A DNA stretch of 64,000 bases, taken from the sequence record OQ708376.1; one strand, written 5' to 3'. The stretch comes from Escherichia phage vB_EcoM_CRJP21. Shown here piece after piece: positions 1-64,000 of the stretch (positions are counted from its first letter, which is position 1; every line of letters begins with the position of its first letter). The position numbers were made by a program, and so were the translations under genes. The notes under the pieces are model-generated. The model was not told the origin of the DNA, searched no databases, and saw nothing but the letters and a program-made list of their open reading frames with translations.

Positions 1-82
1 AATACTTGGTATATCAATTTACTATTTCCATTTGTCGGTGTTGGTTTAGGGTTTACTTTGCATAGTGTATGTAAGGATTACA

Positions 83-361
83 ATGAGAACAAATGAAGTA
101 CTTATTGCTGAAACAATGAAGATGATTTACAATATCACGTCAGCACAGAATATGCCCTATCCAACTAAGTCTTTATTGAGGACTGTGTATCTGGGGATAG
201 TACAGGAGTACTACAAATCCAAGCACCGAAGCATTATTAGTGTTTATCGTGATTATGAAAGGATTCGTATTTTATTCTGGAACAAGAATCGAGTACGTTC
301 TGAATGTGACCTAGTGGACTTTAAATTAGAGAATCTTTATTGCTATAAACAGGGACAATAG
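83..361 (+). CDS. hypothetical protein
   Basis: ORF in track (65-361); first ATG at 83; frame opens after stop at 47-49. Confidence 0.4.
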   Translation: MRTNEVLIAETMKMIYNITSAQNMPYPTKSLLRTVYLGIVQEYYKSKHRSIISVYRDYERIRILFWNKNRVRSECDLVDFKLENLYCYKQGQ

Positions 362-379
362 TTTAATTCATGATATAAT
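352..379 (+). promoter_or_regulatory. sigma70-like early promoter, GGGACA-N13-TGATATAAT
   Basis: GGGACA at 352-357, 13-nt spacer, extended -10 TGATATAAT at 371-379; same architecture recurs 7 more times in window. Confidence 0.5.
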
Positions 380-419
380 AATGGGTAAGGAACAATAATT
401 AACACAAGGAGTGTGTGAA

Positions 420-1148
420 ATGCTTGACCGTATCCGTTTCGCTACAGAGATGGCGAATGAATTAAACATGGCAAATTTCCAAATGTTAACATCAGTAATG
501 GCTGAACATGCATGTGCTTATTCTGTAAGTGGTGTGCAGTGTGGTCAGGAGAATATGTTAGCAGATGTTTATAGTGAAGTGCAAAGTAAGCAATATAGTG
601 TAAAGACATATAAGGATAAGTTTGTTAGTCTTTATATGAACGAAGATATTGCTGAAGACCGTAAATTCACTGATTTTATTATTGAACGACGAGTATCAGG
701 TGTATCTAATCCTAATGCATCAAGCGAGGAAGTTTTTGCAGAAGTACTGAAAGATATATACGAAAATGAATTAAAAAGTAAGAATCATTACAATGTACGT
801 GAAACTAACACAGTGCTCTTGGGATATGATGAAGACGAAGAATACTATTATTTTCGTATGACTGAAGTTCCTTTTGAATACAAATCTCCATATACAACTA
901 CAGTGAAAGAATTTACTGAAAAAAGTAAAAACTTCATGAAGCATGAAGGAAATCGTTGTAGTATAAATGGTTACGACGAAAATGGCATTCACATTTATGA
1001 GTGGGTTCACCCAAATTGTCAGACATACACTCGTTGCTTGAAAAAACGTTATAATTTAGAAGAGCATGAATCATTCTATTTTAAAGTTAAGAAGCAAGGT
1101 TACACTCGCCCCGCCGATTCTGAATTGATGGGTATGATATATTTCTAA
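420..1148 (+). CDS. hypothetical protein
   Basis: ORF 411-1148; ATG at 420 preceded by AGGAG at 405-409. Confidence 0.55.
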   Translation: MLDRIRFATEMANELNMANFQMLTSVMAEHACAYSVSGVQCGQENMLADVYSEVQSKQYSVKTYKDKFVSLYMNEDIAEDRKFTDFIIERRVSGVSNPNASSEEVFAEVLKDIYENELKSKNHYNVRETNTVLLGYDEDEEYYYFRMTEVPFEYKSPYTTTVKEFTEKSKNFMKHEGNRCSINGYDENGIHIYEWVHPNCQTYTRCLKKRYNLEEHESFYFKVKKQGYTRPADSELMGMIYF

Positions 1149-1158
1149 GGAAACTTCT

Positions 1159-1440
1159 ATGGATTTTTATCTACACACATGGACATACGAACAATATATT
1201 ACATTATATCTTGAAATTATTAACACAGAACCTAGGTGTGGTTGTTGGTTCGCAGATATCATAAAAGAGTATGCTGACGAGTTCGAGTTTGTGTATCTTG
1301 GGTCTGATATATTTGTAAAAAGTGTAGGTAAAACCGGACGAATCACTGATATAGATTACGACACTGTTAGTGTGAATTTCTATGTTGATTTTCCTGATGC
1401 TGGAGTTGATGGTGTATATTGTCTTTATGAAATAATTTAA
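1159..1440 (+). CDS. hypothetical protein
   Basis: 93-aa ORF directly after previous gene, followed by terminator. Confidence 0.5.
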   Translation: MDFYLHTWTYEQYITLYLEIINTEPRCGCWFADIIKEYADEFEFVYLGSDIFVKSVGKTGRITDIDYDTVSVNFYVDFPDAGVDGVYCLYEII

Positions 1441-1447
1441 ATTCTTA

Positions 1448-1471
1448 GGCCAGCGTTTGCTGGTCTTTTTT
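1448..1471 (+). terminator. intrinsic terminator
   Basis: GGCCAGC-gttt-GCTGGTC stem followed by TTTTTT. Confidence 0.6.
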
Positions 1472-1484
1472 CGCAGGTACAAAG

Positions 1485-1787
1485 ATGTTCAGTATAGATT
1501 TAATTAACAGTACTATCAAAATGTTGGCTGATTTGGTGAGACAATCCAATGGAACTTTATATCCATCAATGTATAAAATGTTTGACCGATACATCAAGGA
1601 TTGTAACATATCATTATATGGACTTACTGTTGATATAGACGATTACTATGGAATTAATACTTCATATAAAACAGGAATTTTAATTGGTATTAATATAAAG
1701 ATGGGGTATTTCCCTTATTACTGTATAGGATTACCAGATAATACTTTGGTAGAATATCCAGCCAGTACTATTAAATTAAGAGGATAA
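1485..1787 (+). CDS. hypothetical protein
   Basis: 100-aa ORF, compact spacing. Confidence 0.5.
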   Translation: MFSIDLINSTIKMLADLVRQSNGTLYPSMYKMFDRYIKDCNISLYGLTVDIDDYYGINTSYKTGILIGINIKMGYFPYYCIGLPDNTLVEYPASTIKLRG

Positions 1788-1794
1788 AACTAAA

Positions 1795-2373
1795 ATGAAT
1801 GTATTAGAATTAAGTACTAAGCTGATTAGTATGCGTAATGAGTGGTACGATTGGTTTTATAATGGTACTGATATGAATTTTTCAAAATATCCATTTATGG
1901 AATCAGGATGTGATTCAAGATACCGCTGGTTGAGCAAAAGTGATTCTGGTTTACATATTAGAATCGATGATAGTGGTCGAGGAATTATACACGATTTACT
2001 TCAAGTTGATCAATTCGTCCATGACAATTGGTGTGATAACGATCCATACCTTGGAAATATGATTTATATAAGTGAAGATGATTGCGTATTCGTTATCCAG
2101 CGACATGGTAATTCTATGTTTTATGTAGCAGACAGCAGTACACCAGAAGGTGCAGCAGCCGATGGACTTATGCCTAAGATTGATATATTGGAATTTGGAT
2201 TACCTGAGCACTTCCAGATTAGTACTTTATACGATATTCCACCACTTGAGTTCTTTGAAGAATTTAAATTGTACTTCAATGATCTTCAAAAATTGAGTAC
2301 TGATAGACGCATTGAAATAACTGTTAAGTACATGGACGGAACGAAATTAACCGATACGGGGATAGAATTTTGA
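1795..2373 (+). CDS. hypothetical protein
   Basis: 192-aa ORF; ATG 8 nt after previous stop. Confidence 0.5.
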   Translation: MNVLELSTKLISMRNEWYDWFYNGTDMNFSKYPFMESGCDSRYRWLSKSDSGLHIRIDDSGRGIIHDLLQVDQFVHDNWCDNDPYLGNMIYISEDDCVFVIQRHGNSMFYVADSSTPEGAAADGLMPKIDILEFGLPEHFQISTLYDIPPLEFFEEFKLYFNDLQKLSTDRRIEITVKYMDGTKLTDTGIEF

Positions 2374-3059
2374 TTAAAGATTTAGATAGAATTTTATATG
2401 TACTAAGGGGTGTAATTACATTACATCCACAAATCAATCGAATTGAAAGTACATTTCAGTTGGAGTCAAGAGAAACTCCATATTCACATATATCAAATGT
2501 AGTTGGTTCACTCAGTACTGAAGACTCGTCTTACGATATTTGTGTATGTGAAGTACAACCAAGTTCGGATCTTGGATTTGCTATTTTTGATAAAAATCAA
2601 AATCTCATTAGTATGTTTCAGTGCAATAATCCTTTTTGGAAAACATGCCTGTATCCAGAGTGGGCTATGCTTGATCCAACCAAGAGTACCATTAAAGTTT
2701 ATGACTCTAAAAATGATGAAGTCGTTATTGATTTAGATGAGTCAATGTCAGAGGAAGAACACTTTCAGCTAATGATGATGCGTGCTATGCCTGAATACAA
2801 TGCAATGATTAACACTGTGCAATACATTAAGGATACCATGCCAGCGTTGCGTACACATGAGTTTTGTCATCCGGTATTGTATGAACATCTAGATTTAGAC
2901 TTCAGTACTATTAAATTTAAAGATAGTGTTAAAAAATATATTCAAGAGAATGTTAAATTTGATTTTATTAGTACTATGAACAATAATCCAAAAACTAATT
3001 TTAGGCATCAGTACAATGAATCTTTGTCCGGTGGACGTGATACCAGTTGGTGGAAATAA
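2370..3059 (+). CDS. hypothetical protein
   Basis: 229-aa ORF; apparent TTG start overlapping previous stop by 4 nt; no upstream in-frame ATG. Confidence 0.45.
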   Translation: MIKDLDRILYVLRGVITLHPQINRIESTFQLESRETPYSHISNVVGSLSTEDSSYDICVCEVQPSSDLGFAIFDKNQNLISMFQCNNPFWKTCLYPEWAMLDPTKSTIKVYDSKNDEVVIDLDESMSEEEHFQLMMMRAMPEYNAMINTVQYIKDTMPALRTHEFCHPVLYEHLDLDFSTIKFKDSVKKYIQENVKFDFISTMNNNPKTNFRHQYNESLSGGRDTSWWK

Positions 3060-3060
3060 T

Positions 3061-3324
3061 ATGAATATTAAAGATAGATTACAATTACTGTACACACTTG
3101 AACAGGCTGCTTATGATCTTGTTCGAAAAATCTCAGATGAACTACCTAAAGGAACTAAAGTTCGTGTACGTGAGATGAATTATTTTTCTGGAGTAATTGA
3201 AGAACAAGTACTAACAGTGAATAAAGTAACATACTATGAATCTGAGTTGTCTATTCAGTGTGAATCTGATGATGGATTAATATCATATTATGGAACTGAT
3301 GTAGATATAGAGGTAATAAAATGA
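3061..3324 (+). CDS. hypothetical small protein
   Basis: ATG at 3061 after GGTGGA; track ORF 3016-3324. Confidence 0.45.
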   Translation: MNIKDRLQLLYTLEQAAYDLVRKISDELPKGTKVRVREMNYFSGVIEEQVLTVNKVTYYESELSIQCESDDGLISYYGTDVDIEVIK

Positions 3325-4463
3325 CCCTTTTGCAAATATATGAAGATTTAATGCACTTATGTAATACAAACGATGCATTCTTTTATGTGGATCATAAAAG
3401 TCCTGCTGGTGGCACGTATCGTGTATTCAGTTATCGTCTAGCATCATACACTGATTTCATGCAACCAAATGCGTTGGAAACCCGTGGCTCTATGTGGGAA
3501 ATTGATGAAGAAGGTGACATGATACGTTGTGCAGCACGTACAATGAAAAAGTTCTTCAATGCTTACGAGAATCCTGCTACAATGTTCCCTGCTAACACCA
3601 CATGCGATGACATTGCGGTAGTGATGCCTAAGTTGGATGGCTCGATCATCAGTACTTATCGTGATAATGATGGTGAGATTCGTTGTAAATCACATACTGC
3701 ATTGTATTCTGACCATGCGATTAACAGTACTCGACTTATTAACGAGAACCAGAATTTGTATCAGTACATCGACGAAGCGGAACGTTTAGGTTACACAGTT
3801 AATATGGAGTATACAAGCCCAGAGTACCGAATTGTATTACCATATCAGGTAGAACAACTGTTTGTACTGAACGTTCGTCATCGTGTGAGTGGTGAGTTGC
3901 TATGTGGTAAAGCACTACGTGATAAGTTTCCATGTCTTGCACAGTACAGTACTAATATGACTGGAAAAGATATTCATCACACTTTTCCGGTACGAAATAC
4001 CTTCCGTGAAAGCGTGGAGGAAGTTCATAAAATGCTTGATATTGAGGGTTTTGTGTGCATCCTAAATAATGGGACAATGTGTAAAATAAAGACTGACTGG
4101 TACAGTTCATTACATCTTACAAAAGATAGTATTATTATTGATTCTCATTTATATGAAGCAGTATTAAATGGTTCAAGTGATGATTTAAAACAATTGTTCA
4201 GTACTGATGAATATGCTATGCAAAAGATATTAAGAATGGAACAATTGGTATTTTCGTGCTATAATGCATTACAAGATGAAGTAGAAAGCTTCGTCAAGGA
4301 ACACAAGCACTTGGAGCGAAAGGAATTCGCAATGAAGGTTCAGGAGTGTTTAACTAATGAACTGAATCGTCAGGGCTTGGCCTTTGCAATGTATAACAAT
4401 AAGAAAGTTGATTACAAAGAGACTCTTATAAAATACATGAAAATTGTACTAAAGGATTTTTAG
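3321..4463 (+). CDS. rnlA: RNA ligase 1 (T4 Rnl1-like)
   Basis: 380 aa; N-terminal region (FYVDHKSPAGGTYRVFSYRLASYTDF) matches T4 Rnl1 pattern; ligase motif I lysine in MPKLDGS. Confidence 0.85.
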   Translation: MTLLQIYEDLMHLCNTNDAFFYVDHKSPAGGTYRVFSYRLASYTDFMQPNALETRGSMWEIDEEGDMIRCAARTMKKFFNAYENPATMFPANTTCDDIAVVMPKLDGSIISTYRDNDGEIRCKSHTALYSDHAINSTRLINENQNLYQYIDEAERLGYTVNMEYTSPEYRIVLPYQVEQLFVLNVRHRVSGELLCGKALRDKFPCLAQYSTNMTGKDIHHTFPVRNTFRESVEEVHKMLDIEGFVCILNNGTMCKIKTDWYSSLHLTKDSIIIDSHLYEAVLNGSSDDLKQLFSTDEYAMQKILRMEQLVFSCYNALQDEVESFVKEHKHLERKEFAMKVQECLTNELNRQGLAFAMYNNKKVDYKETLIKYMKIVLKDF

Positions 4464-4493
4464 TACTATCTAGCCTAAGCACAAGGAGAAGTG

Positions 4494-4748
4494 ATGGCTA
4501 AACCTAAGTATAAAAATGACGGTTCCCTTTCTCCGACTGAATTCAGGAAAATACAAGAAGAAATCGATGAATTACAGCACAAACGCTCAATGAAAGGTGT
4601 GAAGATAAGTAAGAAACGAATCGAGAATACCTTCGGATGTAGTAGTACTGAATACAAGAAGAAAAGGAAACCAAAAGGTGTTAAGCCGAGAATACATGAT
4701 GTAACTCGCTATACATCGAAACGTGAAAATAAATTTGATCCACTATAA
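4494..4748 (+). CDS. hypothetical basic protein
   Basis: ATG at 4494 after AAGGAG; lysine/arginine-rich 84 aa. Confidence 0.45.
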   Translation: MAKPKYKNDGSLSPTEFRKIQEEIDELQHKRSMKGVKISKKRIENTFGCSSTEYKKKRKPKGVKPRIHDVTRYTSKRENKFDPL

Positions 4749-4757
4749 GGAGTTCAT

Positions 4758-4988
4758 ATGAAAGTTGAAGTTCAGCATAGTATTGTTCAGGATATGTCAG
4801 TAGTTAAATTTCTTTCTCTGAAAGATTACTTCAGATGTATCAAGTTCCTAGAAGAATCTCAATTACAGTGGACCCCATTAAAGTACAGTTCATCCAATGA
4901 TACTGCTAGTATTCGTTGTGATGAATCTGTACTTGTGAAAATCTCCAAGCGATTTGGAGTAGGAAAAGTTAATGAGCACAGTAAGTGA
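4758..4988 (+). CDS. hypothetical protein
   Basis: 76-aa ORF. Confidence 0.45.
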   Translation: MKVEVQHSIVQDMSVVKFLSLKDYFRCIKFLEESQLQWTPLKYSSSNDTASIRCDESVLVKISKRFGVGKVNEHSK

Positions 4989-5226
4989 CCTAAAATACTA
5001 CAACAAAACTGCGGATACGTTTATTACTCATTTATATGAAGAATTTAGTCGTATCCGTGAGGAATATACAGGTAAATGTATTTTATATAGTTCTTATCAT
5101 AGTGGTGGAATTGAAAGTGCTTACATTACTAAAGTGAAGTTTTCTGATGACTATCAATTACTCTTTGAATTAGATGATTGTTTCGTTATTGAAGCTTGTT
5201 TGATAGTGGATGTTCTAGATAATTGA
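4972..5226 (+). CDS. hypothetical protein
   Basis: 84-aa ORF overlapping previous by 17 nt. Confidence 0.45.
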   Translation: MSTVSDLKYYNKTADTFITHLYEEFSRIREEYTGKCILYSSYHSGGIESAYITKVKFSDDYQLLFELDDCFVIEACLIVDVLDN

Positions 5227-5232
5227 GGACAT

Positions 5233-5547
5233 ATGAATAAAGAACTTGCATTTGAGAGGATCGAAAAGTTAAAGTACATTGAAAAGGAACTAATAGAATC
5301 TGTCGAATCAATGGTCGAAGATTACGTTTTCGATTTTAAGAAAACATTGATTGGATGTAAAGTTAAATGCTGGGATCATACAATCAGAGAATGGTTCAGT
5401 ACTATAATTCTTGATGTTAAAGTATCGCGTACTGCTATTGGTAATTTAGTAAATGGTGAATGCTTTGTATACACTGAATACAATAACGGAACAAGAAACC
5501 TTTCAAGAGGATGGCACAAACTCGAAGATGTAGAATTCATTGAGTAA
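5233..5547 (+). CDS. hypothetical protein
   Basis: 104-aa ORF. Confidence 0.5.
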   Translation: MNKELAFERIEKLKYIEKELIESVESMVEDYVFDFKKTLIGCKVKCWDHTIREWFSTIILDVKVSRTAIGNLVNGECFVYTEYNNGTRNLSRGWHKLEDVEFIE

Positions 5548-5559
5548 CAAGGAGTAATA

Positions 5560-6492
5560 ATGCCAACTATTACACTAACAGTTGGATTACCTGGGTGTGG
5601 TAAAACCACATGGGCAGTTCAAGAAATTAAAAATGCCAAATCCAAGACTATCAACATCAACCGTGATGATATTCGTGAATCTATGGCTGGGTCACATGAT
5701 GCTTACAAATTCAACGATGCTAATGAGCAGTACGTAACTAATTTACAGTTCAGTGCAGCAAATTCAGCAGCAGAGAATGGTTGGAACATCATCATATCCG
5801 ATACAAACCTTAAACAACATTTCCGTAATCTCTGGAAAGTATGGGCTAAAGATAATGGTTATGATTACAAAGAAAAGAACTTCTATGATGATTTTGTACC
5901 TAATGAAGACCGTGGTGCAGATGTTCATGAATTCTTTAAGATTAAAGAGTTCGTAAAACTTTGTAAGAAATATAACCTCCAGCGTGAGCGTTCAGTACAA
6001 GATGATATCATTGACACAATGGCAGATACGTACTATTATAGTAAGGCATTGCACATTGGTTACTATGGTAATTCACGAGAAGCTGCTGTTATCGTTGATA
6101 TTGACGGTACTCTTGCTCATAAATGGGGTCGTAATCCTTACGATGAAAGTACTGTTCTTCAGGATACACCTGATGAAGAAGTTATTTTGTCTATTATCGC
6201 TGAAGCAGTTTTTCATAAACGCAAGATTATCGTCATGAGTGGGCGTACTGAAGGGTGTCGTGCTGATACCGAACAGTGGCTTAAGAATTGGGGTGTTCCT
6301 TACGATGCATTGTTTATGCGAGATATCGATGATAAACGTCCTGATGATGTTGTAAAATTCGACCTGTACATGAAAAATGTGGTTGATCATTACGATGTTA
6401 AAAAGGTATATGATGACCGAGCACAAGTCGTATTCATGTGGCGTAAGCTACTTGGTTTGAAAGTTTTTCAAGTTGCAGAAGGAAATTTCTAA
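5560..6492 (+). CDS. pseT: polynucleotide 5'-kinase / 3'-phosphatase (T4 Pnk-like)
   Basis: P-loop GLPGCGKTT, NINRDDIR, and HAD-type phosphatase motif VDIDGTL; colinear with T4 Pnk over full length. Confidence 0.85.
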   Translation: MPTITLTVGLPGCGKTTWAVQEIKNAKSKTININRDDIRESMAGSHDAYKFNDANEQYVTNLQFSAANSAAENGWNIIISDTNLKQHFRNLWKVWAKDNGYDYKEKNFYDDFVPNEDRGADVHEFFKIKEFVKLCKKYNLQRERSVQDDIIDTMADTYYYSKALHIGYYGNSREAAVIVDIDGTLAHKWGRNPYDESTVLQDTPDEEVILSIIAEAVFHKRKIIVMSGRTEGCRADTEQWLKNWGVPYDALFMRDIDDKRPDDVVKFDLYMKNVVDHYDVKKVYDDRAQVVFMWRKLLGLKVFQVAEGNF

Positions 6493-6497
6493 TACAA

Positions 6498-6528
6498 AAG
6501 GGATCATATGTTGGTCCCTTTTTCTTTT
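6498..6528 (+). terminator. intrinsic terminator
   Basis: AGGGATCA / TGGTCCCT stem followed by T-tract. Confidence 0.6.
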
Positions 6529-6541
6529 AAGGAATATTATA

Positions 6542-6718
6542 ATGAATGTAAAAACACAGATGTTATTACAAAAAGAATACTTAGAAAATATAGAAATGTT
6601 CTATAGATTGTCTTTATACGAAAATAAACATAAAAAATATAGCTTTTCTAAACATCTAAACACAAGTACTGATGATTATCTATTTTCATCAATGTTTTAT
6701 GTGAGAGGTTTATTATAA
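6542..6718 (+). CDS. hypothetical small protein
   Basis: ATG at 6542 with AAGGAA 7 nt upstream; track ORF 6473-6718 starts inside terminator. Confidence 0.4.
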   Translation: MNVKTQMLLQKEYLENIEMFYRLSLYENKHKKYSFSKHLNTSTDDYLFSSMFYVRGLL

Positions 6719-6978
6719 TGGATAAATTTCACACAGATATAACACAGATAGGTAATCTTATCAATAGTCTAATTACTGATTTAGAAGAAAAGTATTTAGG
6801 TCGAAATGTATACGTAGAAATGTATGAAACATATGGTGTTATTGATATGATTTATTACAGTGCATTGAAGTGTGAAATACGTTTAACAGTATGTTTGTTT
6901 GAAAAAAATACATTCAACAGAAGTACTGCAATTCGCCAAGTTGGAGTTGATGATATAGAATTATACGAGGAACAATGA
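6718..6978 (+). CDS. hypothetical small protein (small-protein family with KY-G-V motif)
   Basis: 86 aa; motif LEEKYLGRNVYV resembles neighbours 6975, 9670, 10673. Confidence 0.45.
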   Translation: MDKFHTDITQIGNLINSLITDLEEKYLGRNVYVEMYETYGVIDMIYYSALKCEIRLTVCLFEKNTFNRSTAIRQVGVDDIELYEEQ

Positions 6979-7229
6979 TGTTTGAGCAGGACTTAGAGAT
7001 ATTCAAAAGTCATATTGATTACTTGACTATATTAGAAAATGATTTAACTACAAAGTACAAAGGTATTCGTGTTCTGTGCTGGTATGATGATTGGGATTAT
7101 AAACGTGAACTCACGATTGATCGAATTTATTTCAGTGACGGTGTACTAAATGTACATGGTGTAAATGATTTTGGTCATTCATATACATATTCTAATAATG
7201 CTAAATTTAAAAGGATCTACAATGAATGA
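6975..7229 (+). CDS. hypothetical small protein (same family)
   Basis: 84 aa; LTTKYKGIRVLCW. Confidence 0.45.
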   Translation: MMFEQDLEIFKSHIDYLTILENDLTTKYKGIRVLCWYDDWDYKRELTIDRIYFSDGVLNVHGVNDFGHSYTYSNNAKFKRIYNE

Positions 7230-7524
7230 ATATTATCATAATTTATTCGATTACATAAAACTAATAGATGATCTTTCTTTTGAATTTCTCAGTACTGAAA
7301 AAGTTCTTGAACCTCTCTATTATGATTGTATTAGTTCACTATGTTTAGATGAAAAAGAGATATTAGCAAACAACTTACCATCCACGGTCTGTACAATCAA
7401 TGGTTCCAAGGCATTAGTGTGCGAGGTTAATTTTCATAAATCACTTAATACAATTGTTTACAAGTTCGATAACACTTGGGTAAATCATGTAACCAGTAAT
7501 ATTAAATCTGTGAGATTTTTATGA
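7222..7524 (+). CDS. hypothetical protein
   Basis: ATG at 7222 after AAGGA; track ORF 7165-7524. Confidence 0.45.
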   Translation: MNEYYHNLFDYIKLIDDLSFEFLSTEKVLEPLYYDCISSLCLDEKEILANNLPSTVCTINGSKALVCEVNFHKSLNTIVYKFDNTWVNHVTSNIKSVRFL

Positions 7525-7817
7525 ATATAAAAAAATTATTTGAACAAGTAAATTTATTGTACTGGTGTTCAGACGGTTCAGATAAGGAATATAGTGAAGT
7601 TTATTTAGAACTGTTTAGAACTGAAATTCATCAAATTCGAAGATACCTAATTGATAACAAAACTAAAGTACAAGTAAGATACCATAACGGTACTTTAAAG
7701 AATGGTGTAATTATTGGATTGATAGTTACACGAATGTCTAATAATATTAAAGTTGCAGTTAGATTAATGACTGATGATGGTGTCTACACAATAGAAGCTA
7801 GTGAGATTATATATTAA
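7521..7817 (+). CDS. hypothetical protein
   Basis: 98-aa ORF, ATGA overlap with previous. Confidence 0.45.
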   Translation: MNIKKLFEQVNLLYWCSDGSDKEYSEVYLELFRTEIHQIRRYLIDNKTKVQVRYHNGTLKNGVIIGLIVTRMSNNIKVAVRLMTDDGVYTIEASEIIY

Positions 7818-8123
7818 ATGGATATACAAACATTCAATAAACTTAAGTACTATGATGATGGTTTTGCATTAATAATTAACGAACTTGATGGAATACCATA
7901 CGAATATCATAATCAAGTAATGAAGATAATAAAATGTATATGTGAAGAATTAAAAAGTATATTTAAAAATGAATATGTTTATGATTTAGGTAATAATAGC
8001 AAAAAACTATACATAAAGAAATTCTGGGGAACGCATTGCGGTTTGATGGTCGATTTAGGTTTAAGTTTAGACGATAATTCTGAATCATGTTCATTATATA
8101 TAGATGAAATGCGAATATCATGA
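7818..8123 (+). CDS. hypothetical protein
   Basis: 101-aa ORF. Confidence 0.45.
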   Translation: MDIQTFNKLKYYDDGFALIINELDGIPYEYHNQVMKIIKCICEELKSIFKNEYVYDLGNNSKKLYIKKFWGTHCGLMVDLGLSLDDNSESCSLYIDEMRIS

Positions 8124-8149
8124 GACGTATCAGAATTCGGTGATATAAT
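8122..8149 (+). promoter_or_regulatory. sigma70-like promoter, GAGACG-N13-TGATATAAT
   Basis: extended -10 TGATATAAT 8141-8149; -10 sits inside inverted repeat GGTGAT...ATCACC (8140-8165). Confidence 0.45.
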
Positions 8150-8180
8150 TTGATTACATCACCAATAGGGAGAAGTTGAA

Positions 8181-8507
8181 GTGAATGGTTCGTTTTTAAC
8201 AATATTAGAAAAGACAACCGAGATGCTTTCTAGCTCGTTAATGCAGATTTTCAGTACTAATAATTTATACAATACCCAGGTGTTAGATTCAATTAATAAT
8301 AACTATGTGGTAAGTATATCTGATGAAATATGTCCATTTAACGCGTATTCAATTTATAGTGTAGAAGAGTTTCATATATCCGAGATTCGATGTGGTTTTG
8401 GTGCTTGGTTAGTTCTAAATGAACGTTCAGGGTTGTCTTTATACATCGAAGAAGTTAGTAAATTTATATACAAAGGAGTAGAATATGTTAACCCCAATTA
8501 TTCTTAG
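8181..8507 (+). CDS. hypothetical protein
   Basis: 108-aa ORF, apparent GTG start after GGGAGAAG. Confidence 0.4.
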   Translation: MNGSFLTILEKTTEMLSSSLMQIFSTNNLYNTQVLDSINNNYVVSISDEICPFNAYSIYSVEEFHISEIRCGFGAWLVLNERSGLSLYIEEVSKFIYKGVEYVNPNYS

Positions 8508-9123
8508 CAGTGCATATGTAATCGGTATTATTATTTCTGGTATGCTTGCATATAACTATAACCGAAGTGTTCTAGGTTATGTAGTACTTGGTACAGTACT
8601 AAGTCCAGTGATTGCTATTGGTCTTCTTGTTATGCTAGGTGAGAAAAATACAAGCTTCTTTATTACTAAAGAACTTGATAAAATCACCCCAGCACCAGAA
8701 ACAGTTATTCCAGAAGTTAAAGAAGAAGTTAAAGAAGTTAAAGAAGTTGAAGTGCAAATGCAAGTTAAAGTGTATAATACACTTGAAGAAACTGACCCTA
8801 AAGTTGTAGTGAATGTAGTTCCAGTCGTTGAAGAGGTGAAACCAAAAGCTCCTAAAGTACAGAAAAATACTAAAACTGCAAAGAAAGCTCGTTACACTAA
8901 AGGTAAGAACAAAGGTAAATCTAAGGATGAACCACAACTAGGTGTTCATGACCATACTGCACAAATTGCAACGGCAGCGACCGCAGCAGCAATCGTAACA
9001 TCACCAATCTACAACAATGATGATTACAGTGATTATAGCCGTCACAGCAGTTCTTCCTCTGATTCTTGTTCCTATGATAGCTCTAGTTCTGATTCAAGTT
9101 CATCTTCTGGAAGTTGTGATTAA
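8485..9123 (+). CDS. membrane protein with KEV repeats and Ser/Asp-rich tail
   Basis: two N-terminal hydrophobic helices; (VKEE/VKEV) repeats; C-terminal SSSSSDSCSYDSSSSDSSSSSGS. Confidence 0.5.
   Translation: MLTPIILSSAYVIGIIISGMLAYNYNRSVLGYVVLGTVLSPVIAIGLLVMLGEKNTSFFITKELDKITPAPETVIPEVKEEVKEVKEVEVQMQVKVYNTLEETDPKVVVNVVPVVEEVKPKAPKVQKNTKTAKKARYTKGKNKGKSKDEPQLGVHDHTAQIATAATAAAIVTSPIYNNDDYSDYSRHSSSSSDSCSYDSSSSDSSSSSGSCD
8713..8753 (+). repeat. short tandem repeat (GTTAAAGAA-like units) inside CDS
   Basis: gaagttaaagaagaagttaaagaagttaaagaagttgaag encodes EVKEEVKEVKEVEV. Confidence 0.6.
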
Positions 9124-9452
9124 TGTCAATGAAACCACTAATTCAACATAATATTTTTTATAGGTCATTATTCAAAATTCAAGATGATTTTTATCAGACG
9201 TTGAGTAATGTTCTTATAGGTAAAACTGTACGATATTCGGAACAATACATCAAACGTATGACAAGTCAGTATATTGACCCTGAATACGAATACGACATTG
9301 AACACATTAATCCCAATACTAGAATGAAAATCATTGAGATATTTAAGAATGGGAGAACTATAGGTGCTGAAATTGAGTACTTAAATTGTGATTGTTACAT
9401 AGATACAGAGTTGAGTTTGGATTATCTTGTTTTAGTGGATGATGAGGAATAA
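9123..9452 (+). CDS. hypothetical protein
   Basis: 109-aa ORF. Confidence 0.45.
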   Translation: MSMKPLIQHNIFYRSLFKIQDDFYQTLSNVLIGKTVRYSEQYIKRMTSQYIDPEYEYDIEHINPNTRMKIIEIFKNGRTIGAEIEYLNCDCYIDTELSLDYLVLVDDEE

Positions 9453-9454
9453 TT

Positions 9455-9670
9455 ATGATAACATTTTTCGCAATATATGGATTTGTAGCATTTGTTACAT
9501 TTATAACCAACTTTCTAGTACTTAATTGGGGTTGTTTTAAAGATGAAATCATGATTATCATGAATCTCCAAACAGCAGCACTGATGGCTATTATTTGGCC
9601 TGTAACGTTAGTATATATTTTTATTTCACTTACCCAAGATATTATTAACAAATATAAGAGAAAGAAATAA
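9455..9670 (+). CDS. small membrane protein
   Basis: 71 aa, two hydrophobic segments. Confidence 0.45.
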   Translation: MITFFAIYGFVAFVTFITNFLVLNWGCFKDEIMIIMNLQTAALMAIIWPVTLVYIFISLTQDIINKYKRKK

Positions 9671-9921
9671 TGTTCAACAACGACTTATCACATTTGCGAT
9701 ATCTTATGTCTTTGGCTGATGATTTTATAAATGATCTGAAGCCAAAATATATTGGTCAAGAAGTACGATTAATAAACTCCAGAGGGTATGGAAAGTATAT
9801 TATTACTGATATGTATATTAGTGGTGGTGAATGGCGTTTTAAAATTAATACTTATCTTAAAGATGGTTCTTTTGCTGGAACACAAGTTACTAAACACACT
9901 AATATTATATGGTTGGAGTAA
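9670..9921 (+). CDS. hypothetical small protein (KY-G-V family)
   Basis: 83 aa; LKPKYIGQEVRLI. Confidence 0.45.
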   Translation: MFNNDLSHLRYLMSLADDFINDLKPKYIGQEVRLINSRGYGKYIITDMYISGGEWRFKINTYLKDGSFAGTQVTKHTNIIWLE

Positions 9922-9923
9922 TA

Positions 9924-10667
9924 ATGAAACATTTCTTAGAAGTAACCGTACCTGATGATAAAGATTTATACATTGTAGGTGATTTGCATGGTAATGGTAA
10001 ACTATGGGATGCTACAGTGAAAGAATTTGGTATTACACACAATGATTATGTTTTCAGTGTAGGTGATATTATCGACCGTGGAGAACAAAATTCAAAGCTC
10101 CTTTTTGAATTTTTGTTCGGAGAAAATCGTTACATGATTGCGGGTAATCATGAGATGATGTGCGTTGATTCGGAAACACTTCGAGATTGGTATCATTGTT
10201 GGATAAGTAATGGTGGTGATAAATTCCTTGATGAAGTTGGAGGAACAGGTATTCAATTCTTTCGTCAGTACTTGAAAGATCTCCCTATGATTATCCAAAT
10301 CAATCACCGAGGATTGAAGATTGGGTTAGTTCATGCTGGAGTTCCGTTGGAATATACAACATGGGAACGATTTGTTAATGGGACAAAATCACTTAGTGCT
10401 GATATAATTGATAAGTGCTTGTGGGATAGAAAAACATTCGATTATTGTAGAACTAATAATACATATTATGCACCTAAGTTAGATGGAGTGCATTGTGTCT
10501 TTAGTGGACATACAGCAGTTACAGACCCACTCATTTACGGTAATCGCATTTGGATTGATAGTCAGTTCTTGACGGGTGACTTAACTCTCGCTACTCCACA
10601 AAGTGGTGGAATGAGATACTTACGTAAAGAAAAAGATGAGTACTCATTCAATCGTTTCAAAAGGTAA
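9924..10667 (+). CDS. Ser/Thr protein phosphatase-family metallophosphatase
   Basis: GDLHGN, GDIIDRGEQ, GNHEMM motifs (PPP/ApaH-like); ATG 9924. Confidence 0.7.
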   Translation: MKHFLEVTVPDDKDLYIVGDLHGNGKLWDATVKEFGITHNDYVFSVGDIIDRGEQNSKLLFEFLFGENRYMIAGNHEMMCVDSETLRDWYHCWISNGGDKFLDEVGGTGIQFFRQYLKDLPMIIQINHRGLKIGLVHAGVPLEYTTWERFVNGTKSLSADIIDKCLWDRKTFDYCRTNNTYYAPKLDGVHCVFSGHTAVTDPLIYGNRIWIDSQFLTGDLTLATPQSGGMRYLRKEKDEYSFNRFKR

Positions 10668-10672
10668 TAATT

Positions 10673-10942
10673 ATGCATGATGTAGTTAAAAAATATTTGA
10701 ATGATAGATATATTATGAAAAAATCTATTAATTCTATCCTAAAAGACCATGCTAATCAAATACGTGAGATTCTATCAAATAAACTTATTGGTTGTTCAGT
10801 TGAGTTCAACTACAAAAAGAATGTCGTGAAGATTGGAGTTATTAAACGTGTAGTTGCTGTTTATGACCAAAATGTATATGTTGAAATTGAATATGATGGT
10901 AAATTATCACAATTAAGTACTGAAGATTTAACATTTTTATAA
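10673..10942 (+). CDS. hypothetical small protein
   Basis: 89-aa ORF. Confidence 0.45.
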   Translation: MHDVVKKYLNDRYIMKKSINSILKDHANQIREILSNKLIGCSVEFNYKKNVVKIGVIKRVVAVYDQNVYVEIEYDGKLSQLSTEDLTFL

Positions 10943-10952
10943 GGAAATAGAA

Positions 10953-11180
10953 ATGAAAGTAATTCAAGTTATGGTAGAAAAATACCAAACTGAAGATGGT
11001 CGTATTTTTGATTCAGCTAAACAAGCTGAACACCATGAACGTATTATTTCGGGTGCACGTAAAGTATGTCCTACATGTAATGGAACACAACAAGTACCGT
11101 CAGAAGATTACCGCAGCTTTTATGCTTGTCCACACTGTGATGGGAAAGGCTACGTAGAAAAACAAGAGGTATGGAAATGA
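10953..11180 (+). CDS. zinc-ribbon small protein
   Basis: CPTCNG ... CPHCDGKG, two CxxC pairs. Confidence 0.45.
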   Translation: MKVIQVMVEKYQTEDGRIFDSAKQAEHHERIISGARKVCPTCNGTQQVPSEDYRSFYACPHCDGKGYVEKQEVWK

Positions 11181-11590
11181 AATTGTATTGTTTAACTAAT
11201 ATGTACTGCCAAGGTGTCCAAGCTGGTATTCAAGCATTCCATGCTGGTGTTAAACTAATTAAAGAATATGAAGGTACTGCTTTCAGTACTATTATTGATG
11301 AATGGTACTATGAACACGAAACTATTGTAGTACTAAATGCTGGTGGACATGATAAGTTAAATTTTTATTATAACAACCTTAGCAAACAGGGAAAAGTTCC
11401 GTTTGCCAAATTCAATGAAGCTGGATTGAATGATGCTATTACCTGTGTAGCAGTACTGTGTACGTCTGAAATGATTGAAGACATGGCTGTTATGCGTATG
11501 AATCTTCCTGCTGGTGATCAACTAATGCAAGTAAAATATGGTGCATTGTTTGACACATTAAAAGCAATCAGCACAATGAGGACTATTTGA
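11171..11590 (+). CDS. possible PTH2-like (peptidyl-tRNA hydrolase 2 fold) protein
   Basis: spacing pattern of conserved Gly/Ala/His/Asp positions resembles PTH2; assignment by eye only. Confidence 0.35.
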   Translation: MEMKLYCLTNMYCQGVQAGIQAFHAGVKLIKEYEGTAFSTIIDEWYYEHETIVVLNAGGHDKLNFYYNNLSKQGKVPFAKFNEAGLNDAITCVAVLCTSEMIEDMAVMRMNLPAGDQLMQVKYGALFDTLKAISTMRTI

Positions 11591-12789
11591 TGGATTTTCC
11601 AGAGAAGTTATTTGTTGCACGTTCCTATGTAAACCACAACCAAGTTGATGGTTTTATTATCGATGCAACAAAATCACATACAAAAGCGTTTGAAACAAAG
11701 AAAGAGAGAGCAGAGTACTGGGCAAAGAAGAACAATCTTCCATCGTTATATATTGACAACGTTCCAACTACGGGATTTTGTGTAGTTGATAAATTAACAA
11801 CTCATGCACGAGAAACATATTTCACGATCCGTCACCCAGAAGGATTTGAATTTATGATTAGTGCCAAAAACATGAATGATTTAATTATCAATAACGATAT
11901 AATCAAAGGTGTTTTTGTAGACCCAATGTTTTTCAACAATAACTTAGAATTAATTAATGGTAAAACAAAAACGTTTGCTAAGTTAGTTGAAAAAGAAAAT
12001 AAAAAAGAACAACAAAAAGAAACTGTAGCAGGTCTTAAAGTTGGTGATGGTTTCACTTATCTCAAAGAAGATTACTATTACTGCGGTAAAGTTCATGCAA
12101 TTTGTATAAAGAAAACTAAAGAATTTGCATACCCCGACAAAAGTTCTGTTTATCATTTACTTTTCAACAGTACTCGTGGAACTTATGCATTGAATCAACG
12201 TTTGGATAATTACAATCTGGAACCTCGTGCACTCTTGAATAAGAAGACTACGGCAGATGAAGAAATTAAACTTGCTAATGATTTTTGGCAAAGCTATAGA
12301 ACAAACAGACATAACCCATTAGGTGAATCTAACATTCCAGTACTGGTACACAATAAATCATTTAAAGCAAAAGACCTAAAAATTAAATATGAAGAAATAA
12401 ATGTTGATGATCTTATGAATAATGGACGTTTCAACGAGAACGTACCATTTATGACTAAAGATAATGAACAAACATATCGCGTATTTTTTGGTGTAAGTAA
12501 TAATACAACGCGTAGTTATTATGGGCGTAGTGGAGATTATAATATCCATTATAATGATAAATTTGAACGCTTTAGTGCATATCCAGTTCAAATTGATGAT
12601 AATGGGATTATGGTAATGGATGTTGATATTAATGAACACTCATCATTTAGTACATGGAATGGCTATCGTTCCCCATTCTTCCCACCAAATGAACGCAAAA
12701 CATCAAGTTCTCGTTACTACCAAGATAAGCCGTGTCACGTTCAACTATCAATTAGTAATCCACTTTATATTGGAAAGTATTATCTATAA
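11587..12789 (+). CDS. hypothetical protein
   Basis: 400-aa ORF, no recognised motif. Confidence 0.5.
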   Translation: MMDFPEKLFVARSYVNHNQVDGFIIDATKSHTKAFETKKERAEYWAKKNNLPSLYIDNVPTTGFCVVDKLTTHARETYFTIRHPEGFEFMISAKNMNDLIINNDIIKGVFVDPMFFNNNLELINGKTKTFAKLVEKENKKEQQKETVAGLKVGDGFTYLKEDYYYCGKVHAICIKKTKEFAYPDKSSVYHLLFNSTRGTYALNQRLDNYNLEPRALLNKKTTADEEIKLANDFWQSYRTNRHNPLGESNIPVLVHNKSFKAKDLKIKYEEINVDDLMNNGRFNENVPFMTKDNEQTYRVFFGVSNNTTRSYYGRSGDYNIHYNDKFERFSAYPVQIDDNGIMVMDVDINEHSSFSTWNGYRSPFFPPNERKTSSSRYYQDKPCHVQLSISNPLYIGKYYL

Positions 12790-12800
12790 AGGAATATACA

Positions 12801-14219
12801 ATGAGCATTTTAGCAATTCTTGAAAGCATTAAAAATACTAGCAGTACACTAGGCAAAAAAGCTATTCTTGAACAAAATAAAGATAATGTAACTTTACAAA
12901 AAGTACTGAAATATACTCTAGACCCTTCTATCGTTAGTGGCTATAAGAAGCTCCCTGCCGCTGATGACGTATATCAACATATGACGTTAGATGAAGCAAT
13001 TGATAAGCTAGAATGCATTTACAAGCGTGATGTGACAGGAAATGCGGGGCGTGATTTCATTGCTTCAGTACTGGGTTCTGTATCTGAAGATGATCAGGAA
13101 GTTCTCCGTAAAATGCTTACTAAAAACCTTGATTGTGGTATTCAAGAAAAGAACTGCAATGATGTATTTGGTAAAGGCTTTATTAAAGACGAACCATATA
13201 TGCGTTGTTCTTTGATTGACAAAAAGACTGCAAAGAACATCAACTTCAAAGATTATGGTTACGCTATATCAGAAGTGAAAATGGATGGTCAGTACTTGAA
13301 CCACGTTGTTATTAATGGTTCATTAACTTCTACATCCCGTAATGGTAAACTATACGACTTCCTGGGTTGTCGTGATGGTGAGATGGCAGGTCTTGCTCAC
13401 ATCATCCAAAGTAAAGATGAACGTTTTAGTAGTGGTGTGGTCTTTATGGGGGAAGGTGTAGTACTGGACAATGATGGGGAAACCATTCTCCCACGCACTA
13501 CTGGCAACGGTATAATTCAGAAAGCTGGTAAAGATAGCATCAGTCAGAATGAAGCAATGCGTACTGTATTCGTTCTATGGGATGTTGTTCCATATGATGC
13601 ATTTTGTGAAGGTGTATGGGATGTAAAACGTAAAGAACGTCGCGAGATCTTAGTAGATGCAATTAACGAACTCAATAGTGATTTTGTTCGTATGGTTGGA
13701 TTCCGTAAAGTTCTAAACATCAAAGAAGCATTTGAGTACAATAGTGAACTAATGAACGAAGGTGAAGAGGGTTCAGTACTGAAATGTGAAGATGGTATCT
13801 GGAAATCTCACACTTCTCCGAAGCAGTTGAAAATGAAATTGAAAATGCAACTAGACTTGCGTATTGTTGGTTTCAATGAAGGTGAAGGTAAACGTAAAGG
13901 AAGCCTAGGTTCTTTACAACTGGAAAGTGCTTGTGGTTCATTGAAAGTTAATGTGGGTACTGGTATCAAAGAGAAAGATGCTGAATGGACATTTAAAACC
14001 ATTTGGGAAAGAATGCAAGAACTTATTGGTAAAGTGGTTACAGTTGAGTGTAATGACATTGTATTCGAGAAGCGTACTGGTGAGCCATCACTGTTCTTAC
14101 CAGTGTTTATTGAATTTAGATTTGACAAAAACACTTGTGACGACTATACTCGTATTTTAGAAATTCGTGATAGTGCTGTTGAGGTGTTCTCAAACAGTAT
14201 CATTGAATCACTTGGCTAA
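12801..14219 (+). CDS. 30: ATP-dependent DNA ligase (T4 gp30-like)
   Basis: N-terminus ILAILESIKNTSSTLGKKAILEQNKDN parallels T4 ligase; adenylation motif KMDGQ. Confidence 0.85.
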   Translation: MSILAILESIKNTSSTLGKKAILEQNKDNVTLQKVLKYTLDPSIVSGYKKLPAADDVYQHMTLDEAIDKLECIYKRDVTGNAGRDFIASVLGSVSEDDQEVLRKMLTKNLDCGIQEKNCNDVFGKGFIKDEPYMRCSLIDKKTAKNINFKDYGYAISEVKMDGQYLNHVVINGSLTSTSRNGKLYDFLGCRDGEMAGLAHIIQSKDERFSSGVVFMGEGVVLDNDGETILPRTTGNGIIQKAGKDSISQNEAMRTVFVLWDVVPYDAFCEGVWDVKRKERREILVDAINELNSDFVRMVGFRKVLNIKEAFEYNSELMNEGEEGSVLKCEDGIWKSHTSPKQLKMKLKMQLDLRIVGFNEGEGKRKGSLGSLQLESACGSLKVNVGTGIKEKDAEWTFKTIWERMQELIGKVVTVECNDIVFEKRTGEPSLFLPVFIEFRFDKNTCDDYTRILEIRDSAVEVFSNSIIESLG

Positions 14220-14238
14220 ACACTTATAGGAGGTAATT

Positions 14239-15030
14239 ATGAAATTTGTTGTAACGTCTGACGTACACGGTGGTACTGATTACCTCCATAGTGGTGATTA
14301 CAGTGATACAGTACTGATTATTGCTGGGGACTTCGATGAAGTTAAACGCAGTCGTTACCGTACTGGTATAGAATCACTATGTAAGCAGTTTAAGAATGTA
14401 GTACTGGTTCCTGGCAATCATGAATATTATGGTTCCAATATCCACAAAACGCATAAAGTACTGTCCGATATGCAAGATGAGATTCCTAATTTCATCTTTT
14501 TGCAAAACAAATTTGTATGGCTGGATGGAGTACTGCTTGTTGGTAGTACTCTGTGGACAGACTTCGATAAAGGTAATTCTTTGACGAAGTTTGATGCTCG
14601 TCTGAAGATGAACGATTACAAACATATCCGTCATGGAACAACATCAGAGCCTTGGCGTAAGAAACTGACACCAGATGATACTGAGTTTATGCATCACAAA
14701 GATAAACAATTTATCAAAAATTCTATTGACACAGTTCGCTTTATGCATGATAATGATTTCAAGGTCATCGTGGTTACCCATCACGCACCAAGTTATCAAA
14801 GTGTTTCACCAAAATATAAAAATGATTCACTGAATGGTTGTTACTGTTCCGATATGGATCAGTACATTGAAGATTTGGGTGCTGATGTTTGGATTCATGG
14901 TCATGTTCATAGTAGTTTTGACTACCACATTGGTAAGACACGTATCATTTGTAATCCACGAGGCTATGAATCATACAGTGGAGCTTGTGAGAATTTTGAT
15001 TACAATCCTAAATTTGTATTTGAAATTTAA
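14239..15030 (+). CDS. calcineurin-like metallophosphoesterase
   Basis: SDVHGG, GDFDE, GNHEYYG, THHAP, GHVH motifs. Confidence 0.65.
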   Translation: MKFVVTSDVHGGTDYLHSGDYSDTVLIIAGDFDEVKRSRYRTGIESLCKQFKNVVLVPGNHEYYGSNIHKTHKVLSDMQDEIPNFIFLQNKFVWLDGVLLVGSTLWTDFDKGNSLTKFDARLKMNDYKHIRHGTTSEPWRKKLTPDDTEFMHHKDKQFIKNSIDTVRFMHDNDFKVIVVTHHAPSYQSVSPKYKNDSLNGCYCSDMDQYIEDLGADVWIHGHVHSSFDYHIGKTRIICNPRGYESYSGACENFDYNPKFVFEI

Positions 15031-15042
15031 TGAGAGGATATT

Positions 15043-15426
15043 GTGTCATTAATTTATTTTGAACTACCAGAATATACCAATTATCCAAGCCGAGTTATTT
15101 GCTCAGTTTATAGTAATGCATATCATCACTTGTTAGTGAATAGTAATAAAGCTGTGCATTATTATCGAAATAAAGAACCACGTACATTAAAGAATCGTTA
15201 TGGGTTTGACCCAACTAACACTGAAGTTGAACTCTGTGATCTGTTCGGGGAAGTAATGGTGGTGTTGAAACGAGATATTCATCTTTTCCATACATACAAA
15301 CTTAATCAGTACTTTATGGAAACACTGTCTATACGTTCCCATGCTCCGATGATTAAAGTTGATTTGAATTATGTTGATGATAAATTGAAATATGATTTCA
15401 TTAATTCACTTGTTTATTTGGAGTAA
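15043..15426 (+). CDS. hypothetical protein
   Basis: 127-aa ORF, GTG start. Confidence 0.4.
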   Translation: MSLIYFELPEYTNYPSRVICSVYSNAYHHLLVNSNKAVHYYRNKEPRTLKNRYGFDPTNTEVELCDLFGEVMVVLKRDIHLFHTYKLNQYFMETLSIRSHAPMIKVDLNYVDDKLKYDFINSLVYLE

Positions 15427-15427
15427 T

Positions 15428-15832
15428 ATGAATATACGTTCAGTACGAATATTTTCATTTGTTGATATGAATAAAAAACACTCTTATGTGTTTGAAAATG
15501 TCAATAAGTTAAATCCTCATACGGCAAAAATGATTGAAACCATGAAGAACTTGAGTTTACATATAGAAGTTTACTATCTTCATGACGATTCTGTTTATGT
15601 ATATGATGATGGATGGTATGACGGTGTGTTTTATTATGACATTAGCACTACTGCTGATTACTACTTTCTAGTGAGTAATCCACTATTCAGTACTAAAACT
15701 TTGTTTGACATTACCGATACAAGCGTGTATGATACAAGTCATGTTGAGTTACTTAAGTTTGATCCAGTATTATTCAACAAAGAGACGGCGTATTGGATGA
15801 CTGATTTCTTTTCAAATATTCCAGTAAAATAG
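15428..15832 (+). CDS. hypothetical protein
   Basis: ATG 15428 overlapping previous stop. Confidence 0.4.
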   Translation: MNIRSVRIFSFVDMNKKHSYVFENVNKLNPHTAKMIETMKNLSLHIEVYYLHDDSVYVYDDGWYDGVFYYDISTTADYYFLVSNPLFSTKTLFDITDTSVYDTSHVELLKFDPVLFNKETAYWMTDFFSNIPVK

Positions 15833-15834
15833 TT

Positions 15835-15862
15835 TGGACATTTTAAATCTTAGTGATATAAT
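15835..15862 (+). promoter_or_regulatory. sigma70-like promoter, TGGACA-N13-TGATATAAT
   Basis: TGGACA 15835-15840, TGATATAAT 15854-15862, 35 nt upstream of ClpP-like gene. Confidence 0.5.
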
Positions 15863-15896
15863 ACTCACAACAACGAAATAATAGAGGAAATTAATA

Positions 15897-16592
15897 ATGG
15901 TTGAACAATTCATGTTTGGTGGTTATGCTAATGGCGAAGTACGTAACATTTCTATTCCTTACGTAGTTGAGAAAGTTAATGGTTCAGAACGTACATATGA
16001 TCTAGCATCTCGTATGATGCAAGACCGTATCATTTTCCTTGATACTGATTTCAATGATCAAATGGCACATATCATCAAACAACAATTGGTATGGTTAGAC
16101 TCACAAGGTGATTCCCCTATTACATTCTACATTAGTTCACCGGGTGGTTCAGTACACGCAGGTTTGGGTATTGCAGATGTTGCTAAGTCTTGTATTTCCC
16201 CAATTCGCACTGTAGTTATGGGTTATGCAGCATCAATGGGTTGCTATACACAATCTGTTATTGGGACTAAAGGTTTCCGTTTAGGTGGTAAACGCTCATA
16301 CTTCATGTGTCACCAAGTAAGTTCTGGTACACAAGGTCTAATTACAGACCAGAAGATTTCCCTACAACATTCTGATGCACTGAATACATTGTTGACCAAA
16401 GAAATTGCAGAAGCTGTAGGTGTATCACATGAACAATTACTAAAAGATGCTGACCGCGATTTGTGGTTAAATGCAGAAGAAGCACTTGAATATGGTGAAC
16501 ATGGTTTCATTGATGGTATTATTCTTGGACCACGTAACGAAGAAGGTAAGTACTTAGTTAAGCGTCGCGGCGGTGTAGAAGAGTGGGTGTAA
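15897..16592 (+). CDS. ClpP-like serine peptidase
   Basis: ISSPGGSV, catalytic Ser in GYAASMGCY and His in MCHQ aligned to ClpP. Confidence 0.75.
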   Translation: MVEQFMFGGYANGEVRNISIPYVVEKVNGSERTYDLASRMMQDRIIFLDTDFNDQMAHIIKQQLVWLDSQGDSPITFYISSPGGSVHAGLGIADVAKSCISPIRTVVMGYAASMGCYTQSVIGTKGFRLGGKRSYFMCHQVSSGTQGLITDQKISLQHSDALNTLLTKEIAEAVGVSHEQLLKDADRDLWLNAEEALEYGEHGFIDGIILGPRNEEGKYLVKRRGGVEEWV

Positions 16593-16640
16593 GATAGATT
16601 GTGATGCCTCAATATGGGGCATCATCTTTGTGGAGATTAT

Positions 16641-16931
16641 ATGAAAGTACTAGTACGTAATAATACGGAAGTAGCAAATGTATTAGAAGATTCCGATTTT
16701 ATTAATGTTGCGTTCGATCAAATTAGTGCAGTAGCACTTGAATTAAAAAATGTAGATGAATCTGAGCGTGTGCTGAATGGTTTTGCAATTGTACTTGAAT
16801 TAATGAAGGAAGTACTAATTAAAAAGAACATTAATCCAGTTGATGCGGTTCAACATGCAGAAGCTGTGCGTAAAGAACACGGTACATTCTCTGACAAAAA
16901 ATACATTCAAACTGATGAGGTAAAAGAATAA
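16641..16931 (+). CDS. hypothetical protein
   Basis: ATG 16641 after GGAG. Confidence 0.45.
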   Translation: MKVLVRNNTEVANVLEDSDFINVAFDQISAVALELKNVDESERVLNGFAIVLELMKEVLIKKNINPVDAVQHAEAVRKEHGTFSDKKYIQTDEVKE

Positions 16932-16932
16932 T

Positions 16933-17379
16933 ATGTCCAATGCACAATATAAAGATGGTTATGACGCATACAAAGCAAAAGTAGTTCTAAGTGCTGAACA
17001 GCTAAAAATGCAGCATCCATTATATCGTCAGGGCTATCGTGCAGCACAAGCAGAAGCAATGAAGAAAAATAATGTAACTTTCCCTACTACACTATATGAT
17101 ATTCCAAAACGTCCACACATTTTTAAAGCTGAATGGACTGATATTATGGCAGCGACAAAGCGTCCACGCTTTGCTAAATTACACACCGATGAAGGTCGCT
17201 GGTTGCTAATGGGGATTATGAAAGCAGTTGAGAATCAATCTCATAAGATTGTTCGTTATAAAGATGTTGTTGCTATGGTTGATAAAGCATTTGACCTTGT
17301 ACTTCAATATGGTTATGATGAAGGTGTTCTAACTGTCGCTGATTGTGAAAAATATCAGTACACCCCATATCAAAAATAA
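16933..17379 (+). CDS. hypothetical protein
   Basis: 148-aa ORF. Confidence 0.5.
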   Translation: MSNAQYKDGYDAYKAKVVLSAEQLKMQHPLYRQGYRAAQAEAMKKNNVTFPTTLYDIPKRPHIFKAEWTDIMAATKRPRFAKLHTDEGRWLLMGIMKAVENQSHKIVRYKDVVAMVDKAFDLVLQYGYDEGVLTVADCEKYQYTPYQK

Positions 17380-17388
17380 TATTGTGAA

Positions 17389-17420
17389 AAGGAATCCTAT
17401 CATGGGATTCCTATTTTTAT
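17389..17420 (+). terminator. intrinsic terminator
   Basis: GGAATCCTA / TGGGATTCC stem then TTTTT. Confidence 0.6.
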
Positions 17421-17505
17421 TGCTGTATATCAATTTTCCATTGATCATATTTTGATCTATATGAGCTAAATACCCAAGGAATCATTGTTACTAGGGTAGG
17501 TGAAT

Positions 17506-18054
17506 ATGCAGCAATATAATTTAACTGAAGAACAAAGTGATATTTTTTACCATCATATGTTTTTAATTGATGAATTTGCTTTAAAAATTAATTCCGAAGC
17601 AATTGATATATTGAAGAAATGGTATAGTTGTTATAATAAAAACAAAAAGTGGTATTGGTTTAATAGAAATATAAAATCATTTCTAAAAACAATCACATAC
17701 ACTGATAGTATTGAGTTAATACATAGTTCTATTGGATATAGTTACTTAACTAAACACAACAGTACTATGATGTTATCAGGGTTTAAAGTTGAAAGAATTT
17801 CCAAGTTAACAGGTTTGTCATTAGAAACAATTCTATATGATATTGAGAAAATTTGGAAAACTATAGAATTAATGCATAAAAATATGTCATTCATATATAG
17901 AAATTATGATATATTCACTGATGTACGACAATATCATAATAAACCGTATGTATTGGATGAAAAGTACTATAATCATATGGAAGTTTGTTCTAAACTCGTT
18001 GATGATTGGAATCTAGAGGGACATAATGAAATACACACACCTAAGTATAGATGA
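17506..18054 (+). CDS. hypothetical protein (very AT-rich, N/K/I/Y-rich)
   Basis: ORF 17500-18054; ATG at 17506. Confidence 0.45.
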   Translation: MQQYNLTEEQSDIFYHHMFLIDEFALKINSEAIDILKKWYSCYNKNKKWYWFNRNIKSFLKTITYTDSIELIHSSIGYSYLTKHNSTMMLSGFKVERISKLTGLSLETILYDIEKIWKTIELMHKNMSFIYRNYDIFTDVRQYHNKPYVLDEKYYNHMEVCSKLVDDWNLEGHNEIHTPKYR

Positions 18055-18550
18055 TACTAATATCTGGTTAGATAACATAATCAAGACATTAGAATTAATT
18101 AAACTTACATTACAAAAAACTACTGATATTGAAATTAATATTAAACAAGAAATATTAAACTATTATCATAGAAACAAATATAGCACGTTTATCTCTAAAT
18201 TAATTTATGGATTATATGATATTGAAGATATTTGCATCGGTTACAGTACTGGTATTTGCTTCACAGTTAATGGTTTAAAAAATGATTTAAATTTCAGACT
18301 TTCCGATGAAGAGCAAGATTTTCGTAGATTTTGTGATAATATTATGGATACAGATAAAATTACATTTGTTATTGAATTAAATCAAACGTGGTCCACATAT
18401 GCAGATAAACCATTTGAAATTAATGAAACAGATGTGTTAAACTATATTCGAGTTATGAAAATTCATGATTTGTGTAAAAACGCATTGTTAAGTATTGGAG
18501 CTTATAATGAAACATACGACTTGGTTGAAGATAGCAGAAGTAGTTGCTGA
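18026..18550 (+). CDS. hypothetical protein (very AT-rich)
   Basis: ATG 18026 after GAGGG. Confidence 0.45.
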   Translation: MKYTHLSIDDTNIWLDNIIKTLELIKLTLQKTTDIEINIKQEILNYYHRNKYSTFISKLIYGLYDIEDICIGYSTGICFTVNGLKNDLNFRLSDEEQDFRRFCDNIMDTDKITFVIELNQTWSTYADKPFEINETDVLNYIRVMKIHDLCKNALLSIGAYNETYDLVEDSRSSC

Positions 18551-18986
18551 GGAAAGTAAATGTATTTCACAAAAAGTTGGTTGTGTTATTGTTAAAAATA
18601 ACCGAGTATTGAGTACTGGTTACAATGGTACTCCATCAAAACAACCAAATTGTTGTGACGTGAATCAACACTTAGTCAATGATGGGTGTTTTCAAGACTG
18701 GGTTAGTGATGAAGCAAAGCATGAACATCATGAGTGGAGTAATATTCATGAAATCCATGCTGAAATGAACGCTTTACTCTATAGTTCTCCTACTGAACGT
18801 CAAGGTGCAACTCTTTACACAACACTACAACCATGTTATACTTGTTCTAAGTTGATCGCAGGTAGTGGGATTTCACGTGTAATTTATCTCAAAAATTATC
18901 CTCGTACACCACCAGAAGCTATTAAAGTACTGGAAGATGCTGGAATTATTGTTAATTGCATTTATGATAAGGGTCTTGATAAATGA
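18507..18986 (+). CDS. cd: dCMP deaminase
   Basis: zinc-binding HAEMNA ... PCYTC, N-terminal GCVIVKNNRVLSTGYNGTPS. Confidence 0.8.
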   Translation: MKHTTWLKIAEVVAEESKCISQKVGCVIVKNNRVLSTGYNGTPSKQPNCCDVNQHLVNDGCFQDWVSDEAKHEHHEWSNIHEIHAEMNALLYSSPTERQGATLYTTLQPCYTCSKLIAGSGISRVIYLKNYPRTPPEAIKVLEDAGIIVNCIYDKGLDK

Positions 18987-19240
18987 CAGTAATAATTATT
19001 ATTGCTTTTCTAATAACAGTGTTTTTCATTTTTATGTTATATATAGTTGCTATGGATGAACCTAATACTTCTTTTCGAAATTATGAAGTTCGTTTTTCTG
19101 CACAAAATAATAAGTACTATATTGTAAACTGTATACACCGTAGTGAGAAAAGGGTAACAAGTAGATTTGGATTTACCATTTATTATAAAGACCGAGTAGA
19201 AGCTGATATGATTTGTCAGAAGCTTAATACTGTAGAATAA
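18983..19240 (+). CDS. small membrane protein
   Basis: N-terminal hydrophobic helix IIIIAFLITVFFIFMLYIVA. Confidence 0.45.
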   Translation: MTVIIIIAFLITVFFIFMLYIVAMDEPNTSFRNYEVRFSAQNNKYYIVNCIHRSEKRVTSRFGFTIYYKDRVEADMICQKLNTVE

Positions 19241-19268
19241 AAAAAGGAGCCGTATGGCTCCTTTTTTG
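19239..19268. terminator. bidirectional intrinsic terminator
   Basis: AAAAAA-GGAGCC-gtat-GGCTCC-TTTTTT between convergent genes. Confidence 0.65.
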
Positions 19269-19646
19269 TTAACCAGGGAGGTTACAATAATACAAATCCC
19301 AAGGGTGATATTTCATCGCACCAGTACTCAATTTAATTTTATGAAACTGGAATGATTCGGCAAATGCACTATCGTCAATCTTAATACAAAAAGTGTTTTT
19401 GGCTAGAGTTGGTGCAATTTCCAATGCTGTTTTAGATGCATCTAATCTAATTTTATCTTTATCATAACTAGTGATAGTTACAAAACGATAAACATTAAAA
19501 TCAGTATCAATGAGATCGTAAACACAACTAGAACGTTGATTAAAGATGTTCAAGTTATATTTCAATTCACCGTTTATATTAGCTGCGGTTACACAAAACC
19601 CGCCGATATTGAATGGTAGTTTACCTTGTGCTGCGATAGCTTTCAT
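19269..19646 (-). CDS. hypothetical protein (only reverse-strand gene)
   Basis: 125-aa ORF; AAGGAAA RBS on - strand before ATG at 19646. Confidence 0.5.
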   Translation of the reverse strand: MKAIAAQGKLPFNIGGFCVTAANINGELKYNLNIFNQRSSCVYDLIDTDFNVYRFVTITSYDKDKIRLDASKTALEIAPTLAKNTFCIKIDDSAFAESFQFHKIKLSTGAMKYHPWDLYYCNLPG

Positions 19647-19716
19647 ATTTTATTTCCTTTTTTAAATATAAGTATGAAATATATTTGTTTTTTACATCAG
19701 ATGCACCATGAACTAG

Positions 19717-19745
19717 TTGACAAAACATCAGTGGTATGATATGAT
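19717..19745 (+). promoter_or_regulatory. sigma70 promoter TTGACA-17-TATGAT
   Basis: TTGACA 19717-19722, TATGAT 19740-19745. Confidence 0.5.
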
Positions 19746-19807
19746 CTGTTATAAACTGTACACCTTAAGTTTTATTTTTAAAAATTTGAGTTAAGTACAG
19801 AAAAAGT

Positions 19808-19836
19808 TTGACTTAAGTGTTTAAGTACTATATTAT
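19808..19836 (+). promoter_or_regulatory. sigma70 promoter TTGACT-17-TATTAT
   Basis: TTGACT 19808-19813, TATTAT 19831-19836, ~35 nt before gene 19872. Confidence 0.45.
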
Positions 19837-19871
19837 TTATATCTTCCTAAACAAAATTGAGGACTTGTTAT

Positions 19872-20480
19872 ATGAAAAGACTATGGCTTGAAGTGATACA
19901 AGCAGCGATGTTTCTATTGTTAATAAATTTTCCAGCCAGTGCTGGTATTGAAAGTAAAAATGTGATAAAGTATAATCCTGAAACCCGAAATGTATATTTC
20001 ATATCAGATATTACAGATGGGTCACTCAAGAGAATGATAGAGTTGTATGATAAAGAACACTATGATACCATCACAATTACATCTCCTGGTGGTGATTTTG
20101 ATGCAGGTATTCGAATGGCAAACTTTGTTAGAGACAATGGGATAAATTTAATTGTTTCTAGGTATTGCAATTCAGCATGTACTGTGGTATTCTTTAGTGT
20201 ATCTCCCGAAAAGCGATATATGACAAATCGCTCAGTACTGGGTCTTCATAACATTTCGATTAAAAGTAATGTTACTGATGGTGATAATTCATTTGTGTCT
20301 GTAAGACAGCTATCAACTTTTACCGAAGAAATGGCAACAAAGGTAGGTTTCCTTTTTTCACTATATGCAGCAAATGGAATCCCACCAGAAGTTCTATTTA
20401 GAGTTAGTCGTTCTCGTGGTGAAGATGTTGTAATATTAACAAAACCAGAACTGGTTTTTTACGGTTCAGTCAAACAATAA
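19872..20480 (+). CDS. secreted ClpP-fold serine peptidase-like protein
   Basis: signal peptide MKRLWLEVIQAAMFLLLINFPASA; ITSPGGDFDAG aligned to ClpP SPGG region. Confidence 0.5.
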   Translation: MKRLWLEVIQAAMFLLLINFPASAGIESKNVIKYNPETRNVYFISDITDGSLKRMIELYDKEHYDTITITSPGGDFDAGIRMANFVRDNGINLIVSRYCNSACTVVFFSVSPEKRYMTNRSVLGLHNISIKSNVTDGDNSFVSVRQLSTFTEEMATKVGFLFSLYAANGIPPEVLFRVSRSRGEDVVILTKPELVFYGSVKQ

Positions 20481-20550
20481 AAATAATTAAAATAACAGGA
20501 TGATTATGATGTACTTCCTTTGTTATTAATTATATTGAGATTATATAACT

Positions 20551-20811
20551 ATGACAAACATCCAAAACTTGACATCTATTATTTTTTATGCTACTGTAGT
20601 AATGTATGCTACAGTTATTTTTCTAACAGTTTTCATTTACAAAGATTATCGTAATGGCTTTATTGATCCAACTACAATGAAGTTCAATTCAAAATTCGAA
20701 GCAATAATTTATTATGTACTATCAACTTCATACTTGGTGTGCCTAATGTTGTTAGGAGCACTAATTTATATCTTATACACAACATTATTTGCAATTGGAG
20801 CTATTTTATGA
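20551..20811 (+). CDS. small membrane protein
   Basis: two long hydrophobic segments. Confidence 0.45.
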   Translation: MTNIQNLTSIIFYATVVMYATVIFLTVFIYKDYRNGFIDPTTMKFNSKFEAIIYYVLSTSYLVCLMLLGALIYILYTTLFAIGAIL

Positions 20812-21401
20812 CCTGTATTATTGCACACACTGACGGAGTAAGTTCTTTTATTGCTGGGGATAAGTTAGGAAGCAATGGATTTACAAAAACTGTTCAAACT
20901 GAGCCAAAGGTATTCGAGAAAGAATTTATCAAGTTACATGATGATGGACTAACTAGAACTAAAGAAGTAATGGCATTGGGTTATACTACATCATTTCGTA
21001 TGGGTCAGTTGTTAAATTATAACCTTAATTTACCTGAACAAGATGCTAGTCAAACATTTTCACAATATTTGGTTCTTAAAGTTATTCCAATCATTCGTCA
21101 AATGTTTAAAGAAGAATGGGGTGCACGAGATGCATCACAAGATGTAGGTGGTGGACAATTTATCATTCTCCACAATCATACAATCTATGAAGTTCAAGAA
21201 GACTTTTCAGTACTACAACCTAAAACAAGAATTACCGCAGTAGGTAGTGGGACATATCATGCAATTGCAGCAATGCAAGCATATATTGAAGTTGAGAACG
21301 AATCTAAAAAACCACTACACGAACGTATCAAATCAATTTTTAAAATTGTTAGTGATAATGTAACAAGCGTAAGCGAAGAGTTTGATGTTTTAAAATATTA
21401 A
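20808..21401 (+). CDS. HslV / proteasome beta-like Ntn peptidase
   Basis: ATG 20808 gives MTCIIAHTDG (Thr at position 2 as in HslV); FIAGDKLGSNG and TAVGSGTYHAIAAMQA parallel HslV. Confidence 0.55.
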   Translation: MTCIIAHTDGVSSFIAGDKLGSNGFTKTVQTEPKVFEKEFIKLHDDGLTRTKEVMALGYTTSFRMGQLLNYNLNLPEQDASQTFSQYLVLKVIPIIRQMFKEEWGARDASQDVGGGQFIILHNHTIYEVQEDFSVLQPKTRITAVGSGTYHAIAAMQAYIEVENESKKPLHERIKSIFKIVSDNVTSVSEEFDVLKY

Positions 21402-21428
21402 AAGTACTAATATTATAAGAGAGAATAG

Positions 21429-21623
21429 ATGATGGCATACACAATTTATGAATGGGTTTTGAGTTTTTTTATAGTTTTTTCTATTGTTGTAATTTATAAC
21501 AATGCTAAATGCTTATATAGGGACTTGAAATCCAATGGTTATCACAAAGATAATAATTTTATGTATGCCTATCATATTGGAATCATTCTGTTATTATCAA
21601 TATATTTAATTGTTTTTTTATAA
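21429..21623 (+). CDS. small membrane protein
   Basis: 64 aa, hydrophobic. Confidence 0.4.
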   Translation: MMAYTIYEWVLSFFIVFSIVVIYNNAKCLYRDLKSNGYHKDNNFMYAYHIGIILLLSIYLIVFL

Positions 21624-21632
21624 GGATTGAAT

Positions 21633-22385
21633 ATGATATCAGAAAAATTTATAAGCAATGAAGGTAAAAAGCGATTACTGATTATATCAGGTGCAGGACT
21701 TTCTGTTGAAAGTGGTATGGAACCTTTTCGATTTGATGATGGTTTGTGGGATACATTTAAAATTAATGATGTATGTAACATTGCTAGTTTAACTACGAAA
21801 TATCACGTTGTTCATTCCTTCTATAATACATTACGTGTAAAATTGGGTCAATGCAAACCCAATGCAATGCATTATTTTATAAAATCGTTAGAAGATCAAT
21901 ATGGTGATTGCTTCCTTCATATGACTTCTAACATGGACGATCTTTATACTCGTATTGGTGGTCATGAGCTTAAACTTCATGGAAACTTGTGCGAAGTTAT
22001 TGAAAATTATAGTATCAATTCCGATGATTATAATGTTATTAACTGCGGATACGAACCATACATACCAAAACATGATGTTTTTGCCAAACCAAATGTAGTA
22101 ATGATTGGAGAATATCATCGTTATGTTGATGGTATTCGCTTACCAATTTACGAAGAACGAAATAATGTGTTGAAATCTCTTAATGAAAATGATACAGTTA
22201 TTGTAATTGGTAGTAGCGATACAGTACTGGTATGGTCGAGATTAGCAGCAGCATTACCATGTTATAGTGTTAATGTTAACATTCGTAAAAATGATAATGA
22301 TTTTTTGTTTAATGAAAAAGTTATCAAGCCAGCAACCAAAGCAATACCGCATCTAGAGACTATAATTAAGGAACGTATGAAATGA
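21633..22385 (+). CDS. Sir2-family (sirtuin/CobB-like) NAD-dependent enzyme
   Basis: GAGLSVESGMEPFR, HMTSNMDDL, catalytic LHGNL, VVMIGE, VIGSSDTV; lacks canonical CxxC zinc tetrad. Confidence 0.75.
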   Translation: MISEKFISNEGKKRLLIISGAGLSVESGMEPFRFDDGLWDTFKINDVCNIASLTTKYHVVHSFYNTLRVKLGQCKPNAMHYFIKSLEDQYGDCFLHMTSNMDDLYTRIGGHELKLHGNLCEVIENYSINSDDYNVINCGYEPYIPKHDVFAKPNVVMIGEYHRYVDGIRLPIYEERNNVLKSLNENDTVIVIGSSDTVLVWSRLAAALPCYSVNVNIRKNDNDFLFNEKVIKPATKAIPHLETIIKERMK

Positions 22386-22933
22386 GTGTTAAAGAAGTTC
22401 CCTTTGGTGAATATGGCACACGTGCAAATTTTGTATTTTGTTATTTCTTTGCAAGAAAATGCAACCCTTACAAAAACTATGAGTTGAATGATATACCAGA
22501 AGTAAATTTAGTATTACTGCAATTACGATGGGATGGTCTTCTTGGTGGATGTGGTGGAACCGTAGAAAGTACTGATATCTCACTAGAAGATGCGTTGCGT
22601 CGTGAAGTTCAAGAAGAAATGGATTACAATATTTTTGTTTCCCATCTTCGACCACTCAAAACTTTTGAAATTTACCCAGGTGCAAACAGTCACAGTTTTA
22701 GCTATGAAGTAACCTATGACGAGTTGAAACACATTAGAGATGGATACACTAATGCTAAACATGCAAGTGCAGAAGTTGCTGGTGTAAATTTATGTCATAT
22801 TTCGCGTTATTCTAAGGGACAAAATCGAGAAGCGGGATATAATAATCTTATGACACAGAACTTCATCGGTACAGCAAAACAAGAATTGGAGTATCTGGTT
22901 CAAAAAGAAAACTTACTAATTAGTTATCTATAG
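22382..22933 (+). CDS. Nudix-like hydrolase (divergent Nudix box)
   Basis: GGTVESTDISLEDALRREVQEEMDY approximates GX5EX7REUXEEXGU with a 3-residue insertion. Confidence 0.4.
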   Translation: MSVKEVPFGEYGTRANFVFCYFFARKCNPYKNYELNDIPEVNLVLLQLRWDGLLGGCGGTVESTDISLEDALRREVQEEMDYNIFVSHLRPLKTFEIYPGANSHSFSYEVTYDELKHIRDGYTNAKHASAEVAGVNLCHISRYSKGQNREAGYNNLMTQNFIGTAKQELEYLVQKENLLISYL

Positions 22934-22942
22934 GAGTTTAAC

Positions 22943-23263
22943 ATGTCTTACTCAATGTTTTTGGATGATATTCGTGATGCAAATCTATATTATCCAAACC
23001 AAGATATGGTGGTATGTCGTGACTTTAAAAGTGCATGTGAATATGTTATTGAAAATGGAATTCCAGCATTTGTATCATTCGACCATGACTTGGGTGATGT
23101 GAGCGAAGACGAAAAGACTGGATATTCTTTTGCTAAGTTTCTTATTGATTATATGTTTGATAATAATATTAAAGAACCGTTTGAGTACTTTGTTCACAGT
23201 AGTAATCCTGTTGGTAAAATTAATATTGAAACATACTTAAACAATGGATTTAACTCATTATGA
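22943..23263 (+). CDS. hypothetical protein
   Basis: 106-aa ORF. Confidence 0.45.
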   Translation: MSYSMFLDDIRDANLYYPNQDMVVCRDFKSACEYVIENGIPAFVSFDHDLGDVSEDEKTGYSFAKFLIDYMFDNNIKEPFEYFVHSSNPVGKINIETYLNNGFNSL

Positions 23264-23562
23264 TTCAAACACACATCAAAAGTCTTATTTGTACTGTTCT
23301 GTTAGGTGCAGGAGTTCTTTGGTTCGGACAGTATCACGAGAACACTAAGCGTACCAACATTCACTACAATACCGCAGAAGTTGTTAGTTTAGGACAATGT
23401 AGCGAGTCCAAATGTTCATTTATGTATAAAACCCAAAGTGGTGAAGTACGTAATGGACTATCAAGAGAACCAGTTTCAATTGGTCAACTTGTTTACCAGG
23501 AGTGCTGGGAAGAAAAGGTTCGAGGTTCACGTTGCTATGTTGAATACGAACCAAATATGTAA
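23260..23562 (+). CDS. membrane-anchored hypothetical protein
   Basis: N-terminal TM LICTVLLGAGVLWFGQY. Confidence 0.45.
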   Translation: MIQTHIKSLICTVLLGAGVLWFGQYHENTKRTNIHYNTAEVVSLGQCSESKCSFMYKTQSGEVRNGLSREPVSIGQLVYQECWEEKVRGSRCYVEYEPNM

Positions 23563-23622
23563 TAATCCGAGTCAATAACATTAGTCGAGTACAAGGATGT
23601 ACTCATAACTCAAGGATGTTTT

Positions 23623-25062
23623 ATGAAAAAATATACAATTGACACAAACGTACTACTATCTGACCCTAATGCATCTATTGCTTTTGATGGTGCTGCAATC
23701 ATTCTACCATTTACAGTACTGGAAGAATTGGATTCAATTAAGAGTCGTAATGTAGATGTTTCACGCGATGCTCGTGTTGCTATTCGTAACATTGAAGCAA
23801 TTATTGCAGATGCATCACATGATGAGATTAGTAGTACTGGTGTTAATATTGCTGATGTTCATACCAATATGAATCCTGATAGCAAATTGTTTGTTATTAC
23901 AAACGAAGAAGCTGAAGCACTAATTCGTACTAAAGGTTCAGAAGAGAAAGTTCAAACCCTTCTCAAAAGCACAGTACCTGATGATAAAATCATTCTGGTA
24001 GCTTTAGCAACAGAATCAGTACTGGTAACTCGTGATATCAACATGCGTATCAAAGCACTAAGTTATGGTGTCGAGGTACAAGATTATCGCCATGATATTG
24101 TTATTGGTGATAGTGATTTGATTCACATTGGTCAACACCATTTGGAAATTAATTTTTGGGAAGTATATAGCAACTTATCCAATACTAATATTCAATCCGA
24201 ACAAGTTGGTCGTCGTTTGTATCATTACATTTCTAAAAGCTTGATTGAACATTTGCTTCCACAAAATCTATGCATCGGTGATTATCTATATGATGATGCA
24301 GACGTATTATTTGTGTACGAAGGTCAATCAGCAATTGAGGAAGATGATGGAACACTAACACCAGAAGATATTTTGGTATTCCAAGATATTGGACAATCAG
24401 TAGCTTTACGTGCTAAAGTATGGGATATTAAAGCAAAGAATATCCAACAAGCACTCGCCATCAACAGTATTCTCGATCCTGATGTACATCTAACAGTACT
24501 GCTAGGTTCTGCTGGTACTGGTAAAACACTAATTACGATTGCTACTGCATTAGAATTAGTACTGGAAAAACGTAAATACGACCGAATCATCTTCTCTAAA
24601 ACTCAAGACTCACAGTTTGAAGATATTGGTTTCTTGCCAGGTTCAGAAGCAGAAAAAGTGATTCCATTCTGTGGAGCCGCAATTGACGCGTTAGAGTTTC
24701 TTCATAAAGATGATGCTAACCCTCAAGGTAGTATTGAAGAGATTATGAAACGTAATGTTATTCAATTTAAAGCACTAAACTTTGTACGTGGACGTTCATT
24801 CACCAACACTATTCTAGTAGTTGATGAATTCCAAAACATTACACCTGCACAAGCTAAAACAATCTTGACACGAGCAGGATTAAACTGTAAAGTAGTAATT
24901 ATGGGTAACTTGAGTCAGATTGACAGTAAGTTTATTAGTCCTGTTAACAGTGGTTTGACATATGTAACTGAGAAGTTTAAAGATTGGGCAGGTTGTCGTG
25001 TCATCGAACTAGAAGGTGTTGTTCGTTCACCACTTGCAGAATTTGCTGAAGAAAATATGTAA
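23623..25062 (+). CDS. phoH: PIN-domain + PhoH-like ATPase
   Basis: N-terminal PIN (IDTNVLL), Walker A GSAGTGKTL, Walker B VVDEFQN. Confidence 0.8.
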   Translation: MKKYTIDTNVLLSDPNASIAFDGAAIILPFTVLEELDSIKSRNVDVSRDARVAIRNIEAIIADASHDEISSTGVNIADVHTNMNPDSKLFVITNEEAEALIRTKGSEEKVQTLLKSTVPDDKIILVALATESVLVTRDINMRIKALSYGVEVQDYRHDIVIGDSDLIHIGQHHLEINFWEVYSNLSNTNIQSEQVGRRLYHYISKSLIEHLLPQNLCIGDYLYDDADVLFVYEGQSAIEEDDGTLTPEDILVFQDIGQSVALRAKVWDIKAKNIQQALAINSILDPDVHLTVLLGSAGTGKTLITIATALELVLEKRKYDRIIFSKTQDSQFEDIGFLPGSEAEKVIPFCGAAIDALEFLHKDDANPQGSIEEIMKRNVIQFKALNFVRGRSFTNTILVVDEFQNITPAQAKTILTRAGLNCKVVIMGNLSQIDSKFISPVNSGLTYVTEKFKDWAGCRVIELEGVVRSPLAEFAEENM

Positions 25063-25070
25063 TATTGTAT

Positions 25071-25099
25071 GGGACATTATGTCCCATACATGATATAAT
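25071..25099 (+). promoter_or_regulatory. promoter GGGACA-N14-TGATATAAT with dyad symmetry over -35
   Basis: -35 lies in palindrome TGGGACAT-T-ATGTCCCA (25070-25086). Confidence 0.5.
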
Positions 25100-25130
25100 G
25101 TTGTTATCATAATACAGAAGGAGATATAAA

Positions 25131-25319
25131 ATGGCTAAACAACCTAAGAAAAAAGAACCAGTAGCAAAAGTTAAGAAAGAGAAAGTTATTCAATCTAAAG
25201 AACAACGTATGTACGAACAACGTAAGAGTGAAACCCTATCCGGTCTTCAAGCTCTACGCAAACAAGGTGTACTAACTCGTGCACAGTACCGTGAACTAGT
25301 AGCTCAGAAAGGTTTTTGA
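25131..25319 (+). CDS. small basic protein
   Basis: 62 aa lysine-rich. Confidence 0.45.
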   Translation: MAKQPKKKEPVAKVKKEKVIQSKEQRMYEQRKSETLSGLQALRKQGVLTRAQYRELVAQKGF

Positions 25320-25423
25320 TTCATTTGAAGACATATTGTGGAGTTCTTAATAAATACTTTTATAAGAATAATAATACTTTTTATTAAATTAAAAAGAACT
25401 CCATGTGTTATTTCAGTTTTTCG

Positions 25424-25450
25424 TCCCTGTCTTTTGGCAGGGATTTTTTA
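25424..25450 (+). terminator. intrinsic terminator
   Basis: CCCTG-tcttttgg-CAGGG then TTTTTT; preceded by a long AT-rich hairpin 25340-25403. Confidence 0.55.
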
Positions 25451-25545
25451 TATCTATATCTTGACAAAAGGAACAAATCATGAGAACATGTATTAAAGGA
25501 AGAATGACTTTCCATTAGGTTATTTTAACTTAAAGGAGATTTCAT

Positions 25546-26103
25546 ATGTTTTTTGACCAAACATTTACGTTGTATCACGATTCTGGTAAAGTTGAGATTA
25601 TTGATAATCTGTTAGAGTACATTGCGGAACATGACGGTATAGACCGTTTCCACAGTAAGATGAAATTCGATTTAGCTGAATTCAACAAAAAGAATCGTGA
25701 AACATTTTGGAAGAACCGTTTCTATTACGAAATGTTTCCAGAAAAGTTTGTGGGTTATTATCTTTGTACTGAAAAAGGATTACTTGTATCTCCTGATTTA
25801 CTTATGGGTGAATACATGATACTCTATAATGAGTACTGGGAACATAAACGTAAAGCTCGTGATACGGAATGGCGACATAAGCGTTCGTATATGTACAAAC
25901 ATAACCACTCCCGATACAAGCGTCCTAAGACACAACAAGAGCGTCGTATGGCTTGTGCAGTACTGAAGGATGAGGGGGAACCTGATATACGTGGAAGACG
26001 TAAGATGCGTTCATTACCATCGTATTGGGACGATATCAGAACAAGACATAGTACTGGCTGGAAATACAGTACTAAACGTAAACATCAATACAAAGGGAGC
26101 TAA
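25546..26103 (+). CDS. hypothetical protein with basic C-terminus
   Basis: 185-aa ORF. Confidence 0.5.
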   Translation: MFFDQTFTLYHDSGKVEIIDNLLEYIAEHDGIDRFHSKMKFDLAEFNKKNRETFWKNRFYYEMFPEKFVGYYLCTEKGLLVSPDLLMGEYMILYNEYWEHKRKARDTEWRHKRSYMYKHNHSRYKRPKTQQERRMACAVLKDEGEPDIRGRRKMRSLPSYWDDIRTRHSTGWKYSTKRKHQYKGS

Positions 26104-26130
26104 TGCTCCCTAATTTTATAGGTGAACTTT

Positions 26131-26460
26131 ATGAACAAAATTGACGTTACTGTAGTGATTGGTTATATTGAAATTGAACCGTGTGGCATTGATACCTTTA
26201 TTGACACTCTTAATAAGTATCGTGCTGAATATAACGGTCACATTAGTCTTTCACCAGACAGTGGGTACGGCGGTTTTCATGGATACAATGTAATTTGGAC
26301 CAGAGAAGAAACTGACGAAGAATATAATACACGAATTGAAGCTGAATCTAAAAGATGTGAAGAAATTGAACGTCAAGAAATGAAACACTTAATGAACAAG
26401 AAATCATTAAGTACCGAAGAGAAATCTAAACTGCTAAAATACATCAAGGATTACATGTAA
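26131..26460 (+). CDS. hypothetical protein
   Basis: ATG 26131 after AGGTGA. Confidence 0.45.
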   Translation: MNKIDVTVVIGYIEIEPCGIDTFIDTLNKYRAEYNGHISLSPDSGYGGFHGYNVIWTREETDEEYNTRIEAESKRCEEIERQEMKHLMNKKSLSTEEKSKLLKYIKDYM

Positions 26461-27110
26461 TGAAAAATGTAACTCAAGAAAAGATTCTGTACCTTGCAAA
26501 GTACAATGGTGGTTTCAATATCATTAGCCGTGAGTACAGTGGTAATTTGGCTAAGTTGATTGACAGTTTGTTAGAATTTGATTTCATTAAATGGGAAACT
26601 AATGAACTTTGGTACGAATATGCTGGTCAGAAATGGGAAAGTGATTATGATAATGCAATACATTCATACACTATCACCAAAGCAGGTGAAGTTCGATTAG
26701 CCATTATGCGTTGTGCATATACTTACAAAAATCATAAAGGTGAAGAAAAACATATTCGCAGAAATGAAGAGCTATTACTTCTCATGGAAGCAGCAAAAGT
26801 TACAATGCATGATTTGTTCCACCACCCACGTTGGTATGAAAATCTAACAAAAGCAGAGTACAAAGCTTTACGTTACATTGATGAACAAAACAACAACCCA
26901 GTTGAAGTTGATGATGTTAGTGATGATGAACTAAGCCTCAAAAATGTATTTGAAAGTACCAGTACTGAAAGTATTACAGACATTTCTGTACAGATGGCAC
27001 TAAAAGCAATGGAACTTTTCAAGACACAATATGAAGGACACAGTGCTGAAGAAGTAGAGCGTGAGTTCATTACACGCGTACAGATTGCATTGTTCCAATC
27101 GAAAAAGTAG
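26460..27110 (+). CDS. hypothetical protein
   Basis: 216-aa ORF. Confidence 0.5.
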   Translation: MKNVTQEKILYLAKYNGGFNIISREYSGNLAKLIDSLLEFDFIKWETNELWYEYAGQKWESDYDNAIHSYTITKAGEVRLAIMRCAYTYKNHKGEEKHIRRNEELLLLMEAAKVTMHDLFHHPRWYENLTKAEYKALRYIDEQNNNPVEVDDVSDDELSLKNVFESTSTESITDISVQMALKAMELFKTQYEGHSAEEVEREFITRVQIALFQSKK

Positions 27111-27116
27111 GATGAT

Positions 27117-27296
27117 ATGAAATTTTTACTTGTACTAATCGCAGTTCTTATGGTATTATCTTGTTCAGTTAGTAATGGTTCATACATTTACGTATCAGTA
27201 TTTGAAGAAGCTCCCGACAACTGTGTATTAACTCACACTGGAATTGTGTTAGTTAATGGTAAACCATCAATCGAGTACTTATGTATAGGTGATTAA
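27117..27296 (+). CDS. small lipoprotein
   Basis: 59 aa (below track cutoff); signal + lipobox VLSC; RBS AGGA. Confidence 0.4.
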   Translation: MKFLLVLIAVLMVLSCSVSNGSYIYVSVFEEAPDNCVLTHTGIVLVNGKPSIEYLCIGD

Positions 27297-27299
27297 ATT

Positions 27300-27530
27300 A
27301 TGAAATTATTATATATTTTTATTATTTCTTCTATTGTATTTCTGAGTGGATGTGCTCCTAAAGTTGATGAGATGGATGCTGAAATCATCCGTCAAGGTTT
27401 AACAAAACTAAATCACCAAGGAACACTATACGCATGTCATACTATGCGTCATGGGCAAGATCTTAATCTCATGTGCAGGAAGATTGTGAATCGCAAACGT
27501 CTTAATACTGTTCCGAAGGATGCACAATGA
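27300..27530 (+). CDS. small lipoprotein
   Basis: signal peptide and lipobox LSGC. Confidence 0.5.
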   Translation: MKLLYIFIISSIVFLSGCAPKVDEMDAEIIRQGLTKLNHQGTLYACHTMRHGQDLNLMCRKIVNRKRLNTVPKDAQ

Positions 27531-27697
27531 AAGAAGTAATTGACTACAAATGTAAAAATTGTGGCAAAGATAAGGGTAAGCATTCAGTACAAGGGATGGC
27601 TTGCCCGAATCCAGGTCGTGGTAATTTCAGAGGGTTTAGTACTGAAAAGTCTTACGAACCGGATCATACCAAACCTGTAATGGGTTATAAATTATGA
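27527..27697 (+). CDS. small zinc-ribbon protein
   Basis: 56 aa (below track cutoff); CKNCG ... ACPNPG; ATGA overlaps both neighbours. Confidence 0.4.
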   Translation: MKEVIDYKCKNCGKDKGKHSVQGMACPNPGRGNFRGFSTEKSYEPDHTKPVMGYKL

Positions 27698-28053
27698 GTG
27701 ATTATGTAGCATTTCTTCATCGCTTTGGAGAAGCTAAAGAAAAACATATTATCCGTATGCCATTATATGGTGAAAAAGACTGGTACAAAAGTACTATCAG
27801 TGTAGGTGCATTTCGTGACCGTGAAGCTGGATTCTTTCTGGGTAAGAAACATGAACGAGAGGTACTTTGCTCACTGTGGCGTTTGGATGAATGGGATAGT
27901 GAGAACGTAAGAACTGCTGAATCAATGCTGGCTATTGTTGGTATTGCGAACTATCAGCATCCATATGACCTATTACCTACATTTGAACATGCTTCTTTGT
28001 TTGACTTTTACAAAGCAGTAGGGTATGATTATAAAAAGAAACGTTACATTTAA
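27694..28053 (+). CDS. hypothetical protein
   Basis: 119-aa ORF. Confidence 0.5.
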   Translation: MSDYVAFLHRFGEAKEKHIIRMPLYGEKDWYKSTISVGAFRDREAGFFLGKKHEREVLCSLWRLDEWDSENVRTAESMLAIVGIANYQHPYDLLPTFEHASLFDFYKAVGYDYKKKRYI

Positions 28054-28098
28054 TATCAGTACTGTCATAATGGCAGTACTTTTTAATTGGAGATTACT

Positions 28099-28713
28099 AT
28101 GACTACATCGGAAAAGTACTGGTGGATTTTGGCTCATCCTAAATTCATAAACAAAGATATGGTTCCAGCTAGGATTGATATAGAACCTCATGATGTGTGT
28201 CCAATGACAAATCGAATTGAAGATTTCAAAGCATTGAATACAAAGACTCAATTTTGGGTAGAATTTCTTTCACCAATGTATATTGAGCAAGACGACGAAT
28301 GGGTACAAGCACATGATTATCAATTGGATTGTGGTGGTGATACGTATGAAGAGGCGATTGATAAATTATACAAAAATGTGCTAAACACATATGGTGATTA
28401 CACCCAACAAGAAGCAGATAACACATTTAATAAGATCCATGCATTCAAATCTACTCCATCAATTTTTAATCCTACTAAAACTGTTTGGGAGGAACGACAC
28501 AGTTGGAGTTCATGTGTAATCGATGAAGAAACCAAAGAAAAAATCATCGATGATATAAAAAATTTAAAAAATACGATAGAAGCCTTGCGTGAATTCATAA
28601 TGTCTTGTACAATAGAACAACAGAAAGAGGCAAAGATACATTTGGAGAGTGAAGAATGTAAACTTTGGGTTCTAGAGAAATCTATTGAAAAGGGTATAGA
28701 CTTAGACTTATGA
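28099..28713 (+). CDS. hypothetical protein
   Basis: ATG 28099 after GGAG. Confidence 0.5.
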   Translation: MTTSEKYWWILAHPKFINKDMVPARIDIEPHDVCPMTNRIEDFKALNTKTQFWVEFLSPMYIEQDDEWVQAHDYQLDCGGDTYEEAIDKLYKNVLNTYGDYTQQEADNTFNKIHAFKSTPSIFNPTKTVWEERHSWSSCVIDEETKEKIIDDIKNLKNTIEALREFIMSCTIEQQKEAKIHLESEECKLWVLEKSIEKGIDLDL

Positions 28714-29078
28714 ATAGTAAATTGAAGAAACTAATCGAAGAATTACGCCAGATGCCACCTATTGAACAAGTAGGAAATTACAAACGGTATCGTGTTATTG
28801 CTCGTGCACTTGATAAAAAAGGTAGAGTACTGGCAACTCGCACAAATTCTTATACACAGACTCACCCAGTACAGAAGGGTTTCGCCATTCGTGCTGGGCG
28901 ACCGCAAGGTGAGTTTCTTCATGCTGAAATTTCATGTTTACTGGCTGCTCGTACTGATGTTCATACTTTACTGATTGCACGGATAAGTAAAGATGGAATT
29001 CCTGTTCCGGCTAAACCATGTGAAATTTGCTCATTAGCAATAAAAGAATATGGGGTGAAAGAGATTATCCACACATGA
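28710..29078 (+). CDS. CDA-fold zinc deaminase-like protein
   Basis: HAE ... PCEIC zinc-binding signature in a 122-aa protein. Confidence 0.55.
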   Translation: MNSKLKKLIEELRQMPPIEQVGNYKRYRVIARALDKKGRVLATRTNSYTQTHPVQKGFAIRAGRPQGEFLHAEISCLLAARTDVHTLLIARISKDGIPVPAKPCEICSLAIKEYGVKEIIHT

Positions 29079-29296
29079 AAATTGAAAGATATGCTAAGCA
29101 TACTGTTGGGTGTGTAAATGATATATTCTATTATTATATTTTTGCACCTGAACTACGTTTTCAAATCACAACATACAATGATGGCAGATTTAAAGATACA
29201 AACTTCCTCATAACCGACTTAGCAAAGTATGCGAATACAGAACATTTTAATCATTTAGTATTTGTGTACTGTATACCAAACCCAAATAAAAAGTAG
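29075..29296 (+). CDS. hypothetical protein
   Basis: ATGA overlap with previous stop. Confidence 0.4.
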   Translation: MKIERYAKHTVGCVNDIFYYYIFAPELRFQITTYNDGRFKDTNFLITDLAKYANTEHFNHLVFVYCIPNPNKK

Positions 29297-29306
29297 GAGA
29301 TTAAAA

Positions 29307-29666
29307 ATGGCTAAAACAATTTCTTTAAAAAATGAAAATGTAGGACAACGCAAAGATGGTTTCTTTGGTTTTTCTTGGACAACATTATTCTTTGGACCGT
29401 TCCCTGCATTGTTTCGTGGTGACTTTATTACGTTCATCGGTGCATTTGTAATTTACTTCATCCTCAACGCAGTGTCATTTTGGATTGTGGGTACAATTGC
29501 AATGGTTGTATGGGCATTTCTTTATAATAAGTACTACACCGTGAATCTCATCAAGAATGGGTATAAATTCAATGGCACACATGAAGAAAATGCTGAAGCT
29601 GCAATGGCTTTGCAAATTGATTTGAATAAAAACAACACAGTTGATAAAAATAAAGATCCTGAATAA
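29307..29666 (+). CDS. membrane protein
   Basis: ATG 29307 after AGGAG; two TM helices. Confidence 0.5.
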   Translation: MAKTISLKNENVGQRKDGFFGFSWTTLFFGPFPALFRGDFITFIGAFVIYFILNAVSFWIVGTIAMVVWAFLYNKYYTVNLIKNGYKFNGTHEENAEAAMALQIDLNKNNTVDKNKDPE

Positions 29667-29885
29667 ATGGAAAAATACGATATAATTTACGATTATTATG
29701 GTAAGGCTTATATGAAGTGTGGGCGTTATGTTGAACTCTCTAATAGAGAATCAATAGATCCCCACACTCTTATAACAATTCATAATTCGTACTATAAAAA
29801 AGTTACAATAGCTAATTTTGCAACATACGTAAATAATCCTTTATTTCCTTACATTATTCAGTACTACTGTAGAGTTATCAAATAA
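29667..29885 (+). CDS. hypothetical protein
   Basis: 72-aa ORF. Confidence 0.4.
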   Translation: MEKYDIIYDYYGKAYMKCGRYVELSNRESIDPHTLITIHNSYYKKVTIANFATYVNNPLFPYIIQYYCRVIK

Positions 29886-29897
29886 GGTAAAAAAGAA

Positions 29898-30308
29898 ATG
29901 TTAGCTGATGAATTTATGTCACTAAGTATCAAGATATTTGATATACTAGGTGATGAAACAGATTTCAATCTAAGCGACAAAGATATTCCATTGGAAGATG
30001 GTGGATACTTTTTTGCGATTGGAACTACGTATAATCTGGATCTTTCAAAGCCTATCAGTGATGATAGTGATTATAATGCAACAACATATTTTGATTTCCA
30101 GCTTGATGGACATAAAGAGCGTTTACTAACGTACAGACGTAAAGGTAGTTTCAATAGAACCGAGATTACAATAATGGATTTTGAAAAACGCATTGAACTA
30201 GCTAAGAAACATCCATTCATCAGTACTCATACATTTAATAGCCTAATCGATCTATTAGATAATTATCCATATACAATCCGAGGGTCGTTACGTTTAAATG
30301 CAGAATGA
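29898..30308 (+). CDS. hypothetical protein
   Basis: 136-aa ORF. Confidence 0.5.
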   Translation: MLADEFMSLSIKIFDILGDETDFNLSDKDIPLEDGGYFFAIGTTYNLDLSKPISDDSDYNATTYFDFQLDGHKERLLTYRRKGSFNRTEITIMDFEKRIELAKKHPFISTHTFNSLIDLLDNYPYTIRGSLRLNAE

Positions 30309-30483
30309 AATCTTCAAAAAAGAATACGATGGTGAAAGTCTCTATGATATTCAAAGAGACGTACATGAAGCATTCGATTCAAGATTTAACCCATTAGCTG
30401 AACAAATCCCACAAGATGAGTTTGGTTTTCAGGAAGGCACTTTCACAGTGACTATTACATGGAGTCCAGATGAGACTAGCTAA
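30298..30483 (+). CDS. hypothetical small protein
   Basis: 61-aa ORF. Confidence 0.4.
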   Translation: MQNEIFKKEYDGESLYDIQRDVHEAFDSRFNPLAEQIPQDEFGFQEGTFTVTITWSPDETS

Positions 30484-30586
30484 ACTTGTCATAGGTTGTA
30501 GTGCACTTGCTGCATATATGCTTTTTTCCGCACCAACCAATGTATTACTGTTAATTTGGGCAGTTGTTATATTAGCAGTACTTTAA
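30470..30586 (+). CDS. possible small hydrophobic peptide
   Basis: 38 codons ending immediately before terminator. Confidence 0.25.
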   Translation: MRLAKLVIGCSALAAYMLFSAPTNVLLLIWAVVILAVL

Positions 30587-30608
30587 AGCACCCTAGTGGT
30601 GCTTTTTC
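30586..30608 (+). terminator. intrinsic terminator
   Basis: AGCACCC / GTGGTGCT stem then TTTTT. Confidence 0.55.
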
Positions 30609-30682
30609 TATTTGTGCAAATAAAAACCAATGTGACTTTTCCTTGATATAGGTCAAGAGAAATAACCTGTTCTGACGCTATA

Positions 30683-32551
30683 ATGTTGTCTGGTGATATT
30701 AAATATCTTCACCCCCAGATGATTTCAAAATACAAGGAATGTACAATGCAATTAGATAAATTATATACTGACGTAACGAATTTCCTCAATCAGAGCAATA
30801 CTGATCTTACCAACGAAAATGCGAACAAAGATGCGAAATGCGTCAATACACACAGGGATTTACTTGCAGGTATCCTATCTAAGCATTATTCACAAGATGT
30901 TATTCCAAATGAGCTAATGCAGTGGCATAATGATGGTTATGGTCATATTCATGATTTAGACTACTATATCAGCCCATTAACCAACTGTTGCTTAGTTAAC
31001 TACCCAGATATGCTAAAAAATGGATTTACCATTGGTTGTGCCAAAATTGAAGAACCAAAGAGTTTTAGTGTAGCATGTACAGTACTGACACAGATTGTAC
31101 AAGCTGTAGCTAGTTCCCAATACGGCGGTCAATCGTTGGCTCACATTGATGTCGGTTTAGAACCTTACGTTCAAAAGTCATGGGATAAGCTGTTAGAAAA
31201 ACAAAAGAAATATAATCTAAGTGATGAGTTCATTGAAGAAGAATTACGAAAAGAAGTATACGATGGATGTCAAACATTACTTTACCAGACTAATTCAATG
31301 ATTAGCACTAATGGACAAGCTGCATTCATTTCTCTTAGTTTAGGGCTTAATACTTCTAAATTTGGTAAATTAATCACTGAACAGTACTTAAAAGTTCATG
31401 AGAATGGTTTAGGTAAAGATAAGATTACTCCAGTGTTTCCTAAAGTTATTTTCTTTCTACAAGATGGTATAAACATGAATGCAAATGATAGTAATTATGA
31501 CCTTAAACATTTAGCTATGCGTTGTGCATCAAAACGAATCTACCCAGACTTTGTTTCAGTACCATTAAATCACAAAGTGACTGGAAGTAGTAGTACTGCT
31601 GTAACACCGATGGGCTGTCGTTCATTCTTAGGAAAATGGGAAGATTCAAATGGAAATGAACAATACAACGGTCGTTTCAATTTAGGTGTGGTTTCTATCA
31701 ATTTACCTCTAATTGCTCTTGAGAGTACTTCTGACGGAGAGTTTTTTGATAAGATAGACGAGCATATGAATATTGCATATCGTGCTCAGATGAACCGTGT
31801 GGAGCGTTTAAAAGGCACTAAAGCGAAGCAGAATCCAATTTTGTTCATGGAAGGTGCATTATCACGTTTAGGTGCAGAAGAAACCATTGACAAGCTATTT
31901 TACAATGGTTATGCTAGTATTAGTATTGGTTATGTTGGTCTTGTTGAATGTTCAGAAATCCTCACTGGTTCTATCAGTAAGGAGTTTTGTATGTCAGTAC
32001 TGAATTATATGAAAGTAAAATGTGATGAGTTCAAAAAAGAAAGTAATATTGCTTTTAGTCTATATGGAACTCCAGCAGAGTCGCTTTGTTATAAATTTGC
32101 ACGTTGCATTGAAGCAAAATATCCTTCAGTACTAAAACGTGATTACATCACAAATTCCTTCCATCAACCAGTATGGGTAGAAAGTTCTCCATTTGATAAA
32201 TGGAGTTATGAAGAAGGGTTTGCTTACCTAAGTAACGGTGGAAATATCAGTTATGTTGAATCTCCAAACTTAGCAAACAACATTCAAGCACTTGAAACAT
32301 TAGTTAACTATGCGTACACTAAGATACCATATTTTGGTATTAACCAACCAGTTGACCATTGTTATGAATGTGGCTTCCAGGGTGAGTTCAGTGTAGATAA
32401 ACATGGTTTCCACTGTCCTGTATGTGATAATCGTAATGAGAAGACAATCTCAGTGATTCGTCGTGTTTCTGGGTACTTGGGTAATCCTTCTTCGCGTGGC
32501 TTCAATAAAGGCAAGCAACAAGAGTGTTGTGAGCGTATTCAGCACAAATAA
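30683..32551 (+). CDS. nrdD: anaerobic ribonucleoside-triphosphate reductase
   Basis: colinear with T4 NrdD (NENANKD, TNCCLV, C-terminal Cys cluster, glycyl-radical RVSGYLG); true start may be ATG 30746 (AAGGAA RBS); no intron. Confidence 0.85.
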   Translation: MLSGDIKYLHPQMISKYKECTMQLDKLYTDVTNFLNQSNTDLTNENANKDAKCVNTHRDLLAGILSKHYSQDVIPNELMQWHNDGYGHIHDLDYYISPLTNCCLVNYPDMLKNGFTIGCAKIEEPKSFSVACTVLTQIVQAVASSQYGGQSLAHIDVGLEPYVQKSWDKLLEKQKKYNLSDEFIEEELRKEVYDGCQTLLYQTNSMISTNGQAAFISLSLGLNTSKFGKLITEQYLKVHENGLGKDKITPVFPKVIFFLQDGINMNANDSNYDLKHLAMRCASKRIYPDFVSVPLNHKVTGSSSTAVTPMGCRSFLGKWEDSNGNEQYNGRFNLGVVSINLPLIALESTSDGEFFDKIDEHMNIAYRAQMNRVERLKGTKAKQNPILFMEGALSRLGAEETIDKLFYNGYASISIGYVGLVECSEILTGSISKEFCMSVLNYMKVKCDEFKKESNIAFSLYGTPAESLCYKFARCIEAKYPSVLKRDYITNSFHQPVWVESSPFDKWSYEEGFAYLSNGGNISYVESPNLANNIQALETLVNYAYTKIPYFGINQPVDHCYECGFQGEFSVDKHGFHCPVCDNRNEKTISVIRRVSGYLGNPSSRGFNKGKQQECCERIQHK

Positions 32552-32559
32552 GGTAAATT

Positions 32560-32892
32560 ATGGATTTAAAGCCAATTGTGGTTAACAAATACAAAGAACC
32601 GTATGATGTGTATATTGGACGTGGGTCTAAATGGGGAAACCCATTTACCCATATTAAAGATAAACAAACCAAAGCCGAGTTCATTGTTAGTACAAGAGAA
32701 GAATCAATTGAAAAATTCAGAGAATACATTATTGAACGTATTTCTTGTGGAGAAGTTAAGATTGATGAATTACTTGAACTCGCAGGGAAACGCCTTGGTT
32801 GTTTCTGTAAACCAAAATCATGTCACGGCGATGTTCTTGTCGAAATAGTGAGTGCAATATTAGATGAATTACCAGACGATAATCAAGGATGA
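32560..32892 (+). CDS. hypothetical protein (possibly DUF4326-like)
   Basis: 110 aa; YDVYIGRGSKWGNPF motif. Confidence 0.5.
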   Translation: MDLKPIVVNKYKEPYDVYIGRGSKWGNPFTHIKDKQTKAEFIVSTREESIEKFREYIIERISCGEVKIDELLELAGKRLGCFCKPKSCHGDVLVEIVSAILDELPDDNQG

Positions 32893-33334
32893 TTTAGTAA
32901 ATGGAGAGGGCGTTCGCTGCTCTTTATTTGTTAGTGGGTGTTCGCACGGATGTGATGGTTGCTTCAATGAAGAAGCATGGGACTACCGAAGTGGACAAGA
33001 GTTCAGTACTGAAACAGTTGAGATTATACTACAGGAACTAAAAAAACCATATGTTAGTGGTTTGTCACTTCTAGGCGGCGATCCATTAATGAAAAAGAAT
33101 ATAGATGAAGTTTTAAATCTATGCAAAGTAGTTAAAGAAACTTATCCTAGTAAAACTATTTGGTGCTGGAGTGGGTATACTTTAGATGAGATTATGAAAA
33201 ATCATGCTAAAGATATACTTCAGTACTTAGATGTATTAGTTGATGGTAAATTTATTGAGTCCGAAAAGAATTTAAAATTACCTTTCCGTGGTTCAAATAA
33301 TCAAAGAATACTATATAAAAATAAAGATTTTTAG
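32864..33334 (+). CDS. nrdG: NrdD-activating radical SAM protein
   Basis: CSHGCDGC (CxxxCxxC) near N-terminus; immediately downstream of nrdD. Confidence 0.8.
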   Translation: MNYQTIIKDDLVNGEGVRCSLFVSGCSHGCDGCFNEEAWDYRSGQEFSTETVEIILQELKKPYVSGLSLLGGDPLMKKNIDEVLNLCKVVKETYPSKTIWCWSGYTLDEIMKNHAKDILQYLDVLVDGKFIESEKNLKLPFRGSNNQRILYKNKDF

Positions 33335-33336
33335 CA

Positions 33337-33362
33337 TAAGCACCCGTTGGGTGCTTTTTTAT
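33337..33362 (+). terminator. intrinsic terminator
   Basis: AAGCACCC-gtt-GGGTGCTT then TTTTTT. Confidence 0.65.
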
Positions 33363-33368
33363 TATGTA

Positions 33369-33376
33369 TATAAATA
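33369..33376 (+). promoter_or_regulatory. T4-type late promoter motif TATAAATA
   Basis: exact TATAAATA ~35 nt upstream of ATG 33411. Confidence 0.45.
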
Positions 33377-33410
33377 CATTAACTAATATCTAATTTATAA
33401 GGGATATATA

Positions 33411-36107
33411 ATGTCAAAGAAAATATATGGTGGCTTAGATGTCACACATAATGTGACAGTTAATGGTAAAAGAACAATTCAAGGAATAAATGAACAAGTT
33501 TTTGATTCCAACGGTAACTTGGAATTAGATACTTATTCCAGAGATGAAGTACTAGATATAGTAAGTATGATGCCAATCTCCCATTATGGTTCACAAAACT
33601 ATCTACCTGCGGGTGTATCTGGGGATTTCAATGGTGCATCAGAAAACCAGTCACAACGTAGAAATAAAATTTTATTAGAAAACGATGGTACACTAGTACT
33701 TTTACGTAGTGGGACAAACGGTAGTGTTGAGGGATTATTTTATTCATATTTGGCTAACGCATTATCAGTTGATGACATGAGCCGTACAATTAACACTAGT
33801 CGTCAATACAAGCCTGGGTTTTTTGGTTCAAATAGAGTTGCGATTGGTTTATACAATACTGATCCAAATATTTTACTCGGTAGATATATTGATACTTCTA
33901 ACAGTACTAATGGTTTGTTCATATCAATTACCAATGGTACATTAGATGATAAATTGCATACTGGTTTTTTCGTTAACCAAGCAGATATATCACCTGAAGG
34001 TGGTATTGAATATGCTATGATGGCAGAAGATGGTTCTATATATGTTTTTAACGTACTTAATGAAAATAACCAACTACAATTAGTTGTTGTTAAAGTTGTT
34101 TATAATATAAGCAATGGTACTTATACTGCAACTCGAATTACTGGATGGACTACAAAAACATTCTATAATACAACTTATTCTGCACAGAATAACATGGTTA
34201 TTACTAATCAAGTAACTTCAACTAATATAGCAGATAAGCCTTATGTGTATGTACCACAAAACCTACGTGGTATTGGGATTTATATGACATCCATTGATTT
34301 GTATGTTGCACAGCAACCAGGAACACAGAACTTTCGTTTTAGAATGAATGGTGATGCATGGTTTACAATGGCGACATATAATGTCCGACCACAACATAGC
34401 TACAGCTTTGCATTTAATATGAGTACTAAACAATGCACCCTAGACGCTGGGAATGACATAGGTTCATATCAAGCACCATTGGTTATAACCAATACTGGCT
34501 CTGCATTAGTGCCTACAGGTAACGTTTTAAATAATGATCCATTATATAATCATGCTGGTGCAAGAAACATTTATAGTTCATATTTTTATTTGAATTCTGG
34601 TGAAGCTTTTTGTACTGCATGTCCAAACTTAGCAGAACCATTACTTATGCAAAAAGCTAAGTTTCCTATTCAAATAGTTTATAGTATGCTGAATGTCCGT
34701 GCTGTACTTTCTACTGACTTCAAAGGTGGTATAGTTCGCCCGTCTTTTGGTTCAGCGGTTGGTTCATTTATTAATGGTGTAGAATTACTACCAGATAACA
34801 GTACTAAACAATATTCACGTGCATCAGGTAGTGGTGGATTTAGACCATCATATGCAGTTCATAAAAGTACTCCTAATTTTACATTTAAATCATTATCTTT
34901 AGGAACAATACAAGGTTATGAACCTACAGTTGAACGTGCTAATGTTGATGATAATGCAAATAATAGAATTTTTATTAGTAGTATTTCTGGGTCAACTGTC
35001 ACAACCAATGGTGGTATTTTTATGGTTGGGCAACGTTATTCACAATCATTATCCTATGATAAAAACTTAAATGGCACAGGAATTATAAGCGTTACACAAT
35101 CAGTACTGGACAATTTTAGAAATACTGAATATGCCAAAGTTCTAAGTGATTGGAATTTATCAGCACAAGCATACCGTGATATGACACTATTTGTTCCACA
35201 ACAAACAGACATTCCAGCTTTTGTTATGTTGAGTACAATTACTAATGATTATAGAAACTATATTAGAATTGCTGAAGTTAATGTCAATACTAGAGTTGGT
35301 AATATTACATCTATTACATTTAAGCGTTTAGTACTTGAGAATACGTATGGTGATAACTTTACACCAACTGGGAATGGTTCGATTGCATCTTCTTCTGTTG
35401 GTTTGACAATATATGATGGTGGTTCATTCTACTTCATTGGTGGTTCTGACCCATTATCACATCCAACAATAGGTAATACTGCAACTCATCAATTTAGAGC
35501 ATATGTAACTAAATCAACTGCACAATTTACAAGTTTTATAATTACTGGTTCTCATGCCAGTTATGAACAAGGAAGTCAACCAGCAGCGTTACCTGGTATT
35601 GGTTTTGGAATTTTTGAACCAATGGATTACTCAAATAAAATGACATTCAAAAAATATGGAACAACGATTGCAGACTATAATAACTGGACTGCACAAGGTA
35701 GCCCAATTAACGTAGTATCCCAGGACGTTGCTCAAGGGTTTATTGTATATTTTACAGAGGAAACACCAGTTATTCTTTCAGGTAAGTCATTTTCACTACC
35801 AGTTTCAAATATTGATTTGAGAACTATTAAGTCTAATCCAGCAAATACAACATTTTATGTATATGTTAAATTGGAACAAGGATTGGCAAACTATTACATA
35901 ACTACTGATGTTATTTCTGAAACAGGAACAACTGCATATAATATTTTTTGGATAGGTACAATTCAAACTAATGCAATTCAAATCGAAACAATTAATATAC
36001 AAAAACGTTCCCGTTTAGATATATTTGGTGCTTCACTTGAATCAGCAGGTTCATCGTTCCCAGTTAGCTACGGTCTACCATCACAAACAGGAACCATAAA
36101 CTGGTAA
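33411..36107 (+). CDS. large structural-like protein (putative fibre/adhesin), paralog A
   Basis: 898 aa, S/T/N/G/Y-rich; N- and C-terminal modules shared with 36119 and 36723 proteins. Confidence 0.5.
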   Translation: MSKKIYGGLDVTHNVTVNGKRTIQGINEQVFDSNGNLELDTYSRDEVLDIVSMMPISHYGSQNYLPAGVSGDFNGASENQSQRRNKILLENDGTLVLLRSGTNGSVEGLFYSYLANALSVDDMSRTINTSRQYKPGFFGSNRVAIGLYNTDPNILLGRYIDTSNSTNGLFISITNGTLDDKLHTGFFVNQADISPEGGIEYAMMAEDGSIYVFNVLNENNQLQLVVVKVVYNISNGTYTATRITGWTTKTFYNTTYSAQNNMVITNQVTSTNIADKPYVYVPQNLRGIGIYMTSIDLYVAQQPGTQNFRFRMNGDAWFTMATYNVRPQHSYSFAFNMSTKQCTLDAGNDIGSYQAPLVITNTGSALVPTGNVLNNDPLYNHAGARNIYSSYFYLNSGEAFCTACPNLAEPLLMQKAKFPIQIVYSMLNVRAVLSTDFKGGIVRPSFGSAVGSFINGVELLPDNSTKQYSRASGSGGFRPSYAVHKSTPNFTFKSLSLGTIQGYEPTVERANVDDNANNRIFISSISGSTVTTNGGIFMVGQRYSQSLSYDKNLNGTGIISVTQSVLDNFRNTEYAKVLSDWNLSAQAYRDMTLFVPQQTDIPAFVMLSTITNDYRNYIRIAEVNVNTRVGNITSITFKRLVLENTYGDNFTPTGNGSIASSSVGLTIYDGGSFYFIGGSDPLSHPTIGNTATHQFRAYVTKSTAQFTSFIITGSHASYEQGSQPAALPGIGFGIFEPMDYSNKMTFKKYGTTIADYNNWTAQGSPINVVSQDVAQGFIVYFTEETPVILSGKSFSLPVSNIDLRTIKSNPANTTFYVYVKLEQGLANYYITTDVISETGTTAYNIFWIGTIQTNAIQIETINIQKRSRLDIFGASLESAGSSFPVSYGLPSQTGTINW

Positions 36108-36118
36108 AGGATTACATA

Positions 36119-36706
36119 ATGGCATATAAAATAAGAGCAGACCTTAAGGCAATGCAACAAGTTACAGTTCAGGGTAAAAGTACTGGTCTTGGTGTATTAG
36201 GTAATAATATGACTTATTACCCAACAAATTCAAATGGGGAATGTACATTCCCCTCTATTACCAAAGATGAAGTTAACTTTATTGTCAATGGATTACCACT
36301 TACACAATACGGAGAATTGTATGATGACGCTAGTCTAAATATTACTTCATCAGGCTATAGTCTTACATTTAATAGACAGATACCATCATTTATTGGTGGT
36401 TATCTTTATAAATTTCCAGCAGTTTCTATTTTTGCTTCAACTGTTTCATCTGGAACACAAACACAATACGTATATGCAACGTTAGTTCTCGGTGAACCAA
36501 TTTATAAAATATCACCAACACAAATACAAGAATCTGAAATTATAATGTTTATTGGAACACTGACCGTTGGTACAAGTGGTATTACAAATATAAACATTAA
36601 TAAAGTATCCAGATTTAGTACATATAGACCTAGTGTTACACAAAAAGGTTCTTCATTCCCAGTCAGTACTGGAAAACCATCAGAAACTGGTACAATTGGT
36701 TGGTAA
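36119..36706 (+). CDS. short paralog of fibre-like family
   Basis: 195 aa with the shared C-terminal module (RFSTYRPSVTQKGSSFPVSTGKPSETGTIGW). Confidence 0.5.
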   Translation: MAYKIRADLKAMQQVTVQGKSTGLGVLGNNMTYYPTNSNGECTFPSITKDEVNFIVNGLPLTQYGELYDDASLNITSSGYSLTFNRQIPSFIGGYLYKFPAVSIFASTVSSGTQTQYVYATLVLGEPIYKISPTQIQESEIIMFIGTLTVGTSGITNININKVSRFSTYRPSVTQKGSSFPVSTGKPSETGTIGW

Positions 36707-36722
36707 ATTAAGGAAAAGAAAG

Positions 36723-39452
36723 ATGTCATCAAAACGAATTATAGGAAGTGCCGAGATCCTTGGGAACTTGGCAATTGGACAAAGGTACGCTATGCGTACT
36801 TTTAATGGAACCTCACCGAATGCCAATACTGGAATTGTTCAATATCCAATATATAAGCGTTCAGAAGTTCAAAGTATTTTAGATATGTTGCCTATATCAC
36901 GTGTAGGAGAAATGGATTACTTGCCATTAAACGTAAGTGGGTCGTATGAAGGTGCTACACCTATGTCAAGTGACCAAGTAGTTCAGCCAACAATTATTGA
37001 AGATGATGGAACCGCCGTTGTTCTGCGTAGCGGAACCAATGGTAGTACTAAAGGTTTTTATTATTCATTTATACGAGAACTCCGAAATATAACTATGATT
37101 TCACAAGAAAGTGTTATTTCCACCAATTCAATGTATAAACCTTCAATTATGAGTAGTACTGAAAATATTAAGTATTTTATTGGCTCTAATGGTTATGAGA
37201 TGCTTGGATGTTTAAGTACAGAAGATAATTATATTTTCACTTTAACAAATGGTACATTCAACGAAATTTCACATATTCACGCTAAAGTTCCAAGTACATC
37301 ATTTGGAAATGATATGCCATTATACGTTCATATTGTAGGTTCTAAAGTATATATTTGGTGTAAAGATAAAAGTGTTTCTAATTTAGGATTAGCACTTTCA
37401 ATTTATACAGTAGAGCTAAGTGATGTGAAAGCAAGCTCAATGGCATCATTAACAAAAGTTACTGGATTATCAGGGCAAACTGTTCGAAATACAAGTTATT
37501 CTGCATCTAATAACATAAGAGTGTTTGATAGATTATATAGTGTTGGTACTAGCTCGGATTCATTATTCGAAGTTACATCACCAGTCTCACGTGTAGAATT
37601 TTCGGATTATACAGACTTTAATATACAAGCAAACGTTAGTACTGATTTATCCAAAATACGTGTAACTTTATACCCAACACATAGAATGGTTACACCTTTA
37701 TATATTTCAACAGTGTATGGTACTGGTATCAGTTTTGTTTATAATATAAACTCAAAATCTATGTCACTAGATGGTTCTGCTCGTGCTCCTGCGACAGTTT
37801 CATATAATAATGGCTTCCAAGTTACAAACCCATTTGAAATAGATATGGTAAACTTTACTGGAACAACAGCTACCGGAGTTTTAGGTAATGCTGGTGGGTT
37901 ATGTCAAACAAAAGATGGTCTTGTATTTGCATCTAAATTCAGATGGAGTTCTACTGAATTTTATGGTTTACAAAGATATAAAGTTAATGGTACACCATTT
38001 GATTCATGGGTAGCCAGTACTAGATCCGCAAGTAACGTTATAAATACAAACGTTTTACCAGTTTTTGGTAGTGCTGTTGGTGCAAACCTATTAGGTGTAC
38101 GTTTCATCGATAATAGAAAAATATTATTAGCATGTTCTGGTACGTATGATGATGTAACATATAATTATAATAATACTGTTTTTTCTGAAATAGGCCCACA
38201 ACCAACATATCAATATAACTCAGTTCAACATAATACTACATTAAATGGTTTTGCACCACAATCTAATCGTAAACAAATAGGTGATGATTTTACATACACT
38301 GCTATGATTTCTCTTGTTGATACCGATGGTAGTGTTAGATGTTATGGAACATCATTCATTGAAGGTGTATATAAAACAAGTGGTGGATTATTAAACCCAG
38401 ATACTTTAGAATTTGATGAAACATATACAATAGAACCAACGGTATTAGAATCATTAAAACAAGATATTTTTGCTAATCTAGGAAACTCTGGCATTGTTGG
38501 TACACTATCTGGACAAATTGTATTATATTATGTACCTGATAATACTTTTTCTAAATCCATTGCAGTAGTTTCAGCATATAATCTTAACAATAACCAAGGT
38601 TATGCAATTTATGCCGAAGTTGATGTTGTATTATCTGGATCTAACATAACTTCAGCTACATTGGTAAGTACTAGATATGAGACACTTAGTTCTGTTACAG
38701 GAATTATTACTGAAGCATATATGAAACGTTGTACTGGTCTAACAGTTGCTAAATATTCAGGATTTGGTTATATTGGTGTTGATGCAGTTCATCAATTTTC
38801 ACAACCAGGTAATGCACAATTTAAGATGATGATAGCTAAAACAGTAAATGGTGTCATAACATCAAATCGTTTTTTATCATCTAGTTACATCCAACTCGGT
38901 GCAGCATATCAACATGGTGTTATTCCTGGTGTTGGTTTTGGATATTACAATTTTCAAGATTCTGACTATCAAACCAAATCTGTATTCAGCGTTTTTGGTA
39001 CAACATCTGCTGAAATGGATGGTTTAATTAGCGGAAATGGTAGCGTTAAAGAAAAGATTGTGGTAGTATCACAAGACGTTGCACAAGGATTCTCAGTGTA
39101 CTTTACACGTGAAGTTCCGGTATTTTTAGGTGGAATTTTCGACAGACTACCTATACAAAGTGTAGATTTAAGTACTGTAAAAAATAATCCAGCTAATACT
39201 ACGTTCTATTTGTATATACAAATGAACAGGAATACTAAGAAAGCTTCATATGTTATTAGTACTGAAACTATTGATGAATCTTTAACTAGCACTTACATTG
39301 GTAAGATAGTTACTGGAACTTCAGGAATTACTTCGATTGATACTGAAAAAGTGACTCGTTTTTTGACATATCGCCCAAGTACAACGAAACGTGGTTCAGC
39401 GATACCTGCCAGTACTGGTGTACCGTCTGGGTCAGGCACACGTTGGAAATAA
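36723..39452 (+). CDS. large structural-like protein, paralog B
   Basis: ATG 36723 after AAGGAAAAG; ~909 aa. Confidence 0.5.
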   Translation: MSSKRIIGSAEILGNLAIGQRYAMRTFNGTSPNANTGIVQYPIYKRSEVQSILDMLPISRVGEMDYLPLNVSGSYEGATPMSSDQVVQPTIIEDDGTAVVLRSGTNGSTKGFYYSFIRELRNITMISQESVISTNSMYKPSIMSSTENIKYFIGSNGYEMLGCLSTEDNYIFTLTNGTFNEISHIHAKVPSTSFGNDMPLYVHIVGSKVYIWCKDKSVSNLGLALSIYTVELSDVKASSMASLTKVTGLSGQTVRNTSYSASNNIRVFDRLYSVGTSSDSLFEVTSPVSRVEFSDYTDFNIQANVSTDLSKIRVTLYPTHRMVTPLYISTVYGTGISFVYNINSKSMSLDGSARAPATVSYNNGFQVTNPFEIDMVNFTGTTATGVLGNAGGLCQTKDGLVFASKFRWSSTEFYGLQRYKVNGTPFDSWVASTRSASNVINTNVLPVFGSAVGANLLGVRFIDNRKILLACSGTYDDVTYNYNNTVFSEIGPQPTYQYNSVQHNTTLNGFAPQSNRKQIGDDFTYTAMISLVDTDGSVRCYGTSFIEGVYKTSGGLLNPDTLEFDETYTIEPTVLESLKQDIFANLGNSGIVGTLSGQIVLYYVPDNTFSKSIAVVSAYNLNNNQGYAIYAEVDVVLSGSNITSATLVSTRYETLSSVTGIITEAYMKRCTGLTVAKYSGFGYIGVDAVHQFSQPGNAQFKMMIAKTVNGVITSNRFLSSSYIQLGAAYQHGVIPGVGFGYYNFQDSDYQTKSVFSVFGTTSAEMDGLISGNGSVKEKIVVVSQDVAQGFSVYFTREVPVFLGGIFDRLPIQSVDLSTVKNNPANTTFYLYIQMNRNTKKASYVISTETIDESLTSTYIGKIVTGTSGITSIDTEKVTRFLTYRPSTTKRGSAIPASTGVPSGSGTRWK

Positions 39453-39457
39453 TTTTA

Positions 39458-39486
39458 AAGCTCGTCTATTGACGGGCTTTTCTTTT
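39458..39486 (+). terminator. intrinsic terminator
   Basis: AGCTCGTC / GACGGGCT stem then TTTTCTTTT. Confidence 0.55.
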
Positions 39487-39497
39487 ATGTGTATAAT
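39469..39497 (+). promoter_or_regulatory. sigma70 promoter TTGACG-17-TGTGTATAAT
   Basis: overlaps the terminator stem. Confidence 0.45.
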
Positions 39498-39519
39498 TGA
39501 ATAAAAATAGGAGGAAATT

Positions 39520-40086
39520 ATGGTTAAATCTTTGCTACCACCACCAAAACGTCATAAAATCAAAGAAATGAAAGAACAACGTACATTAAAGATGTACAAC
39601 AATTTAGTTCAGTTACTGTGTAAAAGTCCATCGCTCAAAGCAGAGTTTAAAACTGATGATGACCGCAAAGCACTAATTGAGATGAAGTATATGCTCAGTA
39701 AAATGTCCTTTTACAAATTTGTAAAAGAATACACAACTGACCCATTTAGTCCTCGTTGGAGATCCAAACCAAGAGAGTATTTTTACGGTGGTTCATATAC
39801 GGATCGCATTCAAGACACAGTGATGGGAGTTGAATTTGAAATCGATTATGAGCCGAATGGTGTGGAAAGCTGGCCGATTGAGAAACGTTTACCAAGTGAA
39901 GAAGAAATTTATGTTTATGCAAGAAAACTTTCAAATTTCAGTTCAAGAATTACTCTAGGCAATTTAGATTCATTTATTATTTTCTATACACGTGTTGGTG
40001 TAGATAAAATGGTAACTAAACTCAATGAACTTTCATTACAACAAAAACAGATTAATGCATACAAAGACATTACTGATTTATACTAA
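39520..40086 (+). CDS. hypothetical protein, tandem paralog 1 of 3
   Basis: 188 aa; shares a conserved segment with the next two genes. Confidence 0.5.
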   Translation: MVKSLLPPPKRHKIKEMKEQRTLKMYNNLVQLLCKSPSLKAEFKTDDDRKALIEMKYMLSKMSFYKFVKEYTTDPFSPRWRSKPREYFYGGSYTDRIQDTVMGVEFEIDYEPNGVESWPIEKRLPSEEEIYVYARKLSNFSSRITLGNLDSFIIFYTRVGVDKMVTKLNELSLQQKQINAYKDITDLY

Positions 40087-40098
40087 TGAGGAATGGAT

Positions 40099-40614
40099 AT
40101 GTTTTTTGGATCAGTTGGAAAACAAAACAGTACTTTAATTTGGCATGAAATTATCTTTAAAATTATATCTAAAAGCTACTCACTAAAGGATATTATTACC
40201 ACAGATAATGATAGACGTATCCTGTTAGATGCAAAATATAAATTGAGCAAACACCCTTTACTTTCTTTAATCATTGATTACGTTTGTGATTATGAATCTA
40301 GTCGTTGGAAGTGGGAAGACGGCGGTTTATTTCGTGGAAAAACATTCTACGGTGCGGAACGATATGTTTTCAGTGATACATCAAATGGCGTTAAGTTTGT
40401 TATTAGAAACTTTAACTCCAAAGAAAATGATTATCTTGAAAGTGGAGTGAAAGTATATATCGATAATAATAGCAATGTACTAACATATGACGAATCACTA
40501 ATTATGTTACAAATAATGCGTGGTGTTGAAGGTGTAAGAAACAACCTTACTAAATTGAAAATCCAGCAAAATGATATACATAATAGACAGAAAATTAAGG
40601 GTTTATATAAATGA
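40099..40614 (+). CDS. hypothetical protein, tandem paralog 2 of 3
   Basis: ATG 40099 after GAGGA (alternative ATG 40093). Confidence 0.5.
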   Translation: MFFGSVGKQNSTLIWHEIIFKIISKSYSLKDIITTDNDRRILLDAKYKLSKHPLLSLIIDYVCDYESSRWKWEDGGLFRGKTFYGAERYVFSDTSNGVKFVIRNFNSKENDYLESGVKVYIDNNSNVLTYDESLIMLQIMRGVEGVRNNLTKLKIQQNDIHNRQKIKGLYK

Positions 40615-41120
40615 TTTCATTTTTCAAAAAGAAACAAAAAGTTGATGAAACCGGATTAGAATCGTTTCTATGGACTCTTATCATCAAAAAAAGTCCATTG
40701 ATAAAAGAATATGCTATCAATGATGCTAATAGAAAAACTATCATTGAATACAAATATGAATTATCTAAATGTGATCCAATTGTTTATCACTTTGCGAAGT
40801 ACTGTTCAAAAAATTTATCGGATATCACAATCTACCACGAGTCAGTCCCAATGAGTTTTCCTTATGGTGATTGGGTAGATACTTTTGATATTTTTGATGG
40901 GTCAAATGGTTTCAGTTTCTTTTACTCGTCAAATAAAGCAAGTGTTCGTATTAAAACAGACATAGGTTGGACAAAGCATAGCTCAAATAAAGAAGATTAT
41001 AATTTATTAGCTGACGTATACCGAAGTGTGAAGAATTCAAAGGATATTGATGAAAGAATTAAAAAGCAAAATCGTATATCTTTATCACTTGAAACATACA
41101 AGTCAAAGTATGGTGGTTAA
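40611..41120 (+). CDS. hypothetical protein, tandem paralog 3 of 3
   Basis: 169 aa. Confidence 0.5.
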   Translation: MISFFKKKQKVDETGLESFLWTLIIKKSPLIKEYAINDANRKTIIEYKYELSKCDPIVYHFAKYCSKNLSDITIYHESVPMSFPYGDWVDTFDIFDGSNGFSFFYSSNKASVRIKTDIGWTKHSSNKEDYNLLADVYRSVKNSKDIDERIKKQNRISLSLETYKSKYGG

Positions 41121-41122
41121 CT

Positions 41123-41524
41123 ATGACTACAGTTGATGATATCTATAGCACTATACGCAATATGAGTACAGATAGAAAAGTATTTGGCGATAAAGAAAAA
41201 TCTAAGTGTTATGGTATTGATTCTTTTGATATAATTTCTTATGAGTACAATACAAGTGGAAATAGTTCACTGAATATCGTCTGTCCTCGTGATCCAGAAA
41301 ATAATTTTATGTATGTTGAAATTAATAATGATGGAATGTTTTTTACAAAAGTTTTAAAAGGTGGAATTAATTACGAACCTATTGAATGTATGAATGAAGA
41401 AACTTTCTTTCAAGAAGATACAATTATCAATTTAGGTTTTAGTTTTGATGATTATAAAACATTAGAACATGACTTTAATCGTTATTATAATGGTTTCTTA
41501 AAGGAGTTAACAATTTATCTATGA
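41123..41524 (+). CDS. hypothetical protein
   Basis: 133-aa ORF. Confidence 0.5.
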   Translation: MTTVDDIYSTIRNMSTDRKVFGDKEKSKCYGIDSFDIISYEYNTSGNSSLNIVCPRDPENNFMYVEINNDGMFFTKVLKGGINYEPIECMNEETFFQEDTIINLGFSFDDYKTLEHDFNRYYNGFLKELTIYL

Positions 41525-42753
41525 ATAACCAATATATTGAACAAACAATAGTGAAACACTTGGCTGGGTCACAAGCCTACGGAACCAGTACACCTGAAAG
41601 TGATACTGATTATCGTGGTATTTTTCTTGCTAATAAAGAATTTATTCTTACACCCTTCTATAAGGTCAAAGAGGTAGCTGATAAAAGCGAAGAAGATACT
41701 AAATTCTATGAGTTGAATCAGTATTTAAAATTATACACTGAAGCTAACCCTAATATTCTTGAATCACTTTGGGTTGAACCTGAACACATTGTTGAAAGTA
41801 CTGAAATTTATGACTATCTTCGTTCATTTAACCAAAAACTTCTTAGTTCCAAGATTGCATTTTCATACACTGGATATGCATATAATCAGATTAAGCGTAT
41901 GACAAATCATCACGGTTGGATGGATAAAGAGCGTATTGCTGAAAAACGATTAAATGAGATTTTAGAAGAACACCCAGTCGATGAGGTTCTTGCGTGGATG
42001 TATGATTCATTTCCACAATATCTTGTTGAACGTTTAGATACATCGAACTTACATCCATTTAATGCTAAAAAGATTGATTTTGAAAAATATATGCGTGATA
42101 CGTCATTGCAGTTAGTTTCGAAAAATCCATTAAAGCAATATCATTTTGTAAGATTAGTGCATAACTACACTACTGATAAAATTCTAGATCGTGATTTCAA
42201 TTTATTGAATTTTAATAATGGCTATGAACTAATTCATTACGGAGAAAACATTTTTGCGATTATTAAAAATCCGAATGAAAGTACTATCAATGGTGATGGT
42301 TCATTGCGTTATTTTTCTAAAGAGCGTAGTACTGAAGAGTTGAAAACCAAACCAGAACTGATTGTCAAATTTAACGAAAAAGAATATCAGGAAAATAGTG
42401 AGAATAGGAAAAGTTATCATAAATGGAAAGAAAATCGTAATGCCAAACGTGCTATTTTAGAATCACAGCACGGATACGATTGTAAACATGCTATGCACAC
42501 AATCCGACTTTTGAATAGTGCAGAAGAAGCATTACAAAGTGGTATTATTCAAGTTAAACGTCCTGATGCACAAATGCTGATGGATATTCGCAATGGTAAG
42601 TGGAAATATGAAGAAGTATTAGAATACTTTGATGATAAAGTAAAATATATTCGTGATGTTCTATATAAGAAATCTGTACTTCCTAAAAAACCAAACATCA
42701 AATTAGCATCAAAAATTATCATTGATATTAGAGAAATGCAATGGTATAAGTAA
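41521..42753 (+). CDS. Pol-beta superfamily nucleotidyltransferase
   Basis: N-terminal GSQAYGTSTPESDTDYRGIF fits GS...SDxD nucleotidyltransferase signature. Confidence 0.55.
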   Translation: MNNQYIEQTIVKHLAGSQAYGTSTPESDTDYRGIFLANKEFILTPFYKVKEVADKSEEDTKFYELNQYLKLYTEANPNILESLWVEPEHIVESTEIYDYLRSFNQKLLSSKIAFSYTGYAYNQIKRMTNHHGWMDKERIAEKRLNEILEEHPVDEVLAWMYDSFPQYLVERLDTSNLHPFNAKKIDFEKYMRDTSLQLVSKNPLKQYHFVRLVHNYTTDKILDRDFNLLNFNNGYELIHYGENIFAIIKNPNESTINGDGSLRYFSKERSTEELKTKPELIVKFNEKEYQENSENRKSYHKWKENRNAKRAILESQHGYDCKHAMHTIRLLNSAEEALQSGIIQVKRPDAQMLMDIRNGKWKYEEVLEYFDDKVKYIRDVLYKKSVLPKKPNIKLASKIIIDIREMQWYK

Positions 42754-42921
42754 CATATACAAGTGTAATGGTACTAAAAATGCCATTACACTCAATAAAT
42801 ACTCAATATAAATTAACACAAGGATTAAGTATGGCACAACAAATTTTCACAGATATCCACACTACCGGAGTTATTAAATTTCAAAATAATTTTTCTGGTG
42901 CTACTGGTGTAGACATTAAAA

Positions 42922-43458
42922 ATGATGGTTTTAACATTGTCAGTACTCGGATCTATTGATGGTGAAGATAGTTCTCTTAGTGATTCTGTGATTGCATCAT
43001 TCGGAACTAATAAAAACAGTTCTTTTATTATATCTGGATGGACTGGAATGACTGATTCTGAAAATAATGTTAAGATAAAAGCTAAAGCTACTAACGAGAA
43101 TCATGAAACAGAATGGGTAACATTATATGATAGTGCAAGTAATAAGTTATATAATGTATTAAGTTCTAATAATATTTTAATTAATCCACTGTCGGGCAAT
43201 GCTGTTTTTAATATTAATTTATCTGATAGAAATACTACTATTTCGATTGGTGCGGCTCCTACTGAAGTTTATTCAATTACCATCCTATTAACACAACAAA
43301 CAGGTTCAAACCTAGTTAATTGGGGTTCTAATGTTAAATGGTCATATAACAGACCAGTTGTTCTTTCTTATGAAATTGGTGAAAAAGATATTATTTCATT
43401 AGAAACATATGATAAAGGAGTTACATGGTACGGTGCATTAATTAGAGCAGGAGTATGA
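42922..43458 (+). CDS. hypothetical beta-rich protein (possibly fused to upstream ORF 42831-42959 via frameshift)
   Basis: no RBS at 42922; upstream ORF with AAGGA RBS ends at 42959 in another frame; A5 run at 42918-42922. Confidence 0.4.
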   Translation: MMVLTLSVLGSIDGEDSSLSDSVIASFGTNKNSSFIISGWTGMTDSENNVKIKAKATNENHETEWVTLYDSASNKLYNVLSSNNILINPLSGNAVFNINLSDRNTTISIGAAPTEVYSITILLTQQTGSNLVNWGSNVKWSYNRPVVLSYEIGEKDIISLETYDKGVTWYGALIRAGV

Positions 43459-43459
43459 T

Positions 43460-46249
43460 ATGTTAAACAATAATATTGATAATATTGTACAACTTCTTTA
43501 TGGGCATCACAAATTTATTGAAAGAAATACTGGTGATACAATAGACCCAACAGTACAACATTATGTGGTGAATAATCAGGGTGTTTTGGCGAACAACCGT
43601 CATTTTATTAACTATTCTGCAATGGAAGGTCAACCAAACGGTGACGGGACAACAGAAGGTCAAAGTCTATTAATTTTGGGATACATTTATGCGTATCTGG
43701 CAACAAATGATCCAATGTTTTTAGATAAAGCCAAATGGTACTGGGATGCATATCATCAGTACTTTTATGCTGGACGTGAATTACCAGACCCACCAACTCC
43801 ACTTCAATGTAACTGGATAGTTAATGCCAAAGAACCGATTTTGGCTAACTGGCCTTTAGCTGATGATGGATGGCCTACACATGGTGGTTTCAAGGGTGTA
43901 GAATTTACATTTACAAATGGACAATGTAAAATACCACATGGTGCACCTTATTATGGTCAGTTCTTGGATAAAGTAACATTCGCATTCAAAGGTGCTTTAG
44001 CATGGAACCAAATAAATGCGTCAGTAAAAGCATTACTACCAGATGGTAGTGTTGATTGGGATACCCCTGGTGATCAATATGATGTTGACTGGATTATTGA
44101 TTTCATGGGTAGAAAAATCGACTGGGATGGTAATATTTTAGCAGAAGGTTTTGACGAATCTGAAAAAGGAACGGTTCAATTAAAAAATACAACAATTAAT
44201 GGTGTATATAAATTAAATTTTGCTAATCGTCAACCAGTAGAATATGGTGGTGTGATAATTCAACGAAATGAAATGCAACACAACCGACCACTTCATGTTC
44301 CAATTGATTTGGAATTTGCGGATAATGCATCAGATGCAGAATTGTGGTTTAGTGATGCTTCTTATTTGTTATATAAAATAACAAAAGAAAGAAAACATTA
44401 TTTGGGTTGGAAATGTTCATTACTCACATGCTATGCTTATGGTGATATCGACTCCAGAGATAAATTTTTCAGACAAAGTACAATTGTAACCACACCATTC
44501 ACTGATGGTATTTCCTATGAATATTTTTATCCAAGTGATGCTATCGCTAAGTTTGGTAGAAATTCTTTAGGATATATTACTATCAGGCAAGACCAAAGTG
44601 CACAAAGTACAATGGAACAACAAGCTATTTGGTTCAGGGTCAATGCTGATTCTAAATTACTTGTAGATTATGGTGGTGTATGTGATGATGGTAAGCCGTT
44701 ATCATTTAAACCAGTACTGGAATTGTCTAAAACAAAAAATGATCATGATGTAGTAAGATATCGTTGTGGATTACCAGAAAGTAAAGACCAAAATATCACA
44801 CATTCATTAACACCTTTAAGTGCATTTGTTAGAGAAAAGAAAGCAGATGGTTCCCCTTATATAATTGCTGATAGTAGAATAGTTGTTCCTTATGGTGCAG
44901 CTACGTCCGAAATGATATATAGTACTGATATATTAGTTACACGCCGAGATACCATTAATCAGTTAGTTTGTGGTGAAGATGATGGTGCTGTTATTGGATT
45001 TTGGCTATTAGCAACAAATAAGTCTGAAGTTAAATCTTTTACATATCGTTCATATGAAGATGATTACAATATAAGAATTGTAGATGATAATGGTTGGAGA
45101 TGGTGGTGGATGATTCCTGCAACACACGGGGAATGGACTACAATCACACTAAGTTCCGATACATTACGTTTATCTGGGTATCAGCCAAATCATCCAAGTT
45201 CTGACCCAAGACCAGATGCACCAGTATATAGTGAGCTAGAAGATATTACTATTTTACCTGATACAACCCCAGTAGATGGTGTTGCTGCAATAATTGATTG
45301 GTATTGTATTAATGACATTCCAGAATTATATACGGATGCTGACGGTGATGACTATACTATGACATTTTCAATAACAATTGCAGGTGAATCACCATATACT
45401 GCACAGTTAGGGGATTGTGTAATCAAAGATTATTTGTTAAACTCATTGCATTACACACCAGGAACAATACCATTTTCTAACATCACTGACCCGTATGCGA
45501 ACCAGTACTCAGGTTGGCGTGGTTTACCGTATCCAGGTTATCAATATCCAGTGATATATTGTTTTAAAGACCAGCCAGTAGATAACACACGCTTAGGAAA
45601 CATGTTAAGCTTTATGAAAGATTCCCAAACATGGTTTACTCAACAATTCGGTACTGTTGGTCCGTGTGCACAAGCATATGTTTGGAACCGCTGGGATAAC
45701 TTAAAATATGGTGAACCAGATACATTTACTATGCTACATTGGGGTGATCAAGCATGGAGTGGGTATGAACCACGTGCGTTCTTTGGGGCTGCCAGAGCAT
45801 GGCAAGAACTCGCAGAGAGAGGAATTGAACCACCAGCAGATCTTGTTGAATTTTGTGAGAATTGGATTCACTTTTTAATTCAATTTCAAAAAGATAATGA
45901 TGGTCGTTCACCAACAATCTTCAATAAAGATGGCACAGTTGAAGGTCCAGATTGGGACTTTACAGGTCATATGTGTGGGTTGTGGTTAGCTGGGGCTTGT
46001 GCTGCTGGATTGGCTGGATGTAAAATAGAAGGTCTAACAACACTCGCTGATAACTTAGTTCTCGAACTTCAAAAGAATTATGTTATTGTAAATCCAGGTT
46101 CCCCAATGAATGGTTCATGGAGTCCAGCAGTTAGAGAAGGTACTGATAATGGTATGTTTTTTGGTTTCTGGGCAGGTGAGATTATGCGTGGATTGGGGTT
46201 ATACTCAATGTACCGTTTAAACACACCAAATCGTTTCCGTGATTTATAA
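43460..46249 (+). CDS. large hypothetical protein (Trp-rich)
   Basis: 929-aa ORF. Confidence 0.55.
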   Translation: MLNNNIDNIVQLLYGHHKFIERNTGDTIDPTVQHYVVNNQGVLANNRHFINYSAMEGQPNGDGTTEGQSLLILGYIYAYLATNDPMFLDKAKWYWDAYHQYFYAGRELPDPPTPLQCNWIVNAKEPILANWPLADDGWPTHGGFKGVEFTFTNGQCKIPHGAPYYGQFLDKVTFAFKGALAWNQINASVKALLPDGSVDWDTPGDQYDVDWIIDFMGRKIDWDGNILAEGFDESEKGTVQLKNTTINGVYKLNFANRQPVEYGGVIIQRNEMQHNRPLHVPIDLEFADNASDAELWFSDASYLLYKITKERKHYLGWKCSLLTCYAYGDIDSRDKFFRQSTIVTTPFTDGISYEYFYPSDAIAKFGRNSLGYITIRQDQSAQSTMEQQAIWFRVNADSKLLVDYGGVCDDGKPLSFKPVLELSKTKNDHDVVRYRCGLPESKDQNITHSLTPLSAFVREKKADGSPYIIADSRIVVPYGAATSEMIYSTDILVTRRDTINQLVCGEDDGAVIGFWLLATNKSEVKSFTYRSYEDDYNIRIVDDNGWRWWWMIPATHGEWTTITLSSDTLRLSGYQPNHPSSDPRPDAPVYSELEDITILPDTTPVDGVAAIIDWYCINDIPELYTDADGDDYTMTFSITIAGESPYTAQLGDCVIKDYLLNSLHYTPGTIPFSNITDPYANQYSGWRGLPYPGYQYPVIYCFKDQPVDNTRLGNMLSFMKDSQTWFTQQFGTVGPCAQAYVWNRWDNLKYGEPDTFTMLHWGDQAWSGYEPRAFFGAARAWQELAERGIEPPADLVEFCENWIHFLIQFQKDNDGRSPTIFNKDGTVEGPDWDFTGHMCGLWLAGACAAGLAGCKIEGLTTLADNLVLELQKNYVIVNPGSPMNGSWSPAVREGTDNGMFFGFWAGEIMRGLGLYSMYRLNTPNRFRDL

Positions 46250-46250
46250 C

Positions 46251-46279
46251 TTGACATAGAAAAAGTAATTATGTATAAT
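46251..46279 (+). promoter_or_regulatory. consensus sigma70 promoter TTGACA-17-TGTATAAT
   Basis: TTGACA 46251-46256, TATAAT 46274-46279 with upstream TG. Confidence 0.6.
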
Positions 46280-46280
46280 T

Positions 46281-46310
46281 AGAGAACTTCATATGGAGTT
46301 CTCTTTTTTT
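46281..46310 (+). terminator. intrinsic terminator
   Basis: AGAGAACTTCAT / ATGGAGTTCTCT stem then TTTTTTT. Confidence 0.6.
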
Positions 46311-46323
46311 ATAAGGTGATAAA

Positions 46324-46743
46324 ATGTTAAATGAACGTATTAAAAATGCACTACATGTATTGAATCAAGAAGTCAATTCTATTCATAAAAGTACTGACCG
46401 TTATAAAGTAATGCATGAAATCAAACAAGAATTGGAATCTATTAATAAGGGAGAGTGGTGGTATCTTCAGCCCGAATATCAAACTCGTGAATTAAACGAT
46501 GTTGAAAAAGAAATTGTCAAATTCATCACTACTCGTTATTGTGATACATCAGAGAATGATGTATCAGCGAACTTCAATCTTACTAAATTGGAAGTCGAAG
46601 AAAAATTCCATTTTGATTGGCTTGATTGGATTGAAATGGTAATGGAACTAGAAGAAAAATTCAATGTTGAAGTTGATGAAAAGTTCGAGAATAATGAAAC
46701 TAAGCTGTATGAACTAGTAGAACATATTCAAAAAATGTTGTAA
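46324..46743 (+). CDS. protein with ACP-like C-terminal domain lacking carrier serine
   Basis: FDWLDWIEMVMELEEKF aligns to ACP DSLDTVELVMALEEEF with Ser replaced by Trp. Confidence 0.5.
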   Translation: MLNERIKNALHVLNQEVNSIHKSTDRYKVMHEIKQELESINKGEWWYLQPEYQTRELNDVEKEIVKFITTRYCDTSENDVSANFNLTKLEVEEKFHFDWLDWIEMVMELEEKFNVEVDEKFENNETKLYELVEHIQKML

Positions 46744-46796
46744 AACTATACAATTGTATACTCTAAATAATATCATCAACTATAGGAGATATTATT

Positions 46797-47171
46797 ATGA
46801 GTATGTTAGAAATAATTGTTTCAAAAATTCTTATTCCATTTTGGAAACCAATTTCTTTTGTATTATTAATTGGCGGTTCAGCTTATGCTGGTTGGGAAGC
46901 TAATACTTATTACAGTGGATATCAACAAAGCATAGAGCAACAAATAGCTAAAAAAGTTGATACCGCCTTGGATAAAATGCAACAAGAAAATGCAAAAAAT
47001 TACCTTGAAACTAAAAAAATCATGGAAGATAATGCTAAAGTTATTGAAACAAAGGTTCCTTTTATTGTAGAACGTGAAGTTTATAAGAATGTATGTTTAG
47101 ATGAAGATGGTGTAAAAGTACTGAATGAACTAAAACAAAATTCTCAAGCTGCGAGGAATAAATTCAAATGA
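46797..47171 (+). CDS. putative i-spanin
   Basis: N-terminal TM, charged helical periplasmic region, overlaps lipoprotein gene. Confidence 0.5.
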   Translation: MSMLEIIVSKILIPFWKPISFVLLIGGSAYAGWEANTYYSGYQQSIEQQIAKKVDTALDKMQQENAKNYLETKKIMEDNAKVIETKVPFIVEREVYKNVCLDEDGVKVLNELKQNSQAARNKFK

Positions 47172-47476
47172 AAAAATTATTAGTTCCGTTTATTTCTTTT
47201 TTAATTATAAGTGGATGTGCAGAACAAGTAAAACTACAATCCCCTACACCAATTAAACAAGAAATTCTGTTAGAAAGATGTGATGATGATACACCTCTAC
47301 CACAAAAAATTATGATTGACAAAAATGGTTTTAAAGGTTATGATGGTGCAGAAATTCTTAAAGTACTTACTCGTTGGGATGCAGTATACAACGAATGTGC
47401 TTTAAAACATGATGCATTAATTAAAACTATTCGTGATTTACAAGGTAAAGATATTAAAATCAATATCAAGGAATAA
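47168..47476 (+). CDS. putative o-spanin (lipoprotein)
   Basis: signal + lipobox ISGC; additional Cys residues; ATGA overlap with i-spanin. Confidence 0.55.
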   Translation: MKKLLVPFISFLIISGCAEQVKLQSPTPIKQEILLERCDDDTPLPQKIMIDKNGFKGYDGAEILKVLTRWDAVYNECALKHDALIKTIRDLQGKDIKINIKE

Positions 47477-47477
47477 A

Positions 47478-48089
47478 ATGAACAAATATCATGTTTACTA
47501 TACGACCAAATTATCACTTCTTGACGAATTAAATCAACGAAGTACTAAGATGAAACGCTACACTTTAAATGGTATTACTTTTCGATATTTCCCACAAAAA
47601 GTTCTTACATTTATTAAGAATCCAAAATGCGTGGCATGTGGGATTGAAGCTACTGAAGTACGCATTGAACGTTCATTATGTTCTGATCCAGTATATGGTA
47701 AACCACATTTAAATGTATATGCTGTATGTGGTCTTTATGAAGTTTTAATGACAGTTGACCATAATCATCTGGCATCTAAGGGTGGACCTGATTTAGAGTC
47801 AAACTTTAATACTATGTGCTCCAGATGTAATCAACTACGTTCGAATAAAACTGAAACAGTTGATGAGTTTCTTGAGAAAGTTAAAGGTCGTAATCTTCTC
47901 CAAGAACATATGAATAATTTCTTTAATGTACAAAAAAAGAAAAATAACATTGACAAGTCGAAACTACTAGAAGAACGTAGGTTACGTCAAGAATTATGGG
48001 AAACTGATCATCTATGGCATGTTCGAGAGTTTGGTCGTCATATGAAAGCATTGAAAAAAGAACAGAAGAAATTGAATAAACATGATTGA
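47478..48089 (+). CDS. HNH endonuclease
   Basis: CVACG ... VDHNHLASKGG ... CSRCN (HNH with zinc-binding Cys pairs). Confidence 0.7.
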   Translation: MNKYHVYYTTKLSLLDELNQRSTKMKRYTLNGITFRYFPQKVLTFIKNPKCVACGIEATEVRIERSLCSDPVYGKPHLNVYAVCGLYEVLMTVDHNHLASKGGPDLESNFNTMCSRCNQLRSNKTETVDEFLEKVKGRNLLQEHMNNFFNVQKKKNNIDKSKLLEERRLRQELWETDHLWHVREFGRHMKALKKEQKKLNKHD

Positions 48090-48101
48090 TATGATATTAT
48101 A

Positions 48102-48131
48102 GGGACTTGAGTATTCAAGTCCTTTTTTTTT
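48102..48131 (+). terminator. intrinsic terminator
   Basis: GGGACTTGA-gtat-TCAAGTCC then T9. Confidence 0.65.
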
Positions 48132-48142
48132 GGAGAAAATAT

Positions 48143-48415
48143 ATGAAAACAAAATTATTTCCACAACAAATAATGATTGAACTGTGCGAACATCAGTCTG
48201 GTGAAGTTGTTACAATCAGTGGTGATACGTATTCCATCATTTTAAATGAACAACAATTTGATCATACAAACCATACGAATGAACTGTATAATCTTATGTT
48301 TATGGACGATAAGAGTGAAAAATACTATCATTGTACATATGAACGATGTATAGATACAACACCATTTTGTAATGAAATGGTTGGTGTTAAATGTTATGAA
48401 TGTGAAGTGTTATGA
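48143..48415 (+). CDS. hypothetical Cys-rich protein, tandem paralog 1 of 2
   Basis: MKTKLFPQQIMIELCEH ... KYYHCTYER. Confidence 0.5.
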   Translation: MKTKLFPQQIMIELCEHQSGEVVTISGDTYSIILNEQQFDHTNHTNELYNLMFMDDKSEKYYHCTYERCIDTTPFCNEMVGVKCYECEVL

Positions 48416-48435
48416 AGTTTTTTAGGTAAAAATAT

Positions 48436-48792
48436 ATGAAAACAAAAATCTTTCTACCACAAACCATGATGGAACTGTGTGAACATGATGCAGGGGATGT
48501 TGTCACTATTAGTGGTTCCTGGAATGAGAGTACTGAAGACTTTATGCCAGATGAGGTATATTCTGTTGTTTTAAATGAACAGTACAATACAAGCCGTTGG
48601 AATGCACAGTACAATCTAGTTTTTCTTGACAATAACAATGAAAAGTACTATCATTGTACGTATGAACGAGGTCTGACAGAACGTAACTACACAACTCCTT
48701 TCTGTGATGAAATGGATGGTGTAAAGTGCTATGAAGTTTATGTTCGTCAGGTTCCAGTTGTTACTTACAAAACCGAGTGGGATTATCTGTAA
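48436..48792 (+). CDS. hypothetical Cys-rich protein, tandem paralog 2 of 2
   Basis: MKTKIFLPQTMMELCEH ... KYYHCTYER. Confidence 0.5.
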   Translation: MKTKIFLPQTMMELCEHDAGDVVTISGSWNESTEDFMPDEVYSVVLNEQYNTSRWNAQYNLVFLDNNNEKYYHCTYERGLTERNYTTPFCDEMDGVKCYEVYVRQVPVVTYKTEWDYL

Positions 48793-49190
48793 TGCTTAAA
48801 GATTTAGATTTTTCAAATTTAGAGATCATCAGTGCAGTGAAGAATATTACTGATATGGATGATGAAAAAGGTGTAATGGTAACTATCACTTTCGTAAAGG
48901 AAGAGGATAGCTATAAGCATCTTACTGGAATTGAAGAACTAATTCATAAAACCAATCTTGAGAATGATGGTAAACTCATCAAGCTTCAGGCTTCATATAC
49001 GCAAAAAACGTCAAATTTTATAGACCTAAATAATGTAGTCAAGGTGGTATACAATCATCCTGATCACACATATAGGAACACGACAAGAAATGAAAATGTT
49101 GCTAACGATTCGAATATTATCGAAGATGTTGAATTCATAAACACAATTTTTGATCGTTGTTCTAAGGATTTAAAAAAAGTATACATGTAA
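48792..49190 (+). CDS. hypothetical protein
   Basis: ATG 48792 overlapping previous stop. Confidence 0.45.
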   Translation: MLKDLDFSNLEIISAVKNITDMDDEKGVMVTITFVKEEDSYKHLTGIEELIHKTNLENDGKLIKLQASYTQKTSNFIDLNNVVKVVYNHPDHTYRNTTRNENVANDSNIIEDVEFINTIFDRCSKDLKKVYM

Positions 49191-49191
49191 T

Positions 49192-49219
49192 GGGACATTA
49201 TATGTTCCAATGATATAAT
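49192..49219 (+). promoter_or_regulatory. promoter GGGACA-N13-TGATATAAT
   Basis: same architecture as 25071 promoter; drives the ORF-poor island. Confidence 0.5.
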
Positions 49220-49496
49220 GTATATAGAAAATGACAACGGACATTGAAAAATGGACACTGAGAACCTACTTCTCTTGAAAATGTAAAGGATAGATGAGCT
49301 TTACCGTTGTAGCGAACAGCAGAAGAAACCTGTTAGAGTACTGGCATTTAAACAAACACGATGTAAGACCACGAATCACGGCGACACGGCTGTATAAAGA
49401 ACTCCGATAAGCATACAGAGAGTTCCTAGATAGATGTATAAGGTTCGCACCTTACCAGATTTGCTAAGGGAGTTTAAGAATAGCGGACGCAATTTT

Positions 49497-49525
49497 ACAA
49501 GAAAGTTGCGTCCAAAATTTGAGAA
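49497..49525 (+). repeat. direct repeat copy 1 (29 bp)
   Basis: ACAAGAAAGTTGCGTCCAAAATTTGAGAA; copy 2 at 49649-49677 differs at 2 positions. Confidence 0.7.
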
Positions 49526-49648
49526 CAGGTACTACTTTGATCGAATAGAGTTAGTACTGAGTGCTGTTGATGAAAAGACCAGCGACCGTTGCATATGACT
49601 GCGATAGAGAGAAACCGAGCAACCCGCTTTCGCTCTCTAAATTTTGGT

Positions 49649-49677
49649 ACAAGAAAGATCCGTCCAAAATTTGAGAA
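49649..49677 (+). repeat. direct repeat copy 2 (29 bp)
   Basis: ACAAGAAAGATCCGTCCAAAATTTGAGAA. Confidence 0.7.
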
Positions 49678-49713
49678 ATTCGCAATTCGATAATATCCGA
49701 TGCCATCATCGTC

Positions 49714-49740
49714 AAGAGAGACTTAATTGTCTCTTTTTTA
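49714..49740 (+). terminator. intrinsic terminator
   Basis: GAGAGAC-ttaatt-GTCTCT then TTTTTT. Confidence 0.6.
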
Positions 49741-49878
49741 TTATCTTCATTCCCCTGCGGGGGATGTAATAGTCCTCAACAAATCCCGTCAAGTTTTTAA
49801 AGTACATTATCATTTTCAGAAGGAACTAGTTTACGAAGTAAACGCAGTGACTTCTTGAGTTACGAGAGAACGAAGTGA

Positions 49879-50307
49879 ATGAGTAACACAACGAAAATAT
49901 CCGATAAATCTGAATTAACACAAATGTTATTCAAAGAATATTTTGAGTTCCAGATAAAAGACGAACATCAATTACCACAGCAATATTTGAAAAGAATTAA
50001 AGATCCGTCAGTAATTACTAAAGAAACTAATTTTTATAATAGTATTTTAGATTTCGTTAAATCAGTTCATACAACAAGACCTATTGTAGTTTTGTTTTTT
50101 GATAAATCTATTCCTTTAGTAGTTCCTGAAAATGTATTTTTTATCTCAGAAACTGATTTAAATAATCAAAGTACTGTAAGTAGATTAAGAAATTGCTTAC
50201 TTGTAGTATGTGATTCTTCTTTGTATATTAATAGAATACTATGGGATAGAAGTAAACGCAATACAGTTTCGGAAATGAATCCTGAAATTACCTTTATTAT
50301 TAACTAA
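49879..50307 (+). CDS. hypothetical protein
   Basis: 142-aa ORF, ATG 49879. Confidence 0.5.
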   Translation: MSNTTKISDKSELTQMLFKEYFEFQIKDEHQLPQQYLKRIKDPSVITKETNFYNSILDFVKSVHTTRPIVVLFFDKSIPLVVPENVFFISETDLNNQSTVSRLRNCLLVVCDSSLYINRILWDRSKRNTVSEMNPEITFIIN

Positions 50308-50339
50308 ATAATAAGAGAATAACTCTAAGGAGAGATATT

Positions 50340-50780
50340 ATGGAAGATATTAATGATTTACGACACGTAATGGACTTTATCGGAAGTACTGAAGAAGATA
50401 ATTCATATGATGAAGTACTATTAACTTTTATTGAAAATAGTTTGTTTTTGAGTTCTGCTGCACATAACTGGCACTTACAATGTCATTTTTATACAAAGCA
50501 TTTACAATTAGATGAACTATATAAAGAATTACCAGAATATGTAGACGCATTTGTTGAAGGTATCATGAATAATCGTGGTGCTTTACAAGTTGGGACTGGT
50601 AATAGTTATCGTTTTACACCAATTGAAGATTGTGTACCAATTCTTGAAGAATATGTTGAGCAATGCAGAGCAATTCATGATATGCTTGAAGAATCGGGTG
50701 ATTACGGCAGTGTAAACACATTAGAAGATATTATGAGTTTTGTTGAAGGCGTACTTTACAAACTTAAAGTTTTACAATAA
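50340..50780 (+). CDS. Dps/ferritin-like protein
   Basis: LTFIENSLFLSSAAHNWHLQCHFYTKHLQLDELYKEL ... RGALQVGT aligns with E. coli Dps helix A/B region. Confidence 0.65.
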   Translation: MEDINDLRHVMDFIGSTEEDNSYDEVLLTFIENSLFLSSAAHNWHLQCHFYTKHLQLDELYKELPEYVDAFVEGIMNNRGALQVGTGNSYRFTPIEDCVPILEEYVEQCRAIHDMLEESGDYGSVNTLEDIMSFVEGVLYKLKVLQ

Positions 50781-50787
50781 ACTATAT

Positions 50788-50816
50788 GGAGAGTCGTTAT
50801 GACTCTCCTTTTCTTT
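50788..50816 (+). terminator. intrinsic terminator
   Basis: GGAGAGTC-gttat-GACTCTCC then TTTTCTTTT. Confidence 0.65.
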
Positions 50817-50827
50817 TGGAGAAAATA

Positions 50828-51181
50828 ATGAGCGATTACCGAGTTACAACAGGTCTGATGGCACGATTAGTTGAAGCTGTACCTGAAGATGATTATGAAG
50901 CTATTTCAGATCGTCTATTTGACGCAGATACTAATCTCCATATTACATATGATGGTACACTTGTCTTCAGTACTGATCTTGATGTTCCTGCGTATGAATT
51001 TGAGATTTCTTTTGGTAACAACTTAACCCCTGAAGAATTCGCTAGAAAATGTGAGCGTGAAGGGCTGTGCATTGACGTTAGTTCAGTTCAGCCATATACA
51101 TCTCTGTGGTGTGATAATGCTGATAGCCCAATGTCAATGACATCTTTACAGGATTTTGTAAATGCAAATCAAAAAGATTAA
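50828..51181 (+). CDS. hypothetical acidic protein
   Basis: ATG 50828 after GGAG; track start 50786 lies inside terminator. Confidence 0.5.
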   Translation: MSDYRVTTGLMARLVEAVPEDDYEAISDRLFDADTNLHITYDGTLVFSTDLDVPAYEFEISFGNNLTPEEFARKCEREGLCIDVSSVQPYTSLWCDNADSPMSMTSLQDFVNANQKD

Positions 51182-51554
51182 ATTCCACCAGCATTGTTCT
51201 ATACATGAATGTGATGATTGTGGTATACAAATGAGTGACATTTATACTGTTTCATGTAAAGGTTTCAAATTCTCTCACGGTGAACCTGCTTATTGTTATG
51301 GTACAGAAGAAGGTGATATCGAAGTAGTACTGAAAGAATTGTTCCAGTACTTGCAAAGTGTAGGTCATGATGTTACAATACCCACATATTATGAAGATGA
51401 TTATGATGCACATGTAGAAGAAAATACATATTATAATCAATTCGTTTATGGTAATGGTTTTATCACATACCTACATGAGAATGGTATTGAGGTAAAAACT
51501 AAGTACACCAGTGATGATTATGATGATGATAATTCTATGGAGATTGAAGATTGA
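51162..51554 (+). CDS. hypothetical acidic protein
   Basis: 130-aa ORF. Confidence 0.45.
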   Translation: MQIKKIKFHQHCSIHECDDCGIQMSDIYTVSCKGFKFSHGEPAYCYGTEEGDIEVVLKELFQYLQSVGHDVTIPTYYEDDYDAHVEENTYYNQFVYGNGFITYLHENGIEVKTKYTSDDYDDDNSMEIED

Positions 51555-52135
51555 AAGCAAAAGACTTGGCAGCACTGTTGATGCAGAATCCTGAAATGGA
51601 AGTGTATCATGAGCACATGCACATTGATGACATGTGTGACGCTTACTATTCACCAGAAAATGTGTCTGGTATTGAAATCACCCCTAGTGGAGTATTCATC
51701 AGTAGTGAACGTATTGATTTCAATTCCCAGCAAGAAATCAAAACTCCACATAATAAACCTCGCATTGGTGCTATTGACCTAGTATTTCATCAGGACCGTT
51801 TGGTGGAATATGATGAAGACGATGGTACTACCCAAACTGATGTTGAGAATGTTGTTTTTCGTTTTTATAATGCATACGAAGACCCAACTACTGGAGAAGA
51901 TTTCTTCCGTGAGCTATTAGAGGATGGAGAAGTTTATGGTCAGGATGGTACGGTTTTTGTACTGGACCCTAACTATGAGCCTGATCACAATACATGGCAA
52001 TTCTATACACCAGAAGATGTAATGGAAGTTAAAGTACTTATGGATATTGACGATAAATGGAATCCTATGTATACTTCAATGACATATGAAGAAGCCAAAG
52101 AATATTTCGTTTCTAAACTAAACATTACAAAATAA
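51551..52135 (+). CDS. hypothetical acidic protein
   Basis: 194-aa ORF. Confidence 0.5.
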   Translation: MKAKDLAALLMQNPEMEVYHEHMHIDDMCDAYYSPENVSGIEITPSGVFISSERIDFNSQQEIKTPHNKPRIGAIDLVFHQDRLVEYDEDDGTTQTDVENVVFRFYNAYEDPTTGEDFFRELLEDGEVYGQDGTVFVLDPNYEPDHNTWQFYTPEDVMEVKVLMDIDDKWNPMYTSMTYEEAKEYFVSKLNITK

Positions 52136-52152
52136 TAAGGATTCACAAATTT

Positions 52153-52434
52153 ATGAAAATTGTTGCAAGTGCATGGATGAAACTACCAGATGGTACAACT
52201 GCTTTTGAAGAATATGGCTTTGTTGAAAGTGTAGATGAATTAAAGCGTTTCAAAAGTGAAAATGATGATGATGTGTTTGATATTGTATTTGTATATCATC
52301 ATATTCCTAATGATACTGATTATGAACATTATTATTATCATCCTGATTTGTTGGAAACACTTGTATGCGACAACTATCATGAAATTGATGAAAATACAGC
52401 TTTACTAATGTTGAGTACCGTATCTCCGGTATAA
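52153..52434 (+). CDS. hypothetical protein
   Basis: 93-aa ORF. Confidence 0.45.
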   Translation: MKIVASAWMKLPDGTTAFEEYGFVESVDELKRFKSENDDDVFDIVFVYHHIPNDTDYEHYYYHPDLLETLVCDNYHEIDENTALLMLSTVSPV

Positions 52435-52442
52435 GGAGTAAT

Positions 52443-52922
52443 ATGTATAATCTTATAATTATCCGCGAACCATATGAATCTGACAACAGTTCAACTGATG
52501 GTGAGGTTTTAGTATATCAAAGTTATGAACAAAGTGGCATTGAACATGAATTAAAAGATTATTTACGTCAACATATATATCTATATCGTTCAAAACCACA
52601 TGAACAGTATGGCGATATAATGTTTATCGTAACTCATAATGGTGCAGTAATTGAACATGTAAATATGACAAATAACATGTATTTTCATAATTACACTGAC
52701 ACGTCTAAAGAATTAGGAAACGATTTCAATGCTGTTTACAATGCATTGCGTATCAATTTTTTTAAAAATGACAAATTCTGTACTGATATTAGATTAGAAG
52801 AAGCAAATACAAAAAAGAAACTTTCTCGAAAATACGAGAGTGATAGAAAAAAAGAACAAGAGATTCAGCGTTTACACGAATTGATGAAAAAATACCCTAA
52901 TGAGGTACAACATGGCTCTTAG
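52443..52922 (+). CDS. hypothetical protein
   Basis: 159-aa ORF. Confidence 0.5.
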   Translation: MYNLIIIREPYESDNSSTDGEVLVYQSYEQSGIEHELKDYLRQHIYLYRSKPHEQYGDIMFIVTHNGAVIEHVNMTNNMYFHNYTDTSKELGNDFNAVYNALRINFFKNDKFCTDIRLEEANTKKKLSRKYESDRKKEQEIQRLHELMKKYPNEVQHGS

Positions 52923-53250
52923 AGGTTCAAATCAATATAAATGTATTGCAGAGATCAGGAAGAAAGATGGAACACTTGTAGACCGAACATTAAAGGAAGA
53001 ATATAAAGAACTACGTGATGTGGTGCATAATGATAGTTATGGCGGGATGCGTCGTCAAAAAATTTATGAATATCTAAAGAAAGGTTTAGAAATTCAGGTT
53101 AATGGTCTTCATTGTATTCAAACAAAAAATGATCCTGATATTCTACGTTTGTTGAAAGAAGATAAGATTGAAATGTTTAATGTTCCTATTTCATTCTATG
53201 GTAATAAACTAAAATGTAAGCATACTTTCTTGAGGATTAAAAATGGTTGA
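52912..53250 (+). CDS. hypothetical protein
   Basis: ATG 52912 after GAGG (alternative 52900). Confidence 0.45.
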   Translation: MALRGSNQYKCIAEIRKKDGTLVDRTLKEEYKELRDVVHNDSYGGMRRQKIYEYLKKGLEIQVNGLHCIQTKNDPDILRLLKEDKIEMFNVPISFYGNKLKCKHTFLRIKNG

Positions 53251-53467
53251 TTCATTTATGAAAAAAATCTTTAAAAATTTACTATCTGGATTTGAAAAAG
53301 CAGTCCGTCTTATTTTCAGTTCAGTTGTAATGGTTATTACAGTACTGGCATTTTCTCTAGTACTGCATTTTGTACCATTCTGGTTAGTCTTTATTGTACT
53401 TATTGCTCTGCTAGGTGCACATGTTTATTATGTTTACCGTGACGCATTGGATGATGATAACGATTAA
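53243..53467 (+). CDS. small membrane protein
   Basis: two hydrophobic helices. Confidence 0.45.
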   Translation: MVDSFMKKIFKNLLSGFEKAVRLIFSSVVMVITVLAFSLVLHFVPFWLVFIVLIALLGAHVYYVYRDALDDDND

Positions 53468-53475
53468 ATGTATTT

Positions 53476-53500
53476 GACCTCACTATGTGGGGTCTTTTTT
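53476..53500 (+). terminator. intrinsic terminator
   Basis: GACCTCAC / GTGGGGTC stem then TTTTTT. Confidence 0.6.
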
Positions 53501-53512
53501 AAGGAAAATTAT

Positions 53513-53965
53513 ATGCTTATAGAAACAGAAACATTTAAGCGTTTTATAGACGTATGTCGTGATACGTGTTTTTGTTTTCTTTCATCACAAGAACAGTTCG
53601 ATGCAATGAGTGATGTGTTAGGATATCGCCGTTCGGTATTGATGAATTTTGATGGTCCTTTGATTGAAGTTCATGATGATGTGTATTCCCTCCAATATGT
53701 ATCAATTAACAATGCGTTCATCTTTATTGCTGACACGTACTCAATTGTAGTTGAGGAACGTGGTAAAGGTATACCAACAACACACTATATTGATTGTCAA
53801 AGAACTGATTGTGTTTATAGTTCTGGACTAATACAAACACCAATTCCATATCCTAGCATTTATATAAACACACTCCATCAAGAAATTATTGAGTACTGTA
53901 ATAGTATTTCTGATACAGATACACAGTATTTTCCTATTGTATTATTGAAAGGAGTTAGAACATGA
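53513..53965 (+). CDS. hypothetical protein
   Basis: ATG 53513 after AAGGAAA. Confidence 0.5.
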   Translation: MLIETETFKRFIDVCRDTCFCFLSSQEQFDAMSDVLGYRRSVLMNFDGPLIEVHDDVYSLQYVSINNAFIFIADTYSIVVEERGKGIPTTHYIDCQRTDCVYSSGLIQTPIPYPSIYINTLHQEIIEYCNSISDTDTQYFPIVLLKGVRT

Positions 53966-54351
53966 GATGGAAGAAACGTCACATTAAGCGTTTTGAGAAA
54001 ATAATTAAAAAATATTACTCACATAAGTTAGATCCGATGATTCTTCAGCTAAGGACCAGTATTTTTGATAGACGTTATCCGCAGTGTTTAGAATCGTACA
54101 GTCGTAAGCGTTCCAAGAATGAATACCAGGTGTATCGTTATGATTTATCTGAATTGTTTTTGAATACTCGTGTATCAGTACCAATCAAGCTGTACTCAAG
54201 GGTAAAACGAAGTAGGGTTCAAGATATTACATATGGATATCTTATGATTGAAATCGACGACCTCAATGAAAAAACTGGCAGAAATTACAGTACTTTATGT
54301 CTGGAAAATCATGATTCAATAAAAAGAATCATAGAAGAGTTGGGAAAGTGA
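53962..54351 (+). CDS. hypothetical basic protein
   Basis: 129-aa ORF. Confidence 0.5.
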   Translation: MRWKKRHIKRFEKIIKKYYSHKLDPMILQLRTSIFDRRYPQCLESYSRKRSKNEYQVYRYDLSELFLNTRVSVPIKLYSRVKRSRVQDITYGYLMIEIDDLNEKTGRNYSTLCLENHDSIKRIIEELGK

Positions 54352-54369
54352 GATTTTTAGTGCTATAAT
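54342..54369 (+). promoter_or_regulatory. promoter GGGAAA-N13-TGCTATAAT
   Basis: extended -10 at 54361-54369. Confidence 0.45.
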
Positions 54370-54380
54370 TGGAGATGAGT

Positions 54381-54725
54381 ATGAAATACATCGATAAAGG
54401 TACAGTGGAGACACAGTACTGGAATATCCATATTGCTGGTGATATTCAAACAGCAAGAGAGTACACAAGAAAGTTTGCGTTTAAGCATGGCTTTTGTGTA
54501 CAATTAATTCCCTGTGAATATATCTACACTGGCGGTCTTGAAAGTGGGATGTGTGCTCGTATTATTCAGTACCCACGCTTTCCAAAAGAAGAAGTATATC
54601 TCAACCGAGATGTATTAAACTATGCAAAGGGTTTAGCTGAAGAGTTGTGTCAAAAGAGCTTTACTATAGAGCGAAATAATGATACAATTTATTATGAAAG
54701 TGATGAACCTTTACACAAGAAATAA
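54381..54725 (+). CDS. hypothetical protein
   Basis: ATG 54381 after GGAG. Confidence 0.5.
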   Translation: MKYIDKGTVETQYWNIHIAGDIQTAREYTRKFAFKHGFCVQLIPCEYIYTGGLESGMCARIIQYPRFPKEEVYLNRDVLNYAKGLAEELCQKSFTIERNNDTIYYESDEPLHKK

Positions 54726-54736
54726 AAGGAAAATAT

Positions 54737-54868
54737 ATGAATGGACTAAAGAAATTTGGTAAAGATTTTCTAAAATGTATACGCTATACATATGATGCAA
54801 ACCCAGAAATGACTGCTATTGTGGGTGTGTTTATTACACTCGTTGTATTAAGCTTTATTGTGGTGTAA
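54737..54868 (+). CDS. possible small membrane peptide
   Basis: 43 codons, C-terminal hydrophobic helix. Confidence 0.3.
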   Translation: MNGLKKFGKDFLKCIRYTYDANPEMTAIVGVFITLVVLSFIVV

Positions 54869-54871
54869 CAT

Positions 54872-55075
54872 ATGATTGAAATTAATGCTGATATCTATTG
54901 TAGTGCAGCACCAAATTACTTCATTTATGCACTAAGTACATTTGGTGAAACTGAAGGTGAAACTTTTGTTTTAGTAGAGAATACTACATGGTTCAAAACA
55001 AGTAATAAAATTCCGAAAGATGTTTTGGAAACATATGTTCGTATTGAAAATAAAAACATATATGTAATTTTATAG
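54872..55075 (+). CDS. hypothetical small protein
   Basis: 67-aa ORF. Confidence 0.4.
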   Translation: MIEINADIYCSAAPNYFIYALSTFGETEGETFVLVENTTWFKTSNKIPKDVLETYVRIENKNIYVIL

Positions 55076-55082
55076 GTAAAAT

Positions 55083-64000: not shown

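Follow-up and report, generated by a model that had tools for sequence, protein, structure and literature searches.

About 80% of the genes of jumbo phages have no assigned function. In large phages, paralogous families are known from accessory or hyperplastic regions, such as the plastic regions of T4-like phages, and paralogues have been noted in the Rak2-like phage CBB, whose genome paper reports 22 paralogous ORFs (PMC5259590). A family of small phage proteins of similar kind is formed by T4 GoF along with MotB.1 and Frd.2, early proteins of Tevenvirinae with an LSm-like fold (Kim et al. 2025, PMC12152347), whose T4 genes occupy an early, accessory portion of the genome. The same work gave monomer and dimer for MotB.1 and GoF, and no plating or burst-size phenotype for the T4 mutants in laboratory conditions (PMC12152347).

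The window analyzed here, a stretch of 64,000 nucleotides from Escherichia phage vB_EcoM_CRJP21 (OQ708376.1), comes from an Asteriusvirus jumbo coliphage of the 121Q/PBECO4/G17 type, with DNA identity of 99.4% to Escherichia phage vB_EcoM_E9.1 and 97.7% to 121Q. This E. coli phage encodes one small protein in at least 12 versions that have diverged very far from each other, and the family they form is real and unannotated. With a probability of roughly 60%, we regard it as a lineage-specific set of highly diverged Asteriusvirus paralogues of 83-109 aa, with a predicted architecture of a helix plus a Tudor/SH3-like barrel, which would act as non-virion binding modules. As in the T4 GoF family, the proteins are small and dissimilar in sequence, and the five-strand barrel of SH3 topology is seen only by deep profiles and AlphaFold. 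However, the T4 proteins (119-141 aa) have the barrel at the N-terminus and continue with a linker and then a C-terminal domain that is variable, while in the Asteriusvirus family the order is reversed, with the helix first and the barrel last; the copy number also differs, with three copies in T4 and at least 13 in 11 kb, plus an upstream array, in the Asteriusvirus phage. When 16 family orthogroup profiles were compared by hhalign with T4 GoF, MotB.1 and MotB, the best match had P=0.017 over 11 columns, and no PHROG was shared.

The sequence-only reading had proposed a scattered family of small proteins with a common K-Y-x-G-x-x-V core, listing five genes and two possible distant members (3061 and 5233; genes are named here by their first coordinate). 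All the peptides on which it was based, including LIGKTVRY and LIGCSVEF, were found in the respective ORFs (Table 1), and in every candidate the motif lies within residues 22-41. Compared with composition-preserving shuffles, K-Y-x-G-x-x-V was observed 4 times (0.24 expected), L-x-x-K-Y-x-G-x-x-V 3 times (0.01 expected) and L-I-G-x-x-V 4 times (0.43 expected), although these counts are post hoc, as the motif was chosen by eye among about 120 proteins. One of the four K-Y-x-G-x-x-V carriers, 55083, is a 2H phosphoesterase and a false member. Both motif variants are combined in an allele of phage phAPEC6, DKYKSNLIGKKVRCW, and an N-terminal h-x-Y motif is common to most copies (HLRY, DLKY, KLKY, QLLY, NLLY, NIFY).

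Pairwise phmmer searches within the window gave no significant pair of candidates; it is the profile methods that link them. In leave-one-out tests with an HMM built from the candidates, each one ranked 1-3 of 114, but the ranks dropped to 10-75 of 114 when the motif was masked, so that this signal mostly reflects the motif-based choice of the candidates. Iterative HMM searches on the window alone drifted to the false members 48792 and 55083. The unbiased test was an all-against-all hhalign comparison of 44 orthogroups, with profiles that included diverged orthologues from four other Asteriusvirus genomes. Among the seven candidates of the sequence-only reading, P<1e-3 was reached in 8 of 21 pairs (median P 0.004), against 0 of 42 pairs between the candidates and seven unrelated neighboring small genes (median P 0.22). 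At the same threshold one component of 17 nodes was obtained, which contained all seven candidates together with 4972, 7521, 1159 and 7818, while the control genes stayed isolated. The hhalign P-values look somewhat optimistic here (the median over all pairs being 0.27) and several links are only about 1e-3 to 1e-4; the column-shuffle z of the family links is 5-11. After excision of the 12-residue motif, scores between family members still exceeded those between family and controls (Mann-Whitney p=5e-6 for the helix part and 4e-4 for the barrel part), a weak similarity that persists without the motif. In addition, iterative hmmsearch seeded by 9670 alone recruited 6718, then an upstream copy and then 6975, with 5233 next at E=0.002.

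Table 1. Coordinates in the window of the family members and candidates, with their core peptides and links (P-values are from hhalign unless stated otherwise).
Coordinates	Strand	Length (aa)	Core peptide or feature	Status	Links
83..361	+	92		possible; last copy of the upstream tandem array	P=5.4e-4 to array profile (E9.1 60.8-62.2 kb), 79 columns, z=7.6
1159..1440	+	93	FEFVYLGSDIFV	additional, probable	P=7.6e-4 to 7521, 9.1e-4 to 4972, 1.5e-3 to 9670; its orthogroup HMM matches 6718 at 6e-3
1485..1787	+	100	NISLYGLTVDI	possible	in cluster only at P<3e-3; recurrent weak match of motif-masked HMMs
3061..3324	+	87	ELPKGTKVRV	probable, weaker links	P=6.2e-4 to 6975, 79 columns, column-shuffle z=5.3; no direct signal to 10673 (column-shuffle z=0.2)
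4972..5226	+	84	IREEYTGKCILY	additional member, absent from the first list	Smith-Waterman z=6.5 to 9670; P=3.6e-4 to 9670, 4.4e-4 to 6975; best non-training match of the candidate HMMs
5233..5547	+	104	KKTLIGCKVKCW	member	P=5.9e-5 to 9670, 2.4e-4 to 10673 (76 columns), 3e-4 to 9123
6718..6978	+	86	LEEKYLGRNVYV	member	phmmer E=5e-4 to upstream copy E9.1 38520-38828 (FEEKYAGRKVLC); P=1.6e-4 to 9670, 63 columns; weak match to phrog_11429, in common with 6975
6975..7229	+	84	LTTKYKGIRVLCW; start overlaps stop of 6718	member	P=1.4e-4 to 9670, 4.3e-4 to E9.1 62677-62967, 6.2e-4 to 3061
7521..7817	+	98	YLIDNKTKVQVRY; without the Gly	additional, probable	P=7.6e-4 to 1159, persisting without the motif (C part P=5e-4); matched by the 10673 orthogroup HMM at E=0.01
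7818..8123	+	101		additional, probable; linked via diverged copies in Turkey5 and A4	P=1.5e-5 to Turkey5 9083-9382, itself linked to 9670 at 2.6e-4
9123..9452	+	109	LIGKTVRY; longer insert in the barrel region	member	P=9.9e-6 to 9670, probability 82, column-shuffle z=11.2
9670..9921	+	83	LKPKYIGQEVRLI	member, hub of the family
10673..10942	+	89	LIGCSVEF, LSNKLIGCSVEF	member

The proposed family is thus confirmed and is larger than first listed, with 4972, 7521, 1159 and 7818 added and possibly 83 and 1485. Of the two genes suggested as distant members, 5233 is now firm, being matched by the 9670 orthogroup HMM at E=3e-5, and 3061 is held by a weaker link (P=6e-4 at best, over 79 columns). Stronger links are seen among 6718, 6975, 9670, 5233 and 9123 than to 3061, 10673 or 7521. 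Two further ORFs flagged by eye, 7222-7524 and 8223-8507, fell outside the cluster and were not counted as members. A tandem array of further family copies is located just upstream of the window, with one more copy at E9.1 38.5 kb; these upstream copies were placed on the E9.1 genome, where the census covered the sequence outside 127-368 kb, and a threshold of P<3e-3 is needed to bring the array into the main group.

Structures were modeled with AlphaFold2 for two members, 9670 (pLDDT 76) and 10673 (pLDDT 88), from non-overlapping alignments that each included presumed paralogues. The order of secondary structure is the same in both models, namely a helix, four strands, a 3-10 turn and a fifth strand: in 9670, helix 2-27 is followed by a turn at Gly29 and five strands, and in 10673, helix 2-38 is followed by a turn at Gly40 and five strands, with the 3-10 turn before strand 5. 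The sheet forms a strongly bent antiparallel barrel with this turn between strands 4 and 5, and both models match the same Tudor/SH3-like structures in the PDB. Each copy is predicted to consist of a long amphipathic N-terminal helix, a glycine turn and a five-stranded Tudor/SH3-like barrel, and the earlier suggestion of a single small fold duplicated many times is supported both by the one profile cluster of the seven candidates and by the two agreeing models. In these models K-Y-x-G-x-x-V would span the junction of helix and barrel, with K-Y as the end of the helix, G at the turn and V within strand 1. Since the core sits at this junction, it is probably conserved for folding and not as an active site, which accounts for it as a structural hinge.

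In its predicted SH3-like small beta-barrel, the phage family resembles the Tudor, chromo and PWWP domains (the 'Royal family') and KOW. The Pfam families of Tudor, KOW, chromo, PWWP and SH3 gave no sequence-profile match to the phage family, and neither did any PDB chain. The N-terminal helix of 26-37 residues in the phage proteins is foreign to those domains, and the context is that of a bacterial virus. No conserved counterpart of the aromatic cage by which Tudor readers bind methyl-lysine or methyl-arginine is evident in the family alignments, where no set of 3-4 aromatics is conserved and a single Tyr, located after strand 1, is widely shared; the KOW profile (PF00467, NusG/Spt5/L24) with its conserved glycines was not matched either. 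In Pfam as a whole, the 10 members searched gave no match at the cut-off of any family (the strongest being unrelated matches at E>=0.015), NCBIfam gave no match for family members, and sequence-profile searches of the PDB found nothing below E=0.1. Foldseek against viral models gave nothing below E=1e-3 and did not retrieve the paralogues themselves, and the search of PHROGs, where each gene lies in its own PHROG, was uninformative.

It is very improbable that the core is a mere coincidence among small K/Y/I/N-rich ORFs of AT-rich coding, with no family behind it. The lack of a significant phmmer pair and the choice of the motif by eye would fit such a coincidence, but the unbiased profile clustering with negative controls contradicts it, the iterative search arrives at these genes from one seed sequence, and the independent structure predictions agree on one architecture. 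Analogy is less improbable but still unlikely: the proteins would be unrelated, each with a helix and an SH3-like barrel, and G-x-x-V would mark in a generic way where the chain turns into strand 1. Phages commonly carry SH3-like barrels, and KOW motifs too have G-x-x-V at strand 1, so that the fold could account for some of the similarity. However, the helix and barrel parts score above controls without the motif, and the copies share their length, domain order and, mostly, the N-terminal h-x-Y. The genes are also tightly clustered, intermediates such as the phAPEC6 allele chain the subgroups together, and recent duplications are clear in the upstream tandem array (phmmer 1e-7).

Two other explanations accept homology and differ in function. 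The proteins could be small RNA-binding proteins of the Sm/Hfq type. They would act jointly with the products of the neighboring genes for RNA ligase 1, polynucleotide kinase-phosphatase, PTH2 and 2H-phosphoesterase, modulating the stability of RNA or the repair of tRNA/mRNA. An N-terminal helix, five bent antiparallel strands and a similar size are found in both, which is the Sm layout, and the family genes are interleaved with RNA-repair genes; still, this seems doubtful. Neither Sm1/Sm2 motifs nor an LSM/Hfq profile match were found, and Sm proteins were not the closest structural neighbors. It seems more unlikely still that the proteins redirect host transcription as Tudor-like modulators bound to RNA polymerase, in the manner of the Tudor-like domains of CarD, Mfd and PcrA/UvrD, since the structural matches to these are no better than those to dozens of other Tudor/PWWP/chromo domains, Pfam shows no sequence similarity to CarD_TRCF_RID or KOW, and a single conserved target is difficult to square with a set of over 13 divergent copies.

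Returning to lineage-specific paralogues, the distribution of the genes is consistent with this reading. A word-indexed homologue search with 9670 retrieved only its own cluster, the same search with a 12-sequence alignment only orthologues of 64-99% identity, and HMMER, run in full against 1.84 billion representatives, gave nothing beyond orthologues, a diverged orthologue of 9670 (P0048) and a false positive, with no relative outside the lineage. Matches of 10673 in tblastn were confined to the 35 Asteriusvirus records, and the family was not detectable in Salmonella phage 7t3, which is more distant, when its syntenic region was searched. With no relatives found outside the genus, the family appears to be restricted to this lineage. 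The dN/dS values of 0.04-0.28 (median 0.16) indicate purifying selection and real genes, and whole-gene dN/dS showed no sign of positive selection. Between related phages, the identity of orthologues is bimodal, either 80-94% or 30-42%/absent, while the neighboring enzyme genes keep 74-96%. For example, 4972 is absent from TH47 and from phAPEC6-type genomes, and in the latter 4972 and 5233 are replaced by the single 5233-like allele, 35% identical to 5233, that carries the combined motif. A promoter scan showed no enrichment (64 found, 64 expected).

In this reading the family grew by local duplication, with the upstream tandem array and the copies scattered among the RNA-ligase, polynucleotide-kinase and Ser/Thr-phosphatase genes, and whole copies are swapped between related phages for alleles only 30-42% identical, although purifying selection maintains them. 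To hypothesize, the products would be accessory proteins of a non-virion kind, synthesized before replication or in the course of it; gp360c-gp383c are all missing from that portion of the phAPEC6 virion mass spectrometry table which was considered (PMC7247149). Binding may be the task of the barrel and dimerization possibly that of the helix, and the partners, host or phage macromolecules, would differ from copy to copy. Since 9 of 13 copies are acidic (pI 4.0-5.3), binding of proteins looks more likely than binding of nucleic acids for most of them. Our best guess is that they are binding modules of a non-structural kind, used in taking over the host or in counter-defence. Allele replacement, RNA-repair/phosphatase neighbors, purifying selection and non-detection in the virion are traits to be expected if the proteins face host factors that vary, and the copies are thus concrete candidates for screens on host takeover or counter-defence. 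It is a tentative and rather improbable extension that they form a cassette repertoire of Tudor/SH3-like binders, in which alleles 30-42% identical are exchanged at fixed genomic slots to neutralize different host defence or housekeeping factors. If true, one helix-plus-Tudor-barrel scaffold would carry a diversifying toolkit for anti-defence or host takeover, with a logic like that of anti-CRISPR or Ocr-like inhibitor arsenals but with a different fold.

At least 12 separate "hypothetical protein" families, each in its own PHROG, are hereby merged, and the resulting superfamily has a defined predicted fold. No description of this Asteriusvirus helix-plus-barrel family came up in literature searches. 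It is a new lineage-specific family on a known fold and an ordinary kind of phage gene expansion; as paralogue expansions and SH3-like barrels in phages are well known in general, the finding is useful and unsurprising. The pattern is the same as in the paralogue families of other large phages, with small one-strand ORFan clusters among conserved enzyme genes, variable between close relatives, although the Asteriusvirus family has diverged beyond the reach of BLAST or of clustering into PHROGs. Other large families are also present upstream in the same genome, e.g., one of 28 copies and one of 14 copies.

The window belongs to an Asteriusvirus jumbo coliphage. Over bases 3000-11000 it shares 99.4% identity with Escherichia phage vB_EcoM_E9.1 and 97.7% with 121Q, and all 35 related records are of Escherichia or Salmonella. 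Every gene in the candidate region is on the + strand, and the seven candidates (ORFs starting at 3061, 5233, 6718, 6975, 9123, 9670 and 10673; 83-109 aa, core at residues 22-41) are labelled "hypothetical protein" in all records. None matches Pfam or NCBIfam, and each protein has a separate PHROG, with 6718 and 6975 both matching phrog_11429 weakly. Each peptide quoted in the sequence-only reading was found at its ORF. In post hoc counts compared with composition-preserving shuffles, K-Y-x-G-x-x-V was observed 4 times (0.24 expected), L-x-x-K-Y-x-G-x-x-V 3 times (0.01) and L-I-G-x-x-V 4 times (0.43); one of the four K-Y-x-G-x-x-V carriers, 55083, is a false member, as it is a 2H phosphoesterase. 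An h-x-Y motif at the N terminus also recurs in most copies (HLRY, DLKY, KLKY, QLLY, NLLY, NIFY; QFTY in a tandem array).

Within the window, plain pairwise phmmer gave no significant candidate pair. In Smith-Waterman comparisons with shuffles, 9670 is the hub, with z = 6.5 (4972), 6.1 (6718), 4.5 (9123), 4.1 (6975) and 3.7 (5233), where z>3 occurs in 1% of 105 background pairs, and iterative hmmsearch from 9670 alone gains 6718, an upstream copy and 6975, the next being 5233 (E=0.002). In a leave-one-out HMM each omitted candidate ranked 1-3 of 114; the ranks drop to 10-75 when the 12-residue core is masked, and therefore this test mostly re-detects the feature by which the candidates had been selected.

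The decisive comparison ignored the motif. All small proteins, those of the syntenic region in four diverged Asteriusvirus genomes (ph0011, Turkey5, TH47, A4) included, were sorted into 44 orthogroups, and all 946 pairs were run in hhalign. At P<1e-3 a single 17-node component contains all seven candidates, including 3061 and 5233, which had been proposed as distant members, with 4972, 7521, 1159, 7818 and E9.1 62677 also among its members; a second consists of the tandem array, E9.1 62417 and window gene 83. Both fuse at P<3e-3, where 1485 is added, and the unrelated neighbours 4494, 4758, 7222, 8223, 9455 and 10953 do not join the clusters. Among the seven candidates P<1e-3 was reached in 8 of 21 pairs (median 0.004), compared with 0 of 42 pairs against seven control genes (median 0.22), and the observed score exceeded all 60 column shuffles in 12 of 15 key pairs (z 5-11). 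After removal of the core, family-family profile scores were still higher than family-control scores for both the N-terminal (Mann-Whitney p=5e-6) and C-terminal parts (p=4e-4). When orthogroup HMMs were run on 278 proteins from 127 kb of genome, almost all matches were to other family members (for example 9670 to 5233 at 3e-5).

Two AlphaFold2 predictions were made from disjoint alignments. The model of 9670 (aligned with 6718, 6975, 5233, 4972 and 9123; mean pLDDT 76.3) has a helix at 2-27 and strands at 31-34, 42-51, 54-62, 68-75 and 79-81; that of 10673 (aligned with 3061, 7521, 1159 and orthologues of these; mean pLDDT 88.0) has a helix at 2-38 and strands at 42-47, 51-64, 67-74, 77-82 and 86-88, a 3-10 turn preceding the last. 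In both, the helix ends at K-Y (or K-L), the invariant Gly forms the turn and the Val lies within strand 1, a placement that makes the core the predicted hinge between helix and barrel; this would account for the strong conservation of the core, the best-conserved segment in copies that elsewhere share no more than 15-30% identity. The proposal of a single small fold duplicated many times is supported and extended: the family is a real superfamily, restricted to the genus, of small proteins with a helix followed by a Tudor/SH3-like barrel, and bases 83-10942 contain at least 11 probable and 2 possible copies. In some records and UniRef, 7521 (orthologues P0013; ph0011 locus vBEcoMphAPEC6_00930) is named 'Mononegavirus-type SAM-dependent 2'-O-MTase domain-containing protein'; Pfam gave no methyltransferase match for it, and the name looks spurious, the protein being a family member.

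Upstream of the window, 63 kb of E9.1 sequence contain a copy with FEEKYAGRKVLC, significant to 6718 (phmmer 5e-4). The tandem array, whose copies carry Q-F-T-Y-K at the N terminus and Y-I-G-K-S-I-I as their core, is, on profile comparison, probably the recently duplicated branch of the superfamily. Neither a word-indexed search nor full HMMER over 1.84 billion representative proteins returned anything but orthologues; the one diverged 9670 orthologue (P0048) lies beside a Metallophos gene, on a metagenome contig of 1.3 kb, and is therefore syntenic. Matches of 10673 in tblastn are confined to the 35 Asteriusvirus records, and in the more distant Salmonella phage 7t3 the enzymes persist in the syntenic region, with no family member detectable. 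Measured against ph0011 and TH47, the family's dN/dS ranges from 0.04 to 0.28 (median 0.16; neighbours 0.08), which marks the copies as protein-coding genes under constraint, slightly looser than that on the enzymes. Orthologue identity is bimodal: in ph0011, TH47, A4 and Turkey5 it is 89, 35, 38 and 94% for 5233, and 89%, absent, 33 and 89% for 4972, with the enzyme genes alongside at 74-96%. Genomes of the phAPEC6/PBECO4 type carry, in place of 4972 and 5233, one 103-aa 5233-like allele (~35% identity to 5233, in a region 98% identical), whose core DKYKSNLIGKKVRCW combines both motif variants. Such a pattern points to whole cassettes being replaced, not to gradual drift.

Tudor/SH3-like barrels typically serve as interaction modules, and an amphipathic helix of 26-37 residues, longer than the barrel, may mediate self-association. 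Our best guess, at a probability of roughly one third, is that the copies are non-structural accessory binders serving host takeover or counter-defence, and that targets differ among copies. They could instead be LSm-like RNA binders tied to the RNA-repair genes nearby. RNA-polymerase binding, as by the Tudor-like domains of CarD, Mfd and PcrA, is another alternative. Nine of 13 copies are acidic (pI 4.0-5.3), which argues against generic nucleic-acid binding for most of them. The rows considered of the 62-protein virion mass-spectrometry table (PMC7247149) include none of the phAPEC6 proteins gp360c-gp383c, so, as far as those rows go, a structural role is unlikely.

The closest described case is T4 GoF/MotB.1/Frd.2, early proteins of dissimilar sequence that only deep searches and AlphaFold brought together, as an "LSm-like" family of barrels with SH3 topology; the mutants tested showed no plating or burst-size phenotype (PMC12152347). 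The present family resembles that case but does not belong to it: here the order is reversed (helix then barrel, without the C-terminal domain), profile comparison with GoF, MotB.1 and MotB gave no similarity (best P=0.017), and copy number is far higher. Nor does the sequence place it in curated Tudor, KOW or Sm families, to which only the predicted fold relates it. Rak2-like and other jumbo phages are known for paralogue expansions (PMC5259590). No published description of the helix-plus-barrel superfamily was found in the literature searched; it is previously unrecognised, its fold class and evolutionary mode being familiar.

Coordinates of neighbouring genes, further copies and other features (window numbering unless stated; L003 and L004, E9.1 stretches upstream of the window; L010, phAPEC6 stretch)
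Feature	Position	Strand	Remark
RNA ligase 1	3321-4463	+	interleaved with candidates
Polynucleotide kinase-phosphatase (Pnkp)	5560-6492	+	interleaved with candidates
Ser/Thr phosphatase	9909-10667	+	interleaved with candidates
DnaJ-like zinc-finger protein		+	interleaved with candidates
PTH2 peptidyl-tRNA hydrolase	11171-11590	+	interleaved with candidates; PTH2 match E=9e-5
2H phosphoesterase 'Swiss Army Knife' domain (PF22547)	55083-55493		match E=1.2e-5
Family member 7521	7521-7817		98 aa
Upstream copy	E9.1 38520-38828		
Tandem array	L003 22823-24968 (E9.1 60822-62967), running on into window 83-361		seven or eight copies, ~90-100 aa
103-aa allele (phAPEC6 gp373c)	L010 4972-5283		
Terminator-like hairpin, T tract	1447-1466	+	directly after gene 1159-1440
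Terminator-like hairpin, T tract	6496-6522	+	after polynucleotide kinase gene
212-aa protein	8485-9123		
[FL]LGTNYQ family	L004 / E9.1 20205-27724		28 members, tandem, ~65-90 aa
E-E-L-F-Q-E-S-L-V family	L004/L003, E9.1 about 25959-44306		14 members, ~105-150 aa, unannotated
Large paralogues	33411-36107; 36633/36723-39452		898 and 909 aa, phmmer E=6e-63
Relative between them	36119-36706		195 aa
Adjacent paralogues	48143-48415; 48436-48792		phmmer E=1.5e-29
Adjacent paralogues	57582-57992; 58087-58401		phmmer E=2.5e-11
Adjacent triplet	39520-40086; 40093-40614; 40611-41120		phmmer E=2.3e-12

The genes at 55083 and 11171 add to RNA ligase 1 and Pnkp, giving the window an extended RNA/tRNA-repair set. 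No Pfam match was found for the proteins at 33411, 36119 and 36633/36723, nor for those tested from the adjacent pairs and triplet. The 212-aa protein, also without a Pfam match and weakly conserved among relatives (44-55% or absent), has hydrophobic segments at the N terminus, a region of K/E/V-rich repeats and, at the C terminus, a tail rich in Ser/Asp/Cys (SSSSSDSCSYDSSSSDSSSSSGSCD). The [FL]LGTNYQ family, its members linked by phmmer at E<1e-3, is distinct from the helix-plus-barrel family. Terminator-like sites number 10 in 11.6 kb, compared with 3.7 expected from shuffles.

Follow-up and report, generated by a model that had tools for sequence, protein, structure and literature searches.

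The window analysed here is a stretch of 64,000 nucleotides from Escherichia phage vB_EcoM_CRJP21 (sequence record OQ708376.1), an Asteriusvirus jumbo phage with 99.8% identity to phAPEC6. The gene of interest encodes a small protein for which a PTH2-like peptidyl-tRNA hydrolase fold had been suggested by eye. This gene, its neighbours and the RNA-end enzymes of the window are as follows:

3321..4463, + strand: T4 Rnl1-type RNA ligase (Pfam RNA_lig_T4_1, T4_Rnl1_C)
5560..6492, + strand: T4 Pnkp-type polynucleotide kinase/phosphatase (Pfam HAD_PNKP, E 1.5e-43; AAA_33)
9909..10667, + strand: NinI-like calcineurin-type phosphoesterase, a possible partner (Pfam Metallophos, E 6e-11; PHROG 246)
10953..11180, + strand: 75-aa CxxC zinc-ribbon gene, an ORF whose stop overlaps the start of the PTH2-like gene (PHROG 12574)
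11177..11590, + strand: coding sequence of the predicted divergent PTH2-fold protein, 137 aa (earlier given as 11171-11590, from an upstream in-frame ATG, 139 aa)
11590..12789, + strand: 399-aa gene, translationally coupled (PHROG 14061, E 4.5e-202)
41521..42753, + strand: RlaP-family nucleotidyltransferase (Pfam PF10127, E 6.4e-16)
58537..59649, + strand: CCA-adding tRNA nucleotidyltransferase (Pfam PolyA_pol, PolyA_pol_RNAbd)

The NinI-like phosphoesterase gene lies 504 nt upstream of the PTH2-like gene. For the 75-aa product between them, the Pfam matches Anti-TRAP and DnaJ_CXXCXGXG were below the cut-offs. In Asteriusvirus, Alcyoneusvirus and Mimasvirus alike, the PTH2-like gene is followed by the conserved 399-aa gene, whose product is 46% identical to Muenster gp176 and 30% identical to CBB gp099. 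Searches of Pfam, PDB profiles, NCBIfam and PADLOC gave no match for this product, and its single-sequence structure model was unusable (pLDDT 31.9). When it was tested as a diverged RlaP-type nucleotidyltransferase, BLAST revealed no similarity. Pnkp and Rnl1 are the nearest tRNA enzymes, 4.7-6.7 kb from the PTH2-like gene; for RlaP and the CCA-adding enzyme, the distance is 30-47 kb. The 64-kb window contains no tRNA genes. PADLOC gave no match, so nothing suggests a component of a defence system. A scan for promoters and terminators gave counts at the shuffle background and did not locate the operon boundaries.

The frame 11171..11590 on the + strand is open without interruption over 139 aa, and the other two + frames of the same interval contain 14 and 17 stops. 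The true start is likely the second ATG, at 11177, giving a 137-aa product that begins with MKLY. This start is preferred over 11171 because of the better spacing of the following element:

11164..11169, + strand: Shine-Dalgarno-like AAGAGG, read from the sequence, 7 nt before the ATG at 11177 and 1 nt before 11171

The ATG at 11177 overlaps the TGA (11178-11180) of the preceding gene in an ATGA coupling motif, the homologs begin with MKLY or MRxY, and the 137-aa form is the annotated version in the record of phage ph0011. At the other end, the TGA of the PTH2-like gene (11588-11590) overlaps the ATG of the following gene at 11590. Comparison with the ph0011 ortholog revealed 24 synonymous and 14 non-synonymous differences and a dN/dS of 0.12 (Nei-Gojobori). 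The gene is under purifying selection.

The single protein matched Pfam PF01981 marginally (E 8.9e-5, 23.1 bits against a gathering cut-off of 23), with no competing family in the scan. A phmmer search with the single protein against PDB sequences returned nothing, the relationship being visible via profiles or structure only. These two results are what favours the view that there is no real gene here or that the PTH2 likeness arose by chance. At the level of the family, PHROG 3668, 59 of 150 members match Pfam PTH2 individually, again with no competing family, and an hhalign comparison of the family with the PTH2 profile gave a probability of 96.2% (E 2.6e-9). Thus the Pfam match, the matches of the other members and the profile-profile match agree that the resemblance is more than chance. 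The AF2 model (monomer only) reached a pLDDT of 87.7 and a pTM of 0.83. Foldseek against the PDB returned Pth2 structures for all of the best 12 matches, each with probability 1.00. In thirteenth place came another PTH2 entry, the AF2095 NMR model 1rzw (E 0.021), and unrelated folds began at E 0.38. The AlphaFold and Foldseek check that the original prediction had named therefore returned the PTH2 fold and not an unrelated one. In a structure search of BFVD, members of the family came first with TM 0.68-0.82 and canonical viral Pth2 followed at about 0.5-0.57. As modelled, the protein is a PTH2 alpha/beta fold, a four-stranded mixed sheet with flanking helices, to which one further element is added:

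11507..11575, + strand: codons of the extra C-terminal helix (residues 113-135), from the AF2 secondary structure and alignments; canonical Pth2 lacks it

A chance ORF or a chance PTH2 match is refuted by purifying selection together with the fold and profile results, and we regard its probability as negligible.

The protein matches PHROG 3668 ("hydrolase") over residues 1-138 with E 9.7e-45 and scores 149.9 bits on the profile of this family. All the family motifs are present, N-x-Y...[QH]-x-G-I-Q-x-x-H, H-K/E-T-x-x-x-L-N-G/A-G, F-x-E and the Thr on strand 4. The protein thus belongs to a divergent branch of the PTH2 superfamily, PHROG 3668, which is apparently restricted to phages. The family was found in 269 phage records and, by exhaustive HMMER search, in about 1,278 clusters at 50% identity, whereas a word-indexed protein search gave only 6 close relatives. 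With a tighter sub-alignment as the query, a contig search of about 185,000 genomes gave 179 matches on viral contigs versus 2 on MAG contigs. Canonical-type PTH2 is present in at least 58 further phage records. The supposition that a PTH2 protein would be unexpected in a phage is refuted by these records and by the published PTH2 of jumbo phages, which was described in a 2021 survey and discussed in several papers (PMC7824862, PMC3622015, PMC5259590). Orthologs in phages ph0011 and Muenster already bear a PTH2 annotation. With a few orthologs so annotated and PTH2-like genes published for large phages, the PTH2-fold call is not new. The literature search found no biochemistry reported for any phage PTH2-like protein. 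The call alone adds little, and it is the distinction between two phage PTH2-fold families, described below, which could matter.

The active site was compared using the numbering of the 139-aa form for the PTH2-like protein and that of S. solfataricus for canonical Pth2, whose invariants were defined from 48 canonical sequences. Two segments carry the comparison:

11219..11248, + strand: codons of residues 17-26, with the segment Q17-A-G-I-Q21-A-F-H24 (family alignments, hhalign, MAFFT with canonical sequences)
11417..11443, + strand: codons of E83-A-G-L-N87-D-A-I-T91 (alignments, hhalign, MAFFT)

In the first segment, Q21 and H24 are invariant among 150-156 family sequences and align with the canonical Q22-x-x-H25 at the start of helix 1. 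Residue 17 sits where canonical Pth2 has an invariant Lys (K18), a register which is taken from gap-free extension of Q-x-x-H, one HMMER alignment (24bt) and MAFFT, as the N-terminal strand and the loop with the Lys position fall outside the local hhalign alignment. K18 of S. solfataricus Pth2 reportedly has a catalytic role, a finding attributed to Fromant et al. 2005. Position 17 of the family is Gln in 120 of 156 sequences (77%) and His in 33 (21%), and the canonical Lys is never the majority. In the second segment, E83 takes the aligned position of the catalytic Asp in the Pth2 D-A-G motif (D86 in S. solfataricus, D174 in yeast). This position is acidic in 156/156 family sequences (Glu in 155, Asp in 1), so the acidic function is retained on a side chain one methylene longer. 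In yeast Pth2, the catalytic-site mutation D174N impairs the hydrolase activity (bioRxiv 10.1101/2024.11.20.624519). N87 is aligned with canonical Thr90; altogether the canonical R9, D11, K56 and T90 are replaced by L/F8, N10, I/V52 and N87 in the family, N10 being conserved at 93%. At the canonical P94-G95 and G101-x-G103-P104, the GxGP turn is absent and the loop after the acidic residue is four residues shorter. By these alignments, the family's best-conserved polar residues (N10, Y12, Q/H17, Q21, H24, H49, T51, E83, N87 and T91) map to the canonical active-site segments.

The NCBIfam equivalog models agree with this picture, as the protein scored 18.8 bits with NF003314, whose cut-off is 126, and was not matched by TIGR00283. 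Judged by its sequence, the protein is not a canonical Pth2. Because canonical invariants are replaced or lost, it cannot be taken for granted that the protein catalyses by the canonical mechanism. Likewise, the proposal that the gene adds a translation-rescue activity is unproven, with the canonical invariants including the loop Lys missing and the equivalog score far under its cut-off. The loss of the canonical Lys, Arg, Asp and Thr could also mean that the protein is a catalytically dead pseudoenzyme with a PTH2 fold, which only binds the acceptor end of tRNA or a host protein. It might then protect the 3' ends of tRNA against toxins of the host or act as an inhibitor of a host factor. Inhibitors are common among small early phage proteins, which counts for this explanation. 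We nevertheless find it very improbable, as the invariant or near-invariant polar residues at active-site positions (Q21, H24, E83, T51, N10 and H49) form a pattern typical of enzymes and the acidic catalytic position is kept in every family sequence.

A second PTH2-fold protein, much closer to the canonical enzyme, was found in large phages:

Escherichia phage A4 gp114, Klebsiella phage RaK2/Muenster gp429, Pectobacterium phage CBB_392 and GAP32: carriers of canonical-like phage Pth2
Mycobacterium phage Myrna gp36, Sinorhizobium phiM12 and Xanthomonas XacN1: further carriers

The two families separate on reciprocal profiles with 92-156 bits versus 1-17 bits, and the canonical-like A4_114 scores 64.9 and 63 bits on NF003314 and TIGR00283, respectively. 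The locus of the canonical-like gene differs from that of PHROG 3668. Both paralogs are present in RaK2-like, Mimasvirus and Eneladusvirus phages and in several metagenomic phages, sometimes less than 3 kb apart, and the canonical-like gene is absent from Asteriusviruses of the PBECO4, 121Q and phAPEC6 types. By profile scores, then, large phages hold two separable PTH2-fold families. The "peptidyl-tRNA hydrolase" of the RaK2, CBB and GAP32 literature was considered as the PHROG 3668 gene and rejected; it is the canonical-like paralog.

These observations bear on the plainest explanation, namely that the protein is a Pth2 isoenzyme of the phage, a general peptidyl-tRNA hydrolase which enhances the recycling of dropped-off peptidyl-tRNA during infection and whose sequence differences are neutral drift. 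The PTH2 fold and Pfam match, the retained Q-x-x-H and acidic catalytic residue, and the public records which already call the protein a peptidyl-tRNA hydrolase are all in its favour. The absence of a canonical-like copy from PBECO4-type Asteriusviruses adds to these, since the PHROG 3668 protein could be the sole Pth2-type enzyme there. Host Pth is limiting for some phages, as known from lambda bar minigenes and pth(rap) mutants. However, the substitutions are conserved across the family and do not drift, as seen at positions 10, 17 and 83, the split of the two families on reciprocal profiles is clean, and the NCBIfam equivalog score is well under the cut-off. The retention of both paralogs in several phage groups argues against redundancy. 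We therefore consider a plain isoenzyme unlikely; because a canonical-like Pth2 co-exists in related phages, the protein is probably something other than a mere equivalent of Pth2.

The neighbourhood of the family was analysed in 69 de-replicated lineages with a PHROG 3668 gene. Within 2 kb of this gene, the CCA-adding enzyme was found in 11/69 lineages, Thg1 in 9/69 and RlaP in 6/69. One of these three enzymes lies within 500 nt in 16/69 lineages, always on the same strand. The order is fixed, with the CCA-adding enzyme upstream in 8/9 and Thg1 and RlaP downstream, and Pfam corroborates the identity of the neighbour genes. The distances of the repair enzymes are strongly non-uniform within the flanks (P = 3.6e-17, a value inflated because the lineages are not phylogenetically independent), and in 35/69 lineages the 8-kb flanks are free of repair enzymes. 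RlaP extends damaged RNA with nucleotides at its 3'-OH and aids in restoring repaired tRNA (PMC12776372). The suggested tie to a tRNA repair set is thus borne out more strongly than had been claimed.

The same neighbourhoods may instead be read as a general end-processing region, in which a PTH2-fold hydrolase acts on a substrate other than tRNA, such as an adduct at a nucleic-acid end or a small-molecule ester or amide. In jumbo phages, the immediate neighbours are the NinI-like phosphoesterase, the 399-aa protein, an ATP-dependent DNA ligase and a second metallophosphoesterase; among all lineages, 6 carry a metallophosphoesterase no more than 500 nt from the gene and 11 a DNA ligase no more than 8 kb from it. 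The changed canonical catalytic set would also fit such a substrate. On the other hand, the distances of the DNA ligase are compatible with random placement in the flanks (P = 0.51), Pfam gives no DUF2000 or other non-PTH2 match, and the closest and most ordered linkage is to the CCA-adding enzyme and Thg1, which are specific for tRNA ends. A non-tRNA substrate is hence distinctly unlikely in our estimate.

Our best reading, to which we give about an even chance, is that of a small soluble enzyme, a re-tooled tRNA 3'-ester hydrolase belonging to the tRNA repair toolkit of the phage. A specificity unlike that of canonical Pth2 would be expected from the re-tooled active site and from the separate canonical-like copy in related jumbo phages. 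Such an enzyme would cleave the ester bond that joins a peptidyl, N-acyl-aminoacyl or aminoacyl group to the 3'-terminal adenosine of tRNA. Glu83 would serve as the general base, and the water and the ester would be held in place by Gln/His17, His24 and Asn87. The 3' ends of stalled, dropped-off or damaged tRNAs would then be freed for reuse, or for repair by the Rnl1, Pnkp, RlaP and CCA-adding enzyme encoded in the same window. Counting against this reading are the replaced canonical invariants, the low NCBIfam equivalog score, the distance of several kb or more between the gene and the tRNA enzymes of this window, and the 35 lineages whose flanks lack a repair enzyme.

A more specific proposal, put forward tentatively and which we would rather doubt than accept, is that the family is a dedicated part of a phage cassette for tRNA acceptor-end repair and a counter-defence enzyme rather than a general Pth. 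In this cassette it would work together with RlaP, a calcineurin-type end-healing phosphoesterase and either a CCA-adding enzyme or a Thg1-like polymerase. The Glu, Gln-or-His and Asn replacing Asp, Lys and Thr would strip acyl groups from tRNA 3' ends, be they aminoacyl, peptidyl or installed by toxins (for example, the N-acetyl-aminoacyl-tRNA made by GNAT toxins), so that damaged or poisoned ends could be rebuilt. Host immunity directed at tRNA would thereby be countered, and the specificity would differ from that of the canonical Pth2 also present in many of these phages.

The family is noteworthy for its apparent restriction to phages, its conserved altered active site and its fixed-order linkage to enzymes rebuilding tRNA termini. 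If it acts on acylated or damaged tRNA ends, a deacylation step would join the known tools of phage tRNA repair (T4 Pnkp/Rnl1, CCA-adding enzyme, Thg1 and RlaP), and the family would become a specific candidate for how phages withstand defence systems and toxins that target tRNA. For annotation, the name "peptidyl-tRNA hydrolase Pth2" is best avoided for PHROG 3668 proteins, since it would present them as equivalogs.

Among the known systems, bacterial Pth1 (PF01195; E. coli Pth) is the enzyme of the host, to which a phage hydrolase would be an addition (PMC3488237). It may catalyse the same reaction as the PTH2-like protein, hydrolysis of the peptidyl-tRNA ester, but its fold is unrelated to PTH2 and its catalytic set is His20/Asp93/Asn10; membership in this family was rejected, as no Pfam, sequence or fold match was found. 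The bacterial DUF2000 protein Atu0240 (PDB 2gax) has a PTH2-like fold and 10% identity to the PTH2-like protein; DUF2000 membership was dismissed, as Pfam DUF2000 matches 0/150 family members and the structural score is below that of Pth2. Canonical Pth2 (PF01981) is archaeal and eukaryotic, with S. solfataricus 1xty, P. horikoshii 1wn2 and human PTRH2/Bit1 1q7s as examples, and is described as a homodimer (PMC11994314). It shares with PHROG 3668 the Q-x-x-H of helix 1, the Trp before strand 2, the acidic catalytic position and the Thr of strand 4, while PHROG 3668 has the additional C-terminal helix of about 25 residues and its own invariants Y6, N10, Y12, H49, T51 and N-G-G. Canonical-like phage Pth2 resembles PHROG 3668 in its PTH2 fold, similar size and occurrence in large myophages, often in the same genome. 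It differs in retaining R-x-D-L, G-K, Q-x-x-H, K56 and the catalytic Asp, and it scores 57-85 bits on the canonical profile, whereas PHROG 3668 reaches 1-17 bits.

The open reading frame at 11171..11590 (+ strand, 139 aa), which sits in a long co-directional gene run and had been picked out by eye as a weak PTH2-like match, is confirmed as a genuine protein-coding gene on which purifying selection acts. Comparison with the ph0011 ortholog gave 24 synonymous and 14 non-synonymous differences and a dN/dS of 0.12; a chance ORF or a chance match is extremely improbable. Over 9900-14300 the sequence shares 99.8% identity with Escherichia phage vB_EcoM_phAPEC6 and 98.5% with PBECO4, and the phage is an Asteriusvirus jumbo phage. 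The other genes of the window considered here are the following.

3321-4463, + strand: T4-type Rnl1
5560-6492, + strand: T4-type Pnkp
9909-10667, + strand: NinI-like calcineurin-type metallophosphoesterase, first in the local order
10953-11180, + strand: 75-aa protein with two CxxC pairs (CPTCNGT...CPHCDGKG), its stop overlapping the PTH2-like start codon
11590-12789, + strand: 399-aa gene, its ATG at 11590 overlapping the PTH2-like stop (TGATG), translationally coupled to the PTH2-like gene
12801-14219: ATP-dependent DNA ligase, after the 399-aa gene
14239-15030, + strand: second calcineurin-type metallophosphoesterase, after the DNA ligase
41521-42753, + strand: RlaP nucleotidyltransferase of 410 aa, its RlaP domain confined to residues 13-131
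58537-59649, + strand: CCA-adding enzyme

Sequence evidence favours the second ATG, at 11177 (137 aa), as the true start, because AAGAGG at 11164-11169 ends 7 nt before it and just 1 nt before 11171, its ATG overlaps the TGA with which the upstream 75-aa gene stops (ATGA), homologs open with MKLY/MRxY, and 137 aa is the length annotated for ph0011. Public records differ in this respect, with 139 aa given for PBECO4 and 137 aa for ph0011.

Profile comparisons and a predicted structure place the protein as PTH2-like in fold and superfamily. The single sequence matched Pfam PTH2 (PF01981) with E 8.9e-5 and 23.1 bits against a gathering score of 23, no competing family appearing in the Pfam search, and PHROG 3668 ('hydrolase') with E 9.7e-45. 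An exhaustive HMMER search for this divergent family, PHROG 3668, retrieved 1,278 clusters with E under 1e-3. Individually, 59 of 150 aligned members matched Pfam PTH2 (best E 2.5e-8), and no non-PTH2 family recurred in the Pfam matches of the 150. Aligned to a profile built from 48 canonical archaeal Pth2 sequences, the family profile reached a probability of 96.2% and E 2.6e-9. An AlphaFold2 model built from only 7 sequences (pLDDT 87.7, pTM 0.83) was compared with the PDB by Foldseek, and the best 12 matches were all Pth2 structures, among them S. solfataricus 1xty, A. fulgidus 3erj, M. jannaschii 2zv3, human Bit1 1q7s, T. acidophilum 1rlk and P. horikoshii 1wn2, each with probability 1.00. 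The 13th PTH2 entry was the NMR model 1rzw (E 0.021), and the first unrelated fold appeared at E 0.38. The outcome that would have refuted the original prediction, an unrelated predicted fold, thus did not arise. The PTH2 fold and homology to Pth2 are regarded as established.

While the fold of the original prediction stood, its view that such a protein would be unexpected in a phage proved wrong: tblastn found the divergent family in 269 phage records, a few of them annotated as peptidyl-tRNA hydrolase. These take in jumbo phages (Asteriusvirus, Alcyoneusvirus, Mimasvirus, Eneladusvirus), Vibrio/Aeromonas T4-like phages, Barbavirus and ~145-kb Klebsiella/Cronobacter/Salmonella myophages. The ph0011 ortholog is already annotated 'peptidyl-tRNA hydrolase PTH2' and Muenster gp174 'HHpred 2ZV3_G 97%', while the PcCB7V ortholog and, in UniProt, the VH7D protein are named peptidyl-tRNA hydrolase. 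The PTH2 call is not new, both sequence family and annotation being already known. A scan that took one genome from each of some 185,000 species of bacteria and archaea retrieved only two relatives, both on MAG contigs, one of 330 kb, while the same query gave 179 in a viral collection. As the query pattern covered the H-K-T-x-x-x-L-N-G-G core subgroup only, it is this subgroup that appears essentially phage-restricted. The 330-kb match, CAZFPB010000002.1, was binned into a Pseudobdellovibrionaceae MAG; given its size and the presence of a PTH2-like gene, it may be a mis-binned jumbo-phage contig.

Phages carry a second PTH2-fold paralog. With canonical archaeal Pth2 as tblastn query, 58 phage records were obtained, including Atu_ph07, Myrna, phiM12 and XacN1 and, weakly, RaK2-like phages and Asteriusvirus A4. 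A4 gp114 and Muenster gp429 retain R-x-D-L, G-K, Q-x-x-H, K56 and the Asp. The canonical profile scored these two at 57-60 bits, phage copies from two comparison contigs (L017 and L013) at ~85 bits and divergent-family members at 1-17 bits; the divergent-family profile scored its own members at 92-156 bits versus 5-13 bits for canonical-like copies. Fold matches in BFVD fall into the same two tiers. Searching with A4 gp114 located the canonical-like copy in 40 records, where it lies a long way from the divergent gene, so many jumbo phages hold both paralogs. Carriers, which include most RaK2-like jumbo phages, are RaK2, K64-1, Muenster, GAP32, Serratia BF, Erwinia Eneladusviruses, Yersinia fHe-Yen9, Salmonella Munch and others; the CBB copy at 279,898-280,299 fits CBB_392. 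Pth2 is mentioned in the RaK2 and CBB genome papers. Identification of the 'peptidyl-tRNA hydrolase' of the RaK2/CBB/GAP32 literature with the divergent gene was rejected, since the A4 gp114 search places canonical-like copies there, at a distant locus. A4 and EJP2 were the only Escherichia phages to give this copy. It is absent from the window, and PBECO4-, 121Q- and phAPEC6-type Asteriusviruses, the type to which our phage belongs, have the divergent copy only, which looks like a lineage-specific loss leaving the divergent family alone.

Distances of 0.2-3 kb between the two paralogs occur in metagenomic phage contigs (2.6 kb in the L013/L014 contig pair). The canonical-like paralog lies at 2989-3399 in comparison locus L010 and at 2986-3399 in L011. 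Contig L017 has a strong canonical PTH2 (96 bits) 2.3 kb downstream of the divergent gene and, ~1 kb upstream of it, a YqeY-domain protein (PF09424) at 4530-4958; YqeY is a relative of the GatB tail that binds tRNA. The established co-existence with canonical Pth2 argues that the copies are not redundant, since phages keep both.

In the window, two small genes separate the NinI-like phosphoesterase from the PTH2-like gene, and the local order from 9909 to 15030 is kept in CBB and Muenster. The 75-aa protein, named 'chaperone protein' in some records, is similar to the DnaJ central zinc-finger and Anti-TRAP families, scoring just under the Pfam cut-offs (Anti-TRAP 30.7 versus 32). The 399-aa gene, a conserved partner of the PTH2-like gene, has counterparts at the equivalent place in Muenster (46% identical) and CBB (30%) and matches PHROG 14061, with no match in Pfam, NCBIfam, PADLOC or PDB. 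It had been considered as an RlaP relative, but no relationship was detectable; its single-sequence AF2 model (pLDDT 31.9) was unusable. Two calcineurin-type metallophosphoesterases flank the locus. Lambda-phosphatase-type domains of bacterial Pnkp reportedly heal 2',3'-cyclic and 3'-phosphate RNA ends, according to the Shuman laboratory, and by this analogy the 'Ser/Thr phosphatases' of the locus may be RNA end-healing enzymes. By sequence assignment, the window carries a full tRNA repair set of Rnl1, Pnkp, RlaP and CCA-adding enzyme, while ARAGORN found no tRNA genes in its 64 kb.

Across phages the gene is tied to tRNA-end enzymes. In Barbavirus, Vibrio phage 496E54-1 and ~145-kb Klebsiella phages it lies between the CCA-adding tRNA nucleotidyltransferase (PF01743) and the RlaP nucleotidyltransferase (PF10127), and Thg1 (PF04446) adjoins it in other contigs. 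RlaP puts one or two nucleotides on the 3'-OH of damaged RNAs and is required for restoring repaired tRNA (PMC12776372). ORFs were called in 80 IMG/VR loci and further collected loci, searched with profiles seeded from Pfam-verified proteins and de-replicated at 60% identity to 69 lineages. A tRNA/RNA-repair enzyme occurs within 8 kb in 34 of these and within 2 kb in 22 (CCA-adding enzyme 11, Thg1 9, RlaP 6, Rnl1 2). In 16 lineages a CCA-adding enzyme, Thg1 or RlaP lies within 500 nt and without exception shares the strand of the PTH2-like gene; the CCA-adding enzyme is upstream of it in 8 of 9, and Thg1 or RlaP downstream. Of 31 such genes in the 8-kb flanks, 20 are within 500 nt (P = 3.6e-17 under uniform placement, the lineages being phylogenetically non-independent). 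Rnl1 and DNA ligase showed no comparable tightness in these flanks; six lineages have a calcineurin-type phosphoesterase no more than 500 nt away (P = 1e-5 versus uniform placement). About half of the lineages have no such repair neighbour within 8 kb. Tight, ordered linkage to tRNA-terminus enzymes is established. A PTH2-fold hydrolase with a non-tRNA substrate is rather improbable.

We propose that the protein would hydrolyse an ester on the tRNA 3'-terminal adenosine (peptidyl-, N-acyl-aminoacyl- or aminoacyl-tRNA), with Glu83 as putative general base and a specificity unlike that of canonical Pth2. It would thereby clear the 3' end of tRNAs that have dropped off or been poisoned or damaged, for reuse or for rebuilding by phage repair enzymes. 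We give this proposal as a whole an about even chance. Biologically, the protein is a variant of a known enzyme kind, and its link to tRNA-end repair is testable.

Comparison with canonical Pth2 bears on the active site. From 48 sequences, in S. solfataricus numbering, the canonical invariants are R9, D11, G17, K18, Q22, A24, H25, A26, W49, K56, D86, G88, T90, P94, G95, T96, T98, G101, G103, P104 and L117. Q22/H25 recur as Q21/H24, invariant in the divergent family, W45 and T91 are also retained, and the D86 position is acidic (E83 in 155 of 156 sequences); the retained Q-x-x-H and the acidic residue at the catalytic position are established. The Asp matters for function in yeast Pth2, where D174N has been described as a mutation of the catalytic site with impaired hydrolase activity (bioRxiv 10.1101/2024.11.20.624519), and D174 would correspond to D86 from the length offset rather than from alignment. 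Near-invariants particular to the family (Y6, N10, Y12, G19, H49, T51, the N-G/A-G turn, F81 and E83) map to the strand-loop-helix segments bearing the canonical catalytic residues, which suggests an active site in the same place but re-tooled. A pseudoenzyme or binding protein is quite improbable. Conservation of other polar residues family-wide at active-site segments is established, as is purifying selection.

The canonical residues R9 and K56 are replaced by hydrophobic ones in the divergent family, D11 by N10 (93%), K18 by Gln (77%) or His (21%) and T90 by N87 (65%). The canonical Lys reportedly has a catalytic role, according to Fromant and coworkers (2005). A plain Pth2 isoenzyme, sharing the fold and the Q-x-x-H of Pth2, is unlikely: the NCBIfam Pth2 equivalog model, whose cut-off is 126, gives the protein 18.8 bits, and by its sequence it is not canonical Pth2. 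Compared with canonical Pth2, the loop after the replaced residues is shorter by 4, the G-x-G-P turn is gone and a C-terminal helix (residues 113-135) is extra, and the putative activity is probably not the canonical one.

Follow-up and report, generated by a model that had tools for sequence, protein, structure and literature searches.

The ClpP annotation of the gene considered here dates from the sequencing of phages RaK2 and PBECO4. It has been reported that the giant phage Atu_ph07 carries seven Clp-family genes, with both ClpX and ClpA encoded, and that Rak2-like phages share a conserved ClpA (Attai et al. 2018, PMC6102473). In the comparative analysis of Iyer et al. (2021, PMC7824862), ClpP was described as the most prominent peptidase of jumbo phages, likely directed against the host and not at virion maturation, and phage ClpS, ClpA, and ClpX were noted as well. 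A literature search found no experimental study of a phage-encoded ClpP and no paper on an Asteriusvirus transcriptome; the paper on phage Sharanji does not discuss ClpP, and the main text of the RNA-seq study of PA5oct is silent on Clp. The gene and the general hypothesis are already known, and because both are present in GenBank and in two comparative papers, little that is new is added here. What is added is an explicit test of ClpP against the head-protease label, together with a predicted promoter class common to ClpP and ClpA, a predicted sigma-70 promoter of consensus sequence that precedes the ClpS operon, a docking tripeptide conserved in phage ClpA, and ClpP pocket substitutions specific to the clade. 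The preferred reading, to which we give a probability of about 0.6, is that ClpP would be the peptidase core of an early, phage-encoded ClpAP(S) machine acting on non-structural targets, with no prohead role.

Source Phage and Identity of the Gene

The window, which is the whole 64-kb stretch of DNA that was analysed, is assigned by sequence identity to a PBECO4/121Q-type giant coliphage of the genus Asteriusvirus. The region shows 99.5–99.9% identity with Asteriusvirus jumbo phages such as SD-2_S15, PBECO4, G17, slurp01, and Sharanji, and 96.7% with 121Q. At least 14 phages (16 records), PBECO4, 121Q, G17, and SD-2_S15 among them, encode exactly this ClpP protein (100% identity), and its counterpart in phAPEC6, gp353c, is 99.1% identical to the ClpP of the window. 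The genes for ClpA and ClpS lie outside the window and were assigned via genomes that are 99–100% identical over the compared parts.

The gene for the ClpP-family serine peptidase was called as an ORF at 15897–16592 on the + strand; it encodes 231 amino acids from an ATG start, and a ribosome-binding site, GAGGA, can be read from the sequence at 15884..15888 (+), 8 nt 5′ of the ATG. The Pfam profile PF00574 (CLP_protease) matches the ORF with 141.3 bits (gathering score 20.2) and an E value of 4.2e-41 over profile positions 2–179 of 182, and the ORF aligns over its full length with about 60 ClpP structures solved from bacteria and mitochondria, with a best E value of 1.4e-36. The NCBIfam models of cellular ClpP give 151.6 bits (TIGR00493) and 155.2 bits (NF001368), which is below their equivalog or subfamily cut-offs of 308.6 and 249, respectively. 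The phage protein is a divergent ClpP, for which automatic naming as the housekeeping enzyme is not expected. PF25145, which is listed in some ClpP homologues, is an overlapping match to NfeD, a protein of the ClpP fold, and no additional domain. The dN/dS of ClpP is 0.03 in comparison with phage Turkey3, lower than that of both downstream genes, and indicates that purifying selection acts very strongly on the entire protein. The phage gene encodes a genuine ClpP protease core.

Active Site, Predicted Structure, and Docking Pocket

In pairwise alignment, the phage protein is 37% identical to E. coli ClpP, whose sequence was checked against PDB 3mt6. The first-pass annotation had called the gene a ClpP-like serine peptidase and had aligned its catalytic Ser (GYAASMG) and His (MCHQ) with ClpP, and both statements hold: the PF00574 match runs nearly end to end, the predicted fold is that of ClpP, and S113 and H139 correspond to E. 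coli S97 and H122. The third residue of the triad, D188, aligns with E. coli D171. The codons of the triad lie on the + strand at 16233–16235 (Ser113, within GYAASMG), 16311–16313 (His139, within MCHQ), and 16458–16460 (Asp188). The oxyanion residues G84 and M114 align with E. coli G68 and M98, and S113, H139, D188, G84, and M114 are all invariant in 46 homologues that span 43–96% identity. The R187–D188 pair is likewise conserved in the alignment with E. coli ClpP, and an arrangement in two stacked heptameric rings would be consistent with this pair and with the handle region.

The AlphaFold2 model of the phage protein has a pLDDT of 91.6. In a Foldseek search of the PDB, all of the top 50 matches to the model were ClpP (50/50), with target-normalised TM-scores of 0.91–0.96, and for the top hits, all bacterial ClpP, the target-normalised TM-scores were 0.92–0.96 and the rmsd to the model was 1.0–2.0 Å. 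The α/β fold of ClpP with its handle helix is confidently predicted by the model. The phage protein also has a variable N-terminal leader of 19 amino acids and a C-terminal extension of 22 amino acids, and β-strands are confidently predicted by AlphaFold2 in the latter.

The N-terminal axial loop of ClpP gates the pore and contacts the ATPase. Its motif, IPYVVE..GER.YD, is found at residues 20–35 of the phage protein, where IPYVVEKVNGSERTYD aligns to E. coli VPMVIEQTSRGERSFD; within it, conservation among the 46 homologues is 90% or more at P21, V23, E25, E31, R32, and Y34, and D35 is invariant. The pocket of E. coli ClpP that receives the IGF/IGL loops of the unfoldases is formed by what we take to be Y60, Y62, F82, I90, M92, F112, L114, and L189. 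By this list, Y62, I90, M92, and L189 are retained in phage ClpP as Y78, V106, M108, and I209, and the other four positions are changed (Y60 to T, F82 to S, F112 to L, and L114 to G). Throughout the Rak2-like clade, E. coli Y60 is replaced by T, F82 by S or N, and L114 by G. These clade-wide changes are compatible with a co-adapted, perhaps host-orthogonal, interface, and they could equally mean weaker docking.

The pocket bears on two other explanations of the gene. In one of them, ClpP uses host ClpX and/or ClpA, replacing or supplementing host ClpP so that host Clp proteolysis is retargeted, and the phage ClpA is an independent chaperone or disaggregase for very large virion proteins. The axial loop and the equivalents of pocket residues Y62, M92, I90, and L189, conserved with E. 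coli ClpP, speak for it, but the clade-wide replacement of F82 and L114 argues, if anything, against a simple plug-in of host IGF/IGL loops; with the unfoldase evidence given below, this explanation is considered unlikely. In the other, ClpP does not chiefly degrade substrates but disrupts the host Clp system, either by joining host ClpP rings in mixed or dead-end complexes or through sequestration of unfoldases, for example to spare phage proteins. Phages do inhibit host proteases, as T4 PinA inhibits Lon, and the altered pocket residues together with the N- and C-terminal extensions set the phage protein apart from host ClpP. However, neither an invariant triad and oxyanion site nor such strong purifying selection is needed for a mere decoy, and the same genomes encode a ClpS-domain protein as well as a cognate ClpA. 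Disruption of the host system is the least probable of the explanations considered here.

Promoter, Transcription Unit, and Neighboring Genes

The 64-nt intergenic gap 5′ of ClpP contains a sigma-70-type promoter with an extended −10 element, TGGACA-16 nt-TGaTATAAT, at 15835..15862 on the + strand, which has 11 of 12 hexamer matches plus the TG. Generic sigma-70-like matches occur in this AT-rich region at chance level, with 47 found against 47.9 expected from shuffles, and since the generic scan did not rise above the shuffles, a stricter extended −10 motif was relied on. This motif, GACA-N12-14-TGNTATAAT, has six copies in the 64-kb window, all on the coding strand (+), where 0.17 would be expected, and most of the copies fall just past the end of an ORF. 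In phage Turkey3, the hexamers of the ClpP promoter are conserved and the spacer has diverged. The ClpP promoter is therefore predicted to belong to a recurrent promoter class of the phage, in agreement with the earlier suggestion that the gene sits behind a promoter of its own. The promoter type suggests that ClpP is expressed early.

Two small ORFs follow ClpP on the + strand and are predicted to be co-transcribed with it. The first, at 16641..16931 (96 aa, phrog_16159), lies directly 3′ of ClpP in three genera and is 41–53% identical to RaK2_490 and CBB_105, which occupy the equal position; the second, at 16933..17379 (148 aa, phrog_16190), is a conserved 3′ neighbor that is 54–58% identical to RaK2_491 and CBB_106. 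In the Turkey3 annotation, the 96-aa ORF is named as an NTP pyrophosphohydrolase. Neither ORF has a Pfam match even at an E value of 1, and the idea that the two conserved ORFs are Clp adaptors was dropped. Behind them, an intrinsic-terminator-like hairpin with a 10-bp stem, followed by the T-run ATTTTTATT, is located at 17390..17412 (+); the annotation of phage G17 has a terminator here too, and the hairpin probably ends the ClpP transcription unit.

The genes around this unit are also informative. Upstream of ClpP lie genes for RNA ligase, polynucleotide kinase, DNA ligase, and a metallophosphoesterase, and downstream lie genes for dCMP deaminase, Sir2/NUDIX, PhoH, and an anaerobic ribonucleotide reductase. 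These neighbors, among them the ligases, the kinase, the metallophosphoesterase, and the deaminase, agree with the first-pass description of the surroundings as early-type. The order ligase–ClpP–dCMP deaminase, together with the two small ORFs after ClpP, is conserved in RaK2 and CBB.

Head Module, Virion Proteomics, and the "Head Maturation Protease" Label

No portal, capsid, or S77 protease gene was found within the 64-kb window. The first pass had placed ClpP outside any head-morphogenesis context and had proposed a search of the complete genome for a canonical head module around the gene. In the complete genomes of PBECO4, 121Q, G17, and SD-2_S15, all with an identical ClpP, the canonical T4-type head module lies 113–125 kb away, and the placement stands. 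In phAPEC6, the module is located at 141–147 kb and ClpP at 264 kb. This T4-type head module of phAPEC6 comprises a gp23-like major capsid protein (PF07068, E 1e-89), a gp20-like portal (PF07230, E 5e-112), a scaffold protein, and, between the portal and capsid genes, a gp21-like Peptidase_S77, gp227c (PF03420, E 1e-20), which is homologous to T4 gp21 with 29% identity. No match to PF03420 was found in the ClpP ORF by Pfam search, and the NCBIfam model for ClpP-related head maturation proteases, NF045542 (Clp_rel_HeadMat), gives 51.3 bits on ClpP against a cut-off of 120.

The promoters of the two regions also differ. The T4 late motif TATAAATA precedes the capsid and scaffold genes of phAPEC6 by about 45–50 nt and four other genes in its structural region by 16–42 nt, and there is no TATAAATA near ClpP; the count of this motif is not itself enriched, and only its placement upstream of late genes is informative. 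The proposal that ClpP is the prohead protease was rejected because of where the gene lies, the class of its promoter, its scores on the family models, and the existence of the separate S77 protease. Prohead maturation is predicted to fall to that gp21-like enzyme and not to ClpP.

Several RefSeq and pharokka-style records nevertheless name ClpP "head maturation protease". The name arises because the best PHROG of ClpP is phrog_94, which carries this description; in phages E9.1, JP4, and ELP-22, the true S77 protease bears the same label too. The RefSeq label on ClpP is probably wrong, which is of consequence for pipelines that annotate genes by PHROG 94.

A narrower version of a structural role would make ClpP a second morphogenetic protease, acting on head, inner-body, or other virion proteins beside the gp21-like enzyme. 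The phrog_94 assignment speaks for it, and the inner body and numerous packaged proteins of these phages might call for processing. Virion proteomics, which the first-pass annotation had put forward as a check, can be consulted in published data. The virion proteome of phAPEC6 comprises 62 proteins, including the capsid protein, the scaffold, the S77 protease, and the portal, and ClpP is absent from it; in RaK2, only the S77 protease and the ssDNA-binding protein were flagged as unexpected in virions, and ClpP was not named. These two data sets favor a non-virion protein. The third goes the other way, since CBB_104, a 70%-identical ClpP orthologue, was detected in purified virions of CBB, but by a single peptide with 4.5% coverage, and one peptide of such low coverage is the pattern that an abundant cytoplasmic contaminant would give. 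The distance to a head module that has its own S77 protease, the lack of a late promoter at ClpP, the 51 bits on the head-protease model in comparison with about 155 bits on models of cellular ClpP, and the retention of the unfoldase-facing N-terminal loop all speak against a second morphogenetic protease, which is judged to be quite improbable.

Phage-Encoded ClpA and ClpS

The phAPEC6 protein gp246c is a 762-aa ClpA that is matched by TIGR02639 with 755 bits in one full-length stretch, whereas models of ClpB match it in two pieces, and its score against E. coli ClpA (1ksf) is 604 bits. By tblastn, phAPEC6 ClpA is 99.9% identical to its counterpart in SD-2_S15 and 100% identical to that in 121Q, both of which carry the identical ClpP, and orthologues with 41–75% identity are present in RaK2, K64-1, CBB, BF, Erwinia phages, and PA5oct-like phages. 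Both Walker A motifs, the KYRG and GYVG pore-loop motifs, and the Clp_N repeat are found in the phage ClpA. The ClpB-type disaggregases, which do not bind ClpP, are not known to carry a docking loop. At the site of the E. coli IGL docking tripeptide, the phage protein has IGM (Asteriusvirus), IGV (RaK2), LGM (CBB), or IGF (PAC2), so a hydrophobic-Gly-hydrophobic tripeptide is kept in four of the four lineages examined, which argues against a ClpA that acts apart from ClpP.

The position of the ClpA gene suggests something else. It lies on the opposite strand, inside a late tail/baseplate cluster; in three genera it is flanked by structural genes of the virion, and in PA5oct-like phages it adjoins DnaJ; from these neighbors, ClpA could be an assembly chaperone that is independent of ClpP. 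It has been proposed that phage ClpA or ClpX may aid virion assembly (Iyer et al. 2021, PMC7824862). Both points, and the absence of ClpX from Asteriusviruses, lend something to the use of host unfoldases by ClpP. The promoter of ClpA speaks against it. In phAPEC6, the ClpA gene is preceded by GACA-N13-TGATATAAT, of the same class as the ClpP promoter, and a promoter of the GACA-N13-TGATATAAT class also precedes the late-sigma-factor gene. The ClpA genes of RaK2 and CBB have extended −10 promoters as well, which the strict pattern missed only because their spacer is 18 nt. ClpA is thus predicted to carry an early-type and not a late promoter.

A ClpS-domain protein of 177–181 amino acids is present in 71 of 71 Rak2-like records. 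The Pfam ClpS profile clearly passes in GAP32 and is marginal in phAPEC6, with 24.7 bits against a threshold of 23. With E. coli ClpS as the tblastn query, the Asteriusvirus protein was not reached, and the GAP32 ClpS-domain protein served as the stepping stone to it. By eye, the N-degron-binding residues are not all conserved in the Asteriusvirus domain, and the protein is best described as a ClpS-domain protein that may be an adaptor. Its gene lies downstream of an IF-3-like gene, which is itself preceded by a perfect TTGACA-N17-TATAAT.

ClpX was not found in Asteriusvirus. The "Escherichia" ClpX matches that were inspected were set aside, as they consisted of a 3-kb contig identical to host ClpX and of matches in small phages to only the N-terminal ~50 residues. 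An unfoldase is also encoded by other huge phages that bear ClpP, which speaks for a partner of phage origin: Lak phages encode ClpX, PA5oct encodes ClpX, ClpA, and ClpS, and Atu_ph07 encodes ClpX and ClpA. The ClpP, ClpA, and ClpS genes are never adjacent and lie from tens of kilobases to more than 100 kb apart. Their co-occurrence inside one viral clade reflects shared ancestry and is not independent evidence of joint function.

The first-pass annotation had suggested that ClpP may work with host Clp ATPases. The involvement of a Clp ATPase remains part of the picture, and the choice of partner has been refined: because these phages encode a ClpA with a docking loop and a ClpS-domain protein, a phage partner is at least as likely as a host one.

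Proposed Role and Significance

The preferred reading, a phage-encoded ClpAP(S) machine, can be set out as follows. ClpP would be transcribed from a host-sigma-70-type promoter together with genes of nucleotide metabolism and replication and would be active as a self-compartmentalising serine peptidase. It would most likely serve the phage-encoded ClpA unfoldase as its proteolytic chamber, and the phage ClpS-domain protein may assist the ClpA–ClpP pair as an adaptor. The resulting ClpAP(S) machine would carry out ATP-dependent degradation of cytoplasmic, non-virion substrates during infection; candidates are proteins of the host, early phage proteins that are no longer needed, and misfolded products. 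The analysis establishes the family of the protein, its intact active site, the predicted ClpP fold, the purifying selection, the setting of the gene and its promoter, and the presence of ClpA and ClpS-domain genes in the same genomes. Here, we infer the docking of ClpP to phage ClpA, the early expression, and the identity of the substrates.

A wider proposal, which is put forward only tentatively, is that the Rak2-like phages (Asteriusvirus, Alcyoneusvirus, Mimasvirus, and relatives, and distantly PA5oct) possess a self-contained early ClpA–ClpP–ClpS system with a co-diverged interface that is orthogonal to that of the host. If this is true, the system would be a private degradation route, of use in host takeover, in the removal of defence or early proteins, or in N-degron-type targeting. 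The pocket changes in ClpP and the variant ClpA loops suggest a protease–unfoldase pair whose orthogonality is testable.

More generally, a complete viral AAA+ protease would be a clean system in which to ask why a lytic phage needs regulated proteolysis. It might do so to shut off the host, to turn over its own early proteins, to control the quality of giant virion proteins, or to counter host defences. The Clp system of these phages is well defined and easy to test, and it will not surprise a specialist.

Comparison with Known Systems

Phage ClpP is homologous over its full length to the cellular ClpP of MEROPS family S14 (E. coli P0A6G7, S. aureus, and T. thermophilus), with 37–40% identity. 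The Ser-His-Asp triad, the oxyanion Gly and Met, the Arg-Asp pair, the axial loop, and, according to the model, the fold are common to both. Unlike the cellular enzyme, the phage protein is encoded by a virulent jumbo phage, reaches about half of the NCBIfam equivalog cut-offs, and has the 19-aa leader, the 22-aa C-terminal extension, and T, S/N, and G in the pocket.

The ClpP-related head maturation proteases (NF045542; PHROG 94, 133, 1684, and 2976) have the ClpP fold and the Ser/His chemistry in common with the phage protein. In contrast to them, the ClpP gene described here stands apart from the portal and capsid genes and lacks a late promoter, and its genome has a separate S77 protease. 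T4 gp21 (PF03420) and phage ClpP are both phage serine peptidases in the genomes of T4-related myoviruses, but their families are unrelated; the counterpart of T4 gp21 in these phages is phAPEC6 gp227c or its equivalent, which is found in virions.

Related Clp gene sets are found in other huge phages such as RaK2, GAP32, CBB, and PA5oct/Wroclawvirus, where ClpP is orthologous; its identity is 66–75% across the remaining Rak2-like genera and 33% for PA5oct-like phages. The sets of partners differ among the huge phages: Asteriusvirus has ClpA and a ClpS-domain protein without ClpX, Lak phages carry ClpX, and the two unfoldases occur together in PA5oct-like phages and Atu_ph07.

Annotation of ClpP and its divergent relatives

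As seen in public records, the ClpP-family serine peptidase is labelled 'head maturation protease' in NC_027364 (PBECO4), NC_025447 (121Q), PP886230 (E9.1), PQ330092 (JP4), and OR699282 (ELP-22). The gp21-like S77 protease, the T4-type prohead protease of the head module, bears the same label in E9.1, JP4, and ELP-22, so that each of these three genomes has two 'head maturation protease' genes; on ClpP, the label seems to have arisen as an artefact from PHROG 94.

ClpP is accompanied in the window by another protein with a ClpP fold, highly divergent and 202 aa long (19872–20480, +; phrog_26024, 'protease'), which was matched to the ClpP profile by hhalign with 89% probability, and whose SPGG, Ser in CNSAC, and His in LHN correspond in that alignment to the oxyanion, Ser, and His positions of ClpP, respectively. 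Its N-terminus is hydrophobic and signal-like, and the product may represent a serine protease that is secreted or anchored in a membrane. Meanwhile, the ClpP homologues P0068–P0076 form a separate metagenomic group with 45–53% identity, in which the triad is kept and most positions of the docking pocket, which takes the IGF/IGL loop of the unfoldase, are charged or polar (R, K, Q, E); the group might represent ClpR-like variants or variants that work independently of an unfoldase.

Early-type promoters and non-structural genes

The promoter motif GACA-N12-14-TGATATAAT is found six times in the window, compared with 0.17 expected, at 354–379, 10382–10408, 15837–15862, 25073–25099, 49194–49219, and 59660–59685; all six copies are on the coding (+) strand, mostly directly 3' of an ORF end, and the motif probably defines the host-RNA-polymerase (early) promoter class of the phage. 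The window also holds a dense set of plus-strand genes for nucleic-acid repair and tRNA maintenance (3321–4463, 5560–6492, 12801–14219, 41521–42753, and 58537–59649), comprising RNA ligase A, polynucleotide kinase/phosphatase, ATP-dependent DNA ligase, nucleotidyltransferase, and tRNA nucleotidyltransferase, near which lie Sir2-like, NUDIX, and WGR-domain genes (21627–28000). The gene for a PhoH-like ATPase of 479 aa (23623–25062, +) sits in a non-structural region, although its orthologue, phAPEC6 gp341c, was detected in purified virions with 31% coverage.

Phage ClpA, ClpS, and late-type genes

The surroundings of phage ClpA were viewed at L003 (phAPEC6 gp246c; 36660–38948, −), L007, L008, and L009. 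In three genera, the gene runs opposite to its neighbours, with tail or baseplate genes on one side and a structural protein of ~380 kDa on the other, yet it has an early-type promoter; in PA5oct-like phages, it is adjoined by a DnaJ homologue. The ClpS-domain gene is located directly 3' of a phage homologue of translation initiation factor IF-3 in Asteriusvirus (phAPEC6 gp165c–gp164c; L011, 972–2034) and in GAP32 (GAP32_313–314; L010), a conserved pairing, and a perfect consensus sigma-70 promoter precedes the pair.

Two tandem paralogous proteins of ~900 aa each, both phrog_3573 (E < 1e-260), are encoded at 33411–36107 and 36633–39452 (+), and late expression of the first is suggested because TATAAATA, the T4-type late promoter motif, is present upstream at 33369–33376. 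The same motif occurs at 19834–19841 (−), upstream of and on the same strand as the gene at 19269–19646 (−), the sole sizeable minus-strand gene within the surrounding stretch of early-type genes. Its phAPEC6 orthologue, gp347, is a virion protein of 14 kDa with 75% mass spectrometry coverage. The gene thus has the appearance of a late structural gene set within an early region, and phage ClpA, which is placed inside the tail cluster, is its mirror image.

Follow-up and report, generated by a model that had tools for sequence, protein, structure and literature searches.

A predicted exported ClpP-fold Ser-His peptidase of Asteriusvirus jumbo phages and its relatives in phages and bacteria

The closest described systems to the protein considered here are ClpP, SppA and NfeD. 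ClpP (MEROPS S14, PF00574), of which E. coli has one and the phage studied here another, is a cytoplasmic peptidase with a Ser-His-Asp triad, whose N-terminal axial loops dock an AAA+ unfoldase and which forms tetradecamers from heptameric rings. SppA (MEROPS S49) uses a Ser-Lys dyad, is anchored in the membrane and, in E. coli, is made of tandem domains. NfeD, or STOPP, represented by the N-terminal domain of Pyrococcus horikoshii PH1510 (PDB 2deo/3bpp), also has a Ser-Lys dyad, together with transmembrane segments, a C-terminal OB-fold and a stomatin partner gene. As for phages, they export small blocking proteins, such as Imm and Sp of T4 and Llp of T5; to our knowledge, no phage-encoded periplasmic protease has been characterised.

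In the window (the whole stretch of DNA that was analysed, 64,000 nucleotides of Escherichia phage vB_EcoM_CRJP21, OQ708376.1), the coding sequence at 19872-20480 on the + strand (ATG at 19872, TAA at 20478-20480) encodes a 202-aa protein, predicted to be an exported ClpP-fold Ser-His peptidase. It resembles ClpP in its alpha/beta fold, its SPGG block, the placing of the nucleophile Ser on a strand-to-helix turn with a His 25 residues on, and a handle-type helix. It differs from ClpP in that an export signal replaces the N-terminal region and helix A, in that Ser101 and His126 are found without a conserved Asp, and in that two near-invariant cysteines flank the nucleophile; to judge from the sequence, the axial loops that dock an unfoldase, and the cytoplasmic location, would be missing as well. 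Whereas SppA has a Ser-Lys dyad and tandem domains, the 202-aa protein conserves a His and no Lys, and its predicted mature part is a single 178-aa domain. It has none of the NfeD features, since it ends at residue 202 without any further domain, and no SPFH or stomatin gene was found among the listed neighbours of its gene. The protein therefore fails defining features of ClpP, SppA and NfeD alike; it is most like ClpP in fold and Ser-His geometry, and seems most like SppA and NfeD in location and ATP independence.

The gene and its family

A Shine-Dalgarno sequence, GAGGA, can be read at 19859-19863 (+), 8 nt 5' of the ATG. A mechanical list of open reading frames puts the start at a TTG, at 19857; all annotated relatives start at the ATG. 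The surrounding 2.3 kb are 99.3-99.9% identical to the corresponding DNA of 17 Asteriusvirus jumbo phages of E. coli and Salmonella, including PBECO4, JP4, phAPEC6, G17 and Sharanji, and 88.7% identical to that of 121Q. At the protein level, identity is 100% with PBECO4 gp097 ('protease') and with phAPEC6 gp346c ('hypothetical protein'), and 92% with 121Q gp473, labelled 'protease (ClpP-like)'; the JP4 counterpart is CDS0556 ('protease'), and phrog_26024 'protease' is matched end to end (residues 1-202, E 3.6e-119). The open reading frame is a genuine gene of an Asteriusvirus jumbo phage. A 'ClpP-like protease' label was already known from the public records of 121Q and PBECO4, and the JP4 and Sharanji papers contain no discussion of the gene. 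To that label the present analysis adds a predicted signal for export, a Ser-His site that is flanked by cysteines and has no conserved Asp, the wide extent of the family and the conservation of a promoter. The present evidence is thus a sharper annotation of an already labelled gene, and not a new mechanism.

Using tblastn, we found orthologues in 49 phage records, which span the Rak2-like jumbo phages that infect Escherichia, Klebsiella, Salmonella, Erwinia and Xanthomonas, with weak partial matches in one Vibrio phage and one Bradyrhizobium phage; a scan of IMG/VR with the phage-type alignment returned 121Q itself only. Across the Rak2-like phages the gene keeps its position after the dCMP deaminase gene, with a divergent tail/virion gene between the two in most cases. 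Word-indexed homologue searches retrieved few proteins, mostly unnamed. The wider family became visible with an exhaustive profile search of representatives, which matched 1889 representatives of 50%-identity clusters at E ≤ 0.001, with bacterial relatives in Massilia, Duganella, Vibrio, Aliivibrio, Alteromonas, Shewanella and others. The bacterial members are about 230-300 aa long and have a C-terminal extension, and they contain CxSSCANY where the phage protein has CNSAC. Motifs and N-terminal signals are common to the 202-aa protein, phrog_26024 and the bacterial SxGG...CxS[SA]C...H proteins, which places the protein, as a prediction, in an unnamed exported family composed of phrog_26024 and the bacterial CxSxC proteins.

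For 27 members of this family, neither Pfam nor NCBIfam gave a dedicated family model, and PADLOC gave no match and no link to a defence system. We also examined bacterial neighbourhoods, taking one genome per species and clustering the immediate neighbours. Among the 57 loci in which the gene was recovered (with crude calling of open reading frames in high-GC genomes), a given neighbour was shared by a handful of related loci at most, so that the bacteria provide no clue to an operon or a substrate. Literature searches on COG3904 and on periplasmic ClpP-like proteins found no characterised member of the family; COG3904, a 'predicted periplasmic protein', may presumably be the same family as the 202-aa protein.

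Predicted export signal, fold and active site

A preliminary description of this DNA had proposed a cleavable signal peptide at the N-terminus. Residues 1-24 (MKRLWLEVIQAAMFLLLINFPASA, encoded at 19872-19943, +) are indeed a predicted Sec signal peptide according to the -3/-1 rule and to hydropathy, with cleavage expected before Gly25, the first residue of the GIESKN that follows. The segment has a basic MKR start, an uninterrupted hydrophobic core of about 13 residues (VIQAAMFLLLINF), a Pro at -4 and Ala-Ser-Ala at -3 to -1, that is, the basic n-region, the h-region of 7-15 residues and the small residues at -3/-1 that characterise Sec/signal peptidase I substrates. The Kyte-Doolittle maximum over 10 residues reaches 2.52, while the corresponding values of the phage ClpP and of E. 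coli ClpP are 1.05 and 1.59, respectively. In the AlphaFold2 model, residues 2-23 form a helix, and residues 19-28, with a pLDDT below 50, are the linker to the domain.

The same behaviour is found across the family. We counted conservation in 148 distant representatives, those listed out of the 1889 matches: in 128 of the 148 there is a hydrophobic stretch at the N-terminus, and a lipobox-like motif (for example LAGC or LSAC) is found in about 35 of the 148. Textbook signals are also present in the orthologues of XaC1 (MKLLKYIVTVFIFTLSISSANA, followed by G) and of Hallingskeid (ending in IPSSA, followed by E). The canonical features of a cleavable signal are therefore present in the 202-aa protein, as the preliminary description would have it, and recur in the wider family. 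Sequence rules and family-wide behaviour together predict that the protein is exported, and the conserved cysteine pair described below also fits an extracytoplasmic protein; we infer from these features that export and cleavage actually take place.

A membrane-anchored form is nevertheless retained as a rival, because Glu7 and Gln10 are invariant within the presumed signal among close relatives, something seldom seen in signal peptides, and because the hydrophobic segment of the RaK2 orthologue ends in LIFPSHD, without an AXA site. The N-terminal helix would then be an uncleaved signal anchor, tethering the same catalytic domain to the inner membrane and facing the periplasm like SppA and NfeD, and the enzyme would act on substrates close to the membrane, for instance remnant signal peptides or membrane proteins. 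A hydropathy maximum of 1.79 over 19 residues, borderline for a transmembrane segment, agrees with such an anchor, as do the two small membrane-protein open reading frames that flank the next gene. However, the core extends over only some 13 residues before the Pro at -4 and the A-S-A preceding G, which make a textbook signal peptidase I site, and short cleavable signals of the classic type, or else lipobox-like motifs, are found in many relatives. We consider the anchored form unlikely, and retain the cleaved, periplasmic form as the preferred reading.

The AlphaFold2 model, a monomer built from 11 relatives (mean pLDDT 82.9, pTM 0.73), consists of the N-terminal signal-like helix, then a beta hairpin, and, starting near residue 30, an alpha/beta domain modelled with confidence that has a long 'handle'-type helix at 144-167. 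When the model was compared with the PDB using Foldseek, every top match was a ClpP (probability 1.0, TM 0.6-0.7), ClpP1/ClpP2 heterocomplexes included, and the closest folds are peptidases (ClpP, SppA), before CoA enzymes. In BFVD the RaK2 orthologue ranked first (TM 0.81), and viral ClpP-like proteins came next. Structure prediction thus recovered the ClpP fold that had been suggested from a short motif, and not an unrelated one. Sequence profiles are much less telling: the protein scores 17.5 bits with Pfam CLP_protease (PF00574), under the cut-off of 20.2, 13.5 bits with NfeD1b_N (PF25145; cut-off 40) and 15-25 bits with the NCBIfam ClpP models, far below their cut-offs of 228-251, so that no Pfam or NCBIfam model is over threshold. 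The Peptidase_S49 profile gave no match at E up to 1, a phmmer search of PDB sequences returned noise only (fluorescent proteins, alcohol dehydrogenase), and a profile search of the PDB gave weak matches to NfeD and ClpP, in the SPGG region only.

The motif in question, ITSPGGDFDAG, corresponds to residues 68-78 (20073-20105, +). Within it, S71-P-G73-G74 (20082-20093, +) aligns with INSPGG of ClpP, the 'SPGG' block of the oxyanion-hole region. Further on, alignment and model place the predicted nucleophile Ser101 between two conserved cysteines, in C99-N-S101-A-C103 (20166-20180, +); the modelled structure has S101 exactly where strand 92-100 gives way to helix 102-109. The predicted general base, His126 (20247-20249, +), aligns with the catalytic His of ClpP. 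In a BLASTP comparison with the phage ClpP (29% identity over 100 residues, E 7e-5), YCNS-AC is found over YAASMGC and GLHN over MCHQ, with Ser and His aligned, and Ser101 and His126 therefore occupy the positions of the ClpP nucleophile and base. An hhalign comparison with E. coli ClpP also aligned the SPGG block and His126, and the Ser-to-His spacing is 25 residues in both proteins. The alignment of the SPGG block with ClpP, put forward in the preliminary description, is hence confirmed and extends to the nucleophile and the base.

These residues are near-invariant in the family. S71, G73, G74, C99, S101, C103 and H126 are invariant across 27 divergent homologues. In the 148 distant representatives listed, S71, G73 and G74 are each kept in 146, C99 and S101 each in 145, C103 in 146 and H126 in 139 (8 of the other 9 being gaps), and 140 of the 148 contain the CxS[AST]C motif. 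In contrast, the position equivalent to Asp171 of ClpP (184/185) is variable and often non-acidic, so that the third residue of the triad is not conserved, and no invariant Lys was found across the family, K157 being invariant among close relatives only. The family signature, SxGG...CxSxC...H, therefore indicates a Ser-His dyad. A disulfide between C99 and C103 is probable once the protein is in the periplasm; it is plausible because the -2 and +2 positions of nucleophile turns pack against each other. The idea of a periplasmic ClpP-fold serine peptidase is supported by these observations, with the caveat that the Asp of ClpP is not conserved, and the protein would then be catalytically active.

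Could the fold serve another chemistry? As an esterase or amidase, an exported ClpP-fold protein might hydrolyse a lipid or cell-wall substrate, or it might be a binder without catalytic activity. That neither an acidic third residue nor a Lys is conserved would suit such a function, as would the fact that the literature searches found no characterised family member to compare with. However, Ser and His are at the exact catalytic positions of ClpP and near-invariant, as is SxGG, so that hydrolysis through an acyl-enzyme is favoured, and the closest folds are those of peptidases, which rank before the CoA enzymes. For a non-catalytic binder in particular, conservation of Ser and His in 139-145 of 148 clusters is not expected. 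We therefore hold a non-peptidase to be decidedly unlikely, and continue with the peptidase reading.

Transcription and gene neighbourhood

A bidirectional intrinsic terminator, AAAAAAGGAGCC-gtat-GGCTCCTTTTTT, is found at 19240-19266, where ARNOLD also annotated a terminator in G17. It lies between the upstream operon of the + strand and a convergent virion gene of the - strand, and terminates both, so that a new transcription unit begins with the protease gene. Because this strong bidirectional terminator stops upstream transcription, the protease gene requires a promoter of its own. The preliminary description had given it two in tandem, and both sites are present, on the + strand, inside the 225-bp divergent intergenic region: a distal sigma70-type promoter at 19717-19745 (TTGACA-17-TATGAT, with an extended -10 TG, 11/12 matches) and a proximal one at 19808-19836 (TTGACT-17-TATTAT, 10/12 matches). 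The DNA is AT-rich, and in the 2.3-kb region we found 13 sigma70-like matches where 14.2 are expected from shuffled sequence. Since such matches are no commoner than in shuffles, the reality of the promoters rests on their conservation. In five relatives (121Q, UE-S1, A4, the metagenomic locus L003 and Erwinia phage Hallingskeid), the TTGAC of the proximal site is invariant and its -10 ends 31-38 nt before the start codon. This promoter was kept although the flanking DNA has diverged, and although the protein identity with Hallingskeid is only 31%. At the distal position, 126-134 nt 5' of the ATG, a TG-type site is found in the window, 121Q and L003 only, and is absent from UE-S1, A4 and Hallingskeid. 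A promoter proper to the gene is thus conserved, whereas the tandem pair exists in part of the clade only.

Over the whole window, sigma70-like sites with at least 10/12 matches number 51 on the + strand and 28 on the - strand, and those with at least 11/12 matches 14 and 1, respectively. This strand bias follows the main coding direction and suggests that many real host-type promoters are present there. For the T4-type late promoter core, TATAAATA, shuffled sequence predicts 12.7 copies in the 64 kb of the window, and only 3 are present. One copy, at 19834-19841 (-), overlaps the -10 of the proximal sigma70 promoter and faces the divergent virion gene, about 190 nt off; the + strand has the two others (33369 and 38039). 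The arrangement at 19834-19841 may be a back-to-back early/late promoter pair, or may be due to chance. A direct repeat, TTTGA(G/C)TTAAGT, is also present in two copies 22 bp apart at 19785-19818 (+). The second copy holds the proximal -35, a third element, TTAAGTAC, comes after it, and the sequence is the same in 121Q. An operator or a weak third promoter might explain this repeat, and so might chance.

In the Rak2-like phage CBB, RpoD-like promoters have been interpreted as markers of early regions, with a T4-late-like motif tied to structural and virion genes (PMC5259590). A literature search found no Asteriusvirus transcriptome, and it is from the promoter classes of CBB that we infer early expression of the protease gene.

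The divergent gene at 19269-19646 (-) encodes a virion structural protein of 125 aa (phrog_33171). Downstream of the protease gene, a conserved 86-aa open reading frame with two hydrophobic segments of transmembrane length (20551-20811, +) overlaps, through its stop, the next start (ATGA); an open reading frame of 86-87 aa is found at the equivalent position in L003, 121Q, UE-S1 and A4. The next gene (20808-21401, +) encodes a 197-aa HslV-like Ntn-hydrolase with the N-terminus MTCIIAH, which matches phrog_1040 ('peptidase HslV family', E 4e-24), and NCBIfam HslV models below threshold only. The preliminary description had placed the protease gene 0.3 kb from this HslV-like gene. The distance is right, the start at 20808 being 327 nt past the protease stop, but the gap is not empty, as it holds the 86-aa open reading frame, and the adjacency exists in Asteriusvirus only, as does the downstream pair of the 86-aa open reading frame and the HslV-like gene. 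A functional link as a general feature is unsupported, because RaK2, XaC1 and Hallingskeid have a cytidyltransferase gene in that place.

Other features of the neighbourhood may be mentioned. A 64-aa open reading frame (21429-21623, +), which also has two transmembrane-length segments, flanks the HslV-like gene together with the 86-aa one; neither had a Pfam match, and the 86-aa one had no PHROG match. It is followed at 21627-25062 (+) by a run of SIR2-like, Nudix (Nudt16-like), cREC_REC and PIN/PhoH genes, while at the equivalent position RaK2, XaC1 and Hallingskeid have the cytidyltransferase, with a nicotinamide phosphoribosyltransferase nearby. Both downstream sets look NAD- or nucleotide-related and may have a bearing on counter-defence. 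On the upstream side, a 174-aa open reading frame (18026-18550, +) is a single coding sequence in JP4, and is split in the PBECO4 RefSeq record into gp101 and gp100, both labelled 'virion structural protein' (L001, 2826-3351); the split is probably due to a frameshift or a sequencing difference in PBECO4.

The phage ClpP, a cytoplasmic paralogue of 231 aa without a signal peptide (15897-16592, +; PF00574, 141 bits), is encoded 3.3 kb upstream of the protease gene. Three protease genes of self-compartmentalising type, encoding ClpP, the 202-aa ClpP-like protein with its predicted export signal, and the HslV-like hydrolase, are therefore present within 5.5 kb. Mass spectrometry of phAPEC6 virions found 62 proteins, among which neither gp346c, identical to the 202-aa protein, nor the HslV-like gp345c is listed, whereas the divergent neighbour gp347 was detected with 75% coverage, and gp227c appears as 'prohead core scaffold and protease' (PMC7247149). 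For the ClpP at 15897-16592, PBECO4 and JP4 have the annotation 'head maturation protease', a label that may be wrong, because the phAPEC6 virion list has gp227c as a separate protein for that function.

Is the 202-aa protein itself a cytoplasmic ClpP-type subunit, partner of the phage ClpP or of host ClpX or ClpA, or else a head maturation protease? Structural matches to ClpP, including the ClpP1/ClpP2 heterocomplexes, the vicinity of a true ClpP and the head-protease label given to orthologues in some GenBank records speak for it, but we find it highly improbable, given a signal sequence where ClpP has its N-terminal region and helix A, a cysteine pair and family-wide signals or lipobox-like motifs that point outside the cytoplasm, an Asp that is not conserved, absence from the phAPEC6 virion, which lists gp227c instead, and sigma70-type promoters where the virion genes of CBB have a T4-late-like motif. 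We therefore rejected two labels for the 202-aa protein and its orthologues: 'ATP-dependent Clp subunit', in view of the signal sequence, the cysteine pair and the missing conserved Asp, and 'head maturation protease', in view of the virion list and the promoters.

Proposed mechanism and meaning for jumbo phages

The reading that we consider probable is that of an early-transcribed, Sec-exported, ATP-independent ClpP-fold Ser-His peptidase, completed by a disulfide and located in the periplasm, from a so far uncharacterised family of the ClpP, SppA and NfeD group. Host sigma70 RNA polymerase would transcribe the gene, using the promoter or promoters proper to it. The protein would be exported via Sec and cut after Ala24 by signal peptidase I, and the domain of about 20 kDa would fold like ClpP in the periplasm, with Ser101 as the nucleophile, His126 as the base and the SPGG block supplying the oxyanion hole. 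The cysteines flanking Ser101 would most likely form a disulfide, so that the enzyme would be completed only after export. Because the periplasm has neither ATP nor an AAA+ partner, the enzyme would, like SppA and NfeD, do without an unfoldase, and its substrates would therefore be peptides or exposed, unfolded segments. Our best guess is that it targets envelope or periplasmic proteins or peptides of the host during host takeover.

More precise proposals deserve less credit. The roles in superinfection exclusion or lysis timing that the preliminary description had mentioned are guesses, and any specific role, superinfection exclusion for example, appears unlikely at present. A more ambitious reading, which we regard as doubtful, is that the protein represents a distinct peptidase family in the ClpP/SppA/NfeD group, ATP-independent, with a Ser-His dyad and a Cys-x-Ser-x-Cys disulfide staple, active only after export, and exported early against a specific envelope or periplasmic protein of the host. 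If that reading were true, the enzyme would, for example, block superinfection, remodel the envelope or disable a defence located there.

A periplasmic protease used as a weapon would, if real, be a tool without a known phage example, and its gene is found at the same genomic position in Rak2-like jumbo phages of Escherichia, Klebsiella, Erwinia and Xanthomonas. The identity of its substrate would give a function to a large bacterial family and would show a ClpP fold working without an unfoldase, and it might reveal a new route by which phages alter the envelope of their host.

Follow-up and report, generated by a model that had tools for sequence, protein, structure and literature searches.

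A conserved jumbo-phage gene block encoding a zinc-less sirtuin and a NUDT16-like Nudix hydrolase, with a possible role in NAD+-dependent healing of RNA ends

The 64-kb stretch of DNA analysed here (the window) comes from an Asteriusvirus (PBECO4/121Q-like) jumbo phage of Escherichia coli, and carries a block of five genes, all on the plus strand and spanning positions 21633-25062, for a zinc-less sirtuin, a Nudix hydrolase, a cREC domain protein, a small membrane protein and a PIN-PhoH protein. The function that we tentatively consider most likely for this block is an NAD+-dependent repair of damaged ends in RNA (tRNA), following Iyer et al. 2022.

As a prediction, the module has been described before. 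Iyer, Burroughs, Anantharaman and Aravind (2022; Viruses 14:1977; PMC9503650, section 3.7.3) described a jumbo-phage neighbourhood of sirtuin, 2H, Nudix, cREC and PIN genes and proposed, as a prediction only, that a Tpt1/KptA-like sirtuin strips 2'-phosphates from RNA in an NAD+-dependent repair process, and that cREC and Nudix break down its by-product, an ADP-ribose cyclic phosphate. Likewise, dozens of jumbo-phage records in GenBank are already annotated with a 'Sir2 NAD-dependent deacetylase' and a 'nudix hydrolase', so that the initial annotation of this DNA was mistaken in not knowing the pairing as a described phage module. With the genes already annotated and the hypothesis published, our finding adds little as a genome scan.

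Organization of the gene block

The sirtuin gene (21633..22385, +, 250 aa) starts at the ATG at 21633, with an AGGA 8 nt 5' of it, and its TGA stop (22383-22385) shares an ATGA with the start codon of the Nudix gene (22382..22933, +, 183 aa), which agrees with the 4-nt overlap noted initially. After a gap of 9 nt comes the cREC gene (22943..23263, +, 106 aa), whose stop overlaps, in a second ATGA, the start of the gene for a conserved, membrane-anchored and Cys-rich protein of 100 aa (23260..23562, +); the PIN-PhoH gene (23623..25062, +) closes the block. Given these two overlaps and the short gap, the genes form a tight operon, and the Nudix gene is probably translationally coupled to the sirtuin gene through their shared ATGA. 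The two-gene scope of the initial annotation was thus too short, because the cREC, membrane protein and PIN-PhoH genes belong to the same block.

Two candidate partners are encoded elsewhere in the window: a T4 Rnl1-type RNA ligase (3321..4463, +; Pfam RNA_lig_T4_1 and T4_Rnl1_C), whose gene is non-contiguous with the block and lies 17 kb upstream of it, and a T4-type polynucleotide kinase-phosphatase, Pnkp (5560..6492, +; Pfam AAA_33 kinase and HAD_PNKP, E=1.5e-43). The window also encodes a CCA-adding-type nucleotidyltransferase and a PTH2-like hydrolase. An Rfam scan at gathering thresholds and ARAGORN, both run over the whole 64 kb, returned no match, and scans for promoters and terminators were weakly informative because their counts were no higher than in shuffled sequence.

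The sirtuin

The first product of the block matches Pfam SIR2 (PF02146; E=4e-20, 72.9 bits, cutoff 24) and PHROG Sir2 (E=5e-77), and among PDB sequences it is closest to E. coli CobB (E=5e-22). Its AF2 model (pLDDT 89.5) retrieved CobB first in Foldseek (TM 0.76-0.85, E=6.5e-17), followed by Sir2Af1 and SIRT5. The motifs G20-A-G-L-S...F32-R33, T98-S-N-M-D-D-L and L115-H116-G-N-L are all present, and G20, G22, S27, G28, N100, D102, D103, H116, G117, G159 and E160 are invariant across 27 sirtuin homologues; the catalytic His is also retained in T5-like, KVP40, phapecoctavirus and Felix-O1-like sirtuins. The Sir2-family call made initially is therefore upheld by the reading frame, its motifs, the profile matches and the fold, and failed neither on family placement nor on conservation of the catalytic His. 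Judged by these scores, the family assignments of the sirtuin and of the Nudix protein lie far beyond chance, and the former is predicted to be an NAD+-consuming enzyme of ADP-ribosyl transfer.

The usual zinc tetrad is missing, as had been noticed: the cysteines of the CobB Cys4 zinc-module region (VRC...KCHCC) have no counterparts, the phage protein having just C120 and C138, neither of them conserved in homologues, and no Cys is conserved among the 27 homologues. The sirtuin of the RaK2 lineage has, in addition, lost the FR motif.

Three assignments were rejected. Orthology with CobB fails because all matches to the NCBIfam CobB equivalog models are sub-threshold (85.8-92.7 bits against cutoffs of 243-320). 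Homology with Tpt1 does not hold either, the phage protein having a sirtuin fold and not an ART fold, so that any likeness would be mechanistic at most. Finally, a SIR2 of a defence system was discarded after a PADLOC scan of the whole block gave no match to defence SIR2 models at E<=0.01, and no SLOG, HerA or pAgo genes were found among the neighbours of the sirtuin gene. Literature searches for experiments on phage sirtuins, or for sirtuin/Tpt1 in phages, found none.

The Nudix hydrolase and the downstream proteins

The Nudix product scored above the cutoff for Pfam Nudt16-like (PF22327; E=8e-19, 68.6 bits, cutoff 27) and also matched Pfam NUDIX (E=5e-7) and PHROG nudix (E=1e-90), and phmmer comparison with the PDB retrieved human NUDT16 (E=3e-12). 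Using its AF2 model (pLDDT 93), Foldseek returned only NUDT16, X29 and TIRR structures at ranks 1-39 (around 1e-14), the next Nudix family appearing at 2e-7. These results confirm the Nudix fold of this reading frame and the presence of a Nudix box; the box, initially considered divergent, is of the NUDT16 type and aligns without gaps to those of human NUDT16 and Xenopus X29. Residues E62, R74, E75, E78 and E79 (the REx2EE motif plus an upstream Glu) are invariant in 12 homologues. Sequence and fold thus place this protein specifically in the NUDT16 family, as a putative pyrophosphatase, a point that is new relative to Iyer et al. 2022.

NUDT16 acts in RNA decapping and in the hydrolysis of IDP. 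Among the Foldseek matches listed were structures of NUDT16 with ADP-ribose and di-ADPR (PDB 5W6X, 6B09), as well as NUDT16-IMP and NUDT16-FAD structures, and human NUDT16 was reported to remove protein ADP-ribosylation (PMC8883491). Some members of the Nudt16-like family are fused to Ham1-family (Pfam Ham1p_like) or HD domains, not to NAD-related domains, and Aeromonas LAh phages have a distantly related Nudt16-like gene that is not near any Sir2 gene. The nearest cluster representatives are metagenomic sequences, and a pattern scan of GTDB genomes gave no relatives.

The cREC protein (Pfam cREC_REC, E=1.5e-22), a predicted metal-independent cyclic-phosphate phosphodiesterase, contains FLDD...SFDHD acidic motifs that were judged Rec-like by eye only, and is fused to a Nudt16-like Nudix domain in Serratia phage BF and in P0041. 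The membrane protein (phrog_14661, E=4e-44) is syntenic in BF, RaK2 and relatives from IMG/VR and Logan, and one relative (L029) has a Bax1-I membrane protein within the block. The PIN-PhoH product (PhoH2-like; Pfam PIN_4, E=7e-20, and PhoH, E=7e-44) is a predicted RNase and RNA helicase/ATPase, although its match to the NCBIfam model 'RNA 5'-3' helicase PhoH2' is under the model cutoff; it shows 66-80% identity, and synteny, in all Rak2-like relatives.

Neighbourhoods in other phages

The five-gene block is kept across all Rak2-like jumbo phages (BF, RaK2, GAP32-like and metagenomic relatives), with identities to the Asteriusvirus proteins of 43-62% for Sir2 and 47-57% for Nudix, and the two genes keep their ATGA coupling at protein identities of about 50%. 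A zinc-less sirtuin occurs in around a thousand sequenced phages of enterobacteria, Vibrio and other hosts (T5-like, rV5-like, KVP40-like and Rak2-like). A search for the gene pair in other phage genomes, as proposed initially, found Sir2 next to a Nudt16-like gene in 74 of 974 sirtuin-carrying phage records, in one phage lineage only, so that the adjacency could be inherited synteny. IMG/VR scans yielded only 11 Sir2 loci and two Nudix loci, mostly from known phages.

Relatives differ in what precedes the block. Genes for NMNAT-Nudix and Nampt lie 1-5 kb upstream of it in BF, RaK2 and seven other relatives (L011, L013-L015, L023, L024 and L029), and in BF, L011 and L013-L015 the gene directly upstream encodes a 2H protein with a match to Pfam Acb1 (E=3.6e-15, 56 bits, cutoff 27). 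This putative NAD+ salvage pair and the Acb1-like gene were not pointed out before, and neither was their absence from the Asteriusvirus window: no Nampt or NMNAT gene occurs in the 64 kb, tblastn with the BF 2H/Acb1-like protein gave no match there at E<=1e-3, and no Asteriusvirus record figured among the top 60 tblastn matches of Nampt.

Outside the Rak2-like phages, the sirtuin clade keeps other company. In Vequintavirus phage inoa, Rnl1, cREC and Sir2 genes are consecutive, the ligase being of the type encoded at 3321..4463 in the window; inoa also carries a divergent P-loop kinase and a calcineurin-like phosphoesterase, with a tRNA cluster about 5 kb away. In T5-like SSP1, a gene for a HAD_SAK_2 'RNA repair' phosphatase overlaps Sir2, and in Aeromonas phage AS-zj a distance of 1.4 kb separates the cREC gene from an annotated tRNA nucleotidyltransferase gene. 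The sirtuin neighbourhoods of KVP40 and of one phapecoctavirus are annotated as hypothetical proteins and were uninformative.

Proposed function of the block

In the reading that we favour, the zinc-less sirtuin would bind NAD+, release nicotinamide and move the ADP-ribose to a phosphate oxygen of RNA, its target being the 2'-phosphate that would remain after opening of the 2',3'-cyclic end left by a host nuclease. In the manner of Tpt1/KptA, the ribose 2''-OH, activated by His116, would attack this phosphate, producing RNA with a clean 2'-OH and ADP-ribose 1'',2''-cyclic phosphate. The cREC protein would open a cyclic phosphate, either on the ADP-ribose by-product or on the RNA end itself, the NUDT16-like enzyme would split the ADP-ribose pyrophosphate into AMP and ribose phosphate, and the phage's own Rnl1 and Pnkp would do the sealing. 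We infer the RNA-phosphate substrate, the order of these steps and the roles of the membrane and PIN-PhoH proteins.

This reading builds on the domain identities, the intact catalytic residues and the conserved operon structure, and on the occurrence of this sirtuin clade beside RNA-repair enzymes in three lineages of phages; the Rnl1, Pnkp, CCA-adding-type nucleotidyltransferase and PTH2-like hydrolase of the window are consistent with it. In the Tpt1-CPDase-Poa1 pathway, a cyclic phosphodiesterase, a phosphatase and an ADP-ribose pyrophosphatase carry out the successive steps of Appr>p disposal, a scheme that the proposed RNA repair would fit. Several observations count against it. The nearest characterised relatives of the sirtuin, CobB and SIRT5, are protein lysine deacylases, and a protein substrate stays plausible given the invariant G-E of the 'FGE' peptide-binding loop; the T4-type Pnkp/Rnl1 pathway works without removal of 2'-phosphates; NAD+ salvage and Acb1-family 2H genes, both with established parts in counter-defence, lie beside the block in relatives; the RaK2-lineage sirtuin lacks the FR motif; and the Sir2-Nudt16-like adjacency is limited to a single lineage. 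A variant to which we give a small chance is that phosphate ends of RNA receive ADP-ribose or NAD-derived caps, with the sirtuin as writer and the NUDT16-like enzyme as eraser. Host or phage RNA would then be ADP-ribosylated by the sirtuin at 5'- or 2'-phosphates, or NAD-capped RNA would be the donor, and the NUDT16 homologue would take the cap off, amounting to a control of RNA ADP-ribosylation based on a sirtuin, not on an ART fold, and not to simple repair.

Among the alternatives, the resemblance to CobB raises the possibility of a host-takeover enzyme that deacetylates, desuccinylates or ADP-ribosylates host or phage proteins, with the Nudix enzyme clearing O-acyl-ADP-ribose or ADP-ribose, or trimming protein-bound ADP-ribose. 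The top sequence and fold matches (CobB, Sir2Af and SIRT5), the invariant N100, D102, H116 and FGE-loop G-E, and a Y64...R68 pair resembling the acyl-carboxylate-binding Y/R of class III sirtuins agree with such an activity, as do the removal of protein ADP-ribosylation and the ligand-bound structures of NUDT16 mentioned above. We nevertheless regard it as rather unlikely: CobB equivalog scores (86-93 bits) fall well short of their cutoffs (243-320), throughout the clade the cysteines are gone from the zinc module that forms part of the peptide cleft, another residue stands in for the Gln of TQNID, and the distance between Y and R is off by one residue. In addition, a deacylase pathway has no part for the conserved cREC, HAD-SAK phosphatase and RNA ligase neighbours, and would need an esterase or Macro domain, none of which is linked. 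The similarity to defence SIR2 NADases, which have an Asn/His catalytic pair and no zinc module, both features shared by the phage sirtuin, could suggest an NADase with which the phage would deplete NAD+ to shut off the host or exclude superinfecting phages. This is very improbable, considering that PADLOC gave no defence SIR2 match, that deacylases lead the fold search, with no defence SIR2 structure among the 50 best matches listed, that NAD+ synthesis genes lie beside the sirtuin gene in most relatives, and that no sensor or partner domain is present.

The genes upstream of the block in relatives bear on whether it is a small-molecule counter-defence island, in which Nudix and cREC, and possibly the sirtuin, would destroy NAD+-derived signals or toxic products (gcADPR, His-ADPR, ADPR-1''P, ADPr>P), or recycle products to NAD+ salvage, complementing the NARP2-like and Acb1-like neighbours. 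NARP2 (bioRxiv 10.1101/2024.02.11.579819) and Acb1 (PMC9117128) are counter-defences demonstrated experimentally, and a phage Poa1p-like phosphatase that acts on ADPR-1''P counters the aRES system (10.64898/2026.01.28.702374); besides, Iyer et al. 2021 proposed cREC and Nudix as degraders of cyclic ADPr signals. However, it is hard to see what a sirtuin that consumes NAD+ would contribute to NAD+ rescue, the Asteriusvirus keeps the block in a window devoid of Nampt, NMNAT and Acb1-like genes, with no orthologous Nampt in the top 60 matches, and the Vequintavirus and T5-like contexts feature an RNA ligase and a phosphatase of RNA ends in place of NAD+ salvage, making this island unlikely in our estimation. 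The initial suggestion of host NAD+/ADP-ribose manipulation or counter-defence retains some plausibility, given the NAD+ salvage and Acb1-like genes next door in relatives. The gene context across several lineages favours a more specific reading, the repair of RNA ends, and such repair is also a kind of counter-defence. It is also improbable that the genes are independent neighbours joined by inherited synteny, the NUDT16-like protein acting alone as an RNA 5'-end pyrophosphohydrolase or decapper (ppp-RNA, NAD-RNA) or as a (d)IDP/ITP sanitiser. The pairing in a single phage lineage, the LAh phages, the fusions to Ham1p_like or HD domains and the decapping and IDP hydrolysis by NUDT16, with its IMP and FAD structures, speak for independence; the ATGA coupling maintained at about 50% identity, the Nudix-cREC fusion and the linkage of cREC to the same sirtuin clade in Vequintaviruses speak against it.

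If Tpt1-like chemistry on RNA were true, the phage protein would provide the first demonstration of a sirtuin acting on nucleic acid and a convergent solution to the removal of 2'-phosphates, and it would explain why roughly a thousand sequenced phages carry a zinc-less sirtuin. The locus in the window offers a compact and clean version for testing it, because Sir2, Nudix and cREC are encoded separately and genes of NAD+ salvage are missing from its surroundings.

Comparison with known systems

The block most resembles configuration 1 of Iyer et al. 2022, whose prototype is Serratia phage BF: the sirtuin belongs to the same clade (43% identity to that of BF), and the Nudix, cREC and PIN(-PhoH) genes are the same and in the same order, in a related jumbo-phage lineage. 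Nudix and cREC are separate genes here and fused in BF, and the 2H gene and the adjacent Nampt and NMNAT-Nudix genes of BF are absent from the 64-kb window. In that work, the Nudix protein was not identified as NUDT16-family nor the 2H protein as Acb1-family.

In relatives, genes of the NAD+ reconstitution pathways NARP2 and NARP1-AP of phages (Osterman et al.), and Acb1, directly adjoin the block, and all process NAD+ or ADP-ribose derivatives; Nampt, NMNAT, Adps, Namat, Macro Adpp and Acb1 are all absent from the window, and the sirtuin consumes NAD+ whereas the NARP pathways rebuild it. NARP3, composed of PnuC and NadR, was considered and found to be unrelated.

With CobB and class III sirtuins (SIRT5, Sir2Af1), the phage sirtuin shares the Rossmann fold, the GAG...FR loop, the NID Asn and Asp, the catalytic His, GxS and G-E (TM 0.76-0.85, 28% identity). 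It differs from them in the lack of the Cys4 zinc site, in having Ser, Thr or Ala for the Gln of TQNID and Y-x3-R instead of Y-x2-R, and in an additional beta-hairpin after the G-E motif. Xenopus X29 is the U8 snoRNA decapping enzyme, and NUDT16/X29 proteins hydrolyse ADP-ribose, IDP and metabolite caps. The phage Nudix protein belongs, by Pfam, sequence and fold, to the same sub-family as human NUDT16 and X29, at 24-27% identity, but it is phage-encoded, and coupled or fused to cREC and a sirtuin. With the Tpt1/KptA-CPDase-Poa1 pathway of tRNA splicing, the block would have in common its proposed chemistry, that is, NAD+-dependent removal of a 2'-phosphate to give Appr>p, followed by disposal of the latter; the folds are unrelated (sirtuin Rossmann versus ART, cREC versus 2H), and the analogy is one of how the systems would work.

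Gene organization of the block

Listing of ORFs recovered two plus-strand genes that match the initial annotation exactly. The sirtuin gene (21633-22385, 250 aa; Pfam SIR2, E = 4e-20) starts at the ATG at 21633, 8 nt downstream of an AGGA, and its TGA overlaps the ATG of the Nudix gene (22382-22933, + strand, 183 aa; Pfam Nudt16-like, E = 8e-19, plus NUDIX) as ATGA. Nine nucleotides separate the Nudix stop from the start of a cREC gene (22943-23263, 106 aa; cREC_REC, E = 1.5e-22), a domain defined in a 2021 jumbo-phage paper by Iyer et al. The cREC stop overlaps the start, at 23260, of a 100-aa gene (23260-23562) without a Pfam family and classed by PHROGs as a membrane protein, followed after a 60-nt gap by a PIN-PhoH gene (23623-25062, 479 aa; PIN_4, E = 7e-20; PhoH, E = 7e-44). 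PHROGs assignments of the block products were consistent with Pfam.

A distinct phage clade of sirtuins

Escherichia coli CobB was the best solved relative of Sir2 by sequence (E = 5e-22) and the top structural match of its AF2 model (pLDDT 89.5; TM 0.76-0.85, 28% identity), followed by Sir2Af1 and SIRT5, with no defence NADase structure among the best 50 matches listed. Residues G20, G22, S27, G28, N100, D102, D103, the catalytic H116, G159 and E160 were invariant in 27 homologues, across which none of the zinc-module cysteines was conserved and the Gln of the TQNID motif was replaced by Ser, Thr or Ala. When CobB was aligned to T5-like, KVP40, phapecoctavirus and Felix-O1-like sequences, the entire phage clade proved to lack the zinc site and to keep the His. 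The CobB equivalog models scored far under their cutoffs, excluding a CobB orthologue, and no PADLOC defence-SIR2 model matched, excluding a defence NADase. Because of these conserved residues, the zinc-less alignment and the model results, Sir2 is a member of a distinct phage clade within the sirtuin superfamily, its NAD+-cleaving site intact.

In the lineage of phage RaK2 (L003:4264-5001; proteins P0011/P0013), GNGLS replaces GAGLS and the cofactor-binding loop no longer has its FR motif (DLYD there), with Asn, Asp and His retained; NAD+ binding may be altered or weakened.

The Nudix protein belongs to the NUDT16 family

The predicted Nudix identity of the downstream gene was borne out by Pfam, sequence and fold. 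Human NUDT16 and Xenopus X29 matched it at E of about 3e-12 in single-sequence searches, aligning without gaps over the extended Nudix box, and residues E62, R74, E75, E78 and E79 were invariant. For its AF2 model (pLDDT 93), NUDT16, X29 and TIRR filled Foldseek ranks 1-39 (about 1e-14, TM about 0.8), and the nearest other Nudix family trailed by five orders of magnitude. An exhaustive profile search of 1.84 billion cluster representatives recovered only 476 Nudt16-like relatives, 163 of them at E<=1e-10, including fusions to cREC, Ham1-family, HD or nucleotidyltransferase domains. Outside phages the family is functionally heterogeneous, since metagenomic proteins P0086, P0090, P0138 and P0173 join the Nudt16-like domain to Ham1-family (Pfam Ham1p_like), HD_4 and cytidylyltransferase-like domains.

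Distribution and variants

The 3 kb around the Sir2-Nudix pair were 100% identical in phage vB_EcoM_E9.1 and at least 99% identical in 17 other PBECO4/121Q-type jumbo phages (about 350 kb). Away from this locus, identity between the window and E9.1 (PP886230) drops to 95-97.6%, with indels; this range was seen past about 36 kb, and an indel or rearranged block lies at about 48200-50830. The window thus belongs to an Asteriusvirus isolate that is related to E9.1 but not the same.

By tblastn, the sirtuin clade occurred in T5-like, rV5-like, phapecoctavirus, KVP40-like, Felix-O1-like and Rak2-like phages, 974 records in total, and the Nudt16-like Nudix in only 74, nearly all Rak2-like jumbo phages among the matches listed. 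The latter adjoins Sir2 wherever those records carry annotation; a distant homologue in Aeromonas LAh has no Sir2 nearby. All five genes are kept in Serratia phage BF, where Nudix and cREC are fused, in RaK2, and in four IMG/VR and three Logan contigs. Some relatives carry an extra 118-122-aa ORF between Sir2 and Nudix (L013:8750-9118, whose product is acidic; L029:6755-7111), and in one of them a Bax1-I family membrane protein (L029:7675-8322) separates Nudix from cREC.

In BF, RaK2 and all the IMG/VR and Logan relatives, NMNAT-Nudix and Nampt genes lie 1-5 kb upstream of the block. Immediately ahead of Sir2, BF (L002:3507-3953) and contigs L011 and L013-L015 (around 7536-7982) encode a 2H protein of 148 aa; this 2H or 'RNA ligase' gene matched Pfam Acb1, a 2H phosphodiesterase that counters CBASS, above threshold (E = 3.6e-15). 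No NMNAT-Nudix, Nampt or 2H/Acb1-like gene was found in the window, and no Asteriusvirus record was among the best 60 Nampt matches. The interval that holds these genes in other Rak2-like genera is occupied in the window (19857-21401) by two genes. One encodes a ClpP/NfeD-like protease whose N-terminus has a hydrophobic segment, the other an HslV-like peptidase, which is also found at that place in L011, L013 and L015.

RNA-repair genes near phage sirtuins

A distinct phage sirtuin clade was described in three neighbourhood types, including one with T4-like RNA ligase, cREC, kinase and MazG in V5-like phages and one with a 'Swiss-army-knife' HAD phosphatase in SP15-like (T5-like) phages (Iyer, Burroughs, Anantharaman & Aravind 2022, PMC9503650, section 3.7.3). 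These authors proposed that a KptA/Tpt1-like sirtuin strips RNA 2'-phosphates, with the enzymes linked to it either opening cyclic phosphates or acting on ADPr>P; we found no experimental follow-up in the literature.

In Vequintavirus phage inoa, genes for an Rnl1-type ligase, cREC and Sir2 are consecutive, each overlapping or abutting the next. Upstream of them, in divergent orientation, are genes for a P-loop kinase and a calcineurin-like phosphoesterase, and tRNA genes cluster about 5 kb off. In T5-like SSP1, a HAD_SAK_2 gene (E = 7.5e-20) overlaps the Sir2 stop; downstream and co-oriented are two paralogous proteins with two DUF7415 repeats each (L009:6309-7136). The cREC gene of Aeromonas phage AS-zj adjoins a gene annotated as metal-dependent phosphohydrolase and lies 1.4 kb from an annotated tRNA nucleotidyltransferase.

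The window itself encodes, 15-18 kb upstream of the block and on the same strand, a T4-type tRNA repair pair: Rnl1 (3321-4463; RNA_lig_T4_1 and T4_Rnl1_C) and Pnkp (5560-6492; kinase and HAD_PNKP). A 137-aa 'hydrolase' (11177-11590) is a borderline match to PTH2 peptidyl-tRNA hydrolase (23.1 bits, cutoff 23). Against toxins that acetylate tRNA, a Pth of phage origin could be relevant. Calcineurin-like phosphoesterases are encoded at 9924-10667 and 14239-15030, one directly after an ATP-dependent DNA ligase (12801-14219), which suggests a possible end-processing and ligation pair. The region 58537-60409 contains a CCA-adding-type nucleotidyltransferase (PolyA_pol head and RNA-binding domain). 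After it come another Nudix, a generic one of 132 aa, and a gene that carries the annotation thioredoxin-domain protein in E9.1.

Possible roles of the module

Cyclic phosphodiesterase, phosphatase and ADP-ribose pyrophosphatase are the enzyme types repeatedly linked to the phage sirtuin. Disposal of ADP-ribose 1'',2''-cyclic phosphate (Appr>p) downstream of Tpt1 consists of these same three steps, and a lysine deacylase would need neither such disposal nor sealing enzymes. We therefore favour, tentatively, a sirtuin acting by Tpt1-like RNA-phosphate chemistry, in which the linked enzymes would clear Appr>p, and RNA ligase and kinase would provide the sealing steps; which substrate the sirtuin uses, and in what order the reactions run, is what we infer here. 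A sirtuin that deacylates or ADP-ribosylates proteins in the manner of CobB, with the Nudix enzyme cleaning up afterwards, agrees with the closest structural match, but a deacylase pathway would leave the linked cyclic phosphodiesterase, HAD phosphatase and RNA ligase without a role; it seems rather unlikely.

For counter-defence at the small-molecule level, connected with the NARP2 (Nampt and NMNAT) and Acb1 neighbours of the relatives, there is a precedent in a phage Poa1p-like phosphatase recently found to defeat the aRES system (10.64898/2026.01.28.702374); with those neighbours lacking beside the Asteriusvirus block, we regard it as unlikely. That Sir2 and Nudix work independently, as their pairing in a single phage lineage might suggest, is improbable given that their ATGA coupling is conserved, and a phage NADase, despite the intact NAD+-cleaving site, is very improbable given the fold and PADLOC searches.

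Comparison with known phage modules

The initial annotation was correct in its observation and partly right in its interpretation, but mistaken in considering the pairing undescribed: the locus belongs to a phage module predicted computationally in PMC9503650, and related phage records already label the first gene 'Sir2 NAD-dependent deacetylase' or 'cobB' and the second 'nudix hydrolase'. Our searches show which domains the genes encode and that the module is conserved. To that description we add the absence of NAD+ salvage genes beside the block in the Asteriusvirus window and the loss of the zinc site across the whole phage sirtuin clade. The NUDT16-family identity of the Nudix protein is a small addition, because Iyer et al. 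leave it unassigned to that family, and the Acb1-family identity of the 2H gene adjoining the block in relatives is likewise new, their neighbourhood description not noting this match.
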